Source: Cyanophora paradoxa CCMP329 (taxonomy: Eukaryota > Plantae > Glaucophyta). From it: 64,000 bases of DNA. Under the pieces are notes generated by a model. It made no database searches and was not told the origin of the DNA. It was given only the letters and a program-made list of their open reading frames with translations. Every line of letters begins with the position of its first letter. Position 1 is the stretch's first letter. Below are positions 1 through 64,000 of the stretch, piece by piece. The stretch lies in contig QPMI01000056.1 in the NCBI GenBank assembly GCA_004431415.1, positions 372,001 through 436,000 of the forward strand, given 5' to 3'. The position numbers and the translations under genes are program-made.

Positions 1-441
1 GGACCTGGACGAGGTGCTGGGCCCGCGGCTGCCCGACGAGCTCTTCCACCTCCTCGCCGCCGGCTGCCTCGAGGTGATTGATCCTTACTGTTTGATTTTG
101 ATGCAACATTACGTTACCTTCTAACGTTACGACCTTCTAACGTTACGACATACCTAAGACCTTTAATCTTTTGATCTTTAATGAGACCTAAGACTTTAGA
201 CGCCGCCGCGGCCGGCTGCCTCGAGGTGATCCATCCCTGGACCTCCAACCTCGCCTCATCCACGCCTCGCCCCTCATCTCCTGGCGCCGCTCACGCTCCC
301 GCCCCTCCTCCTCCCTCGCCCGCCCTCCCGCAGGCGTCGCTGCTGAGCGCGCTGGTGCTCGGCATGGACCGGGAGTTGCCCCCCCCCGTCGACTCCGAGG
401 CCTACCGCCGCGCCTCCGCCGGTGAGTCAAGCATCTAGATA
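1..441 (+). pseudogene. MKT1: 3'-truncated MKT1 copy (breakpoint b2); 5' part lies outside the window
   Basis: Exons DLDEVLGPRLPDELFHLLAAGCLE and ASLLSALVLGMDRELPPPVDSEAYRRASA match the full copy. Breaks at gtgagtcaagcatctagATA|gtgaac. Confidence 0.85.
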
Positions 442-933
442 GTGAACATAGTGCCAAAATGTCGCCCCGAAAACACGTTTTTTAGCAGGATCGGAAGACA
501 GCGCGCCCAGGCAGGTCCGAGGGGCGGTTCCGGGACGGACCTACTGGCTCAGAGCTGCTTGCGCTGGGCCCGCCGGGCGACGCCATAGTTGAGAGCTCGA
601 GTCCCTGCGCGCCGCCTTACAGCTGCCGAGGATGGGGCGACGGCTGCAGAATTCGAAGATGAGTACCTCGGACAAGCGAAAGCGTGTAGCTAGCGCGCCG
701 CCGGCGCCGCGGGTGAGCCGATGAAGCAAGCGATGTGTACTCCTCGCGTGCGCGGGCGCGGCGAAGACGCCTGCGGGTCGGGCGTGGCGCCGCGGGGCTG
801 AGCACGGCGTGCGCGCGGCAGTGCGCATGCGCAGCGGACGGAATTCGCGCGCTGCATGCATGGCCGGGCGCGCGGAAGTTCCTTTTTTTCCTATTCTTCC
901 CCCTGCGCTTCTCCCCCTGTTCATTCCCCCCCT

Positions 934-957
934 AAGTTAGCCACCGGTGGCTAACTT
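934..957. other. Perfect 24-bp palindrome AAGTTAGCCACCGGTGGCTAACTT (also 4622-4645, 14030-14053, 30941-30963)
   Basis: Directly visible self-complementary sequence. The last copy lacks one G. Confidence 0.9.
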
Positions 958-1048
958 GCGATCGAAGGTACAGAGTTCGGCCTCGTGAAATTGATCTCAT
1001 ACAAAACCAACGATGTCGTAGAACCCTAGACTATAGCTGCATGCGGAA

Positions 1049-1483
1049 TCAGGCTATCTGCAGTCCTACAAAAGCCTTGCACCGCTGCAGTAGCCCTTTT
1101 GCCTGCTCTTCGTTCGCGAAGATGTCAGGACGCCCCGCGCGGGGCGCGCGGAACCACTCTGTGGACGTGACCACAAATGGTGCGCATGCTGTCGGATCGC
1201 GCAGGTGGTGGCCACTGCACACCACCCGACCCCAGCGCGCGCGGGGAGAACAGGACCTCCAGGACCCGGTCGACCCAACACTTCGCTTTGAATGTAGACC
1301 CGGCGGTCGTGCGCAGCCCGTTGTTACTTTTGCAAGCGTCTCGACTCGAGCGCCACCTAACAGCATATTGAGAGCAGAATCGCAAGATAAGTTGCAGTAA
1401 GAAATGCACCGAGCTCAAGAATTGCAATTGCTTCAAAGCATTGAGCTCGTCCAGGGTCCGATCCCGGCAGTCAGGGGCGGGAG
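1049..1483 (-). pseudogene. Captured 3' end of an unidentified spliced gene (fragment X; also 4738-5171, 14146-14581, 31056-31486)
   Basis: Exon-like pieces (...DRTLDELNALKQLQFLS / ...KCWVDRVLEVLFSPRALG / EWFRAPRAGRPDIFANEEQAKGLLQRCKAFVGLQIA*) separated by plausible GT..AG introns. Fused out of frame to the TCF25 piece. Family not recognised. Confidence 0.45.
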
Positions 1484-2675
1484 CTCGACGCTGGCGGCCG
1501 GCTCGTCGTCGTCGAAGAGGGGCCGCCTGTGTAGGGCGGCCCAGCCCCTGGCGCCCTGTGAACGAAGAAGCAAAGGAGAGAGCCGCTCAGGACTCGGAAA
1601 GTAAAGAAGCTCAGAGGAAAGACGCTCGCCTTGTCGGAGTCCCGCCCTCCCCCGCACCCCGGAGTCGGGCTTGACGTTGTAGTTCTCGAGGAGGGGGCGG
1701 ACGGCGCCGGGGTACATGAGGACCGCCTGCCGCAGGAGGGCGGCGGCGAGGGCCGCGGCAGAGGGCGGGGCGGCGCCGGCGAGGCGGGTCCAGCGTGTGC
1801 GAGAAGAGGCGCCGGAGGACCTGCCGCGCTTCAGTCTTAGAGGAGATTCGGAGGGGCGCAGGGCACCGGCTCGTCGACGGGCGCGGCGCCGCCGTCCCGC
1901 GCCACGCGCATGAGCGCGTACGCTGCGAGCCCGGCTCGGCGCCAGGAAAAAAGGGGGGAGAGGCTAAGTGGGGGTACCCGAGGAGTTGAGGGCGATGGGG
2001 AGGAAGAGGGGCGGCTCCCGCCTCGAGAGGGGCGGCTCCCGCACGAACGAGGCGGAGCGCCCGGGGAGCGCCGGCGCCGCCACCAGCTCCAGAAGGAACT
2101 TGTACTCCCTGAAGAAAAATGAGGTGGGGGGGGGGGGGAAGTTGGGGGGGGGGGAAGGTTATGGGGTACCTGGCGCGGAGGGCGAAGTAGTCGATGCACT
2201 GGAGCACCCCCATCAGGTCACTGTCGGGGTCCAGCGCAAGCAGCAGCTTGGCCGTCTCTGGAGGTACGACGTTCGGTTCGAATCCGAGTAGGGGGAAGCG
2301 GTCGAGGGGGTACCGAGGGAGGTGCGGGAGCAGCCGCCGCGAATGAGCATCTGCAGGCGCCGGAAGACCAGGCCCTGGGGGTGGCGGGTGAGTCCGGAGG
2401 AGGGTACAGGTTATCCTCGGGGGTACAACGGGTTCTCTGCGCACTTGTTCTCCATGACTGCGAAGTCGAGGCGGCAGGCGCCGCTCGCCGGCTTGAACTG
2501 CGGGTGCCTGCCGGGGACGGAGCTCAAAACCAAGTGAACGAACTGCAGCGCAACGCATCCTCCGCCCCGCCGCGCCCGTGCCCGCGCCCCGCCCCGCACC
2601 AGGCTGCCTCGAGGCAGTAGAGGCGCGGTCGAGGAGCTCGGTCGCCGCGTCCAGCTCGCCACTGTACTTGTAGAT
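1484..2675 (-). pseudogene. TCF25: Internal fragment of TCF25/Rqc1 (ribosome quality control), introns retained
   Basis: Spliced reading: IYKYSGELDAATELLDRALYCLEAAW-HPQFKPASGACRLDFAVMENK...ETAKLLLALDPDSDLMGVLQCIDYFALRAR-EYKFLLEL...LLRQAVLMYPGAVRPLLE. These match conserved TCF25 motifs as I recall them. N- and C-terminal parts are absent. Confidence 0.88.
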
Positions 2676-3239
2676 CTGAGGCCGGCCCGCCGGCTTCAGG
2701 CCCCGGGCCAGGCTTCGTGTGCTCGGGGTTCGTGTGCTCGGGGAGGGGCGGGCCCGGGGCCCGGGGCAGGGCCGGGGGAGGGCGGGGCCAGGGGGAGGGC
2801 GGGCCCGGGGCCCGGGGCGGGCCGGGGGAGGGCGCGCCCGGGCCCGGGGCGGGCCGGGGGGAGAGGCGGGGCTGGGGAGAGGGGCGGGGCCGGGGGGAGG
2901 GGCGGGGCCGGGGGAGGCGGAAGGGCGGGGCGGGGCCCTCCGAAGAGGGGCTGGGAGAGGGGAAGGAGGTCCACGTCCTCTCTTCCCCCCGAAGAGGGCA
3001 CTCCGGGGGTAGGGAGGTCCGCCTCCTCTCTCCGGGGGTCAGCATGCTGCGGAGACGGGCATAAGACACCGAAAACCAGCGATCGCTTGGCCAATGAGAA
3101 GGCTGTGGACGTCAAGCCCGCGGCGACCGTTAGAACTGAGAACACAGAAGCGATCGCCGGCCCAGCAGCTCTTTGTTAGAGATCGGATCCGCTGGGTATG
3201 GCGCCGAACACAAAGCGATCGCCGAGCAATGAGAAGGCT

Positions 3240-3544
3240 CTATGCGCGGGGCAGAGATGTAGCGATCGCATTGAATAGAGAATCTCTATGCGAGCATGCC
3301 CACAGCGCTACGGAGGCGGGCACGCACTGCAGGCGTTGGCGTTGGCTGGTGCGACGAACTTGAAGCAGCTCCTGCGCAAGCGATCGCCGGTCTATGCGCG
3401 GGGCAGAGATGTAGCGATCGCATTGAATAGAGAATCTCTATGCGAGCATGCCCACAGCGCTACGGGAGGCGGGCACGCACTGCAGGCGTTGGCGTTGGCT
3501 GGTGCGACGAACTTGAAGCAGCTCCTGCGCAAGCGATCGCCGGT
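3240..3544 (+). repeat. ~153-bp unit: 2 tandem copies after each element A, 1 copy after each element B
   Basis: ctatgcgcggggcagagatgtagcgatcgc...caagcgatcgccggt is repeated. Period is 153 at 6919/7072. Two GCGATCGC per unit. Confidence 0.92.
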
Positions 3545-3700
3545 CAGAGAGCCTTCTCATCGCTTCGGCGATCGCTAGGCCCTGGTACCGAGTACTCCGG
3601 GGCGATCGCTAGCGCGAACCGTCGGACGACGGACGCGGCGCCGGCGATCGCTTGAAAAAGGCCCCGGCCCGATCCGAGCCCATGGCCGGCGGGCATAGTG

Positions 3701-4294
3701 AACATAGTGCCAAAATGTCGCCCCGAAAACACGTTTTTTAGCAGGATCGGAAGACAGCGCGCCCAGGCAGGTCCGAGGGGCGGTTCCGGGACGGACCTAC
3801 TGGCTCAGAGCTGCTTGCGCTGGGCCCGCCGGGCGACGCCATAGTTGAGAGCTCGAGTCCCTGCCGACGCCCTGAAACCGCAGTACTCCGGGGCGATCGC
3901 TAGCGCGAACCGTCGGAACATAGTGCCAAAATGTCGCCCCGAAAACACGTTTTTTAGCAGGATCGGAAGACAGCGCGCCCAGGCAGGTCCGAGGGGCGGT
4001 TCCGGGACGGACCTACTGGCTCAGAGCTGCTTGCGCTGGGCCCGCCGGGCGACGCCATAGTTGAGAGCTCGAGTCCCTGCCGACGCCCTGAAACCGCAGT
4101 ACTCCGGGGCGATCGCTAGCGCGAACCGTCGGAACATAGTGCCAAAATGTCGCCCCGAAAACACGTTTTTTAGCAGGATCGGAAGACAGCGCGCCCAGGC
4201 AGGTCCGAGGGCGGTTCCGGGACGGACCTACTGGCTCAGAGCTGCTTGCGCTGGCCCGCCGGGCGACGCCATAGTTGAGAGCTCGAGTCCCTGC
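3701..4294 (+). repeat. 216-bp tandem repeat (2 full units plus a partial) inside the left arm of element A
   Basis: aacatagtgccaaaatg starts at 3701, 3917 and 4133. The linker re-uses agtactccggggcgatcgctagcgcgaaccgtcgg from 3591-3625. Confidence 0.92.
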
Positions 4295-5171
4295 GCGCCG
4301 CCTTACAGCTGCCGAGGATGGGGCGACGGCTGCAGAATTCGAAGATGAGTACCTCGGACAAGCGAAAGCGTGTAGCTAGCGCGCCGCCGGCGCCGCGGGT
4401 GAGCCGATGAAGCAAGCGATGTGTACTCCTCGCGTGCGCGGGCGCGGCGAAGACGCCTGCGGGTCGGGCGTGGCGCCGCGGGGCTGAGCACGGCGTGCGC
4501 GCGGCAGTGCGCATGCGCAGCGGACGGAATTCGCGCGCTGCATGCATGGCCGGGCGCGCGGAAGTTCCTTTTTTTCCTATTCTTCCCCCCTGCGCTTCTC
4601 CCCCCTGTTCATTCCCCCCCTAAGTTAGCCACCGGTGGCTAACTTGCGATCGAAGGGTACAGAGTTCGGCCTCGTGAAATTGATCTCATACAAAACCAAC
4701 GATGTCGTAGAACCCTAGACTATAGCTGCATGCGGAATCAGGCTATCTGCAGTCCTACAAAAGCCTTGCACCGCTGCAGTAGCCCTTTTGCCTGCTCTTC
4801 GTTCGCGAAGATGTCAGGACGCCCCGCGCGGGGCGCGCGGAACCACTCTGTGGACGTGACCACAAATGGTGCGCATGCTGTCGGATCGCGCAGGTGGTGG
4901 CCACTGCACACCACCCGACCCCAGCGCGCGCGGGAGAACAGGACCTCCAGGACCCGGTCGACCCAACACTTCGCTTTGAATGTAGACCCGGCGGTCGTGC
5001 GCAGCCCGTTGTTACTTTTGCAAGCGTCTCGACTCGAGCGCCACCTAACAGCATATTGAGAGCAGAATCGCAAGATAAGTTGCAGTAAGAAATGCACCGA
5101 GCTCAAGAATTGCAATTGCTTCAAAGCATTGAGCTCGTCCAGGGTCCGATCCCGGCAGTCAGGGGCGGGAG

Positions 5172-6360
5172 CTCGACGCTGGCGGCCGGCTCGTCGTCGT
5201 CGAAGAGGGGCCGCCTGTGTAGGGCGGCCCAGCCCCTGGCGCCCTGTGAACGAAGAAGCAAAGGAGAGAGCCGCTCAGGACTCGGAAAGTAAAGAAGCTC
5301 AGAGGAAAGACGCTCGCCTTGTCGGAGTCCCGCCCCTCCCCCGCACCCCGGAGTCGGGCTTGACGTTGTAGTTCTCGAGGAGGGGGCGGACGGCGCCGGG
5401 GTACATGAGGACCGCCTGCCGCAGGAGGGCGGCGGCGAGGGCCGCGGCAGAGGGCGGGGGCGGCGCCGGCGAGGCGGGGTCCAGCGTGTGCGAGAAGAGG
5501 CGCCGGAGGACCTGCCGCGCTTCAGTCTTAGAGGAGATTCGGAGGGGCGCAGGGCACCGGCTCGTCGACGGGCGCGGCGCCGCCGTCCCGCGCCACGCGC
5601 ATGAGCGCGTACGCTGCGAGCCCGGCTCGGCGCCAGGAAAAAAGGGGGAGAGGCTAAGTGGGGTACCGAGGAGTTGAGGGCGATGGGGAGGAAGAGGGGC
5701 GGCTCCCGCCTCGAGAGGGGCGGCTCCCGCACGAACGAGGCGGAGCGCCCGGGGAGCGCCGGCGCCGCCACCAGCTCCAGAAGGAACTTGTACTCCCTGA
5801 AGAAAAATGAGGTGGGGGGGGGGGAAGTTGGGGGGGGGGGAAGGTTATGGGGTACCTGGCGCGGAGGGCGAAGTAGTCGATGCACTGGAGCACCCCCATC
5901 AGGTCACTGTCGGGGTCCAGCGCAAGCAGCAGCTTGGCCGTCTCTGGAGGTACGACGTTCGGTTCGAATCCGAGTAGGGGGAAGCGGTCGAGGGGTACCG
6001 AGGGAGGTGCGGGAGCAGCCGCCGCGAATGAGCATCTGCAGGCGCCGGAAGACCAGGCCCTGGGGGTGGCGGGGTGAGTCCGGAGGAGGTACAGGTTATC
6101 CTCGGGGTACAACGGGTTCTCTGCGCACTTGTTCTCCATGACTGCGAAGTCGAGGCGGCAGGCGCCGCTCGCCGGCTTGAACTGCGGGTGCCTGCCGGGG
6201 ACGGAGCTCAAAACCAAGTGAACGAACTGCAGCGCAACGCATCCTCCGCCCCGCCGCGCCCGTGCCCGCGCCCCGCCCCGCACCAGGCTGCCTCGAGGCA
6301 GTAGAGGGCGCGGTCGAGGAGCTCGGTCGCCGCGTCCAGCTCGCCACTGTACTTGTAGAT
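5172..6360 (-). pseudogene. TCF25: TCF25/Rqc1 internal fragment, copy 2
   Basis: Near-identical to 1484-2675. Confidence 0.86.
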
Positions 6361-7224
6361 CTGAGGCCGGCCCGCCGGCTTCAGGCCCCGGGCCAGGCTT
6401 CGTGTGCTCGGGGTTCGTGTGCTCGGGGAGGGGCGGGCCCGGGCCCGGGCAGGGCCGGGGGAGGGCGGGCCAGGGGGAGGGGCGGGCCCGGGGCCCGGGC
6501 GGGGCCGGGGGAGGGGCGCGCCCGGGCCCGGGGCGGGCCGGGGGGAGAGGCGGGGCTGGGAGAGGGGCGGGCCGGGGGAGGGGCGGGCCGGGGGAGGCGG
6601 AAGGGCGGGGCGGGGCCCTCCGAAGAGGGGCTGGGAGAGGGGAAGGAGGTCCACGTCCTCTCTTCCCCCCGAAGAGGGCACTCCGGGGGTAGGGAGGTCC
6701 GCCTCCTCTCTCCGGGGTCAGCATGCTGCGGAGACGGGCATAAGACACCGAAAACCAGCGATCGCTTGGCCAATGAGAAGGCTGTGGACGTCAAGCCCGC
6801 GGCGACCGTTAGAACTGAGAACACAGAAGCGATCGCCGGCCCAGCAGCTCTTTGTTAGAGATCGGATCCGCTGGGTATGGCGCCGAACACAAAGCGATCG
6901 CCGAGCAATGAGAAGGCTCTATGCGCGGGGCAGAGATGTAGCGATCGCATTGAATAGAGAATCTCTATGCGAGCATGCCCACAGCGCTACGGGAGGCGGG
7001 CACGCACTGCAGGCGTTGGCGTTGGCTGGTGCGACGAACTTGAAGCAGCTCCTGCGCAAGCGATCGCCGGTCTATGCGCGGGGCAGAGATGTAGCGATCG
7101 CATTGAATAGAGAATCTCTATGCGAGCATGCCCACAGCGCTACGGGAGGCGGGCACGCACTGCAGGCGTTGGCGTTGGCTGGTGCGACGAACTTGAAGCA
7201 GCTCCTGCGCAAGCGATCGCCGGT

Positions 7225-8957
7225 CAGAGAGCCTTCTCATCGCTTCGGCGATCGCTAGGCCCTGGTACCGAGTACTCCGGGGCGATCGCTAGCGCGAACC
7301 GTCGGACGACGGACGCGGCGCCGGCGATCGCTTGAAAAAGGCCCCGGCCGATCCGAGCCCATGGCCGGCGGGCATAGTGAACATAGTGCCAAAATGTCGC
7401 CCCGAAAACACGTTTTTTAGCAGGATCGGAAGACAGCGCGCCCAGGCAGGTCCGAGGGGCGGTTCCGGGACGGACCTACTGGCTCAGAGCTGCTTGCGCT
7501 GGGCCCGCCGGGCGACGCCATAGTTGAGAGCTCGAGTCCCTGCGCGCCGCCTTACAGCTGCCGAGGATGGGGCGACGGCTGCAGAATTCGAAGATGAGTA
7601 CCTCGGACAAGCGAAAGCGTGTAGCTAGCGCGCCGCCGGCGCCGCGGGTGAGCCGATGAAGCAAGCGATGTGTACTCCTCGCGTGCGCGGGCGCGGCGAA
7701 GACGCCTGCGGGTCGGGCGTGGCGCCGCGGGGCTGAGCACGGCGTGCGCGCGGACAGTGTCGGGCACCAGCGCAGCCCGCGCACCGCAGACACTTCAGAT
7801 GCGCGCAAGAGACGATGATGTAAAGCTAGCCGCCGTGAAAGCCTGACGGCAGATGAGCTGGCCGTGAAGGAAAGAATGCGCGGCGGTTGGCTGCGTGAGA
7901 GCGGACCGGAAGGGATGCGACGCGACCCGCGCCGTTGTAGTCTGACATAACGGAGGTGTGTGTAGGCGAAACGAGGGCGTCCCGCGTCCAGCGAAGCCTC
8001 CCGAACAGCGCGCGCCACACACACGCGGCGGCCCACCGCCAGCGAAGCCGTCGTGGTCTCGAAAGCTCTGAAGCCGTACGGAGAGGTAAGTGAGGGCGCG
8101 AAGAACGACATCAAAGACCGAGGATACCAGATCTCTTTGTGACGGCGATGGCGGACGCCCTGCTTAACGCCGGGCTGGACGCGCTTATAGAGCTGGCGAA
8201 AGCGGAACTCGACGATGACGATGATGAAGAACACGAGTGTGATGCTATGGTCGAGGAGGAGGCCGTGGCTGTAGTCGGGTGTAGCAGCCAAGGCGGCGGA
8301 GCTTCTGGCGCAGGCGAGGCGGTCGCCTGCCACAAGTAAGACGCAGTACGCAGGTCAGAAGCGAAATGGCCGACCAAGGCAAGCCTGGAAGCTCGAACGA
8401 CAGGAACGGTGCTTGCTGCTCTTCTGGCGGCCGAAACGGGTCGGAACTTGATTAAACATGGCTGCGGTCTATCAAAATGCGCCTCCAATGCTCTATTTAG
8501 CGCGCAGGAGCTGCGGGAGCTGCGTCTCGCTCTCAGAACGGGTACAGGAACGCTTTCGTTTACTCTACCCCTGCTCGAGTTCTCCCCGAGTCAGCAACAG
8601 TCACGAGTTCTCCCAACATCGTCCGCGCCCCGGCTTCGAAGAAGATACAGCGATTTCACAAAGCATTTAACACACTTTCACCAAGTTTCACGTGGGAAGA
8701 ACGTGCTCGATCGCGCCGCCCAGGCAAGCACCAGGCACGGGGGGTGGAAGCACTGCCTGGATACTGGCTTTCGCCCATTCATCCGTGTTCAGCGATCGCT
8801 TGGCCAATGAGAAGGCTGTGGACGTCAAGCCCGCGGCGACCGTTAGAACTGAGAACACAGAAGCGATCGCCGGCCCAGCAGCTCTTTGTTAGAGATCGGA
8901 TCCGCTGGGTATGGCGCCGAACACAAAGCGATCGCCGAGCAATGAGAAGGCTCTATG
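7225..8957. mobile_element. Element B, complete non-autonomous TIR element (~1.73 kb)
   Basis: Left TIR 7225-7255 and right TIR 8928-8957, with three GCGATCGC per end. The interior is a decayed spliced gene. Confidence 0.75.
7594..8790 (+). pseudogene. Decayed spliced gene inside element B (possible transposase 5' relic)
   Basis: MSTSDKRKRVASAPPAP-[gtgag..acag]-..DARKRR*CKASRRESLTADELAVKERMRG-[gt..ctgac..tag]-AKRGRPASSEA...MADALLNAGLDALIELAKAELDDDDDEEHE. Stops and frameshifts are shared by the copies. No DDE core recognised. Confidence 0.4.
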
Positions 8958-9778
8958 CGCGGGGCAGAGATGTAGCGATCGCATTGAATAGAGAATCTCT
9001 ATGCGAGCATGCCCACAGCGCTACGGGAGGCGGGCACGCACTGCAGGCGTTGGCGTTGGCTGGTGCGACGAACTTGAAGCAGCTCCTGCGCAAGCGATCG
9101 CCGGTCTCAGAGTAGAGCTCGAGCTTCAGATTCATGCGATACTGAACCCTTACCCGTTCATTCTGGACGGTGACGCGGAGATCAATCCTATCATCGGGGT
9201 AATTGATCTAAATTTCTGTTAGCAATGGCCACGTGCTGACTAGTACTCGGAGGCCCGTAAGTTGGCCCATCCATTGGCCCGGACCGTTGGCGTCCGTCGC
9301 CGTAACGGCCGCCCTCCCAGGAGACTGTTAATGACGCCATTATGACGGTACCGATGATACTTGACGCAGAATGGACCAATCGCGCAACGCCGGCCAAGCG
9401 TTTTTTCTCGCCGTCTAAAAATTCGTGGGCCGACTGATTTTCCCCGCCATGAGGCCGGTTTGGGGGGTACACCCTCCGGCGTGTCGACATCTCATCATAA
9501 GCCGGAGCACGCCGCGATGGGCGCCCGAGCGCTGGGAGCAACGCATATGTGAGCCTCTCTCTTAGTGTGCGACCGTACGAAGTGCAAACTAGCTCCCTAT
9601 GCGCCTGGAGCACTTTTTCAGCAATCCTGCGAAGTCCGCTGGGGGAGCCGACATCGACGTTCGACAGCGCAAGCCGATCTGTATGAGCGGCCTGTGAGCG
9701 AATCCCTCGCTCCCGGCGGTGCCTCAGCCGCGCGGACTCGATCTTGGCGGACCACGAGCGACCGACGGCGCCCCCGGT

Positions 9779-9973
9779 ATGCCGGTACGAGGCCTAGCTG
9801 GTGCGCATGGATTGCCCTGCGACAAGTTACGAAGGGCGTCGCGCGTATGCGCCTCCCTGACCCGCGTGACCGCAGAGTTCCTGAGGGACCGCGGTCTCCT
9901 CCGGACCGATTCGATAGAGGCGTTGCGAGGCACCTCTATAGGTGCGGCCTGGCATTTTCCTCTTTAGACGTTC
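9779..9973 (+). pseudogene. MKT1: MKT1 exons 1-2 only (breakpoint b1), with upstream region 9106-9778
   Basis: MPVRGLA-EFLRDRGLLRTDSIEALRGTSI, then intron 2 breaks at ttagacgttc|tctc|cgaacgacagg. Confidence 0.85.
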
Positions 9974-9977
9974 TCTC

Positions 9978-10540
9978 CGAACGACAGGAACGGTGCTTGC
10001 TGCTCTTCTGGCGGCCGAAACGGGTCGGGAACTTGATTAAACATGGCTGCGGTCTATCAAAATGCGCCTCCAATGCTCTATTTAGCGCGCAGGAGCTGCG
10101 GGAGCTGCGTCTCGCTCTCAGAACGGGTACAGGAACGCTTTCGTTTACTCTACCCCTGCTCGAGTTCTCCCCGAGTCAGCAACAGTCACGAGTTCTCCCA
10201 ACATCGTCCGCGCCCCGGCTTCGAAGAAGATACAGCGATTTCACAAAGCATTTAACACACTTTCACCAAGTTTCACGTGGAAGAACGTGCTCGATCGCGC
10301 CGCCCAGGCAAGCACCAGGCACGGGGGTGGAAGCACTGCCTGGATACTGGCTTTCGCCCATTCATCCGTGTTCAGCGATCGCTTGGCCAATGAGAAGGCT
10401 GTGGACGTCAAGCCCGCGGCGACCGTTAGAACTGAGAACACAGAAGCGATCGCCGGCCCAGCAGCTCTTTGTTAGAGATCGGATCCGCTGGGTATGGCGC
10501 CGAACACAAAGCGATCGCCGAGCAATGAGAAGGCTCTATG
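9978..10540. mobile_element. Right part of element B re-entered by junction b1 (also 26895-27458)
   Basis: Matches ~8394-8957 including the right TIR. Confidence 0.75.
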
Positions 10541-11361
10541 CGCGGGGCAGAGATGTAGCGATCGCATTGAATAGAGAATCTCTATGCGAGCATGCCCACA
10601 GCGCTACGGGAGGCGGGCACGCACTGCAGGCGTTGGCGTTGGCTGGTGCGACGAACTTGAAGCAGCTCCTGCGCAAGCGATCGCCGGTCTCAGAGTAGAG
10701 CTCGAGCTTCAGATTCATGCGATACTGAACCCTTACCCGTTCATTCTGGACGGTGACGCGGAGATCAATCCTATCATCGGGGTAATTGATCTAAATTTCT
10801 GTTAGCAATGGCCACGTGCTGACTAGTACTCGGAGGCCCGTAAGTTGGCCCATCCATTGGCCCGGACCGTTGGCGTCCGTCGCCGTAACGGCCGCCCTCC
10901 CAGGAGACTGTTAATGACGCCATTATGACGGTACCGATGATACTTGACGCAGAATGGACCAATCGCGCAACGCCGGCCAAGCGTTTTTTCTCGCCGTCTA
11001 AAAATTCGTGGGCCGACTGATTTTCCCCGCCATGAGGCCGGTTTGGGGGTACACCCTCCGGGCGTGTCGACATCTCATCATAAGCCGGAGCACGCCGCGA
11101 TGGGCGCCCGAGCGCTGGGAGCAACGCATATGTGAGCCTCTCTCTTAGTGTGCGACCGTACGAAGTGCAAACTAGCTCCCTATGCGCCTGGAGCACTTTT
11201 TCAGCAATCCTGCGAAGTCCGCTGGGGGAGCCGACATCGACGTTCGACAGCGCAAGCCGATCTGTATGAGCGGCCTGTGAGCGAATCCCTCGCTCCCGGC
11301 GGTGCCTCAGCCGCGCGGACTCGATCTTGGCGGACCACGAGCGACCGACGGCGCCCCCGGT

Positions 11362-13540
11362 ATGCCGGTACGAGGCCTAGCTGGTGCGCATGGATTGCCC
11401 TGCGACAAGTTACGAAGGGCGTCGCGCGTATGCGCCTCCCTGACCCGCGTGACCGCAGAGTTCCTGAGGGACCGCGGTCTCCTCCGGACCGATTCGATAG
11501 AGGCGTTGCGAGGCACCTCTATAGGTGCGGCCTGGCATTTTCCTCTTTAGACGTTCGTCCTGGGTGCCGAAATACGAAGCACGGCTTGCAGGCATCGATG
11601 GCTACGTTTGGCTTCGGAAGCTCCAAATCCGGGAGCCGCTGCGAGAAGCGACGGGCGACGGGTGCGACCCGCCGTGGTGTCCTCGTCGCCTCCCGTTCCG
11701 CGGCGGATCGAATCGCGCGTGCGTGCATGCGTGCAGGTCGCAGGCGCTGCCGGTCGCGCTTTCGGAGCAGCTTCGGGTGTTCGAGGAGGCGGGAATCAAG
11801 CCCTGCTTCGTGTTTGCGGGGCTGAACATCCCGCGGAAGGAGCGCCCGTTCACGCAGCCCGACGATCGGCTGGCGGCTCGGCAGCGCGCCTGGCAGGAGC
11901 ACGCGGCCAACAACCTCCGGGCCGCAGTGGCGCTCTTCTCGCAGTCCGGTGCGGCCCGCGCTTGCCTGCCCGCCCACCCGCTGCGCCGCTGACGTTCGCC
12001 GTCAGCTTCGGCCGCGGTGGTATCCCCTGATCTCGTCGCTGACGTGATTCGATTCCTGCGGGGTCGCAATGCCGACGCGATCCGCGCGCCGTACCTCAGC
12101 TGGGCCCAGGTTCGCCGCCTTCCCCCCCTTTCACCTCGCCTCGCCCGCACCGAGCGCCGCCGCAGCTGGGGTACATGGAGGGCGACGACGTGCGGATGGT
12201 GGACGGGGTACACGCGCAGCTGGAAGTTCTGCTCTTTGGCGCCCGCCGCGTCATCGTCTCGCTCGACCTGGCGGTACCCTGCCCGACCTTCCCCCCCCCC
12301 GTCCCTCGCTCACCGATCGCCTCGTAGGAGGGTACCTTCGAGTGGGTCGACCGCGACACGGTGCTGGCAGCCGCTGGCGCCTCCGCGGATCAATTTCTGG
12401 ACGCCTGCCTTCTCTCCGGATTCGATTTCCTGGGCACGTTCCCGCCCCTCGCGGGACACCCCCTCCACCGTCCTCCCGGTGCCCTTCTTCCCCCACCGCA
12501 CCGGCACCCCGGTACCCCGACCGCGCTGACGTACCCCCAGCCGCGATCGACCTCGTCCTGAGGTACCGAACGGGGTACGGCGCCGTGCGGGCCATGATGG
12601 GCGGCAACGGGCCCTCCTCCCCGGACCGGTACAGTCCACAGCCTCTCCCAAAACCGTCCTTTTAACGTCGTACCCCCCACCTCAAAATAGCGGCGGGACA
12701 CGTACACGGACCAGTTCCTGCGGGCGCGGGCGCTGGTCCAACACCACGTGGTCCTCGAGCCCTCGGGCGCGCGGCCCTCAACGCCGCGCTCGCCCCCGCG
12801 TGCGCCCCACCGTACCCTCCTCCGAGCCTGAAACCAGAACTAGCGCTCCTTCCACTTTAGGACACAGGACTCCCCTAGCCTTCCCCTCTCTCGACCTCGC
12901 CCCGCCCCTGCCTAGCGGCTCTTGACCTCGCTCTTCTCGTTCCCCCACCGGACCCGCCCCATCCCGCCTAGAAACTAGAACTAGGGCAAGGGACCCGCTC
13001 TGCGGCTCGCCCCTCGTCCTGGCTCCCCCAGCCTAGCCAGCCCCCTCGGCCTCTTTCCCCTCCCCCCCACCCCCTCCCCCCCCCTCTCACCCCCCTCCAC
13101 GTACAGGGACCTGGACGAGGTGCTGGCCCGCGGCTGCCCGACGAGCTCTTCCACCTCCTCGCCGCCGGCTGCCTCGAGGTGATTGATCCTTACTGTTTGA
13201 TTTTGATGCAACATTACGTTACCTTCTAACGTTACGACCTTCTAACGTTACGACATACCTAAGACCTTTAATCTTTTGATCTTTAATGAGACCTAAGACT
13301 TTAGACGCCGCCGCGGCCGGCTGCCTCGAGGTGATCCATCCTGGACCTCCAACCTCGCCTCATCCACGCCTCGCCCCTCATCTCCTGGCGCGCTCACGCT
13401 CCCGCCCCTCCTCCTCCCTCGCCCGCCCTCCGCAGGCGTCGCTGCTGAGCGCGCTGGTGCTCGGCATGGACCGGGAGTTGCCCCCCCGTCGACTCCGAGG
13501 CCTACCGCGCGCCTCCGCCGGTGAGTCAAGCATCTAGATA
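11362..13540 (+). pseudogene. MKT1: 3'-truncated MKT1 copy (b2)
   Basis: Matches the full copy from the ATG to the intron after YRRASA. Confidence 0.88.
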
Positions 13541-16313
13541 GTGAACATAGTGCCAAAATGTCGCCCCGAAAAACACGTTTTTTAGCAGGATCGGAAGACA
13601 GCGCGCCCAGGCAGGTCCGAGGGGCGGTTCCGGACGGACCTACTGGCTCAGAGCTGCTTGCGCTGGCCCGCCGGGCGACGCCATAGTTGAGAGCTCGAGT
13701 CCCTGCGCGCCGCCTTACAGCTGCCGAGGATGGGGCGACGGCTGCAGAATTCGAAGATGAGTACCTCGGACAAGCGAAAGCGTGTAGCTAGCGCGCCGCC
13801 GGCGCCGCGGGTGAGCCGATGAAGCAAGCGATGTGTACTCCTCGCGTGCGCGGGCGCGGCGAAGACGCCTGCGGGTCGGCGTGGCGCCGCGGGGCTGAGC
13901 ACGGCGTGCGCGCGGCAGTGCGCATGCGCAGCGGACGGAATTCGCGCGCTGCATGCATGGCCGGCGCGCGGAAGTTCCTTTTTTTCCTATTCTTCCCCCT
14001 GCGCTTCTCCCCCCTGTTCATTCCCCCCTAAGTTAGCCACCGGTGGCTAACTTGCGATCGAAGGGTACAGAGTTCGGCCTCGTGAAATTGATCTCATACA
14101 AAACCAACGATGTCGTAGAACCCTAGACTATAGCTGCATGCGGAATCAGGCTATCTGCAGTCCTACAAAAGCCTTGCACCGCTGCAGTAGCCCTTTTGCC
14201 TGCTCTTCGTTCGCGAAGATGTCAGGACGCCCCGCGCGGGGCGCGCGGAACCACTCTGTGGACGTGACCACAAATGGTGCGCATGCTGTCGGATCGCGCA
14301 GGTGGTGGCCACTGCACACCACCCGACCCCAGCGCGCGCGGGGAGAACAGGACCTCCAGGACCCGGTCGACCCAACACTTTCGCTTTGAATGTAGACCCG
14401 GCGGTCGTGCGCAGCCCGTTGTTACTTTTGCAAGCGTCTCGACTCGAGCGCCACCTAACAGCATATTGAGAGCAGAATCGCAAGATAAGTTGCAGTAAGA
14501 AATGCACCGAGCTCAAGAATTGCAATTGCTTCAAAGCATTGAGCTCGTCCAGGGTCCGATCCCGGCAGTCAGGGGCGGGAGCTCGACGCTGGCGGCCGGC
14601 TCGTCGTCGTCGAAGAGGGCCGCCTGTGTAGGGCGGCCCAGCCCTGGCGCCCTGTGAACGAAGAAGCAAAGGAGAGAGCCGCTCAGGACTCGGAAAGTAA
14701 AGAAGCTCAGAGGAAAGACGCTCGCCTTGTCGGAGTCCCGCCCCTCCCCCGCACCCCGAGTCGGGCTTGACGTTGTAGTTCTCGAGGAGGGGGCGGACGG
14801 CGCCGGGGTACATGAGGACCGCCTGCCGCAGGAGGGCGGCGGCGAGGGCCGCGGCAGAGGGCGGGGCGGCGCGGCGAGGCGGGTCCAGCGTGTGCGAGAA
14901 GAGGCGCCGGAGGACCTGCCGCGCTTCAGTCTTAGAGGAGATTCGGAGGGGCGCAGGGCACCGGCTCGTCGACGGCGCGGCGCCGCCGTCCCGCGCCACG
15001 CGCATGAGCGCGTACGCTGCGAGCCCGGCTCGGCGCCAGGAAAAAAGGGGGAGAGGCTAAGTGGGGTACCCGAGGAGTTGAGGGCGATGGGGAGGAAGAG
15101 GGGCGGCTCCCGCCTCGAGAGGGCGGCTCCCGCACGAACGAGGCGGAGCGCCCGGGAGCGCCGGCGCCGCCACCAGCTCCAGAAGGAACTTGTACTCCTG
15201 AAGAAAATGAGGTGGGGGGGGGGGAAGTTGGGGGGGGGGGAAGGTTATGGGGTACCTGGCGCGGAGGGCGAAGTAGTCGATGCACTGGAGCACCCCATCA
15301 GGTCACTGTCGGGGTCCAGCGCAAGCAGCAGCTTGGCCGTCTCTGGAGGTACGACGTTCGGTTCGAATCCGAGTAGGGGGGAAGCGGTCGAGGGGTACGA
15401 GGGAGGTGCGGGAGCAGCCGCGCGAATGAGCATCTGCAGGCGCGGAAGACCAGGCCCTGGGGGTGGCGGGGTGAGTCCGGAGGAGGGTACAGGTTATCCT
15501 CGGGGTACAACGGGTTCTCTGCGCACTTGTTCTCCATGACTGCGAAGTCGAGGCGGCAGGCGCCGCTCGCCGCTTGAACTGCGGGTGCCTGCCGGGGACG
15601 GAGCTCAAAACCAAGTGAACGAACTGCAGCGCAACGCATCCTCCGCCCGCCGCCCGTGCCCGCGCCCGCCCGCACCAGGCTGCCTCGAGGCAGTAGAGGG
15701 CGCGGTCGAGGAGCTCGGTCGCCGCGTCCAGCTCGCCACTGTACTTGTAGATCTGAGGCCGGCCCGCCGGCTCAGGCCCCGGGCCAGCTTCGTGTGCTCG
15801 GGGGTTCGTGTGCTCGGGGGAGGGGCGGGCCCGGGGCCCGGGGCAGGGCCGGGGGGAGGGCGGGGCCAGGGGGAGGGCGGGCCCGGGGCCCGGGCGGGGC
15901 CGGGGGAGGGGCGCGCCCGGGCCCGGGCGGGCGGGGGGAGAGGCGGGCTGGGGAGAGGGCGGGCCGGGGGAGGGCGGGGCCGGGGGAGGCGGAAGGCGGG
16001 GCGGGGCCCTCCGAAGAGGGCTGGGAGAGGGGAAGGAGGTCCACGTCCTCCTTCCCCCCGAAGAGGGCACTCCGGGGGGTAGGGAGGTCCGCCTCCTCTC
16101 TCCGGGGTCAGCATGCTGCGGAGACGGGCATAAGACACCGAAAACCAGCGATCGCTTGGCCAATGAGAAGGCTGTGGACGTCAAGCCCGCGGCGACCGTT
16201 AGAACTGAGAACACAGAAGCGATCGCCGGCCCAGCAGCTCTTTGTTAGAGATCGGATCCGCTGGGTATGGCGCCGAACACAAAGCGATCGCCGAGCAATG
16301 AGAAGGCTCTATG
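13538..16313. mobile_element. Element A, left-truncated (b2); contains TCF25 fragment 14582-15752
   Basis: Same as 439-3244. Confidence 0.7.
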
Positions 16314-16612
16314 CGCGGGGCAGAGATGTAGCGATCGCATTGAATAGAGAATCTCTATGCGAGCATGCCCACAGCGCTACGGGAGGCGGGCACGCACTGC
16401 AGGCGTTGGCGTTGGCTGGTGCGACGAACTTGAAGCAGCTCCTGCGCAAGCGATCGCCGGTCTTGCGCGGGCAGAGATGTAGCGATCGCATTGAATAGAG
16501 AATCTCTATGCGAGCATGCCCACAGCGCTACGGGAGGCGGGCACGCACTGCAGGCGTTGGCGTTGGCTGGTGCGACGAACTTGAAGCAGCTCCTGCGCAA
16601 GCGATCGCCGGT

Positions 16613-18322
16613 CAGAGAGCCTTCTCATCGCTTCGGCGATCGCTAGGCCCTGGTACCGAGTACTCCGGGGCGATCGCTAGCGCGAACCGTCGGACGACGG
16701 ACGCGGCGCCGGCGATCGCTTGAAAAAGGCCCCGGCCCGATCCGAGCCCATGGCGGCGGGCATAGTGAACATAGTGCCAAAATGTCGCCCCGAAAACACG
16801 TTTTTTAGCAGGATCGGAAGACAGCGCGCCCAGGCAGGTCCGAGGGCGGTTCCGGGACGGACCTACTGGCTCAGAGCTGCTTGCGCTGGCCGCCGGGCGA
16901 CGCCATAGTTGAGAGCTCGAGTCCCTGCGCGCCGCCTTACAGCTGCCGAGGATGGGGCGACGGCTGCAGAATTCGAAGATGAGTACCTCGGACAAGCGAA
17001 AGCGTGTAGCTAGCGCGCCGCCGGCGCCGCGGGTGAGCCGATGAGCAAGCGATGTGTACTCCTCGCGTGCGCGGGCGCGGCGAAGACGCCTGCGGGTCGG
17101 GCGTGGCGCCGCGGGGCTGAGCACGGCGTGCGCGCGGACAGTGTCGGGCACCAGCGCAGCCCGCGCACCGCAGACACTTCAGATGCGCGCAAGAGACGAT
17201 GATGTAAAGCTAGCCGCCGTGAAAGCCTGACGGCAGATGAGCTGGCCGTGAAGGAAAGAATGCGCGGCGGTTGGCTGCGTGAGAGCGGACCGGAAGGATG
17301 CGACGCGACCCGCGCCGTTGTAGTCTGACATAACGGAGGTGTGTGTAGGCGAAACGAGGCGTCCCGCGTCCAGCGAAGCCTCCCGAACAGCGCGCGCCAC
17401 ACACACGCGCGGCCCACCGCCAGCGAAGCCGTCGTGGTCTCGAAAGCTCTGAAGCCGTACGGAGAGTAAGTGAGGGCGCGAAGAACGACATCAAAGACCG
17501 AGGATACCAGATCTCTTTGTGACGGCGATGGCGGACGCCCTGCTTAACGCCGGCTGGACGCGCTTATAGAGCTGGCGAAAGCGGAACTCGACGATGACGA
17601 TGATGAAGAACACGAGTGTGATGCTATGGTCGAGGAGGAGCCGTGCTGTAGTCGGGTGTAGCAGCCAAGGCGGCGGAGCTTCTGGCGCAGGCGAGGCGGT
17701 CGCCTGCCACAAGTAAGACGCAGTACGCAGGTCAGAAGCGAAATGGCCGACCAAGGCAAGCTGGAAGCTCGAACGACAGGAACGGTGCTTGCTGCTCTTC
17801 TGGCGGCCGAAACGGGTCGGGAACTTGATTAACATGGCTGCGGTCTATCAAAATGCGCCTCCAATGCTCTATTTAGCGCGCAGGAGCTGCGGGAGCTGCG
17901 TCTCGCTCTCAGAACGGGTACAGGAACGCTTTCGTTTACTCTACCCTGCTCGAGTTCTCCCCGAGTCAGCAACATCACGAGTTCTCCCAAATCGTCCGCG
18001 CCCGGCTTCGAAGAAGATACAGCGATTCACAAAGCATTTAACACACTTCACCAAGTTTCACGTGGGAAGAACGTGCTCGATCGCGCCGCCCAGGCAAGCA
18101 CCAGGCACGGGGGGTGGAAGCACTGCCTGGATACTGGCTTTCGCCATTCATCCGTGTTCAGCGATCGCTTGGCAATGAGAAGGCTGTGGACGTCAAGCCC
18201 GCGCGACCGTTAGAACTGAGAACACAGAAGCGATCGCCGGCCCAGCAGCTCTTTGTTAGAGATCGGATCGCTGGGTATGGCGCCGAACACAAAGCGATCG
18301 CCGAGCAATGAGAAGGCTCTAT
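16613..18322. mobile_element. Element B copy
   Basis: Both TIRs present. Many 1-nt deletions, probably low consensus quality. Confidence 0.72.
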
Positions 18323-19138
18323 CGCGGGGCAGAGATGTAGCGATCGCATTGAATAGAGAATCTCTATGCGAGCATGCCACAGCGCTACGGGAGGCGGGCA
18401 CGCACTGCAGGCGTTGGCGTTGGCTGGTGCGACGAACTTGAAGCAGCTCCTGCGCAACGATCGCCGGTCTCAGAGTAGAGCCGAGCTTCAGATTCATGCG
18501 ATACTGAACCCTTACCCGTTCATTCTGGACGGTGACGCGGAGATCAATCCTATCATCGGGGTAATTGATCTAAATTTCTGTTAGCAATGGCACGTGCTGA
18601 CTAGTACTCGGAGGCCCGTAAGTTGGCCATCCATTGGCCCGGACCGTTGGCGTCCGTCGCCGTAACGGCCGCCCTCCCAGGAGACGTTAATGACGCCATT
18701 ATGACGGTACCGATGATACTTGACGCAGAATGGACCAATCGCGCAACGCCGGCCAAGCGTTTTTTCTCGCCGTCTAAAAATTCGTGGGCCGACTGATTTT
18801 CCCCGCCATGAGGCCGGTTTGGGGGGTACACCCTCCGGGCGTGTCGACATCTCATCATAAGCCGGAGCACGCCGCGATGGGCGCCCGAGCGCTGGGAGCA
18901 ACGCATATGTGAGCCTCTCTCTTAGTGTGCGACCGTACGAAGTGCAAACTAGCTCCCTATGCGCCTGGAGCACTTTTTCAGCAATCCTGCGAAGTCCGCT
19001 GGGGGAGCCGACATCGACGTTCGACAGCGCAAAGCCGATCTGTATGAGCGGCCTGTGAGCGAATCCCTCGCTCCCGCGGTGCCTCAGCCGCGCGGACTCG
19101 ATCTTGGCGGACCACGAGCGACCGACGGCGCCCCCGGT

Positions 19139-22100
19139 ATGCCGGTACGAGGCCTAGCTGGTGCGCATGGATTGCCCTGCGACAAGTTACGAAGGGCGTC
19201 GCGCGTATGCGCCTCCCTGACCCGCGTGACCGCAGAGTTCCTGAGGGACCGCGGTCTCCTCCGGACCGATTCGATAGAGGCGTTGCGAGGCACCTCTATA
19301 GGTGCGGCCTGGCATTTTCCTCTTTAGACGTTCGTCCTGGGTGCCGAAATACGAAGCACGGCTTTGGCAGGCATCGATGGCTACGTTTGGGCTTCGGAAG
19401 CTCCAAATCCGGGAGCCGCTGCGAGAAGCGACGGGCGACGGGTGCGACCCCGCCGTGGTGTCCTCGTCGCCTCCCGTTCCGCGGCGGATCGAATCGCGCG
19501 TGCGTGCATGCGTGCAGGTCGCAGGCGCTGCCGGTCGCGCTTTCGGAGCAGCTTCGGGTGTTCGAGGAGGCGGGAATCAAGCCCTGCTTCGTGTTTGCGG
19601 GGCTGAACATCCCGCGGAAGGAGCGCCCGTTCACGCAGCCCGACGATCGGCTGGCGGCTCGGCAGCGCGCCTGGCAGGAGCACGCGGCCAACAACCTCCG
19701 GGCCGCAGTGGCGCTCTTCTCGCAGTCCGGTGCGGCCCGCGCTTGCCTGCCCGCCCACCCGCTGCGCCGCTGACGTTCGCCGTCAGCTTCGGCCGCGGTG
19801 GTATCCCCTGATCTCGTCGCTGACGTGATTCGATTCCTGCGGGGTCGCAATGCCGACGCGATCCGCGCGCCGTACCTCAGCTGGGCCCAGGTTCGCCGCC
19901 TTCCCCCCTTTCACCTCGCCTCGCCCGCACCGAGCGCCGCCGCAGCTGGGGTACATGGAGGGCGACGACGTGCGGATGGTGGACGGGGTACACGCGCAGC
20001 TGGAAGTTCTGCTCTTTGGCGCCCGCCGCGTCATCGTCTCGCTCGACCTGGCGGTACCCTGCCCGACCTTCCCCCCCCGTCCCTCGCTCACCGATCGCCT
20101 CGTAGGAGGGTACCTTCGAGTGGGTCGACCGCGACACGGTGCTGGCAGCCGCTGGCGCCTCCGCGGATCAATTTCTGGACGCCTGCCTTCTCTCCGGATT
20201 CGATTTCCTGGGCACGTTCCCGCCCCTCGCGGGACACCCCCCCTCCACCGTCCTCCCCGGTGCCCTTCTTCCCCCCACCGCACCGGCACCCCGGTACCCC
20301 CCGACCGCGCTGACGTACCCCCCAGCCGCGATCGACCTCGTCCTGAGGTACCGAACGGGGTACGGCGCCGTGCGGGCCATGATGGGCGGCAACGGGCCCT
20401 CCTCCCCCGGACCGGTACAGTCCACAGCCCTCTCCCAAAACCGTCCTTTTAACGTCGTACCCCCCACCTCAAAATAGCGGCGGGACACGTACACGGACCA
20501 GTTCCTGCGGGCGCGGGCGCTGGTCCAACACCACGTGGTCCTCGAGCCCTCGGGCGCGCGGCCCCTCAACGCCGCGCTCGCCCCCGCGTGCGCCCCACCG
20601 TACCCTCCTCCGAGCCTGAAACCAGAACTAGCGCTCCTTCCACTTTAGGACACAGGACTCCCCTAGCCTTCCCCCTCTCTCGACCTCGCCCCGCCCCCTG
20701 CCTAGCGGCTCTTGACCTCGCTCTTCTCGTTCCCCCACCGGACCCGCCCCATCCCGCCTAGAAACTAGAACTAGGGCAAGGGGACCCGCTCTGCGGCTCG
20801 CCCCTCGTCCTGGCTCCCCAGCCTAGCCAGCCCCCTCGGCCTCTTTCCCCTCCCCCCACCCCTCTCCCCCCCACCCCCCCCTCTCACGTACAGGGACCTG
20901 GACGAGGTGCTGGGCCCGCGGCTGCCCGACGAGCTCTTCCACCTCCTCGCCGCCGGCTGCCTCGAGGTGATTGATCCTTACTGTTTGATTTTGATGCAAC
21001 ATTACGTTACCTTCTAACGTTACGACCTTCTAACGTTACGACATACCTAAGACCTTTAATCTTTTGATCTTTAATGAGACCTAAGACTTTAGACGCCGCC
21101 GCGGCCGCTGCCTCGAGGTGATCCATCCCTGGACCTCCAACCTCGCCTCATCCACGCCTCGCCCCTCATCTCCTGGCGCCGCTCACGCTCCGCCCCCTCC
21201 TCCTCCCTCGCCCGCCCTCCGCAGGCGTCGCTGCTGAGCGCGCTGGTGCTCGGCATGGACCGGGAGTTGCCCCCCCCGTCGACTCCGAGGCCTACGCCGC
21301 GCCTCCGCCGGTGAGTCAAGCATCTAGATACTAGAACAATTAGAACAACGAGAACAACTAGATACTAGAACAAATAGACGCGCCTCACTCTAGAACAACT
21401 AGACTCGACTCCGAGGCCTACCGCCGCGCCTCCGCCGGTGAGTCAAGCATCTAGATACTAGAACAATTAGAACAACGAGAACAACTAGATACTAGAACAA
21501 ATAGACGCGCCTCACTCTAGAACAACTAGACTCGACTCCGAGGCCTACCGCCGCGCCTCCGCCGGTGAGTTAGTTAGTGAGTTGTTGTTGTTGTTGGAGC
21601 AACTAGAGCAACTAGATACTAGAACAATTAGAACAGCTAGAAGAACTAGATACTAGAACAAATAGACGCGCCTCCGCCGCGCCTCGATACTAGAACAACT
21701 AGACTCGACTCCGAGGCCTACCGCCGCGCCTCCGCCGGTGAGCGAGTGAGTTGGGAGTTAGTTGGAGCAATCGACACGATCGATACGTTAAAGCCGATCG
21801 ATACCAGAACAGCCAGCAACTGTTACTAGAACGATAAACGCCTCCTGATCGCTACTAGAACAGCTAGACGAACAATTAGAGCGTCGGCCCACCTACCGCC
21901 GCGCCTCCGCCGGTGCCGCTTGCACCCTCGCCCTCAACCTCCGCCGCACACATCTAGCCGATGAACGACGCTTCCGTCCCGTCCCGTCCTGACCCCGGCC
22001 CGGCCCCTCCTCTGCAGACTCGCTGACGATCCGGGCGACGGCGCTGGCGGCGCTGGCGGCGCCCCTGCCCGAGTCGCTGCGGGCGCGGCCCGTCTGCACC

Positions 22101-22479
22101 ATCCGCTGGTTCGACGCGGTGCGTGGAAGGGCGCTCCAGGGCGCCCCGCGCTTAGTGGCGGCGCCAGTCTGACCTCAGGCCCGCAGGTGACCGAGTACCC
22201 CCTGCCCCACGGGGAGGACCCCTTGACCGTCCGCGGGGTACGCGACCCGCCTCCATCCCTTCTTCTTCTTCTTCTTCTTCTTCTTCTCCGGTCCCTGAGG
22301 CGGGGGCCCTCGCAGGCCGGGGGCCGCGCCGAGCCGCTCTCGCCCTGGTGCCCCCCGCACGCCGACATCCTGGCCGAGGCCTCCCGCCAGGCGAGCGCTC
22401 CCCTGCCCCGGGCGAAGGGGCGGACGAACGCTCCTCCAGCGAGCGGGTGGGCGGGGCGGACGAACGCTCCTCCAGCGAG
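19139..22479 (+). pseudogene. MKT1: 3'-truncated MKT1 copy (b3)
   Basis: Matches the full copy to the intron after WCPPHADILAEASRQ, then joins the TCF25 fragment. Confidence 0.88.
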
Positions 22480-23851
22480 GGGCGCAGGGCACCGGCTCGT
22501 CGACGGGCGCGGCGCCGCCGTCCCGCGCCACGCGCATGAGCGCGTACGCTGCGAGCCCGGCTCGGCGCCAGGAAAAAAGGGGGGAGAGGCTAAGTGGGGG
22601 TACCCGAGGAGTTGAGGGCGATGGGGAGGAAGAGGGGCGGCTCCCGCCTCGAGAGGGGCGGCTCCCGCACGAACGAGGCGGAGCGCCCGGGGAGCGCCGG
22701 CGCCGCCACCAGCTCCAGAAGGAACTTGTACTCCCTGAAGAAAAATGAGGTGGGGGGGGGGGAAGTTGGGGGGGGGGGGAAGGTTATGGGGTACCTGGCG
22801 CGGAGGGCGAAGTAGTCGATGCAACTGGAGCACCCCATCAGGTCACTGTCGGGGTCCAGCGCAAGCAGCAGCTTGGCGTCTCTGGAGGTACGACGTTCGG
22901 TTCGAATCCGAGTAGGGGGGAAGCGGTCGAGGGGGTACCGAGGGAGGTGCGGGAGCAGCCGCCGCGAATGAGCATCTGCAGGCGCCGGAAGACAGGCCCT
23001 GGGGGTGGCGGGGTGAGTCCGGAGGAGGGTACAGGTTATCCTCGGGGGTACAACGGGTTCTCTGCGCACTTGTTCTCCATGACTGCGAAGTCGAGGCGGC
23101 AGGCGCCGCTCGCCGGCTTGAACTGCGGGTGCTGCCGGGGACGGAGCTCAAACAAGTGAACGAACTGCAGCGCAACGCATCCTCCGCCCCGCCGCGCCCG
23201 TGCCCGCGCCCCGCCCGCACCAGGCTGCCTCGAGGCAGTAGAGGCGCGGTCGAGGAGCTCGGTCGCCGCGTCCAGCTCGCCACGTACTTGTAGATCTGAG
23301 GCGGCCCGCCGGCTTCAGGCCCCGGGCCAGGCTTCGTGTGCTCGGGGGTTCGTGTGCTCGGGGGAGGGCGGGCCCGGGCCGGGCAGGGCCGGGGGAGGGG
23401 CGGGCCAGGGGAGGGCGGGCCGGGCCGGGGCGGGGCCGGGGGGAGGCGCGCCCGGGGCCGGGGCGGGCCGGGGGGAGAGGCGGGGCTGGGGAGAGGGGCG
23501 GGGCCGGGGGAGGGGCGGGGCCGGGGGGAGGCGAAGGCGGGGGCGGGGCCCTCCGAAGAGGGCTGGGAGAGGGGAAGAGGTCCACGTCCTCTCTTCCCCC
23601 CGAAGAGGGCACTCCGGGGGGTAGGGAGGTCCGCCTCCTCTCTCCGGGGGTCAGCATGCTGCGGAGACGGGCATAAGACACCGAAAACCAGCGATCGCTT
23701 GGCAATGAGAAGGCTGTGGCGTCAAGCCCGGCGACCGTTAGAACTGAGAACACAGAAGCGATCGCCGGCCCAGCAGCTCTTTGTTAGAGATCGGATCCGC
23801 TGGGTATGGCGCCGACACAAAGCGATCGCCGAGCAATGAGAAGGCTCTATG
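22477..23851. mobile_element. Right part of element A (b3); TCF25 fragment 22477-23295 on the minus strand
   Basis: Starts at gaggggcgcagggcacc within a TCF25 exon and ends at the right TIR. Confidence 0.7.
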
Positions 23852-24150
23852 CGCGGGGCAGAGATGTAGCGATCGCATTGAATAGAGAATCTCTATGCGA
23901 GCATGCCCACAGCGCTACGGGAGGCGGCACGCACTGCAGCGTTGGCGTTGGCTGGTGCGACGAACTTGAAGCAGCTCCTGCGCAAGCGATCGCCGGTCTA
24001 TGCGCGGGGCAGAGATGTAGCGATCGCATTGAATAGAGAATCTCTATGCGAGCATGCCCACAGCGCTACGGGAGGCGGGCACGCACTGCAGGCGTTGGCG
24101 TTGGCTGGTGCGACGAACTTGAAGCAGCTCCTGCGCAAGCGATCGCCGGT

Positions 24151-25885
24151 CAGAGAGCCTTCTCATCGCTTCGGCGATCGCTAGGCCCTGGTACCGAGTA
24201 CTCCGGGGCGATCGCTAGCGCGAACCGTCGGACGACGGACGCGGCGCCGGCGATCGCTTGAAAAAGGCCCCGGCCCGATCCGAGCCCATGGCCGGCGGGC
24301 ATAGTGAACATAGTGCCAAAATGTCGCCCCGAAAACACGTTTTTTAGCAGGATCGGAAGACAGCGCGCCCAGGCAGGTCCGAGGGGCGGTTCCGGGACGG
24401 ACCTACTGGCTCAGAGCTGCTTGCGCTGGGCCCGCCGGGCGACGCCATAGTTGAGAGCTCGAGTCCCTGCGCGCCGCCTTACAGCTGCCGAGGATGGGGC
24501 GACGGCTGCAGAATTCGAAGATGAGTACCTCGGACAAGCGAAAGCGTGTAGCTAGCGCGCCGCCGGCGCCGCGGGTGAGCCGATGAAGCAAGCGATGTGT
24601 ACTCCTCGCGTGCGCGGGCGCGGCGAAGACGCCTGCGGGTCGGGCGTGGCGCCGCGGGGCTGAGCACGGCGTGCGCGCGGACAGTGTCGGGCACCAGCGC
24701 AGCCCGCGCACCGCAGACACTTCAGATGCGCGCAAGAGACGATGATGTAAAGCTAGCCGCCGTGAAAGCCTGACGGCAGATGAGCTGGCCGTGAAGGAAA
24801 GAATGCGCGGCGGTTGGCTGCGTGAGAGCGGACCGGAAGGGATGCGACGCGACCCGCGCCGTTGTAGTCTGACATAACGGAGGTGTGTGTAGGCGAAACG
24901 AGGGCGTCCCGCGTCCAGCGAAGCCTCCCGAACAGCGCGCGCCACACACACGCGGCGGCCCACCGCCAGCGAAGCCGTCGTGGTCTCGAAAGCTCTGAAG
25001 CCGTACGGAGAGGTAAGTGAGGGCGCGAAGAACGACATCAAAGACCGAGGATACCAGATCTCTTTGTGACGGCGATGGCGGACGCCCTGCTTAACGCCGG
25101 GCTGGACGCGCTTATAGAGCTGGCGAAAGCGGAACTCGACGATGACGATGATGAAGAACACGAGTGTGATGCTATGGTCGAGGAGGAGGCCGTGGCTGTA
25201 GTCGGGTGTAGCAGCCAAGGCGGCGGAGCTTCTGGCGCAGGCGAGGCGGTCGCCTGCCACAAGTAAGACGCAGTACGCAGGTCAGAAGCGAAATGGCCGA
25301 CCAAGGCAAGCCTGGAAGCTCGAACGACAGGAACGGTGCTTGCTGCTCTTCTGGCGGCCGAAACGGGTCGGGAACTTGATTAAACATGGCTGCGGTCTAT
25401 CAAAATGCGCCTCCAATGCTCTATTTAGCGCGCAGGAGCTGCGGGAGCTGCGTCTCGCTCTCAGAACGGGTACAGGAACGCTTTCGTTTACTCTACCCCT
25501 GCTCGAGTTCTCCCCGAGTCAGCAACAGTCACGAGTTCTCCCAACATCGTCCGCGCCCCGGCTTCGAAGAAGATACAGCGATTTCACAAAGCATTTAACA
25601 CACTTTCACCAAGTTTCACGTGGGAAGAACGTGCTCGATCGCGCCGCCCAGGCAAGCACCAGGCACGGGGGGTGGAAGCACTGCCTGGATACTGGCTTTC
25701 GCCCATTCATCCGTGTTTCAGCGATCGCTTGGCCAATGAGAAGGCTGTGGACGTCAAGCCCGCGGCGACCGTTAGAACTGAGAACACAGAGCGATCGCCG
25801 GCCCAGCAGCTCTTTGTTAGAGATCGGATCCGCTGGGTATGGCGCCGAACACAAAGCGATCGCCGAGCAATGAGAAGGCTCTATG
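24151..25885. mobile_element. Element B copy
   Basis: Both TIRs present. Confidence 0.75.
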
Positions 25886-26695
25886 CGCGGGGCAGAGATG
25901 TAGCGATCGCATTGAATAGAGAATCTCTATGCGAGCATGCCCACAGCGCTACGGAGGCGGGCACGCACTGCAGCGTTGGCGTTGGCTGGTGCGACGAACT
26001 TGAAGCAGCTCCTGCGCAAGCGATCGCCGGTCTCAGAGTAGAGCTCGAGCTTCAGATTCATGCGATACTGAACCCTTACCCGTTCATTCTGGACGTGACG
26101 CGGAGATCAATCCTATCATCGGGGTAATTGATCTAAATTTCTGTTAGCAATGCCACGTGCTGACTAGTACTCGGAGGCCCGTAAGTTGGCCCATCCATTG
26201 GCCCGGACCGTTGGCGTCCGTCGCCGTAACGGCCGCCCTCCAGGAGACTGTTAATGACGCCATTATGACGTACGATGATACTTGACGCAGAATGGACCAA
26301 TCGCGCAACGCCGGCCAAGCGTTTTTTCTCGCCGTCTAAAAATTCGTGGGCCGACTGATTTTCCCCGCCATGAGGCGGTTTGGGGGTACACCCTCCGGGC
26401 GTGTCGACATCTCATCATAAGCCGGAGCACGCCGCGATGGGCGCCCGAGCGCTGGGAGCAACGCATATGTGAGCCTCTCTCTTAGTGTGCGACCGTACGA
26501 AGTGCAAACTAGCTCCCTATGCGCCTGGAGCACTTTTTCAGCAATCCTGCGAAGTCCGCTGGGGAGCCGACATCGACGTTCGACAGCGCAAGCCGATCTG
26601 TATGAGCGGCCTGTGAGCGAATCCCTCGCTCCCGCGGTGCCTCAGCCGCGCGGACTCGATCTTGGCGGACCACGAGCGACGACGGCGCCCCCGGT

Positions 26696-26890
26696 ATGCC
26701 GGTACGAGGCCTAGCTGGTGCGCATGGATTGCCCTGCGACAAGTTACGAAGGGCGTCGCGCGTATGCGCCTCCCTGACCCGCGTGACCGCAGAGTTCCTG
26801 AGGGACCGCGGTCTCCTCCGGACCGATTCGATAGAGGCGTTGCGAGGCACCTCTATAGGTGCGGCCTGGCATTTTCCTCTTTAGACGTTC
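26696..26890 (+). pseudogene. MKT1: MKT1 exons 1-2 only (b1)
   Basis: Same junction as at 9973. Confidence 0.85.
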
Positions 26891-28276
26891 TCTCCGAACG
26901 ACAGGAACGGTGCTTGCTGCTCTTCTGGCGGCCGAAACGGGTCGGGAACTTGATTAAACATGGCTGCGGTCTATCAAAATGCGCCTCCAATGCTCTATTT
27001 AGCGCGCAGGAGCTGCGGGAGCTGCGTCTCGCTCTCAGAACGGGTACAGGAACGCTTTCGTTTACTCTACCCCTGCTCGAGTTCTCCCCGAGTCAGCAAC
27101 AGTCACGAGTTCTCCCAACATCGTCCGCGCCCCGGCTTCGAAGAAGATACAGCGATTTCACAAAGCATTTAACACACTTTCACCAAGTTTCACGTGGGAA
27201 GAACGTGCTCGATCGCGCCGCCCAGGCAAGCACCAGGCACGGGGGTGGAAGCACTGCCTGGATACTGGCTTTCGCCCATTCATCCGTGTTCAGCGATCGC
27301 TTGGCCAATGAGAAGGCTGTGGACGTCAAGCCCGCGGCGACCGTTAGAACTGAGAACACAGAAGCGATCGCCGGCCCAGCAGCTCTTTGTTAGAGATCGG
27401 ATCCGCTGGGTATGGCGCCGAACACAAAGCGATCGCCGAGCAATGAGAAGGCTCTATGCGCGGGCAGAGATGTAGCGATCGCATTGAATAGAGAATCTCT
27501 ATGCGAGCATGCCCACAGCGCTACGGGAGGCGGCACGCACTGCAGGCGTTGGCGTTGGCTGGTGCGACGAACTTGAAGCAGCTCCTGCGCAAGCGATCGC
27601 CGTCTCAGAGTAGAGCTCGAGCTTCAGATTCATGCGATACTGAACCCTTACCCGTTCATTCTGGACGGTGACGCGGAGATCAATCCTATCATCGGGGTAA
27701 TTGATCTAAATTTCTGTTAGCAATGGCCACGTGCTGACTAGTACTCGGAGGCCCGTAAGTTGGCCCATCCATTGGCCCGGACCGTTGGCGTCCGTCGCCG
27801 TAACGGCCGCCCTCCAGGAGACTGTTAATGACGCCATTATGACGGTACCGATGATACTTGACGCAGAATGGACCAATCGCGCAACGCCGGCCAAGCGTTT
27901 TTTCTCGCCGTCTAAAAATTCGTGGGCCGACTGATTTTCCCCGCCATGAGGCCGGTTTGGGGGGTACACCCTCCGGGCGTGTCGACATCTCATCATAAGC
28001 CGGAGCACGCCGCGATGGGCGCCCGAGCGCTGGGAGCAACGCATATGTGAGCCTCTCTCTTAGTGTGCGACCGTACGAAGTGCAAACTAGCTCCCTATGC
28101 GCCTGGAGCACTTTTTCAGCAATCCTGCGAAGTCCGCTGGGGGAGCCGACATCGACGTTCGACAGCGCAAGCCGATCTGTATGAGCGGCCTGTGAGCGAA
28201 TCCCTCGCTCCCGGCGGTGCCTCAGCCGCGCGGACTCGATCTTGGCGGACCACGAGCGACCGACGGCGCCCCCGGT

Positions 28277-30447
28277 ATGCCGGTACGAGGCCTAGCTGGT
28301 GCGCATGGATTGCCCTGCGACAAGTTACGAAGGGCGTCGCGCGTATGCGCCTCCCTGACCCGCGTGACCGCAGAGTTCCTGAGGGACCGCGGTCTCCTCC
28401 GGACCGATTCGATAGAGGCGTTGCGAGGCACCTCTATAGGTGCGGCCTGGCATTTTCCTCTTTAGACGTTCGTCCTGGGTGCCGAAATACGAAGCACGGC
28501 TTGCAGGCATCGATGGCTACGTTTGGCTTCGGAAGCTCCAAATCCGGGAGCCGCTGCGAGAAGCGACGGGCGACGGTGCGACCCGCCGTGGTGTCCTCGT
28601 CGCCTCCCGTTCCGCGGCGGATCGAATCGCGCGTGCGTGCATGCGTGCAGGTCGCAGGCGCTGCCGGTCGCGCTTTCGGAGCAGCTTCGGGTGTTCGAGG
28701 AGGCGGGAATCAAGCCCTGCTTCGTGTTTGCGGGGCTGAACATCCCGCGGAAGGAGCGCCGTTCACGCAGCCCGACGATCGGCTGGCGGCTCGGCAGCGC
28801 GCCTGGCAGGAGCACGCGGCCAACAACCTCCGGGCCGCAGTGGCGCTCTTCTCGCAGTCCGGTGCGGCCCGCGCTTGCCTGCCGCCCACCCGCTGCGCCG
28901 CTGACGTTCGCCGTCAGCTTCGGCCGCGGTGGTATCCCTGATCTCGTCGCTGACGTGATTCGATTCCTGCGGGTCGCAATGCCGACGCGATCCGCGCGCC
29001 GTACCTCAGCTGGGCCCAGGTTCGCCGCCTTCCCCCCTTTCACCTCGCCTCGCCCGCACCGAGCGCCGCCGCAGCTGGGTACATGGAGGGCGACGACGTG
29101 CGGATGGTGGACGGGGTACACGCGCAGCTGGAAGTTCTGCTCTTTGGCGCCCGCCGCGTCATCGTCTCGCTCGACCTGGCGGTACCCTGCCCGACCTTCC
29201 CCCCCCCGTCCTCGCTCACCGATCGCCTCGTAGGAGGGTACCTTCGAGTGGGTCGACCGCGACACGGTGCTGGCAGCCGCTGGCGCCTCCGCGGATCAAT
29301 TTCTGGACGCCTGCCTTCTCTCCGGATTCGATTTCCTGGCACGTTCCGCCCCTCGCGGGACACCCCCCTCCACCGTCCTCCCCGGTGCCCTTCTTCCCCC
29401 ACCGCACCGGCACCCCGGTACCCCCGACCGCGCTGACGTACCCCCCAGCCGCGATCGACCTCGTCCTGAGGTACCGAACGGGGTACGGCGCCGTGCGGGC
29501 CATGATGGGCGGCAACGGGCCCTCCTCCCCCGGACCGGTACAGTCCACAGCCCTCTCCCAAAACCGTCCTTTTAACGTCGTACCCCCCCTCAAAATAGCG
29601 GCGGGACACGTACACGGACCAGTTCCTGCGGGCGCGGGCGCTGGTCCAACACCACGTGGTCCTCGAGCCCTCGGCGCGCGGCCCTCAACGCGCGCTCGCC
29701 CCCGCGTGCGCCCCACCGTACCCTCCTCCGAGCCTGAAACCAGAACTAGCGCTCCTTCCACTTTAGGACACAGGACTCCCCTAGCCTTCCCCTCTCTCGA
29801 CCTCGCCCCGCCCCCTGCCTAGCGCTCTTGACCTCGCTCTTCTCGTTCCCCCACCGGACCCGCCCCATCCGCCTAGAACTAGAACTAGGGCAAGGGACCC
29901 GCTCTGCGGCTCGCCCTCGTCCTGGCTCCCCAGCCTAGCCAGCCCCTCGGCCTCTTTCCCCTCCCCCCACCCCCTCCCCCCCCCCCTTCACCCCCCTCCA
30001 CGTACAGGGACCTGGACGAGGTGCTGGGCCCGCGGCTGCCGACGAGCTCTTCCACCTCCTCGCCGCCGGCTGCCTCGAGGTGATTGATCCTTACTGTTTG
30101 ATTTTGATGCAACATTACGTTACCTTCTAACGTTACGACCTTCTAACGTTACGACATACCTAAGACCTTTAATCTTTTGATCTTTAATGAGACCTAAGAC
30201 TTTAGACGCCGCCGCGGCCGGCTGCCTCGAGGTGATCCATCCCTGGACCTCCAACCTCGCCTCATCCACGCCTCGCCCCTCATCTCCTGGCGCCGCTCAC
30301 GCTCCCGCCCCTCCTCCTCCCTCGCCCGCCCTCCCGCAGGCGTCGCTGCTGAGCGCGCTGGTGCTCGGCATGGACCGGGAGTTGCCCCCCCCCGTCGACT
30401 CCGAGGCCTACCGCCGCGCCTCCGCCGGTGAGTCAAGCATCTAGATA
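28277..30447 (+). pseudogene. MKT1: 3'-truncated MKT1 copy (b2)
   Basis: Same junction as at 441 and 13540. Confidence 0.88.
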
Positions 30448-33234
30448 GTGAACATAGTGCCAAAATGTCGCCCCGAAAACACGTTTTTTAGCAGGATCGG
30501 AAGACAGCGCGCCCAGGCAGGTCCGAGGGGCGGTTCCGGGACGGACCTACTGGCTCAGAGCTGCTTGCGCTGGGCCCGCCGGGCGACGCCATAGTTGAGA
30601 GCTCGAGTCCCTGCGCGCCGCCTTACAGCTGCCGAGGATGGGGCGACGGCTGCAGAATTCGAAGATGAGTACCTCGGACAAGCGAAAGCGTGTAGCTAGC
30701 GCGCCGCCGGCGCCGCGGGTGAGCCGATGAAGCAAGCGATGTGTACTCCTCGCGTGCGCGGGCGCGGCGAAGACGCCTGCGGGTCGGGCGTGGCGCCGCG
30801 GGCTGAGCACGGCGTGCGCGCGGCAGTGCGCATGCGCAGCGGACGGAATTCGCGCGCTGCATGCATGGCCGGGCGCGCGGAAGTTCCTTTTTTTCCTATT
30901 CTTCCCCCCTGCGCTTCTCCCCCCTGTTCATTCCCCCCCTAAGTTAGCCACCGTGGCTAACTTGCGATCGAAGGGTACAGAGTTCGGCCTCGTGAAATTG
31001 ATCTCATACAAAACCAACGATGTCGTAGAACCCTAGACTATAGCTGCATGCGGAATCAGGCTATCTGCAGTCCTACAAAAGCCTTGCACCGCTGCAGTAG
31101 CCCTTTTGCCTGCTCTTCGTTCGCGAAGATGTCAGGACGCCCGCGCGGGGCGCGCGGAACCACTCTGTGGACGTGACCACAAATGGTGCGCATGCTGTCG
31201 GATCGCGCAGGTGGTGGCCACTGCACACCACCCGACCCCAGCGCGCGCGGGAGAACAGGACCTCCAGGACCCGGTCGACCCAACACTTCGCTTTGAATGT
31301 AGACCCGGCGGTCGTGCGCAGCCCGTTGTTACTTTTGCAAGCGTCTCGACTCGAGCGCCACCTAACAGCATATTGAGAGCAGAATCGCAAGATAAGTGCA
31401 GTAAGAAATGCACCGAGCTCAAGAATTGCAATTGCTTCAAAGCATTGAGCTCGTCCAGGGTCCGATCCGGCAGTCAGGGGCGGGAGCTCGACGCTGGCGG
31501 CCGGCTCGTCGTCGTCGAAGAGGGCCGCCTGTGTAGGGCGGCCCAGCCCCTGGCGCCCTGTGAACGAAGAAGCAAAGGAGAGAGCCGCTCAGGACTCGGA
31601 AAGTAAAGAAGCTCAGAGGAAAGACGCTCGCCTTGTCGGAGTCCGCCCCTCCCCCGCACCCCGGAGTCGGCTTGACGTTGTAGTTCTCGAGGAGGGGGCG
31701 GACGGCGCCGGGGTACATGAGGACCGCCTGCCGCAGAGGGCGCGGCGAGGGCCGCGGCAGAGGGCGGGGCGGCGCCGGCGAGGCGGGGTCCAGCGTGTGC
31801 GAGAAGAGGCGCCGGAGGACCTGCCGCGCTTCAGTCTTAGAGGAGATTCGGAGGGCGCAGGGCACCGGCTCGTCGACGGGCGCGGCGCCGCCGTCCCGCG
31901 CCACGCGCATGAGCGCGTACGCTGCGAGCCCGGCTCGGCGCCAGGAAAAAAGGGGGGAGGCTAAGTGGGGGTACCCGAGGAGTTGAGGGCGATGGGGAGG
32001 AAGAGGGCGGCTCCCGCCTCGAGAGGGCGGCTCCCGCACGAACGAGGCGGAGCGCCCGGGGAGCGCCGGCGCCGCCACCAGCTCCAGAAGGAACTTGTAC
32101 TCCCTGAAGAAAAATGAGGTGGGGGGGGGGGGGGAGGGGGGGGGGGGGGGAAGGTTATGGGGTACCTGGCGCGGAGGGCGAAGTAGTCGATGCACTGGAG
32201 CACCCCCATCAGGTCACTGTCGGGGTCCAGCGCAAGCAGCAGCTTGGCCGTCTCTGGAGGTACGACGTTCGGTTCGAATCCGAGTAGGGGGGAAGCGGTC
32301 GAGGGGGTACCGAGGGAGGTGCGGGAGCAGCCGCCGCGAATGAGCATCTGCAGGCGCCGGAAGACCAGGCCCTGGGGGTGGCGGGGTGAGTCCGGAGGAG
32401 GGTACAGGTTATCCTCGGGGTACAACGGTTCTCTGCGCACTTGTTCTCCATGACTGCGAAGTCGAGGCGGCAGGCGCCGCTCGCCGGCTTGAACTGCGGG
32501 TGCCTGCCGGGGACGGAGCTCAAAACCAAGTGAACGAACTGCAGCGCAACGCATCCTCCGCCCCGCCGCGCCCGTGCCCGCGCCCCGCCCGCACCAGGCT
32601 GCCTCGAGGCAGTAGAGGGCGCGGTCGAGGAGCTCGGTCGCCGCGTCCAGCTCGCCACTGTACTTGTAGATCTGAGGCCGGCCCGCCGGCTTCAGGCCCC
32701 GGGCCAGGCTTCGTGTGCTCGGGGGTTCGTGTGCTCGGGGAGGGCGGGCCCGGGGCCCGGGGCAGGCCGGGGAGGGGCGGGGCCAGGGGGAGGGCGGGCC
32801 CGGGCCCGGGGCGGGGCCGGGGAGGGGCGCGCCCGGGGCCCGGGCGGGGCCGGGGGAGAGGCGGGGCTGGGAGAGGGGCGGGGCCGGGGGGAGGGGCGGG
32901 CCGGGGGAGGCGGAAGGGCGGGGCGGGGCCCTCCGAAGAGGGGCTGGGAGAGGGGAAGGAGGTCCACGTCCTCTCTTCCCCCCGAAGAGGGCACTCCGGG
33001 GGTAGGGAGGTCCGCCTCCTCTCTCCGGGGTCAGCATGCTGCGGAGACGGCATAAGACACCGAAAACCAGCGATCGCTTGGCCAATGAGAAGGCTGTGGA
33101 CGTCAAGCCCGCGGCGACCGTTAGAACTGAGAACACAGAAGCGATCGCCGGCCCAGCAGCTCTTTGTTAGAGATCGGATCCGCTGGTATGGCGCCGAACA
33201 CAAAGCGATCGCCGAGCAATGAGAAGGCTCTATG
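30445..33234. mobile_element. Element A, left-truncated (b2); contains TCF25 fragment 31487-32671
   Basis: Same as 439-3244. Confidence 0.7.
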
Positions 33235-33534
33235 CGCGGGGCAGAGATGTAGCGATCGCATTGAATAGAGAATCTCTATGCGAGCATGCCCACAGCGCTA
33301 CGGGAGGCGGGCACGCACTGCAGGCGTTGGCGTTGGCTGGTGCGACGAACTTGAAGCAGCTCCTGCGCAAGCGATCGCCGGTCTATGCGCGGGGCAGAGA
33401 TGTAGCGATCGCATTGAATAGAGAATCTCTATGCGAGCATGCCCACAGCGCTACGGAGGCGGGCACGCACTGCAGGCGTTGGCGTTGGCTGGTGCGACGA
33501 ACTTGAAGCAGCTCCTGCGCAAGCGATCGCCGGT

Positions 33535-35266
33535 CAGAGAGCCTTCTCATCGCTTCGGCGATCGCTAGGCCCTGGTACCGAGTACTCCGGGGCGATCGCT
33601 AGCGCGAACCGTCGGACGACGGACGCGGCGCCGGCGATCGCTTGAAAAAGGCCCCGGCCCGATCCGAGCCCATGGCCGGCGGGCATAGTGAACATAGTGC
33701 CAAAATGTCGCCCGAAAACACGTTTTTTAGCAGGATCGGAAGACAGCGCGCCCAGGCAGGTCCGAGGGCGGTTCCGGGACGGACCTACTGGCTCAGAGCT
33801 GCTTGCGCTGGGCCCGCCGGGCGACGCCATAGTTGAGAGCTCGAGTCCCTGCGCGCCGCCTTACAGCTGCCGAGGATGGGGCGACGGCTGCAGAATTCGA
33901 AGATGAGTACCTCGGACAAGCGAAAGCGTGTAGCTAGCGCGCCGCCGGCGCCGCGGTGAGCCGATGAAGCAAGCGATGTGTACTCCTCGCGTGCGCGGGC
34001 GCGGCGAAGACGCCTGCGGGTCGGGCGTGGCGCCGCGGGGCTGAGCACGGCGTGCGCGCGGACAGTGTCGGGCACCAGCGCAGCCCGCGCACCGCAGACA
34101 CTTCAGATGCGCGCAAGAGACGATGATGTAAAGCTAGCCGCCGTGAAAGCCTGACGGCAGATGAGCTGGCCGTGAAGGAAAGAATGCGCGGCGGTTGGCT
34201 GCGTGAGAGCGGACCGGAAGGGATGCGACGCGACCCGCGCCGTTGTAGTCTGACATAACGGAGGTGTGTGTAGGCGAAACGAGGGCGTCCCGCGTCCAGC
34301 GAAGCCTCCCGAACAGCGCGCGCCACACACACGCGGCGGCCCACCGCCAGCGAAGCCGTCGTGGTCTCGAAAGCTCTGAAGCCGTACGGAGAGGTAAGTG
34401 AGGGCGCGAAGAACGACATCAAAGACCGAGGATACCAGATCTCTTTGTGACGGCGATGGCGGACGCCCTGCTTAACGCCGGGCTGGACGCGCTTATAGAG
34501 CTGGCGAAAGCGGAACTCGACGATGACGATGATGAAGAACACGAGTGTGATGCTATGGTCGAGGAGGAGGCCGTGGCTGTAGTCGGGTGTAGCAGCCAAG
34601 GCGGCGGAGCTTCTGGCGCAGGCGAGGCGGTCGCCTGCCACAAGTAAGACGCAGTACGCAGGTCAGAAGCGAAATGGCCGACCAAGGCAAGCCTGGAAGC
34701 TCGAACGACAGGAACGGTGCTTGCTGCTCTTCTGGCGGCCGAAACGGGTCGGGAACTTGATTAAACATGGCTGCGGTCTATCAAAATGCGCCTCCAATGC
34801 TCTATTTAGCGCGCAGGAGCTGCGGGAGCTGCGTCTCGCTCTCAGAACGGGTACAGGAACGCTTTCGTTTACTCTACCCCTGCTCGAGTTCTCCCCGAGT
34901 CAGCAACAGTCACGAGTTCTCCCAACATCGTCCGCGCCCCGGCTTCGAAGAAGATACAGCGATTTCACAAAGCATTTAACACACTTTCACCAAGTTTCAC
35001 GTGGGAAGAACGTGCTCGATCGCGCCGCCCAGGCAAGCACCAGGCACGGGGGGTGGAAGCACTGCCTGGATACTGGCTTTCGCCCATTCATCCGTGTTCA
35101 GCGATCGCTTGGCCAATGAGAAGGCTGTGGACGTCAAGCCCGCGGCGACCGTTAGAACTGAGAACACAGAAGCGATCGCCGGCCCAGCAGCTCTTTGTTA
35201 GAGATCGGATCCGCTGGGTATGGCGCCGAACACAAAGCGATCGCCGAGCAATGAGAAGGCTCTATG
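33535..35266. mobile_element. Element B copy
   Basis: Both TIRs present. Confidence 0.75.
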
Positions 35267-36087
35267 CGCGGGGCAGAGATGTAGCGATCGCATTGAATAG
35301 AGAATCTCTATGCGAGCATGCCCACAGCGCTACGGGAGGCGGGCACGCACTGCAGGCGTTGGCGTTGGCTGGTGCGACGAACTTGAAGCAGCTCCTGCGC
35401 AAGCGATCGCCGGTCTCAGAGTAGAGCTCGAGCTTCAGATTCATGCGATACTGAACCCTTACCCGTTCATTCTGGACGGTGACGCGGAGATCAATCCTAT
35501 CATCGGGGTAATTGATCTAAATTTCTGTTAGCAATGGCCACGTGCTGACTAGTACTCGGAGGCCCGTAAGTTGGCCCATCCATTGGCCCGGACCGTTGGC
35601 GTCCGTCGCCGTAACGGCCGCCCTCCCAGGAGACTGTTAATGACGCCATTATGACGGTACCGATGATACTTGACGCAGAATGGACCAATCGCGCAACGCC
35701 GGCCAAGCGTTTTTTCTCGCCGTCTAAAAATTCGTGGGCCGACTGATTTTCCCCGCCATGAGGCCGGTTTGGGGGTACACCCTCCGGGCGTGTCGACATC
35801 TCATCATAAGCCGGAGCACGCCGCGATGGGCGCCCGAGCGCTGGGAGCAACGCATATGTGAGCCTCTCTCTTAGTGTGCGACCGTACGAAGTGCAAACTA
35901 GCTCCCTATGCGCCTGGAGCACTTTTTCAGCAATCCTGCGAAGTCCGCTGGGGGAGCCGACATCGACGTTCGACAGCGCAAGCCGATCTGTATGAGCGGC
36001 CTGTGAGCGAATCCCTCGCTCCCGGCGGTGCCTCAGCCGCGCGGACTCGATCTTGGCGGACCACGAGCGACCGACGGCGCCCCCGGT

Positions 36088-39000
36088 ATGCCGGTACGAG
36101 GCCTAGCTGGTGCGCATGGATTGCCCTGCGACAAGTTACGAAGGGCGTCGCGCGTATGCGCCTCCCTGACCCGCGTGACCGCAGAGTTCCTGAGGGACCG
36201 CGGTCTCCTCCGGACCGATTCGATAGAGGCGTTGCGAGGCACCTCTATAGGTGCGGCCTGGCATTTTCCTCTTTAGACGTTCGTCCTGGGTGCCGAAATA
36301 CGAAGCACGGCTTGCAGGCATCGATGGCTACGTTTGGCTTCGGAAGCTCCAAATCCGGGAGCCGCTGCGAGAAGCGACGGGCGACGGGTGCGACCCGCCG
36401 TGGTGTCCTCGTCGCCTCCCGTTCCGCGGCGGATCGAATCGCGCGTGCGTGCATGCGTGCAGGTCGCAGGCGCTGCCGGTCGCGCTTTCGGAGCAGCTTC
36501 GGGTGTTCGAGGAGGCGGGAATCAAGCCCTGCTTCGTGTTTGCGGGCTGAACATCCCGCGGAAGGAGCGCCCGTTCACGCAGCCCGACGATCGGCTGGCG
36601 GCTCGGCAGCGCGCCTGGCAGGAGCACGCGGCCAACAACCTCCGGGCCGCAGTGGCGCTCTTCTCGCAGTCCGGTGCGGCCCGCGCTTGCCTGCCCGCCC
36701 ACCCGCTGCGCCGCTGACGTTCGCCGTCAGCTTCGGCCGCGGTGGTATCCCCTGATCTCGTCGCTGACGTGATTCGATTCCTGCGGGTCGCAATGCCGAC
36801 GCGATCCGCGCGCCGTACCTCAGCTGGGCCCAGGTTCGCCGCCTTCCCCCCCTTTCACCTCGCCTCGCCCGCACCGAGCGCCGCCGCAGCTGGGGTACAT
36901 GGAGGGCGACGACGTGCGGATGGTGGACGGGGTACACGCGCAGCTGGAAGTTCTGCTCTTTGGCGCCCGCCGCGTCATCGTCTCGCTCGACCTGGCGGTA
37001 CCCTGCCCGACCTTCCCCCCCCCGTCCCTCGCTCACCGATCGCCTCGTAGGAGGGTACCTTCGAGTGGTCGACCGCGACACGGTGCTGGCAGCCGCTGGC
37101 GCCTCCGCGGATCAATTTCTGGACGCCTGCCTTCTCTCCGGATTCGATTTCCTGGGCACGTTCCCGCCCCTCGCGGGACACCCCCCCTCCACCGTCCTCC
37201 CCGGTGCCCTTCTTCCCCCCACCGCACCGGCACCCCGGTACCCCCCGACCGCGCTGACGTACCCCCAGCCGCGATCGACCTCGTCCTGAGGTACCGAACG
37301 GGGTACGGCGCCGTGCGGGCCATGATGGGCGGCAACGGGCCCTCCTCCCCCGGACCGGTACAGTCCACAGCCCTCTCCCAAAACCGTCCTTTTAACGTCG
37401 TACCCCCCACCTCAAAATAGCGGCGGGACACGTACACGGACCAGTTCCTGCGGGCGCGGGCGCTGGTCCAACACCACGTGGTCCTCGAGCCCTCGGGCGC
37501 GCGGCCCCTCAACGCCGCGCTCGCCCCCGCGTGCGCCCCACCGTACCCTCCTCCGAGCCTGAAACCAGAACTAGCGCTCCTTCCACTTTAGGACACAGGA
37601 CTCCCCTAGCCTTCCCCCTCTCTCGACCTCGCCCCGCCCCCTGCCTAGCGGCTCTTGACCTCGCTCTTCTCGTTCCCCCACCGGACCCGCCCCATCCCGC
37701 CTAGAAACTAGAACTAGGGCAAGGGGACCCGCTCTGCGGCTCGCCCCTCGTCCTGGCTCCCCCAGCCTAGCCAGCCCCCTCGGCCTCTTTCCCCTCCCCC
37801 CACCCCCTCCCCCCCCCTCTCACCCCCCTCCACGTACAGGGACCTGGACGAGGTGCTGGGCCCGCGGCTGCCCGACGAGCTCTTCCACCTCTCGCCGCCG
37901 GCTGCCTCGAGGTGATTGATCCTTACTGTTTGATTTTGATGCAACATTACGTTACCTTCTAACGTTACGACCTTCTAACGTTACGACATACCTAAGACCT
38001 TTAATCTTTTGATCTTTAATGAGACCTAAGACTTTAGACGCCGCCGCGGCCGGCTGCCTCGAGGTGATCCATCCCTGGACCTCCAACCTCGCCTCATCCA
38101 CGCCTCGCCCCTCATCTCCTGGCGCCGCTCACGCTCCCGCCCCTCCTCCTCCCTCGCCCGCCCTCCCGCAGGCGTCGCTGCTGAGCGCGCTGGTGCTCGG
38201 CATGGACCGGGAGTTGCCCCCCCCCGTCGACTCCGAGGCCTACCGCCGCGCCTCCGCCGGTGAGTCAAGCATCTAGATACTAGAACAATTAGAACAACGA
38301 GAACAACTAGATACTAGAACAAATAGACGCGCCTCACTCTAGAACAACTAGACTCGACTCCGAGGCCTACCGCCGCGCCTCCGCCGGTGAGTCAAGCATC
38401 TAGATACTAGAACAATTAGAACAACGAGAACAACTAGATACTAGAACAAATAGACGCGCCTCACTCTAGAACAACTAGACTCGACTCCGAGGCCTACCGC
38501 CGCGCCTCCGCCGGTGAGTTAGTTAGTGAGTTGTTGTTGTTGTTGGAGCAACTAGAGCAACTAGATACTAGAACAATTAGAACAGCTAGAAGAACTAGAT
38601 ACTAGAACAAATAGACGCGCCTCCGCCGCGCCTCGATACTAGAACAACTAGACTCGACTCCGAGGCCTACCGCCGCGCCTCCGCCGGTGAGCGAGTGAGT
38701 TGGGAGTTAGTTGGAGCAATCGACACGATCGATACGTTAAAGCCGATCGATACCAGAACAGCCAGCAACTGTTACTAGAACGATAAACGCCTCCTGATCG
38801 CTACTAGAACAGCTAGACGAACAATTAGAGCGTCGGCCCACCTACCGCCGCGCCTCCGCCGGTGCCGCTTGCACCCTCGCCCTCAACCTCCGCCGCACAC
38901 ATCTAGCCGATGAACGACGCTTCCGTCCCGTCCCGTCCTGACCCCGGCCCGGCCCCTCCTCTGCAGACTCGCTGACGATCCGGGCGACGGCGCTGGCGGC

Positions 39001-39426
39001 GCTGGCGGCGCCCCTGCCCGAGTCGCTGCGGGCGCGGCCCGTCTGCACCATCCGCTGGTTCGACGCGGTGCGTGGAAGGGCGCTCCAGGGCGCCCCGCGC
39101 TTAGTGGCGGCGCCAGTCTGACCTCAGGCCCGCAGGTGACCGAGTACCCCCTGCCCCACGGGGAGGACCCCTTGACCGTCCGCGGGGTACGCGACCCGCC
39201 TCCATCCCTTCTTCTTCTTCTTCTTCTTCTTCTTCTCCGGTCCCTGAGGCGGGGGCCCTCGCAGGCCGGGGGCCGCGCCGAGCCGCTCTCGCCCTGGTGC
39301 CCCCCGCACGCCGACATCCTGGCCGAGGCCTCCCGCCAGGCGAGCGCTCCCCTGCCCCGGGCGAAGGGCGGACGAACGCTCCTCCAGCGAGCGGGTGGCG
39401 GGGCGGACGAACGCTCCTCCAGCGAG
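36088..39426 (+). pseudogene. MKT1: 3'-truncated MKT1 copy (b3)
   Basis: Same junction as at 22479. Confidence 0.88.
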
Positions 39427-40801
39427 GGCGCAGGGCACCGGCTCGTCGACGGCGCGGCGCCGCCGTCCCGCGCCACGCGCATGAGCGCGTACGCTGCGAG
39501 CCCGCTCGGCGCCAGGAAAAAAGGGGGAGAGGCTAAGTGGGGTACCCGAGGAGTTGAGGGCGATGGGGAGGAAGAGGGGCGGCTCCCGCCTCGAGAGGGG
39601 CGGCTCCCGCACGAACGAGGCGGAGCGCCCGGGGAGCGCCGGCGCCGCCACCAGCTCCAGAAGGAACTTGTACTCCCTGAAGAAAAATGAGGTGGGGGGG
39701 GGGGAAGTTGGGGGGGGGGGAAGGTTATGGGGTACCTGGCGCGGAGGGCGAAGTAGTCGATGCACTGGAGCACCCCCATCAGGTCACTGTCGGGGTCCAG
39801 CGCAAGCAGCAGCTTGGCCGTCTCTGGAGGTACGACGTTCGGTTCGAATCCGAGTAGGGGGAAGCGGTCGAGGGGGTACCGAGGGAGGTGCGGGAGCAGC
39901 CGCCGCGAATGAGCATCTGCAGGCGCCGGAAGACCAGGCCCTGGGGGTGGCGGGGTGAGTCCGGAGGAGGTACAGGTTATCCTCGGGGTACAACGGGTTC
40001 TCTGCGCACTTGTTCTCCATGACTGCGAAGTCGAGGCGGCAGGCGCCGCTCGCCGGCTTGAACTGCGGGTGCCTGCCGGGGACGGAGCTCAAAACCAAGT
40101 GAACGAACTGCAGCGCAACGCATCCTCCGCCCCGCCGCGCCCGTGCCCGCGCCCCGCCCCGCACCAGGCTGCCTCGAGGCAGTAGAGGGCGCGGTCGAGG
40201 AGCTCGGTCGCCGCGTCCAGCTCGCCACTGTACTTGTAGATCTGAGGCCGGCCCGCCGCTTCAGGCCCCCGGGCCAGGCTTCGTGTGCTCGGGGTTCGTG
40301 TGCTCGGGGAGGGCGGGCCCGGGGCCGGGGCAGGGCCGGGGGAGGGCGGGGCCAGGGGAGGGGCGGGCCGGGGCCCGGGGCGGGCCGGGGGAGGGCGCGC
40401 CCGGGGCCCGGGCGGGGCCGGGGGGAGAGGCGGGGCTGGGGAGAGGGCGGGGCCGGGGGGAGGGCGGGCCGGGGGGAGGCGGAAGGGCGGGGCGGGGCCT
40501 CCGAAGAGGGCTGGAGAGGGGAAGGAGGTCCACGTCCTCTCTTCCCCCCGAAGAGGCACTCCGGGGGTAGGGAGGTCCGCCTCCTCTCTCCGGGGTCAGC
40601 ATGCTGCGGAGACGGGCATAAGACACCGAAAACCAGCGATCGCTTGGCCAATGAGAAGGCTGTGGACGTCAAGCCCGCGGCGACCGTTAGAACTGAGAAC
40701 ACAGAAGCGATCGCCGGCCCAGCAGCTCTTTGTTAGAGATCGGATCCGCTGGGTATGGCGCCGAACACAAAGCGATCGCCGAGCAATGAGAAGGCTCTAT
40801 G
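39424..40801. mobile_element. Right part of element A (b3); TCF25 fragment 39424-40241 (-)
   Basis: Same as 22477-23851. Confidence 0.7.
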
Positions 40802-41102
40802 CGCGGGGCAGAGATGTAGCGATCGCATTGAATAGAGAATCTCTATGCGAGCATGCCCACAGCGCTACGGGAGGCGGGCACGCACTGCAGGCGTTGGCGT
40901 TGGCTGGTGCGACGAACTTGAAGCAGCTCCTGCGCAAGCGATCGCCGGTCTATGCGCGGGGCAGAGATGTAGCGATCGCATTGAATAGAGAATCTCTATG
41001 CGAGCATGCCCACAGCGCTACGGGAGGCGGGCACGCACTGCAGGCGTTGGCGTTGGCTGGTGCGACGAACTTGAAGCAGCTCCTGCGCAAGCGATCGCCG
41101 GT

Positions 41103-42835
41103 CAGAGAGCCTTCTCATCGCTTCGGCGATCGCTAGGCCTGGTACCGAGTACTCCGGGGCGATCGCTAGCGCGAACCGTCGGACGACGGACGCGGCGCCG
41201 GCGATCGCTTGAAAAAGGCCCCGGCCCGATCCGAGCCCATGGCCGGCGGGCATAGTGAACATAGTGCCAAAATGTCGCCCCGAAAACACGTTTTTTAGCA
41301 GGATCGGAAGACAGCGCGCCCAGGCAGGTCCGAGGGGCGGTTCCGGGACGGACCTACTGGCTCAGAGCTGCTTGCGCTGGGCCCGCCGGGCGACGCCATA
41401 GTTGAGAGCTCGAGTCCTGCGCGCCGCCTTACAGCTGCCGAGGATGGGGCGACGGCTGCAGAATTCGAAGATGAGTACCTCGGACAAGCGAAAGCGTGTA
41501 GCTAGCGCGCCGCCGGCGCCGCGGGTGAGCCGATGAAGCAAGCGATGTGTACTCCTCGCGTGCGCGGGCGCGGCGAAGACGCCTGCGGGTCGGGCGTGGC
41601 GCCGCGGGGCTGAGCACGGCGTGCGCGCGGACAGTGTCGGGCACCAGCGCAGCCCGCGCACCGCAGACACTTCAGATGCGCGCAAGAGACGATGATGTAA
41701 AGCTAGCCGCCGTGAAAGCCTGACGGCAGATGAGCTGGCCGTGAAGGAAAGAATGCGCGGCGGTTGGCTGCGTGAGAGCGGACCGGAAGGGATGCGACGC
41801 GACCCGCGCCGTTGTAGTCTGACATAACGGAGGTGTGTGTAGGCGAAACGAGGGCGTCCCGCGTCCAGCGAAGCCTCCCGAACAGCGCGCGCCACACACA
41901 CGCGGCGGCCCACCGCCAGCGAAGCCGTCGTGGTCTCGAAAGCTCTGAAGCCGTACGGAGAGGTAAGTGAGGGCGCGAAGAACGACATCAAAGACCGAGG
42001 ATACCAGATCTCTTTGTGACGGCGATGGCGGACGCCCTGCTTAACGCCGGGCTGGACGCGCTTATAGAGCTGGCGAAAGCGGAACTCGACGATGACGATG
42101 ATGAAGAACACGAGTGTGATGCTATGGTCGAGGAGGAGGCCGTGGCTGTAGTCGGGTGTAGCAGCCAAGGCGGCGGAGCTTCTGGCGCAGGCGAGGCGGT
42201 CGCCTGCCACAAGTAAGACGCAGTACGCAGGTCAGAAGCGAAATGGCCGACCAAGGCAAGCCTGGAAGCTCGAACGACAGGAACGGTGCTTGCTGCTCTT
42301 CTGGCGGCCGAAACGGGTCGGGAACTTGATTAAACATGGCTGCGGTCTATCAAAATGCGCCTCCAATGCTCTATTTAGCGCGCAGGAGCTGCGGGAGCTG
42401 CGTCTCGCTCTCAGAACGGGTACAGGAACGCTTTCGTTTACTCTACCCCTGCTCGAGTTCTCCCCGAGTCAGCAACAGTCACGAGTTCTCCCAACATCGT
42501 CCGCGCCCCGGCTTCGAAGAAGATACAGCGATTTCACAAAGCATTTAACACACTTTCACCAAGTTTCACGTGGGAAGAACGTGCTCGATCGCGCCGCCCA
42601 GGCAAGCACCAGGCACGGGGGGTGGAAGCACTGCCTGGATACTGGCTTTCGCCCATTCATCCGTGTTCAGCGATCGCTTGGCCAATGAGAAGGCTGTGGA
42701 CGTCAAGCCCGCGGCGACCGTTAGAACTGAGAACACAGAAGCGATCGCCGGCCCAGCAGCTCTTTGTTAGAGATCGGATCCGCTGGGTATGGCGCCGAAC
42801 ACAAAGCGATCGCCGAGCAATGAGAAGGCTCTATG
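41103..42835. mobile_element. Element B copy
   Basis: Both TIRs present. Confidence 0.75.
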
Positions 42836-43654
42836 CGCGGGGCAGAGATGTAGCGATCGCATTGAATAGAGAATCTCTATGCGAGCATGCCCACAGCGCT
42901 ACGGGAGGCGGGCACGCACTGCAGGCGTTGGCGTTGGCTGGTGCGACGAACTTGAAGCAGCTCCTGCGCAAGCGATCGCCGGTCTCAGAGTAGAGCTCGA
43001 GCTTCAGATTCATGCGATACTGAACCTTACCCGTTCATTCTGGACGGTGACGCGGAGATCAATCCTATCATCGGGGTAATTGATCTAAATTTCTGTTAGC
43101 AATGGCCACGTGCTGACTAGTACTCGGAGGCCCGTAAGTTGGCCCATCCATTGGCCCGGACCGTTGGCGTCCGTCGCCGTAACGGCCGCCCTCCCAGGAG
43201 ACTGTTAATGACGCCATTATGACGGTACCGATGATACTTGACGCAGAATGGACCAATCGCGCAACGCCGGCAAGCGTTTTTTCTCGCCGTCTAAAAATTC
43301 GTGGGCCGACTGATTTTCCCCGCCATGAGGCCGGTTTGGGGGGTACACCCTCCGGGCGTGTCGACATCTCATCATAAGCCGGAGCACGCCGCGATGGCGC
43401 CCGAGCGCTGGGAGCAACGCATATGTGAGCCTCTCTCTTAGTGTGCGACCGTACGAAGTGCAAACTAGCTCCCTATGCGCCTGGAGCACTTTTTCAGCAA
43501 TCCTGCGAAGTCCGCTGGGGGAGCCGACATCGACGTTCGACAGCGCAAGCCGATCTGTATGAGCGGCCTGTGAGCGAATCCCTCGCTCCCGGCGGTGCCT
43601 CAGCCGCGCGGACTCGATCTTGGCGGACCACGAGCGACCGACGGCGCCCCCGGT

Positions 43655-46600
43655 ATGCCGGTACGAGGCCTAGCTGGTGCGCATGGATTGCCCTGCGACA
43701 AGTTACGAAGGGCGTCGCGCGTATGCGCCTCCCTGACCCGCGTGACCGCAGAGTTCCTGAGGGACCGCGGTCTCCTCCGGACCGATTCGATAGAGGCGTT
43801 GCGAGGCACCTCTATAGGTGCGGCCTGGCATTTTCCTCTTTAGACGTTCGTCCTGGGTGCCGAAATACGAAGCACGGCTTGCAGGCATCGATGGCTACGT
43901 TTGGCTTCGGAAGCTCCAAATCCGGGAGCCGCTGCGAGAAGCGACGGGCGACGGGTGCGACCCGCCGTGGTGTCCTCGTCGCCTCCCGTTCCGCGGCGGA
44001 TCGAATCGCGCGTGCGTGCATGCGTGCAGGTCGCAGGCGCTGCCGGTCGCGCTTTCGGAGCAGCTTCGGGTGTTCGAGGAGGCGGGAATCAAGCCCTGCT
44101 TCGTGTTTGCGGGCTGAACATCCCGCGGAAGGAGCGCCCGTTCACGCAGCCCGACGATCGGCTGGCGGCTCGGCAGCGCGCCTGGCAGGAGCACGCGGCC
44201 AACAACCTCCGGGCCGCAGTGGCGCTCTTCTCGCAGTCCGGTGCGGCCCGCGCTTGCCTGCCCGCCCACCCGCTGCGCCGCTGACGTTCGCCGTCAGCTT
44301 CGGCCGCGGTGGTATCCCCTGATCTCGTCGCTGACGTGATTCGATTCCTGCGGGGTCGCAATGCCGACGCGATCCGCGCGCCGTACCTCAGCTGGGCCCA
44401 GGTTCGCCGCCTTCCCCCCTTTCACCTCGCCTCGCCCGCACCGAGCGCCGCCGCAGCTGGGGTACATGGAGGGCGACGACGTGCGGATGGTGGACGGGGT
44501 ACACGCGCAGCTGGAAGTTCTGCTCTTTGGCGCCCGCCGCGTCATCGTCTCGCTCGACCTGGCGGTACCCTGCCCGACCTTCCCCCCCCCGTCCTCGCTC
44601 ACCGATCGCCTCGTAGGAGGGTACCTTCGAGTGGGTCGACCGCGACACGGTGCTGGCAGCCGCTGGCGCCTCCGCGGATCAATTTCTGGACGCCTGCCTT
44701 CTCTCCGGATTCGATTTCCTGGGCACGTTCCCGCCCTCGCGGGACACCCCCCTCCACCGTCCTCCCGGTGCCCTTCTTCCCCCACCGCACCGGCACCCCG
44801 GTACCCCCGACCGCGCTGACGTACCCCCCAGCCGCGATCGACCTCGTCCTGAGGTACCGAACGGGGTACGGCGCCGTGCGGGCCATGATGGGCGGCAACG
44901 GGCCCTCCTCCCCCGGACCGGTACAGTCCACAGCCCTCTCCCAAAACCGTCCTTTTAACGTCGTACCCCCACCTCAAAATAGCGGCGGGACACGTACACG
45001 GACCAGTTCCTGCGGGCGCGGGCGCTGGTCCAACACCACGTGGTCCTCGAGCCCTCGGCGCGCGGCCCCTCAACGCCGCGCTCGCCCCCGCGTGCGCCCA
45101 CCGTACCCTCCTCCGAGCCTGAAACCAGAACTAGCGCTCCTTCCACTTTAGGACACAGGACTCCCTAGCCTTCCCCTCTCTCGACCTCGCCCGCCCCTGC
45201 CTAGCGGCTCTTGACCTCGCTCTTCTCGTTCCCCCACCGGACCCGCCCCATCCCGCCTAGAAACTAGAACTAGGGCAAGGGGACCGCTCTGCGGCTCGCC
45301 CCTCGTCCTGGCTCCCCAGCCTAGCCAGCCCCTCGGCCTCTTTCCCCTCCCCCACCCCCCTCCCCCCCCCCTCTCACCCCCTCCACGTACAGGGACCTGG
45401 ACGAGGTGCTGGCCCGCGGCTGCCCGACGAGCTCTTCCACCTCCTCGCCGCCGGCTGCCTCGAGGTGATTGATCCTTACTGTTTGATTTTGATGCAACAT
45501 TACGTTACCTTCTAACGTTACGACCTTCTAACGTTACGACATACCTAAGACCTTTAATCTTTTGATCTTTAATGAGACCTAAGACTTTAGACGCCGCCGC
45601 GGCCGGCTGCCTCGAGGTGATCCATCCCTGGACCTCCAACCTCGCCTCATCCACGCCTCGCCCCTCATCTCCTGGCGCCGCTCACGCTCCCGCCCTCCTC
45701 CTCCCTCGCCCGCCCTCCCGCAGGCGTCGCTGCTGAGCGCGCTGGTGCTCGGCATGGACCGGGAGTTGCCCCCCCCCGTCGACTCCGAGGCCTACCGCCG
45801 CGCCTCCGCCGGTGAGTCAAGCATCTAGATACTAGAACAATTAGAACAACGAGAACAACTAGATACTAGAACAAATAGACGCGCCTCACTCTAGAACAAC
45901 TAGACTCGACTCCGAGGCCTACCGCCGCGCCTCCGCCGGTGAGTCAAGCATCTAGATACTAGAACAATTAGAACAACGAGAACAACTAGATACTAGAACA
46001 AATAGACGCGCCTCACTCTAGAACAACTAGACTCGACTCCGAGGCCTACCGCCGCGCCTCCGCCGGTGAGTTAGTTAGTGAGTTGTTGTTGTTGTTGGAG
46101 CAACTAGAGCAACTAGATACTAGAACAATTAGAACAGCTAGAAGAACTAGATACTAGAACAAATAGACGCGCCTCCGCCGCGCCTCGATACTAGAACAAC
46201 TAGACTCGACTCCGAGGCCTACCGCCGCGCCTCCGCCGGTGAGCGAGTGAGTTGGGAGTTAGTTGGAGCAATCGACACGATCGATACGTTAAAGCCGATC
46301 GATACCAGAACAGCCAGCAACTGTTACTAGAACGATAAACGCCTCCTGATCGCTACTAGAACAGCTAGACGAACAATTAGAGCGTCGGCCACCTACCGCC
46401 GCGCCTCCGCCGGTGCCGCTTGCACCCTCGCCCTCAACCTCCGCCGCACACATCTAGCCGATGAACGACGCTTCCGTCCCGTCCCGTCCTGACCCCGGCC
46501 CGGCCCCTCCTCTGCAGACTCGCTGACGATCCGGGCGACGGCGCTGGCGGCGCTGGCGGCGCCCTGCCCGAGTCGCTGCGGGCGCGGCCCGTCTGCACCA

Positions 46601-46967
46601 TCCGCTGGTTCGACGCGGTGCGTGGAAGGGCGCTCCAGGGCGCCCCGCGCTTAGTGGCGGCGCCAGTCTGACCTCAGGCCCGCAGGTGACCGAGTACCCC
46701 TGCCCACGGGAGGACCCCTTGACCGTCCGCGGGGTACGCGACCCGCCTCCATCCCTTCTTCTTCTTCTTCTTCTTCTTCTCCGGTCCCTGAGGCGGGGCC
46801 CTCGCAGGCCGGGGCCGCGCCGAGCCGCTCTCGCCCTGGTGCCCCCGCACGCCGACATCCTGGCCGAGGCTCCCGCCAGGCGAGCGCTCCCCTGCCCCGG
46901 GCGAAGGGGCGGACGAACGCTCCTCCAGCGAGCGGGTGGGCGGGCGGACGAACGCTCCTCCAGCGAG
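43655..46967 (+). pseudogene. MKT1: 3'-truncated MKT1 copy (b3)
   Basis: Same junction as at 22479. Confidence 0.88.
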
Positions 46968-48352
46968 GGGCGCAGGGCACCGGCTCGTCGACGGGCGCGG
47001 CGCCGCCGTCCCGCGCCACGCGCATGAGCGCGTACGCTGCGAGCCCGGCTCGGCGCCAGGAAAAAGGGGGAGAGGCTAAGTGGGGTACCCGAGGAGTTGA
47101 GGGCGATGGGGAGGAAGAGGGGCGGCTCCCGCCTCGAGAGGGGCGGCTCCCGCACGAACGAGGCGGAGCGCCCGGGGAGCGCCGGCGCCGCCACCAGCTC
47201 CAGAAGGAACTTGTACTCCCTGAAGAAAAATGAGGTGGGGGGGGGGGAAGTTGGGGGGGGGGAAGGTTATGGGGTACCTGGCGCGGAGGGCGAAGTAGTC
47301 GATGCACTGGAGCACCCCCATCAGGTCACTGTCGGGGTCCAGCGCAAGCAGCAGCTTGGCCGTCTCTGGAGGTACGACGTTCGGTTCGAATCCGAGTAGG
47401 GGGGAAGCGGTCGAGGGGGTACCGAGGGAGGTGCGGGAGCAGCCGCCGCGAATGAGCATCTGCAGGCGCCGGAAGACCAGGCCCTGGGGTGGCGGGGTGA
47501 GTCCGGAGGAGGGTACAGGTTATCCTCGGGGGTACAACGGGTTCTCTGCGCACTTGTTCTCCATGACTGCGAAGTCGAGGCGGCAGGCGCCGCTCGCCGG
47601 CTTGAACTGCGGGTGCCTGCCGGGGACGGAGCTCAAAACCAAGTGAACGAACTGCAGCGCAACGCATCCTCCGCCCCGCCGCGCCCGTGCCCGCGCCCCG
47701 CCCCGCACCAGGCTGCCTCGAGGCAGTAGAGGGCGCGGTCGAGGAGCTCGGTCGCCGCGTCCAGCTCGCCACTGTACTTGTAGATCTGAGGCCGGCCCGC
47801 CGGCTTCAGGCCCCCGGGCCAGGCTTCGTGTGCTCGGGGGTTCGTGTGCTCGGGGGAGGGGCGGGCCCGGGGCCCGGGGCAGGGCCGGGGGGAGGGGCGG
47901 GCCAGGGGAGGGGCGGGCCCGGGCCCGGGCGGGGCCGGGGGAGGGGCGCGCCCGGGCCCGGGCGGGCCGGGGGGAGAGGCGGGGCTGGGAGAGGGGCGGG
48001 CGGGGGAGGGGCGGGGCCGGGGGAGGCGGAAGGGCGGGGGCGGGGCCCTCCGAAGAGGGGCTGGGAGAGGGGAAGGAGGTCCACGTCCTCTCTTCCCCCC
48101 GAAGAGGGCACTCCGGGGGTAGGGAGGTCCGCCTCCTCTCTCCGGGGTCAGCATGCTGCGGAGACGGGCATAAGACACCGAAAACCAGCGATCGCTTGGC
48201 CAATGAGAAGGCTGTGGACGTCAAGCCCGCGGCGACCGTTAGAACTGAGAACACAGAAGCGATCGCCGGCCAGCAGCTCTTTGTTAGAGATCGGATCCGC
48301 TGGGTATGGCGCCGAACACAAAGCGATCGCCGAGCAATGAGAAGGCTCTATG
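46965..48352. mobile_element. Right part of element A (b3); TCF25 fragment 46965-47785 (-)
   Basis: Same as 22477-23851. Confidence 0.7.
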
Positions 48353-48653
48353 CGCGGGGCAGAGATGTAGCGATCGCATTGAATAGAGAATCTCTATGCG
48401 AGCATGCCCACAGCGCTACGGGAGGCGGGCACGCACTGCAGGCGTTGGCGTTGGCTGGTGCGACGAACTTGAAGCAGCTCCTGCGCAAGCGATCGCCGGT
48501 CTATGCGCGGGGCAGAGATGTAGCGATCGCATTGAATAGAGAATCTCTATGCGAGCATGCCCACAGCGCTACGGGAGGCGGGCACGCACTGCAGGCGTTG
48601 GCGTTGGCTGGTGCGACGAACTTGAAGCAGCTCCTGCGCAAGCGATCGCCGGT

Positions 48654-50386
48654 CAGAGAGCCTTCTCATCGCTTCGGCGATCGCTAGCCCTGGTACCGAG
48701 TACTCCGGGGCGATCGCTAGCGCGAACCGTCGGACGACGGACGCGGCGCCGGCGATCGCTTGAAAAAGGCCCCGGCCCGATCCGAGCCCATGGCCGGCGG
48801 GCATAGTGAACATAGTGCCAAAATGTCGCCCCGAAAACACGTTTTTTAGCAGGATCGGAAGACAGCGCGCCCAGGCAGGTCCGAGGGGCGGTTCCGGGAC
48901 GGACCTACTGGCTCAGAGCTGCTTGCGCTGGGCCCGCCGGGCGACGCCATAGTTGAGAGCTCGAGTCCCTGCGCGCCGCCTTACAGCTGCCGAGGATGGG
49001 CGACGGCTGCAGAATTCGAAGATGAGTACCTCGGACAAGCGAAAGCGTGTAGCTAGCGCGCCGCCGGCGCCGCGGGTGAGCCGATGAAGCAAGCGATGTG
49101 TACTCCTCGCGTGCGCGGGCGCGGCGAAGACGCCTGCGGGTCGGGCGTGGCGCCGCGGGGCTGAGCACGGCGTGCGCGCGGACAGTGTCGGGCACCAGCG
49201 CAGCCCGCGCACCGCAGACACTTCAGATGCGCGCAAGAGACGATGATGTAAAGCTAGCCGCCGTGAAAGCCTGACGGCAGATGAGCTGGCCGTGAAGGAA
49301 AGAATGCGCGGCGGTTGGCTGCGTGAGAGCGGACCGGAAGGGATGCGACGCGACCCGCGCCGTTGTAGTCTGACATAACGGAGGTGTGTGTAGGCGAAAC
49401 GAGGGCGTCCCGCGTCCAGCGAAGCCTCCCGAACAGCGCGCGCCACACACACGCGGCGGCCCACCGCCAGCGAAGCCGTCGTGGTCTCGAAAGCTCTGAA
49501 GCCGTACGGAGAGGTAAGTGAGGGCGCGAAGAACGACATCAAAGACCGAGGATACCAGATCTCTTTGTGACGGCGATGGCGGACGCCCTGCTTAACGCCG
49601 GGCTGGACGCGCTTATAGAGCTGGCGAAAGCGGAACTCGACGATGACGATGATGAAGAACACGAGTGTGATGCTATGGTCGAGGAGGAGGCCGTGGCTGT
49701 AGTCGGGTGTAGCAGCCAAGGCGGCGGAGCTTCTGGCGCAGGCGAGGCGGTCGCCTGCCACAAGTAAGACGCAGTACGCAGGTCAGAAGCGAAATGGCCG
49801 ACCAAGGCAAGCCTGGAAGCTCGAACGACAGGAACGGTGCTTGCTGCTCTTCTGGCGGCCGAAACGGGTCGGGAACTTGATTAAACATGGCTGCGGTCTA
49901 TCAAAATGCGCCTCCAATGCTCTATTTAGCGCGCAGGAGCTGCGGGAGCTGCGTCTCGCTCTCAGAACGGGTACAGGAACGCTTTCGTTTACTCTACCCC
50001 TGCTCGAGTTCTCCCCGAGTCAGCAACAGTCACGAGTTCTCCCAACATCGTCCGCGCCCCGGCTTCGAAGAAGATACAGCGATTTCACAAAGCATTTAAC
50101 ACACTTTCACCAAGTTTCACGTGGGAAGAACGTGCTCGATCGCGCCGCCCAGGCAAGCACCAGGCACGGGGGGTGGAAGCACTGCCTGGATACTGGCTTT
50201 CGCCCATTCATCCGTGTTCAGCGATCGCTTGGCCAATGAGAAGGCTGTGGACGTCAAGCCCGCGGCGACCGTTAGAACTGAGAACACAGAAGCGATCGCC
50301 GGCCCAGCAGCTCTTTGTTAGAGATCGGATCCGCTGGGTATGGCGCCGAACACAAAGCGATCGCCGAGCAATGAGAAGGCTCTATG
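48654..50386. mobile_element. Element B copy, ~0.8 kb upstream of the full-length MKT1 ATG
   Basis: Both TIRs present. Confidence 0.75.
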
Positions 50387-51203
50387 CGCGGGCAGAGATG
50401 TAGCGATCGCATTGAATAGAGAATCTCTATGCGAGCATGCCCACAGCGCTACGGGAGGCGGGCACGCACTGCAGGCGTTGGCGTTGGCTGGTGCGACGAA
50501 CTTGAAGCAGCTCCTGCGCAAGCGATCGCCGGTCTCAGAGTAGAGCTCGAGCTTCAGATTCATGCGATACTGAACCCTTACCCGTTCATTCTGGACGGTG
50601 ACGCGGAGATCAATCCTATCATCGGGGTAATTGATCTAAATTTCTGTTAGCAATGGCCACGTGCTGACTAGTACTCGGAGGCCCGTAAGTTGGCCCATCC
50701 ATTGGCCCGGACCGTTGGCGTCCGTCGCCGTAACGGCCGCCCTCCAGGAGACTGTTAATGACGCCATTATGACGGTACCGATGATACTTGACGCAGAATG
50801 GACCAATCGCGCAACGCCGGCCAAGCGTTTTTTCTCGCCGTCTAAAAATTCGTGGGCCGACTGATTTTCCCCGCCATGAGGCCGGTTTGGGGGTACACCC
50901 TCCGGGCGTGTCGACATCTCATCATAAGCCGGAGCACGCCGCGATGGGCGCCCGAGCGCTGGGAGCAACGCATATGTGAGCCTCTCTCTTAGTGTGCGAC
51001 CGTACGAAGTGCAAACTAGCTCCCTATGCGCCTGGAGCACTTTTTCAGCAATCCTGCGAAGTCCGCTGGGGAGCCGACATCGACGTTCGACAGCGCAAGC
51101 CGATCTGTATGAGCGGCCTGTGAGCGAATCCCTCGCTCCCGGCGGTGCCTCAGCCGCGCGGACTCGATCTTGGCGGACCACGAGCGACCGACGGCGCCCC
51201 GGT

Positions 51204-54200
51204 ATGCCGGTACGAGGCCTAGCTGGTGCGCATGGATTGCCCTGCGACAAGTTACGAAGGGCGTCGCGCGTATGCGCCTCCCTGACCCGCGTGACCGCAG
51301 AGTTCCTGAGGGACCGCGGTCTCCTCCGGACCGATTCGATAGAGGCGTTGCGAGGCACCTCTATAGGTGCGGCCTGGCATTTTCCTCTTTAGACGTTCGT
51401 CCTGGGTGCCGAAATACGAAGCACGGCTTGCAGGCATCGATGGCTACGTTTGGCTTCGGAAGCTCCAAATCCGGGAGCCGCTGCGAGAAGCGACGGGCGA
51501 CGGGTGCGACCCGCCGTGGTGTCCTCGTCGCCTCCCGTTCCGCGGCGGATCGAATCGCGCGTGCGTGCATGCGTGCAGGTCGCAGGCGCTGCCGGTCGCG
51601 CTTTCGGAGCAGCTTCGGGTGTTCGAGGAGGCGGGAATCAAGCCCTGCTTCGTGTTTGCGGGGCTGAACATCCCGCGGAAGGAGCGCCCGTTCACGCAGC
51701 CCGACGATCGGCTGGCGGCTCGGCAGCGCGCCTGGCAGGAGCACGCGGCCAACAACCTCCGGGCCGCAGTGGCGCTCTTCTCGCAGTCCGGTGCGGCCCG
51801 CGCTTGCCTGCCCGCCCACCCGCTGCGCCGCTGACGTTCGCCGTCAGCTTCGGCCGCGGTGGTATCCCCTGATCTCGTCGCTGACGTGATTCGATTCCTG
51901 CGGGGTCGCAATGCCGACGCGATCCGCGCGCCGTACCTCAGCTGGGCCCAGGTTCGCCGCCTTCCCCCCTTTCACCTCGCCTCGCCCGCACCGAGCGCCG
52001 CCGCAGCTGGGGTACATGGAGGGCGACGACGTGCGGATGGTGGACGGGGTACACGCGCAGCTGGAAGTTCTGCTCTTTGGCGCCCGCCGCGTCATCGTCT
52101 CGCTCGACCTGGCGGTACCCTGCCCGACCTTCCCCCCCCCCGTCCCTCGCTCACCGATCGCCTCGTAGGAGGGTACCTTCGAGTGGGTCGACCGCGACAC
52201 GGTGCTGGCAGCCGCTGGCGCCTCCGCGGATCAATTTCTGGACGCCTGCCTTCTCTCCGGATTCGATTTCCTGGGCACGTTCCCGCCCCTCGCGGGACAC
52301 CCCCCCTCCACCGTCCTCCCCGGTGCCCTTCTTCCCCCACGCACCGGCACCCCGGTACCCCCGACCGCGCTGACGTACCCCCAGCCGCGATCGACCTCGT
52401 CCTGAGGTACCGAACGGGTACGGCGCCGTGCGGGCCATGATGGGCGGCAACGGGCCCTCCTCCCCGGACCGGTACAGTCCACAGCCCTCTCCCAAAACCG
52501 TCCTTTTAACGTCGTACCCCCACCTCAAAATAGCGGCGGGACACGTACACGGACCAGTTCCTGCGGGCGCGGGCGCTGGTCCAACACCACGTGGTCCTCG
52601 AGCCCTCGGCGCGCGGCCCTCAACGCCGCGCTCGCCCCCGCGTGCGCCCCACCGTACCCTCCTCCGAGCCTGAAACCAGAACTAGCGCTCCTTCCACTTT
52701 AGGACACAGGACTCCCCTAGCCTTCCCCCTCTCTCGACCTCGCCCCGCCCCCTGCCTAGCGGCTCTTGACCTCGCTCTTCTCGTTCCCCCACCGGACCCG
52801 CCCCATCCCGCCTAGAAACTAGAACTAGGGCAAGGGGACCCGCTCTGCGGCTCGCCCCTCGTCCTGGCTCCCCCAGCCTAGCCAGCCCCCTCGGCCTCTT
52901 TCCCCTCCCCCCCACCCCCCTCCCCCCCCCCTCTCACCCCCCCTCCACGTACAGGGACCTGGACGAGGTGCTGGGCCCGCGGCTGCCCGACGAGCTCTTC
53001 CACCTCCTCGCCGCCGGCTGCCTCGAGGTGATTGATCCTTACTGTTTGATTTTGATGCAACATTACGTTACCTTCTAACGTTACGACCTTCTAACGTTAC
53101 GACATACCTAAGACCTTTAATCTTTTGATCTTTAATGAGACCTAAGACTTTAGACGCCGCCGCGGCCGGCTGCCTCGAGGTGATCCATCCCTGGACCTCC
53201 AACCTCGCCTCATCCACGCCTCGCCCCTCATCTCCTGGCGCCGCTCACGCTCCCGCCCCTCCTCCTCCCTCGCCCGCCCTCCCGCAGGCGTCGCTGCTGA
53301 GCGCGCTGGTGCTCGGCATGGACCGGGAGTTGCCCCCCCCCGTCGACTCCGAGGCCTACCGCCGCGCCTCCGCCGGTGAGTCAAGCATCTAGATACTAGA
53401 ACAATTAGAACAACGAGAACAACTAGATACTAGAACAAATAGACGCGCCTCACTCTAGAACAACTAGACTCGACTCCGAGGCCTACCGCCGCGCCTCCGC
53501 CGGTGAGTCAAGCATCTAGATACTAGAACAATTAGAACAACGAGAACAACTAGATACTAGAACAAATAGACGCGCCTCACTCTAGAACAACTAGACTCGA
53601 CTCCGAGGCCTACCGCCGCGCCTCCGCCGGTGAGTTAGTTAGTGAGTTGTTGTTGTTGTTGGAGCAACTAGAGCAACTAGATACTAGAACAATTAGAACA
53701 GCTAGAAGAACTAGATACTAGAACAAATAGACGCGCCTCCGCCGCGCCTCGATACTAGAACAACTAGACTCGACTCCGAGGCCTACCGCCGCGCCTCCGC
53801 CGGTGAGCGAGTGAGTTGGGAGTTAGTTGGAGCAATCGACACGATCGATACGTTAAAGCCGATCGATACCAGAACAGCCAGCAACTGTTACTAGAACGAT
53901 AAACGCCTCCTGATCGCTACTAGAACAGCTAGACGAACAATTAGAGCGTCGGCCCACCTACCGCCGCGCCTCCGCCGGTGCCGCTTGCACCCTCGCCCTC
54001 AACCTCCGCCGCACACATCTAGCCGATGAACGACGCTTCCGTCCCGTCCCGTCCTGACCCCGGCCCGGCCCCTCCTCTGCAGACTCGCTGACGATCCGGG
54101 CGACGGCGCTGGCGGCGCTGGCGGCGCCCCTGCCCGAGTCGCTGCGGGCGCGGCCCGTCTGCACCATCCGCTGGTTCGACGCGGTGCGTGGAAGGGCGCT

Positions 54201-56549
54201 CCAGGGCGCCCCGCGCTTAGTGGCGGCGCCAGTCTGACCTCAGGCCCGCAGGTGACCGAGTACCCCCTGCCCCACGGGGAGGACCCCTTGACCGTCCGCG
54301 GGGTACGCGACCCGCCTCCATCCCTTCTTCTTCTTCTTCTTCTTCTTCTTCTCCGGTCCCTGAGGCGGGGGCCCTCGCAGGCCGGGGGCCGCGCCGAGCC
54401 GCTCTCGCCCTGGTGCCCCCCGCACGCCGACATCCTGGCCGAGGCCTCCCGCCAGGCGAGCGCTCCCCTGCCCCGGGCGAAGGGGCGGACGAACGCTCCT
54501 CCAGCGAGCGGGTGGGCGGGCGGGCGGGCGGTCCCTTAGATCCCTTAGCTTAAGCGGACGGGCGAGCGCGCAAGCGAACGAGCGACCGGAAGAGCGAGCG
54601 GCGCTCGTCGGTCGACGCTTCTTGCCTGAGGCTGACGAACGTTCGCTCGCTCGCCCCCCGCGCAGCTCCGGCAGCAGCAGGTGGGCCTGCCGCCCGCGGA
54701 GGGGCCCCAGCCCAGCTCCGCCCTCGGGCTCTCCTTCGTCGTCCGCTGGGTAGAGGGACGGAGGGGGGGTAGCGGAAGCGGGGGCGGTGGGGGGGGCGGG
54801 TCCCGCTCCAGCCGCCACTCCCGCGCCTCCTCGGATTCCGGGTCGAGGGACGCGAGCCCCCCGGCGCTTTCCGGAGCGCCCCCCGCGGGCCCCGCGGACC
54901 CCGCCGCCGCCGCCGCCGCCGCCGCCGTCGCCGCCGCCGCCGCCGGCGAGTCGTCCGTCGAGGAGTGCCTTACCCCCCTCCTCTTCCAGCTCCTCCACGT
55001 CCGGAGTGCGTACCCGGGCTCCCCCCCCCCCCTACTCCCCTTGTTTTCGCCGACTCACCCGCCGTACCCCTCCTTAGGTACCTGGACGGGGGGCGCCAGG
55101 AGGCTACCGTGTTCGGGCGTTCCCTGTCCCTTGCCCCCCTGGATCGCCAAGAGGAGTCGTTCCTATTTATAGAACTCCTGCGCCTGGGGCACCTGACGGG
55201 GGAGACCCTCACGCACCCCAACGTACCCCCGCCGCCCTACGCCCCCCCGCCGCCCTCGCCCCCGCAGCCCCTCCCCGGCTCTCCAGCCGGCTCCCCCTTC
55301 TCGTCTGTCTACGGGAACCCTGTGCCGGCCATTCCCCCAGCCATCGCCCTTGATGCCCTCTCCCCCTCCCTTGCCCCGGTACCCCTCGCCGGCCCCACCG
55401 CCACCGCCTTCCACCTCGAGGTGCCGCGTACCCCCCAAAGACCCATCCACCCCCGTCCCAACCCCGCTCAGGTGAACCTCGTGTGCCGCGTCATGACCCT
55501 GCTGCCGCTTCGGTGCCGCGAGGGGGCGCCCTGGGAGGGCGCAATCGACCACGACCTCGCGGCCTTCCTGGGGGTATCCCGTTGCATCCAGCGGCCCCTT
55601 CGTTCGCTCTGCGACGCCCTCCTGGCCGCCGCTTGCCTGCGGCGGTTCCAGGCCCTACCCCTCCCTCCGGACGCGCCCCCGGAGGCCTCCGCCCGGCCCC
55701 CGCTCGCCCGGCTTTCCCCCCGGGGGTACATTGACCTCGCGGCGCGACTCCCCTTCCGACGCGAGCTGTCGACGACCCTTGGGATTGTTTGCAAGCACTG
55801 GCTCCAGGTGCCCTTTAGCTCGCGGCCCTACACGAGCTCGGACGAAAGAAAGGCTCACTCTTTGCCGTTTTTCTTTCCTCTCTGCAGTGCGAGCAGGCGC
55901 CGTCTCCCGCCGATCTGGCGGCCGCGTTCCCCTCTGCCGTGGACCCCTTCTCGGATTTGATCGCCGGGTTCGCCTTCTGGGACCAGGTACCCCCCTTTTC
56001 CTTTTCCTCCTTTTTCTTTCTTTTTCTTCCTCAAAATGTCGCCGCAGGCGATGCTCATGATGGCTCACCTGAGGCGCGAGCACGCGATCCCGGACGACAT
56101 TGCGGCTCAGGTGAGCGCGAAGCGGGGGGGGGGGGGGGGCGAACGGCCCTGGACTTGCCTCGAGTGTCTCAGAGCGCGCCGCCGCCGTCCTCGCCCCTGA
56201 TCTCTCCTCGCCGCAGTTCGACCGCGCGAACGCCTTCCTTGGCATGAAGCGCAGCGCCGGCAACGCCGGCGCCGTCGTTATGTCGGCCGCCCAGGTGAGC
56301 GTTCGTCTGAGGGAGCTCGCGTCCTATGATTCCGACCTGATCTGATTTCATTCGATCCCCCAGGCGGCCGCCCTCGGACCGATCGCTTTGCAGGTCCAGA
56401 TTCCCGTACCCGTCGTGCCCCCGGCCGGGTTCCTGCCCATGGCCATGCCGTACCCCGGCTTCGGGCCGGGTACCGCAATGTCTCCCATCTACATGATGTA
56501 CCCCAGCATTGAGAGCTCTGCCAGCGGATCGGGTATCCTATCCAGCTGA
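51204..56549 (+). CDS. MKT1: MKT1-family protein (XPG/PIN-like N-terminus plus MKT1 C-terminal region), multi-exon, full length
   Basis: Spliced reading: MPVRGLAEFLRDRGLLRTDSIEALRGTSIGIDGYVWLRKL...IKPCFVFAGL...IRAPYLSWAQLGYM...QFLDACLLSGFDFLGTFPPL...GPRLPDELFHLL...LELLRLGHL-like IELLRLGHL...VCRVMTLLPL..WEGAIDHDLAAF...LPFRRELSTTLGIVCKHWL...GILSS* (TGA 56547-56549). A 1-nt deletion near 52417 is absent from the other copies and is probably an error. Confidence 0.85.
53343..53980 (+). repeat. Intronic minisatellite: exon 3' end plus donor site repeated with ctagaacaa filler (also in the b3 copies at ~21280-21915, 38226-38864, 45779-46415)
   Basis: tcgactccgaggcctaccgccgcgcctccgccggtgag at 53343, 53470, 53597 and 53770, with a partial copy at 53957. 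Confidence 0.92.
54324..54352 (+). repeat. (CTT)n microsatellite in an MKT1 intron
   Basis: cttcttctt... run, about 9 units. It explains the poly-L/K/R stretches in spurious ORFs. Confidence 0.9.
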
Positions 56550-57479
56550 GTACCCCCCTTGTTCGTAGTAGGCCTAGGCGTCTGTTTCACTCGAGTTTTC
56601 TTCGTTTCCTTCCGTATTCTTAGTCGTAGGTCAGTTTTTGTCGTGCTTCGAGTGAGCAGCGGGCGGGGTTCCCTCTCCATACATTCGTGCCCCTTGACAG
56701 GATAGCTAGGCGTACCCCGTTAGGCGTGTGGGCTCTGAGCCGGCTCTGCGACTAGAAAGTGACTAGTCGTCAGCCCCAGTCGATATTTACTTAGCTCTCA
56801 TGCAGTGCAGGTTTTTCAAATGCAGAAGTTTTCGAAGCAGATCGATCAGCTCACTCTGTTCGTACATGTTATTGCCTTTCTTGTAGATAATTTCAGCCTT
56901 CCCTCCCTTCCTTCACATCTAGACCTCTGCATCCTCCAGCCGTTTCCCACGAATTCCCGTCTCCGGCTCCCCATTATAATTAGTGTACATACACAGGCCG
57001 CGGGCGTGGATCGCAATACGCAAAGAGTCTTGAATCACAAATACCTGTGCTCCATGCAGCTTGCTTTGACCGATTTCGAAATCTCTCTCGTCTGATCGAT
57101 TGAATAGTTTTTTCTGTGTGCGCTTGGTACGTTTTTACCATTTTAACCAAACATGACCGTCGGACCCCGAGCCCTGAAGGCTCGTGTGAAATTTTACTTG
57201 AATACCTAGTCAGCGTTGCAATTACTGCAGCTGCCTTAGTACCGTAGTACTGCGAGATCGGGCCATGTTAGCCTTAAGGCTTGTACGTACATGTATTTGC
57301 AGAAGGCGTACAGTTCGTCGTACACTGCGTTCAAGTGCGTTGCATGCGTGCTGATTAATATTGGGCCGGGCCTTTTACGAAAACGGTGGGTTTACAGGTC
57401 TTATAACAATCGAACGCTACATAGCCTAGTGGCGAAGGCCGCGAAACATCGGACACTGTGACAGCGACGTGGGTGCGGA

Positions 57480-59560
57480 CTAGCGGAAGCTCTGCAGGAC
57501 CGTGACGCGGGGGAGCTGGCCGGGCGCTTGCTGGAGGGGGTACCGGCGCCGCCCCCGCGGCCCCTCCGGAGCCGGGCCCCTTGCGCTTGAAGCCCTGGCC
57601 GGGCGCGCGGACCGCGGGGCGGGTGCCCTCCCCTGCTCCTCCGGATCGCGCTCGCCCCGAGGGCCGGCAGAGGCTGCGGGCGGCGCGGCCGGCCGCGCTT
57701 CGTCGCCCTCGCTCATAGCCGGAGCCGAACGGGGCGCCAGGGTACCGAGATCCAGGCGCTGGAGGGTACCCGCATGCGCGGGAAGGGGCTCTGCAGGGAG
57801 AGGGCGCGCAGGGTGCGGACGAGGCTGGGAGACTGGGGGTACTCGAAAGGCGCGGGGGGTAGGGGCGCCGGCGCCGGCGGGCAGCGGGGCGCCCGGACGG
57901 CTGGCAGACCTGCACGGGGCAGAGGCGGGCAATTTCGTCCTGCATGGAATTCGAGAGCCAGCGGAGCCTATCGGGGTACGGCGGCGTGAGCTTGGGGTAC
58001 GGCATGCAGAGGGGAGGGAACGTACGAGGTCATGGTGGCCTCGAGCTCTGAAGAGAGATCGGCGGTTCGGTCGAAGACGTGGGGAAGCGGGGGCTCGGGG
58101 GGTAGGCTGAGGGGCCGCATGCGGACAGCTTCCGGGGGCGGATCGTCGGGCGCCGTACCCCCCCGAGGCGACGGCATACCCGTGTCCAGGAGGGGGACCC
58201 AGGGCGGGGGGGACGGGGCGGATTCCCCGGCCGCCTCGGAATTCCCCTCACACTGACCCTCTCCCTCTTCCTCCTCCTCCTCGAAGGCAGGCTTGAGTGG
58301 CGGCGAGGCGCCGGCGGCGGGGCCGACACCCAGCGGCGCCGGTCGCTCGACGGTATCCGGGGCGAGATGGCCCAGGGGCCGGCGGAGGGTCCCGGGGCCG
58401 GCGCCGGCGTCTGGGCGGAGGAGGAGGAGGAGGAGGAAGAGTGGAGGCCTGGGGCGGGGCCGCGCCTCTGGCTGGGCGAGGAGGGGCTGGGGGTGGGAGG
58501 GGGAGGGGTGGAGATGGAGAGAACCGAGAAGCGCTGGGTGAGGGGTACAGGGGAGAGAGGCCGGCGGGGAACTCCGCCTCGGATTCGAACCCGGGGTCTT
58601 CCTCGGCGGCCTCGTGGGGGGTAGGGGTGTGGGACGTGCGGGGGATAGGGAGAGGCCGGACCGAGCCGGCCGTCTGGGGGGTAGGGCCCAGGCTCGGGCG
58701 TCCCGCGAAGTGCGGCGCCCGGAGACTCCGGCCCTCCCCCTCTCCGTAGCGGGGGTACGAGGGCGTCTCGGGGACGGAGGCCGCCAGGGGGGGTACGGTG
58801 AGCGAGAGGTCGTGGAGGATGCCGTCCAAGGACGGCTCCTCGCTGTGGTCGTACCCCCCCAGGGCGCTCTCGTCCAGCTCGCTGCCGGTGGAGGGGGGTA
58901 CCTCGATGATATCCGCCGGAGGCCGCGGGGCGTCGACGGCAGTCGCGGCCCGGCCGAGGGCCGCCCCGGGTACCACGAGAACCGATCCGTAGAAATCGGA
59001 GCCCTGCGGGAGGACGGGATTGGAATCGGAGAGGGGAGGGTGGAGAAGAAGGAGAGGGGGGTACGCGCACGTCCGAGCTGCTGATGAGGCTCGTGCGCAG
59101 CTCGGGCTCCTGTACCCCCGTCTCCTCCCCGACGCGCAGCCGGCGCACCCCGTACAGAAGCTCCCACGCCGTCCTAAAGTCTCCGTCCTCCCCCGCCTCC
59201 TCCCCCTCCCCCTCCGGCTCCTGTACCCCTGGGTCCTCGAAAACCTGTACCCGCTGCAGCGCCTCCACGACCGCAGCCTCCGCCGAGGGACCCGCCCCGC
59301 CCGCTGCTGTCCCCTCTGCTTCGCCCTCCGCCGCCGCCGCCGCCGCCGCCGCCGCCTCGCCGTCCCCACCTGCTCCTCCCCTCTTCCTCGTCCTCGTCCT
59401 CGTCCTCCTCCTCTTCATCCTCATCTGAGCCGCTCTCGGTCGTTGGGTCGCCGGGGGCCTTCCACATGAGCTTCACGTCGAGCGTGCGGCCGGCGGGCCG
59501 AAGCGGAGCGGCCCGCGCCACCTCCGCTCCTCCTCCCGCGCCATCTCGAGGCTGACGGAC
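57480..59560 (-). CDS. Low-complexity acidic/Pro-rich coding region, probably a C-terminal extension of the WD40 gene
   Basis: Long protein-like frames (SGSDEDEEEED..., DFRTAWELLYGVRRL, EEPSLDGILHDLSL...) with an intron at ~59007-59070 and frameshifts in homopolymers. The stop position is uncertain. Confidence 0.45.
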
Positions 59561-59599
59561 AGACAGACAGACAGACGCGCGGCGTGAGAAGACGGCCGA

Positions 59600-61283
59600 G
59601 GAGGAGGCGAGCGGCGAGAGGCGAGATAACGCAGGGGCGCACCCGACCGCGCGGAGGGAGGGCACGCGGCCGGTCGCGCCCACCGGGCTGCACTGCAGCC
59701 CTTTCGCCGGGAACGCCTTCCAGAGGTCCAGGGTCTGAGGAGCGCGGGCTCGGGGGTACGCGTGCAGGATTTGAAGGGGTACACGCACGCCGCCGTCGCC
59801 CGAGGTTGCGAGGAGGGATCCGCACGGGGAGAGCCCGATCTGCGGTGGTTGCTCAGCACCGCGCCGCCGGCGGAGGCCTCCGGGGTACGAACTTGAAGGA
59901 CGCGGAGGGGTACCCAGGAAGGTGCCCGAGCCGGATCATGCGCTTCGCGTCCTGCAAAAGAGGTACCCCGGTTGGCTAGCGCCCACCAGGAAGAGGGAAT
60001 AGGATGGTTACCCAGACGAGAGTATTGTTGCCGCCGTACCCCTGGGCCGACACGATGCGATCCGCGTCGGGCCAGAGGAGGCACGTGACCTGAGAACGGA
60101 GGGCTCAAGAGAGGGGGGAAGAAGTCGGGGGCACACTGCGTTCGCACCTGGGCGCAGACGTCGACGCGGCGGACCTGGGTACCCGTCTGAAGGTCCCAGA
60201 AGCGGAGGGTACGGTCGCCGGTACCCCCGCCGGAGCAGAGGAGGGAGGAGCCGGGGCACGGGGAGAAGGCCAGCCCGCGAATGGCCGCGTTGGAAGGCTC
60301 GTGGCGGAGGCGGTAGAGGCAGGACGAGAGGCGGCGCCCGTCGTAGACGAAAATTGATCCCGAGTTCGTCGAGGCGGCGAGGTACGGATCTTCCGGGTGG
60401 AATTGAAGGCCGCACACGCGCCCGTCTGCCGGGGCGCGCGGGTCGCGTCGGGCCGGGCCGGGTCGCGGGCTGCGGGCGGCGCGGGCGGGTGGCGCCCGCA
60501 CCGTGACCGCGAACGCAGAAGCTCGAACGCGCTCCGCCCCGCAGATCAAATCCGCGGACCTGCGCGGGCGCGCGAGCGCGGGTCAGGCGGGCGGGCGCTG
60601 GCGGGGCGGGCGTCCCGGGGCCGGACGCGCCTCGTGCTGCCCCTCGTCGGTGGAAGCGGCGAGGAAGGCGCCGCTGGATTTCCAGCAGAGAGCGTTCACG
60701 CCGCCCTTCGTCACATAGGAAGTCTGCGCCAAGCACGCGCTGGCGCGGGTGTCCCAGACCGCCAGCTCGCCGCGGTACGACCCGAGCGCGAGGAGCTCCC
60801 GAGCGGGTGGAAGCGGACGCTCATCGCCTCCGTACGGGCGTGCGTCATGTCCACAGCGGAGAACGCGTCCAGCTCCGTGCACAGGCCGCGCGAGGGGCTG
60901 TACAGCTTGACGCGGTCGTCGGCGAGGGCGATGACGTTCGCGCTGCCCCAGTCCCACTGCGGCAAAGGAGCGCGATTCGTGAGCGTGCTGCGGCGGCTGC
61001 GGCGGCCCTGGAGCGGCCAGTGGTCCGTTGTGACCGCCCTCACCGGCATTTGGTAGAAGTCGTTGCGGAAGGCATGCTGGATGGATATCGACGGCTTCTT
61101 TGGCAATCGAAACAGAGTGCCGAACGGTTGCTGTGGGCCCTCCGCGGCGGATACCGCCGAGCAGCGCACCCCGGCCTTTCCGACGATTTTGAAGGGCCAG
61201 GCGTGCGCCTGATCTTGAAGATTCACGTCGATGGACCGGATGAAGCGGTCCCGGTCCCTCCGCGCTGGGCCGGGCGGCCGCAT
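59600..61283 (-). CDS. Divergent Cdc20/Fizzy-family WD40 protein (APC/C co-activator-like), multi-exon
   Basis: DRDRFIRS (C-box-like), NDFYQMP-WDWGS, GH-GRVCGLQFHP, AAIRGLAFSP, LLCSGGGTGDRTLRFWD, DVCAQVTCLLW, LSPCGSLLATSGD-TLDLW. These follow the motif order of Cdc20/Cdh1. Confidence 0.8.
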
Positions 61284-61337
61284 TGCTTTGAATTCTCTCC
61301 GGACCCGCGGGTTCGAAGCCCAGGGGGGGCATATAAA

Positions 61338-63261
61338 ATGGACGACCCGGCGGGCCCCGCAGGCCTTGCCAGCCCGTCCCCGGCCGCGGATGCAGTCCCT
61401 GCGGTAGCAGCAGCTTCATCGAGCCGCGTTAACCACTTCGCGCGGCTGCCGGACGAGCTGTTGCAGCGCATCTTCAGCGAACTGGAGGCGACGGAGGCGT
61501 ACGAGAAGTGCAGGCTGCTGGCGGTAGATCGGAGGTTCCGGCGGGTCGTCCCGGGTGTGCACTGGCAGCAGCTGCGGCTCGAGCCCTTGAGCCTGGAAAG
61601 GGGCGGGTCTCCGGCGTGCCTGAATGAGTTTAGAGAGCGCCTGGATCGAGCCACGGCACGCGTCAGGAGCGGGAAGCTGGCCGGCTGCAGGCGGCTTGTC
61701 GCCGGTCCCGCGTGCTGCGAGTGCGCGGACAAGAGGGAGCGCGTCGAGGCGAGTTTCGACGCCGCCCGCGCCCTCACAGGTTCGCCGTTGACGGTTCCCT
61801 TCACTCAGGCCGCCCTGACTCGGCGTACGCGTCCCTCTTCCTCTTCGCAGACGCGCTGGCGGCCCTGTCGGCGGCACCCGCGCCGCTGGAGGAAGTGTGC
61901 TTCACGCGGCGCTGGCGGCACTGGCCGCGGGAGGCGAAGCAGCGCGAGCTCGGCATCGCAGCGCCGCGGCCCCTGGACGACGTCGCGCGCTCGTTCCTGG
62001 CGGCCCTGCGCCCCGCCCCGCTCCGGTCGCTGCAGCTGGAAGACCGCACCATCTTCTCCGCCTTCGTCGCGTCCGCGACGCCGGGGTGCTTTCCGCTCCT
62101 CCGCGAGCTGCGCTTCAAAGCCTGCATCTTTGCAGCCGGGAGCGCGGTTCGCTGTCGCCCATCCTTCCGCTCTGGACCTGTCCCGCGTCCGACCCTCCTC
62201 TCCCTCCGCAGCAGTCGAGGCTGGTCGAGATCTGGCCCGGCCTGAAGAGGATCGCGTGCACGGTGCAGGACGGGGACGCCCTCCGCGAGCTCGCCAAGCT
62301 CCCGCTGGAGGAGCTGCGGGTCCACGTGGACTGGATGGACGGCCTCGAGGAGGCGCTGGAGGCGCTGGACGCGGACTGCGTGCGGGAGCTGCACCTGCCG
62401 GGTCGGCTCGCCGTCGGCCCGCGCCTCCTCGCCTCGCTCCTCCGCCTCCGCAACCTCGAGGAGCTCACCGCGTCGGTGCCGCCCTTCCATCTATCAGATC
62501 AGATCAGATCTGACCCGTTCGCCCGCAGGTCGACCGGACGTCCGGCGACGCCCTCGCGGGCCTCGGCGCCCTCCAGAAGCTCCGCTCCCTCACTCTCCAC
62601 CTGAACGTGCGCGCGCCCTTCTAGATCCAGACCTGTACCCCGGCCCTGACTCGCTTCTCCACAGCTCTTCGACGCCCCCTCCGGGGGCGAGGGCGTGCTG
62701 CGGGCCGCGGCGGCGGGCCTCTCGTACGCCCCGCGCCTGGGCTCTCTATCCCTCAAGATCGACTGCGACAGCGTCTCGGCGACGGACCCGGGCTGCCTGG
62801 CGTCCCTGCTCCGCGCCGCCCGGCCGTGCCTAAGGGAGCTCGAGGTCCACGACGTACCCGTCGCCGCCGAATTCATGCGGGTCCGCTCCGCTCCGCTCAG
62901 ATATGATCTGATCTGATCCGATCCGATCCGATCCGATTCGTGTACCCCCTCCCAGGAGGTCGCGCGGGCGGGCCCCAAGCTCAAGTACGTCTTCCTCTTC
63001 CACGACTTCGCGGGGGGGGAGGCAGGCGCCAGGGAGCTCTCGGCCTTCAAAGAGCTTCTGCTAACTGCGTACCCCGACGTCGACGTGGGCCGCCCCGAAG
63101 ACTTCCGCGTGAACGTGGATCTGGACGTGCCGGACGCCTCCCTGGAGGCCGCCCTCGCGCTCTTCCGGGGCTGGCTCCGGCTCGCGGTCGGCAGGGCCCC
63201 GCGGCCGGGGCGGCCCCCCGTCCACGTCGAGATCAACGGCGTCGGCGTCGCGCTCTCTTGA
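61338..63261 (+). CDS. F-box protein with LRR-like C-terminal region, multi-exon
   Basis: MDDPAG...NHFARLPDELLQRIFSEL...VDRRFRRV (F-box), LxxLxL repeats (PLLRELRF, LRNLEELT, LRELEV), short introns, TGA at 63259-63261. Confidence 0.85.
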
Positions 63262-63751
63262 AGTGAATCTGAATTGACCGCGAAGCCCAAGAAGCCTATA
63301 GCCGTGAAGCTATAGCTAATTAAAAACTTGATCGAGATTTGAAGCCCGAAGACATGTACACGTATATAGCGGCCGGCCGCGGCGCGCGCCGGCCGCGCGC
63401 GGCGCCGCGGCCGCCGGGCCGCGGCGCGCGCCAGCCTCCGTCCGACGCTCGCGCGCCCTCTCAAACTGAATTAACTTTTAATTGGAAGTGAAACTGGAGC
63501 CTCGGAGGCAATTGCAACTTGGCAATGGACGTCGCCGCTCCGCGCGCGAGCTGGCCGGCGCCGGCGCCAGCGCTAGCGGCTGGCCAGCGCTTTTTTTCGG
63601 CGAATTTTCGCCAAGAACGGGGTAGAGCTCCATCGAAAGCGTGGTCCCCACATCCCATCGCACGGCGGTCGCAAAGCAGATCGCACCATCGGTACAGCCT
63701 AAGAGAGCAATTCGAAGCAGTCGTGGCCGTCGCAGCGCTTGAAAAATTCAA

Positions 63752-64000
63752 ATGGCCGACAGAGGTTTGAAGCGCGCGCGTGAGGATGACGTCTCGCCCG
63801 TGGAGAGCTCGTTTAGCACAACAGGATCTTCGTCGGCAGCTGCAGCGAAGGCGGACGGGAGCGCCGATGGAGTGAATCATTTCGCGCGGCTGCCGGACGA
63901 GCTGGTGCAACGCATTTTCAGCGAGCTCGAGGCGACGGAGGCGTACGAAACGTGCCAGCTCTGGTCGATGGATCGTCGGTTCCGGCAGATCATGCGGGGC
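63752..64000 (+). CDS. Second F-box paralog, runs off the right edge
   Basis: MADRGLKRAREDD...VNHFARLPDELVQRIFSELEATEAYETCQLWSMDRRFRQIMRG, clearly homologous to the upstream F-box. Not in the ORF track. Confidence 0.85.
   Translation, partial: MADRGLKRAREDDVSPVESSFSTTGSSSAAAAKADGSADGVNHFARLPDELVQRIFSELEATEAYETCQLWSMDRRFRQIMRG

Follow-up and report, generated by a model that had tools for sequence, protein, structure and literature searches.

Most descriptions of gene-capturing DNA transposons come from flowering plants and animals. Cut-and-paste elements duplicate their target sites over 7–8 bp in P, 8 bp in hAT and 3 bp in PIF/Harbinger. Autonomous partners carry a THAP-type transposase in P, and a DDE transposase plus a Myb/SANT gene in PIF/Harbinger. 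Helitron2/Helentron elements have hairpins at both ends, insert into a T-rich target without duplication and have a Rep-helicase partner. The published rules for this group give asymmetric repeats of 8–15 bp, the 3' one lying ~20–50 bp from the end (PMC3627910, PMC5148889). In the published Cyanophora genome analysis, unknown repeats made up 11.5% of the genome (PMC6704402). We found no literature on Cyanophora Harbingers or on trains such as those described here.

We analyzed a 64,000-nucleotide stretch of the Cyanophora paradoxa CCMP329 genome (the window). It carries a real Pack-like family arranged in trains in a glaucophyte host. Two of its units, A and B, are dissected in Table 1.

Array and unit structure

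Self-BLAST of the window revealed a main array unit of ~7.55 kb together with rearranged variants. The 54.5 kb of array contain seven left repeats, 15 right repeats, four A interiors and six B interiors. The left edge of the window cuts the array, and its right end lies inside MKT1 (MKT1_C domain, E = 3e-18, exon-by-exon domain search). The order A then B is repeated in the array and in gene model P0039 on another contig; A and B are two of many array units and not the special side-by-side pair that an earlier note on this DNA had described. Array joints show short homology and lie within MKT1, TCF25 and the arm rather than at the ends of elements. Assembly effects may have influenced the exact number of array copies and some of the variant joints.

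Table 1. Features of the array and of units A and B, in window coordinates
Feature	Position	Strand	Remarks
Head-to-tail array	1–54523	.	Self-BLAST identity 97.5–99.7%, differences mostly homopolymer indels
Left inverted repeat, unit A	3545–3576	+	
Left arm of A, 963 bp	3545–4507	+	The 533-bp arm, lengthened by triplication of a 216-bp piece (3695–4281)
Gene X 3' end	4508–5003	-	Last coding exon 5003–4738 plus ~230 bp downstream
Unassigned filler of ~145 bp between gene X and TCF25	5004–5150	.	46% GC over 5004–5130
Internal TCF25/Rqc1 fragment with introns	5150–6361	-	Pfam match; left boundary approximate
GC-rich intron-like stretch and 96-bp inner extension of right arm	6362–6756	-	Splice acceptor near 6724
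Right arm of A	6757–6923	+	Right inverted repeat 6893–6923 at its end
Two copies of the 153-bp block	6919–7224	+	Minus-strand splice sites: acceptor 7050, donors 7008 and 7192
Left arm of B	7225–7757	+	Left inverted repeat 7225–7256; holds exons of minus-strand transcript
B interior	7758–8790	-	Spliced minus-strand presumed RNA
Right block of B	8791–9105	+	Right arm, right repeat 8927–8957, one 153-bp block
Co-amplified promoter region and first exons of MKT1	9106–9973	+	Presumed-RNA intron near 9800–9875; eight copies in window
Complete MKT1 gene, leaves array at right edge	51204–56549	+	XPG_N, MKT1_N and MKT1_C, exon by exon

The pair of ~30-bp inverted repeats that the earlier note saw in both units is real. 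The left and right repeats agree at 29 of 32 aligned positions in B (7225–7256 vs 8927–8957) and in A (3545–3576 vs 6893–6923), with a local score of 53 vs a maximum of 36 in 500 shuffles. One arm length in that note needed amendment. The left arm of ~530 bp holds for B (533 bp, ~99% identity to A); in A it is longer because of the triplicated piece. The right arm of ~165 bp is indeed identical in A and B, and the identity goes on through the next 153-bp block (315/315 positions). This conserved right block extends 148 bp beyond the right repeat in all window copies, and short reads cover the 153-bp block as deeply as they cover the arm.

The motif AGCGATCGCC reverses orientation exactly at the 7224/7225 joint in the window, and the octamer of this oriented motif was not found in the non-family DNA of the window. 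From the joint alone we placed the putative left end of the unit. A single natural boundary between family and non-family DNA lies in the window, at 9105–9107; the unique contig starts at 9078. The upstream flank is common to 7/7 left repeats, and the same 153-bp block follows every right repeat. Because all repeats have the same flanks, none of the window copies represents an independent insertion, and the proposed ends show no target-site duplication. We did not see dispersed copies with flanks of their own; those in the window share theirs. No duplication of 2–11 bp was present at 3545/6923 or 7225/8957. Seven candidate end pairs yielded a single 3-bp match, within chance (CAG on both flanks, only with ends set at 7228 and 9107). 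Duplications of 7–8 bp (P) or 8 bp (hAT) were absent at the ends in the window, where trains could hide one.

Interiors of A and B

We observed the internal, intron-bearing TCF25 piece in A that the first reading had reported (Pfam Tcf25, E = 4e-8; exon 5852–5944, E = 4e-7). It begins at Pfam position 48 and is truncated at both ends. At least 21 TCF25 gene models lie on 6 contigs, every one of the cassette type. An intact TCF25 donor was not found among proteins of 200–637 aa, a size range that the full-length protein may exceed. Since the intron-containing fragment is multiplied on several contigs, the host piece was very likely captured at the DNA level, as had been proposed. Variants of the adjoining stretch (6362–6756) are present in other copies, judged by the sequence and by loose ends of contigs. 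The filler had no match in gene X relatives.

The gene X exon in A is 88% identical to P0001; its match to P0008, which comes from an unrelated run, spans 94 aa at 38% identity. The gene X family comprises at least 16 models on 12 contigs. Three of these (P0005, P0011 and P0012) extend into the left arm, oriented as in A, with just 56–59% identity to P0001. An unrelated run also contains a complete homolog, L001. Pfam assigned no domain to gene X. Its Atlas matches to DUF6698/DUF6532 had low recognition and serve only as a lead to its identity. The AlphaFold model was unusable (pLDDT 40), and neither gene X nor the DNA patterns of the family had a match in metagenome and viral collections. Judged on its sequence relatives, gene X is a multicopy, element-borne orphan gene. 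The earlier note had correctly placed its 3' end in A and had mistaken it for a captured host gene.

For spliced models, the queries were individual exons or proteins already present in databases, with no joined model. The "decayed spliced gene" reported for B is spliced, with minus-strand introns in presumed-RNA contigs near 7539–7600, 7705–7783, 7842–7905, 8068–8127 and 8326–8373; the introns continue into the left arm. Searches placed it in no protein family and gave no homolog: plus-strand frames had no homolog among 5.8 billion proteins and no Pfam match, and their Atlas scores were 0.77. The window is one G short at 8442 relative to all contigs. Pfam, protein homolog and Atlas searches found no transposase gene in the A or B interior. 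Other cargoes within the family arms, which the earlier note suggested looking for, do occur: there are several interiors, and gene X abuts the left arm elsewhere.

Abundance and transcripts

The Cyanophora paradoxa family is very abundant, has several interiors and carries TCF25 cassettes on 6 contigs. Single arm contigs had depths of ~6,000–25,000 vs 434 for the MKT1-promoter contig, itself present in eight copies in the window, with the proviso that depth is not copy number. Many arm variants were present among short-read contigs. Depth drops sharply near 7760 and after 9105, in the latter case by ~40-fold or more. The comparison with short-read and RNA contigs was made outside the A interior (which includes GC-rich 6390–6660).

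Presumed-RNA contigs contain spliced minus-strand transcripts that traverse both the left arm and the joint between units. The RNA evidence consists of splice joints and loose ends from runs X15 and X17, whose status as RNA is a guess for both. The unit joint could act as promoter and spliced leader exons for the interior of the unit in front, so that arrays would shuffle and express cargo; we regard this as rather unlikely. If true, a cargo-expressing cassette train, with orphan gene X or TCF25 pieces, would be undescribed for Pack elements. The family is a test case for the question of whether cargo expression is driven from the joints of tandem elements.

Origin and relation to known elements

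Our data suggest that A and B are probably non-autonomous units of an abundant DNA-transposon family with swappable interiors, commonly placed head to tail. Members would have the 533-bp left arm and the 315-bp right block in common and differ in their interiors, orphan gene X being the long-term resident. A would be a gene-X-type unit in which host TCF25 DNA replaced all of gene X except the last exon, most likely by template switching in repair or replication. B would be a separate interior type. In family members at other loci, a leftward transcript through the left arm is spliced over the joint into the interior of the unit in front. Local tandem amplification through short-homology joints would then have taken up B, a portion of A and the MKT1 locus over its first 4 kb, making the window copies amplification products and not separate jumps. 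For the mobilizing enzyme, the best lead is a Harbinger-type train moved by cut-and-paste, which we favor tentatively; a rolling-circle enzyme and some other enzyme are each less likely, and P or hAT is improbable. No autonomous partner was seen, and the window has no Myb or Harbinger transposase gene.

The first reading took A and B for P-like or hAT cut-and-paste elements ending at the 31-bp repeats, and derived A from B, the pre-capture state, through gap repair that introduced pieces of two host genes. The 31–32 bp inverted repeat with its CA...TG outer bases, the oriented subterminal motifs and the few bases that A and B have in common at their divergence point all agree with it. The lack of a 2–11 bp duplication at the proposed ends argues against it, as do the 153-bp block that accompanies the right arm in every copy at equal depth and the absence of THAP, P or hAT proteins from the window and from among gene X relatives. 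A did not come from B: the 3' end of gene X, which belongs to the family, survives in A and is missing from B, and the B interior is a minority type by short-read depth. We consider this reading very improbable; its striking part, a P-like family preserved in both its pre-capture and post-capture states, fails. A modular macrosatellite or segmental-duplication hub, no longer or never mobile, could instead have spread through unequal exchange and template switching and gathered nearby DNA on the way. The whole window can be accounted for by tandem amplification whose joints have short homology, and every visible copy sits in a train. Transposon-like traits speak against such a hub, which we rate as improbable: an inverted repeat, motifs of mirror-image polarity, sharply bounded arms and a distribution across many contigs.

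A Helitron2/Helentron-like rolling-circle element might start with TCAG at 7224, as similarly in FoHeli1/2 (PMC5148889), and end near 9104–9105; we think this unlikely. Its copying could yield the trains, the doubling of 3' blocks, the captured gene pieces and the inclusion of MKT1 flanking DNA, an account that is equally doubtful. The subterminal right repeat, ends without duplication and head-to-tail arrays fit. Against it, the repeat measures 31–32 bp vs 8–15 bp and lies 148 bp from the end vs 20–50 bp, the terminal hairpins have weak stems whose folding does not exceed that of shuffled sequence (z −0.2 to −1.2), a T-rich end is absent, no Rep/helicase partner was seen, and the array joints avoid element ends.

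The transposon-like family with swappable interiors inflates the gene count, given its TCF25-like and gene X models. As an abundant cargo-swapping family in a glaucophyte, it widens the known range of gene capture. The Pack-type assignment of the earlier note stands in part. Like Pack-TIR, Pack-MULE and Pack-CACTA elements (Tan et al. 2021, PMC8277862), the units lack a transposase, enclose an intron-containing piece of a host gene between inverted repeats and arms, exist in several copies and could plausibly give chimeric transcripts. They differ in their head-to-tail trains, a right repeat 148 bp inside the right block, one "cargo" that is the family's own gene and the lack of distinct target-site duplications in the window. 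Helitron2/Helentron elements (Bao and Jurka 2013, PMC3627910; Chellapan et al. 2016, PMC5148889) also have an asymmetric inverted repeat, a 5' T, tandem arrays and gene capture, but repeat length, end distance and hairpins here fall outside their published rules. As in Drosophila tandem transposon dimers and arrays (McGurk and Barbash 2018, PMC5932611), head-to-tail copies seed larger arrays; unlike those arrays, the interiors differ and the amplified unit takes in the 5' part of host MKT1.

Repeats, arms and extent of the units

We observed that the inverted repeats of unit B agree at 29 of 32 positions, with a score of 53 compared to a maximum of 36 in 500 shuffles, which confirms the repeat pair proposed in the earlier note. 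The common arms of A and B also stood on the right side, where the right arm and adjoining 153-bp block are identical over 315 bp. The left arm has the same sequence in both units (533 bp in B), but a 216-bp piece of it is triplicated in A.

In the window, the 153-bp block follows each right repeat without exception, and the upstream flank is the same for all left repeats. In two DNA runs, depth and variability of the block were those of the arms, and depth collapsed only past 9105. The motif AGCGATCGCC runs in one direction across the right block (right arm plus 153-bp block), including the 153-bp piece, and in the opposite direction in the left arm, flipping at the border between A and B (7224/7225); its octamer was absent from the MKT1 block and the unique 9.5 kb. 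Because of the flanks, the depth collapse and this flip in polarity, the travelling unit reaches from the left arm through 9105-9107, and its right repeat sits 148 bp short of that end. The 148 bp outside this repeat may belong to the element itself or may be spacer sequence that trains carry along.

We found no 2-11 bp duplication flanking the proposed unit ends in the window. The P and hAT superfamilies both fail this test, and the P-like or hAT-like assignment made earlier was not upheld. A 3-bp match (CAG), the duplication length of PIF/Harbinger elements, turns up when the ends are set at 7228/9107, but this was one of seven end pairs compared and does not exceed chance. TCAGAG, the same six bases as at the left end, opens the unique flank behind B and could reflect a target preference or a remnant end. 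If the outer ends of the inverted repeat were joined to each other, they would look much like a palindrome that lies in the 153-bp block.

Coordinates of features in the window
Feature	Position	Strand	Remark
Array	1-54,523		head-to-tail, 97.5-99.7% identity
Unit A	3545-6923
Unit B	7225-8957
Inverted repeat, B	7225-7256; 8927-8957
Gene X last exon, A	5003-4738		88% identical to the end of protein model P0001
TCAGAG	7224-7229; 9105-9112		left end; flank behind B, offset two
Palindrome	8987-9001		7-bp arms
1,583-bp duplication	8394-9973; 9978-11556		also 25321-28471
MKT1 intron region	53355-53960; 45790-46410		126-bp repeat, duplicated exon end and splice donor; A-rich CTAGAACAA motif
MKT1 exon/right-arm fusion	56378-56406; 8897/6863		29 bases of last exon; mid right arm
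WD40-like exons	~59500-61100	minus
F-box-like genes	61400-63260; 63870-64000		two in tandem, by eye

A tandem array reaching into MKT1

A and B had been read as a pair; self-comparison instead places both in a single array, whose copies differ mostly by homopolymer indels. The array holds seven left and 15 right repeats, together with the A interior (four times), the right part of TCF25 (seven), the B interior (six) and the DNA behind B (eight). Its main unit of 7.55 kb begins with the left arm, B interior, right block and the MKT1 promoter and 5' part, then passes through a joint to the TCF25 piece and closes with a right block in which the 153-bp piece is present twice. The complete MKT1 gene continues the last unit, and the promoter block occurs eight times ahead of a single complete gene. 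Truncated MKT1 runs head-on into the TCF25 piece, and the protein model P0023 (tig00000215) joins TCF25 to MKT1 antisense exactly as at this joint, so that the window probably belongs to tig00000215.

Joints between modules lie within MKT1, TCF25, the left arm or the B interior. At these joints the two sides have a few bases in common or are separated by a short insert of templated sequence. This pattern is as would be expected from template switching and tandem amplification, not from separate jumps.

The 1,583-bp duplication was seen in two of eight units. Because short-read contigs from runs X1 and X11 cross both its break points unbroken, it may be peculiar to one strain or may stem from the assembly. 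In both RNA-type runs, a contig fuses the last MKT1 exon to the right arm; this is not a splice joint, and either a further variant of the array or an artefact may account for it.

In run X1, single arm contigs reached a depth of ~6,000-25,000 compared to 434 for the MKT1-promoter contig, which is present eight times in the window. B-type interiors, among them a divergent variant with an internal deletion, reached ~630-2,100. One run also shows a different interior that begins at 7753. The depth ratio points to hundreds of family copies, depth itself not being a copy number.

TCF25, gene X and transcripts

We matched protein models from the EukProt entries for Cyanophora paradoxa, treating spliced genes one exon at a time. 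A carries TCF25 exons on the minus strand, bearing out the intron-containing TCF25 piece. The similarity presumably runs to ~5150, an approximate boundary, with the usual tail missing. TCF25 cassette models occur on six contigs, often in runs; in every one, arm-derived sequence comes first and TCF25 starts no earlier than Pfam position 48, and none contains the native front end. No intact donor was seen among proteins of 200-637 aa. The neighbouring position of A and B is not special to the window, because model P0039 (tig00000180) has B-interior exons ahead of TCF25 and so shows the A-then-B order elsewhere.

The second gene in A had been taken for a captured host gene. The family of this gene, gene X, comprises 16 models that are spread over 12 contigs and in part arranged in tandem; they form two subfamilies with 56-59% identity. 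Three second-subfamily models, on three contigs, end in left-arm sequence oriented as in A. A complete spliced homolog (38% over the last exon) lies at L001:1-3338, a sequence from the unrelated run SRR31724264; the GCGATCGC octamer is absent from this interval, and open frames upstream of the homolog gave no Pfam match. Because gene X is multicopy, left-arm-linked and has this homolog, it is an old resident of the transposon family. A had also been derived from B. The end of gene X is kept in A and B has no trace of it, so the source of A is instead a unit with gene X, in which the TCF25 piece and ~145 bp of unassigned filler took the place of the gene's front part.

Two runs were taken as RNA by guess, and their reads, like those of the DNA runs, were examined over 6661-9973. 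These presumed RNA reads define five minus-strand GT-AG introns in the B interior and left arm, and one intron (7475 to 7050) starts in the left arm, spans the joint and ends within the 153-bp block. At 7192 and 7008, loose ends fall on GT donors of the minus strand, as read from the sequence. Splicing attaches a variant form of the 6724 acceptor region to the end at 7008, and sequence from another interior to the end at 7192; at other loci, left-arm transcripts are therefore spliced to the unit ahead of them. RNA depth was zero across 6661-6771, and plus-strand frames of B had no protein evidence.

Mechanism and comparison with known systems

The family combines shared arms, variable interiors, trains, a multiplied intron-bearing TCF25 fragment, spliced read-through over joints and a local array that includes MKT1. 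Mobility would be supplied by an enzyme encoded elsewhere; the host piece may have been captured via template switching, and tandem amplification would have come after capture.

A literature search found no publications on this Cyanophora paradoxa family. Published rules for Helitron2 call for repeats of 8-15 bp that lie 20-50 bp away from the terminus, and for two hairpins (PMC3627910, PMC5148889); here the repeat is 31-32 bp long and sits 148 bp from the end, and weak terminal stems fold no better than shuffled sequence. By its way of working, not by superfamily membership, the family resembles a Pack element (PMC8277862), and its units are arranged like tandem trains (PMC5932611).
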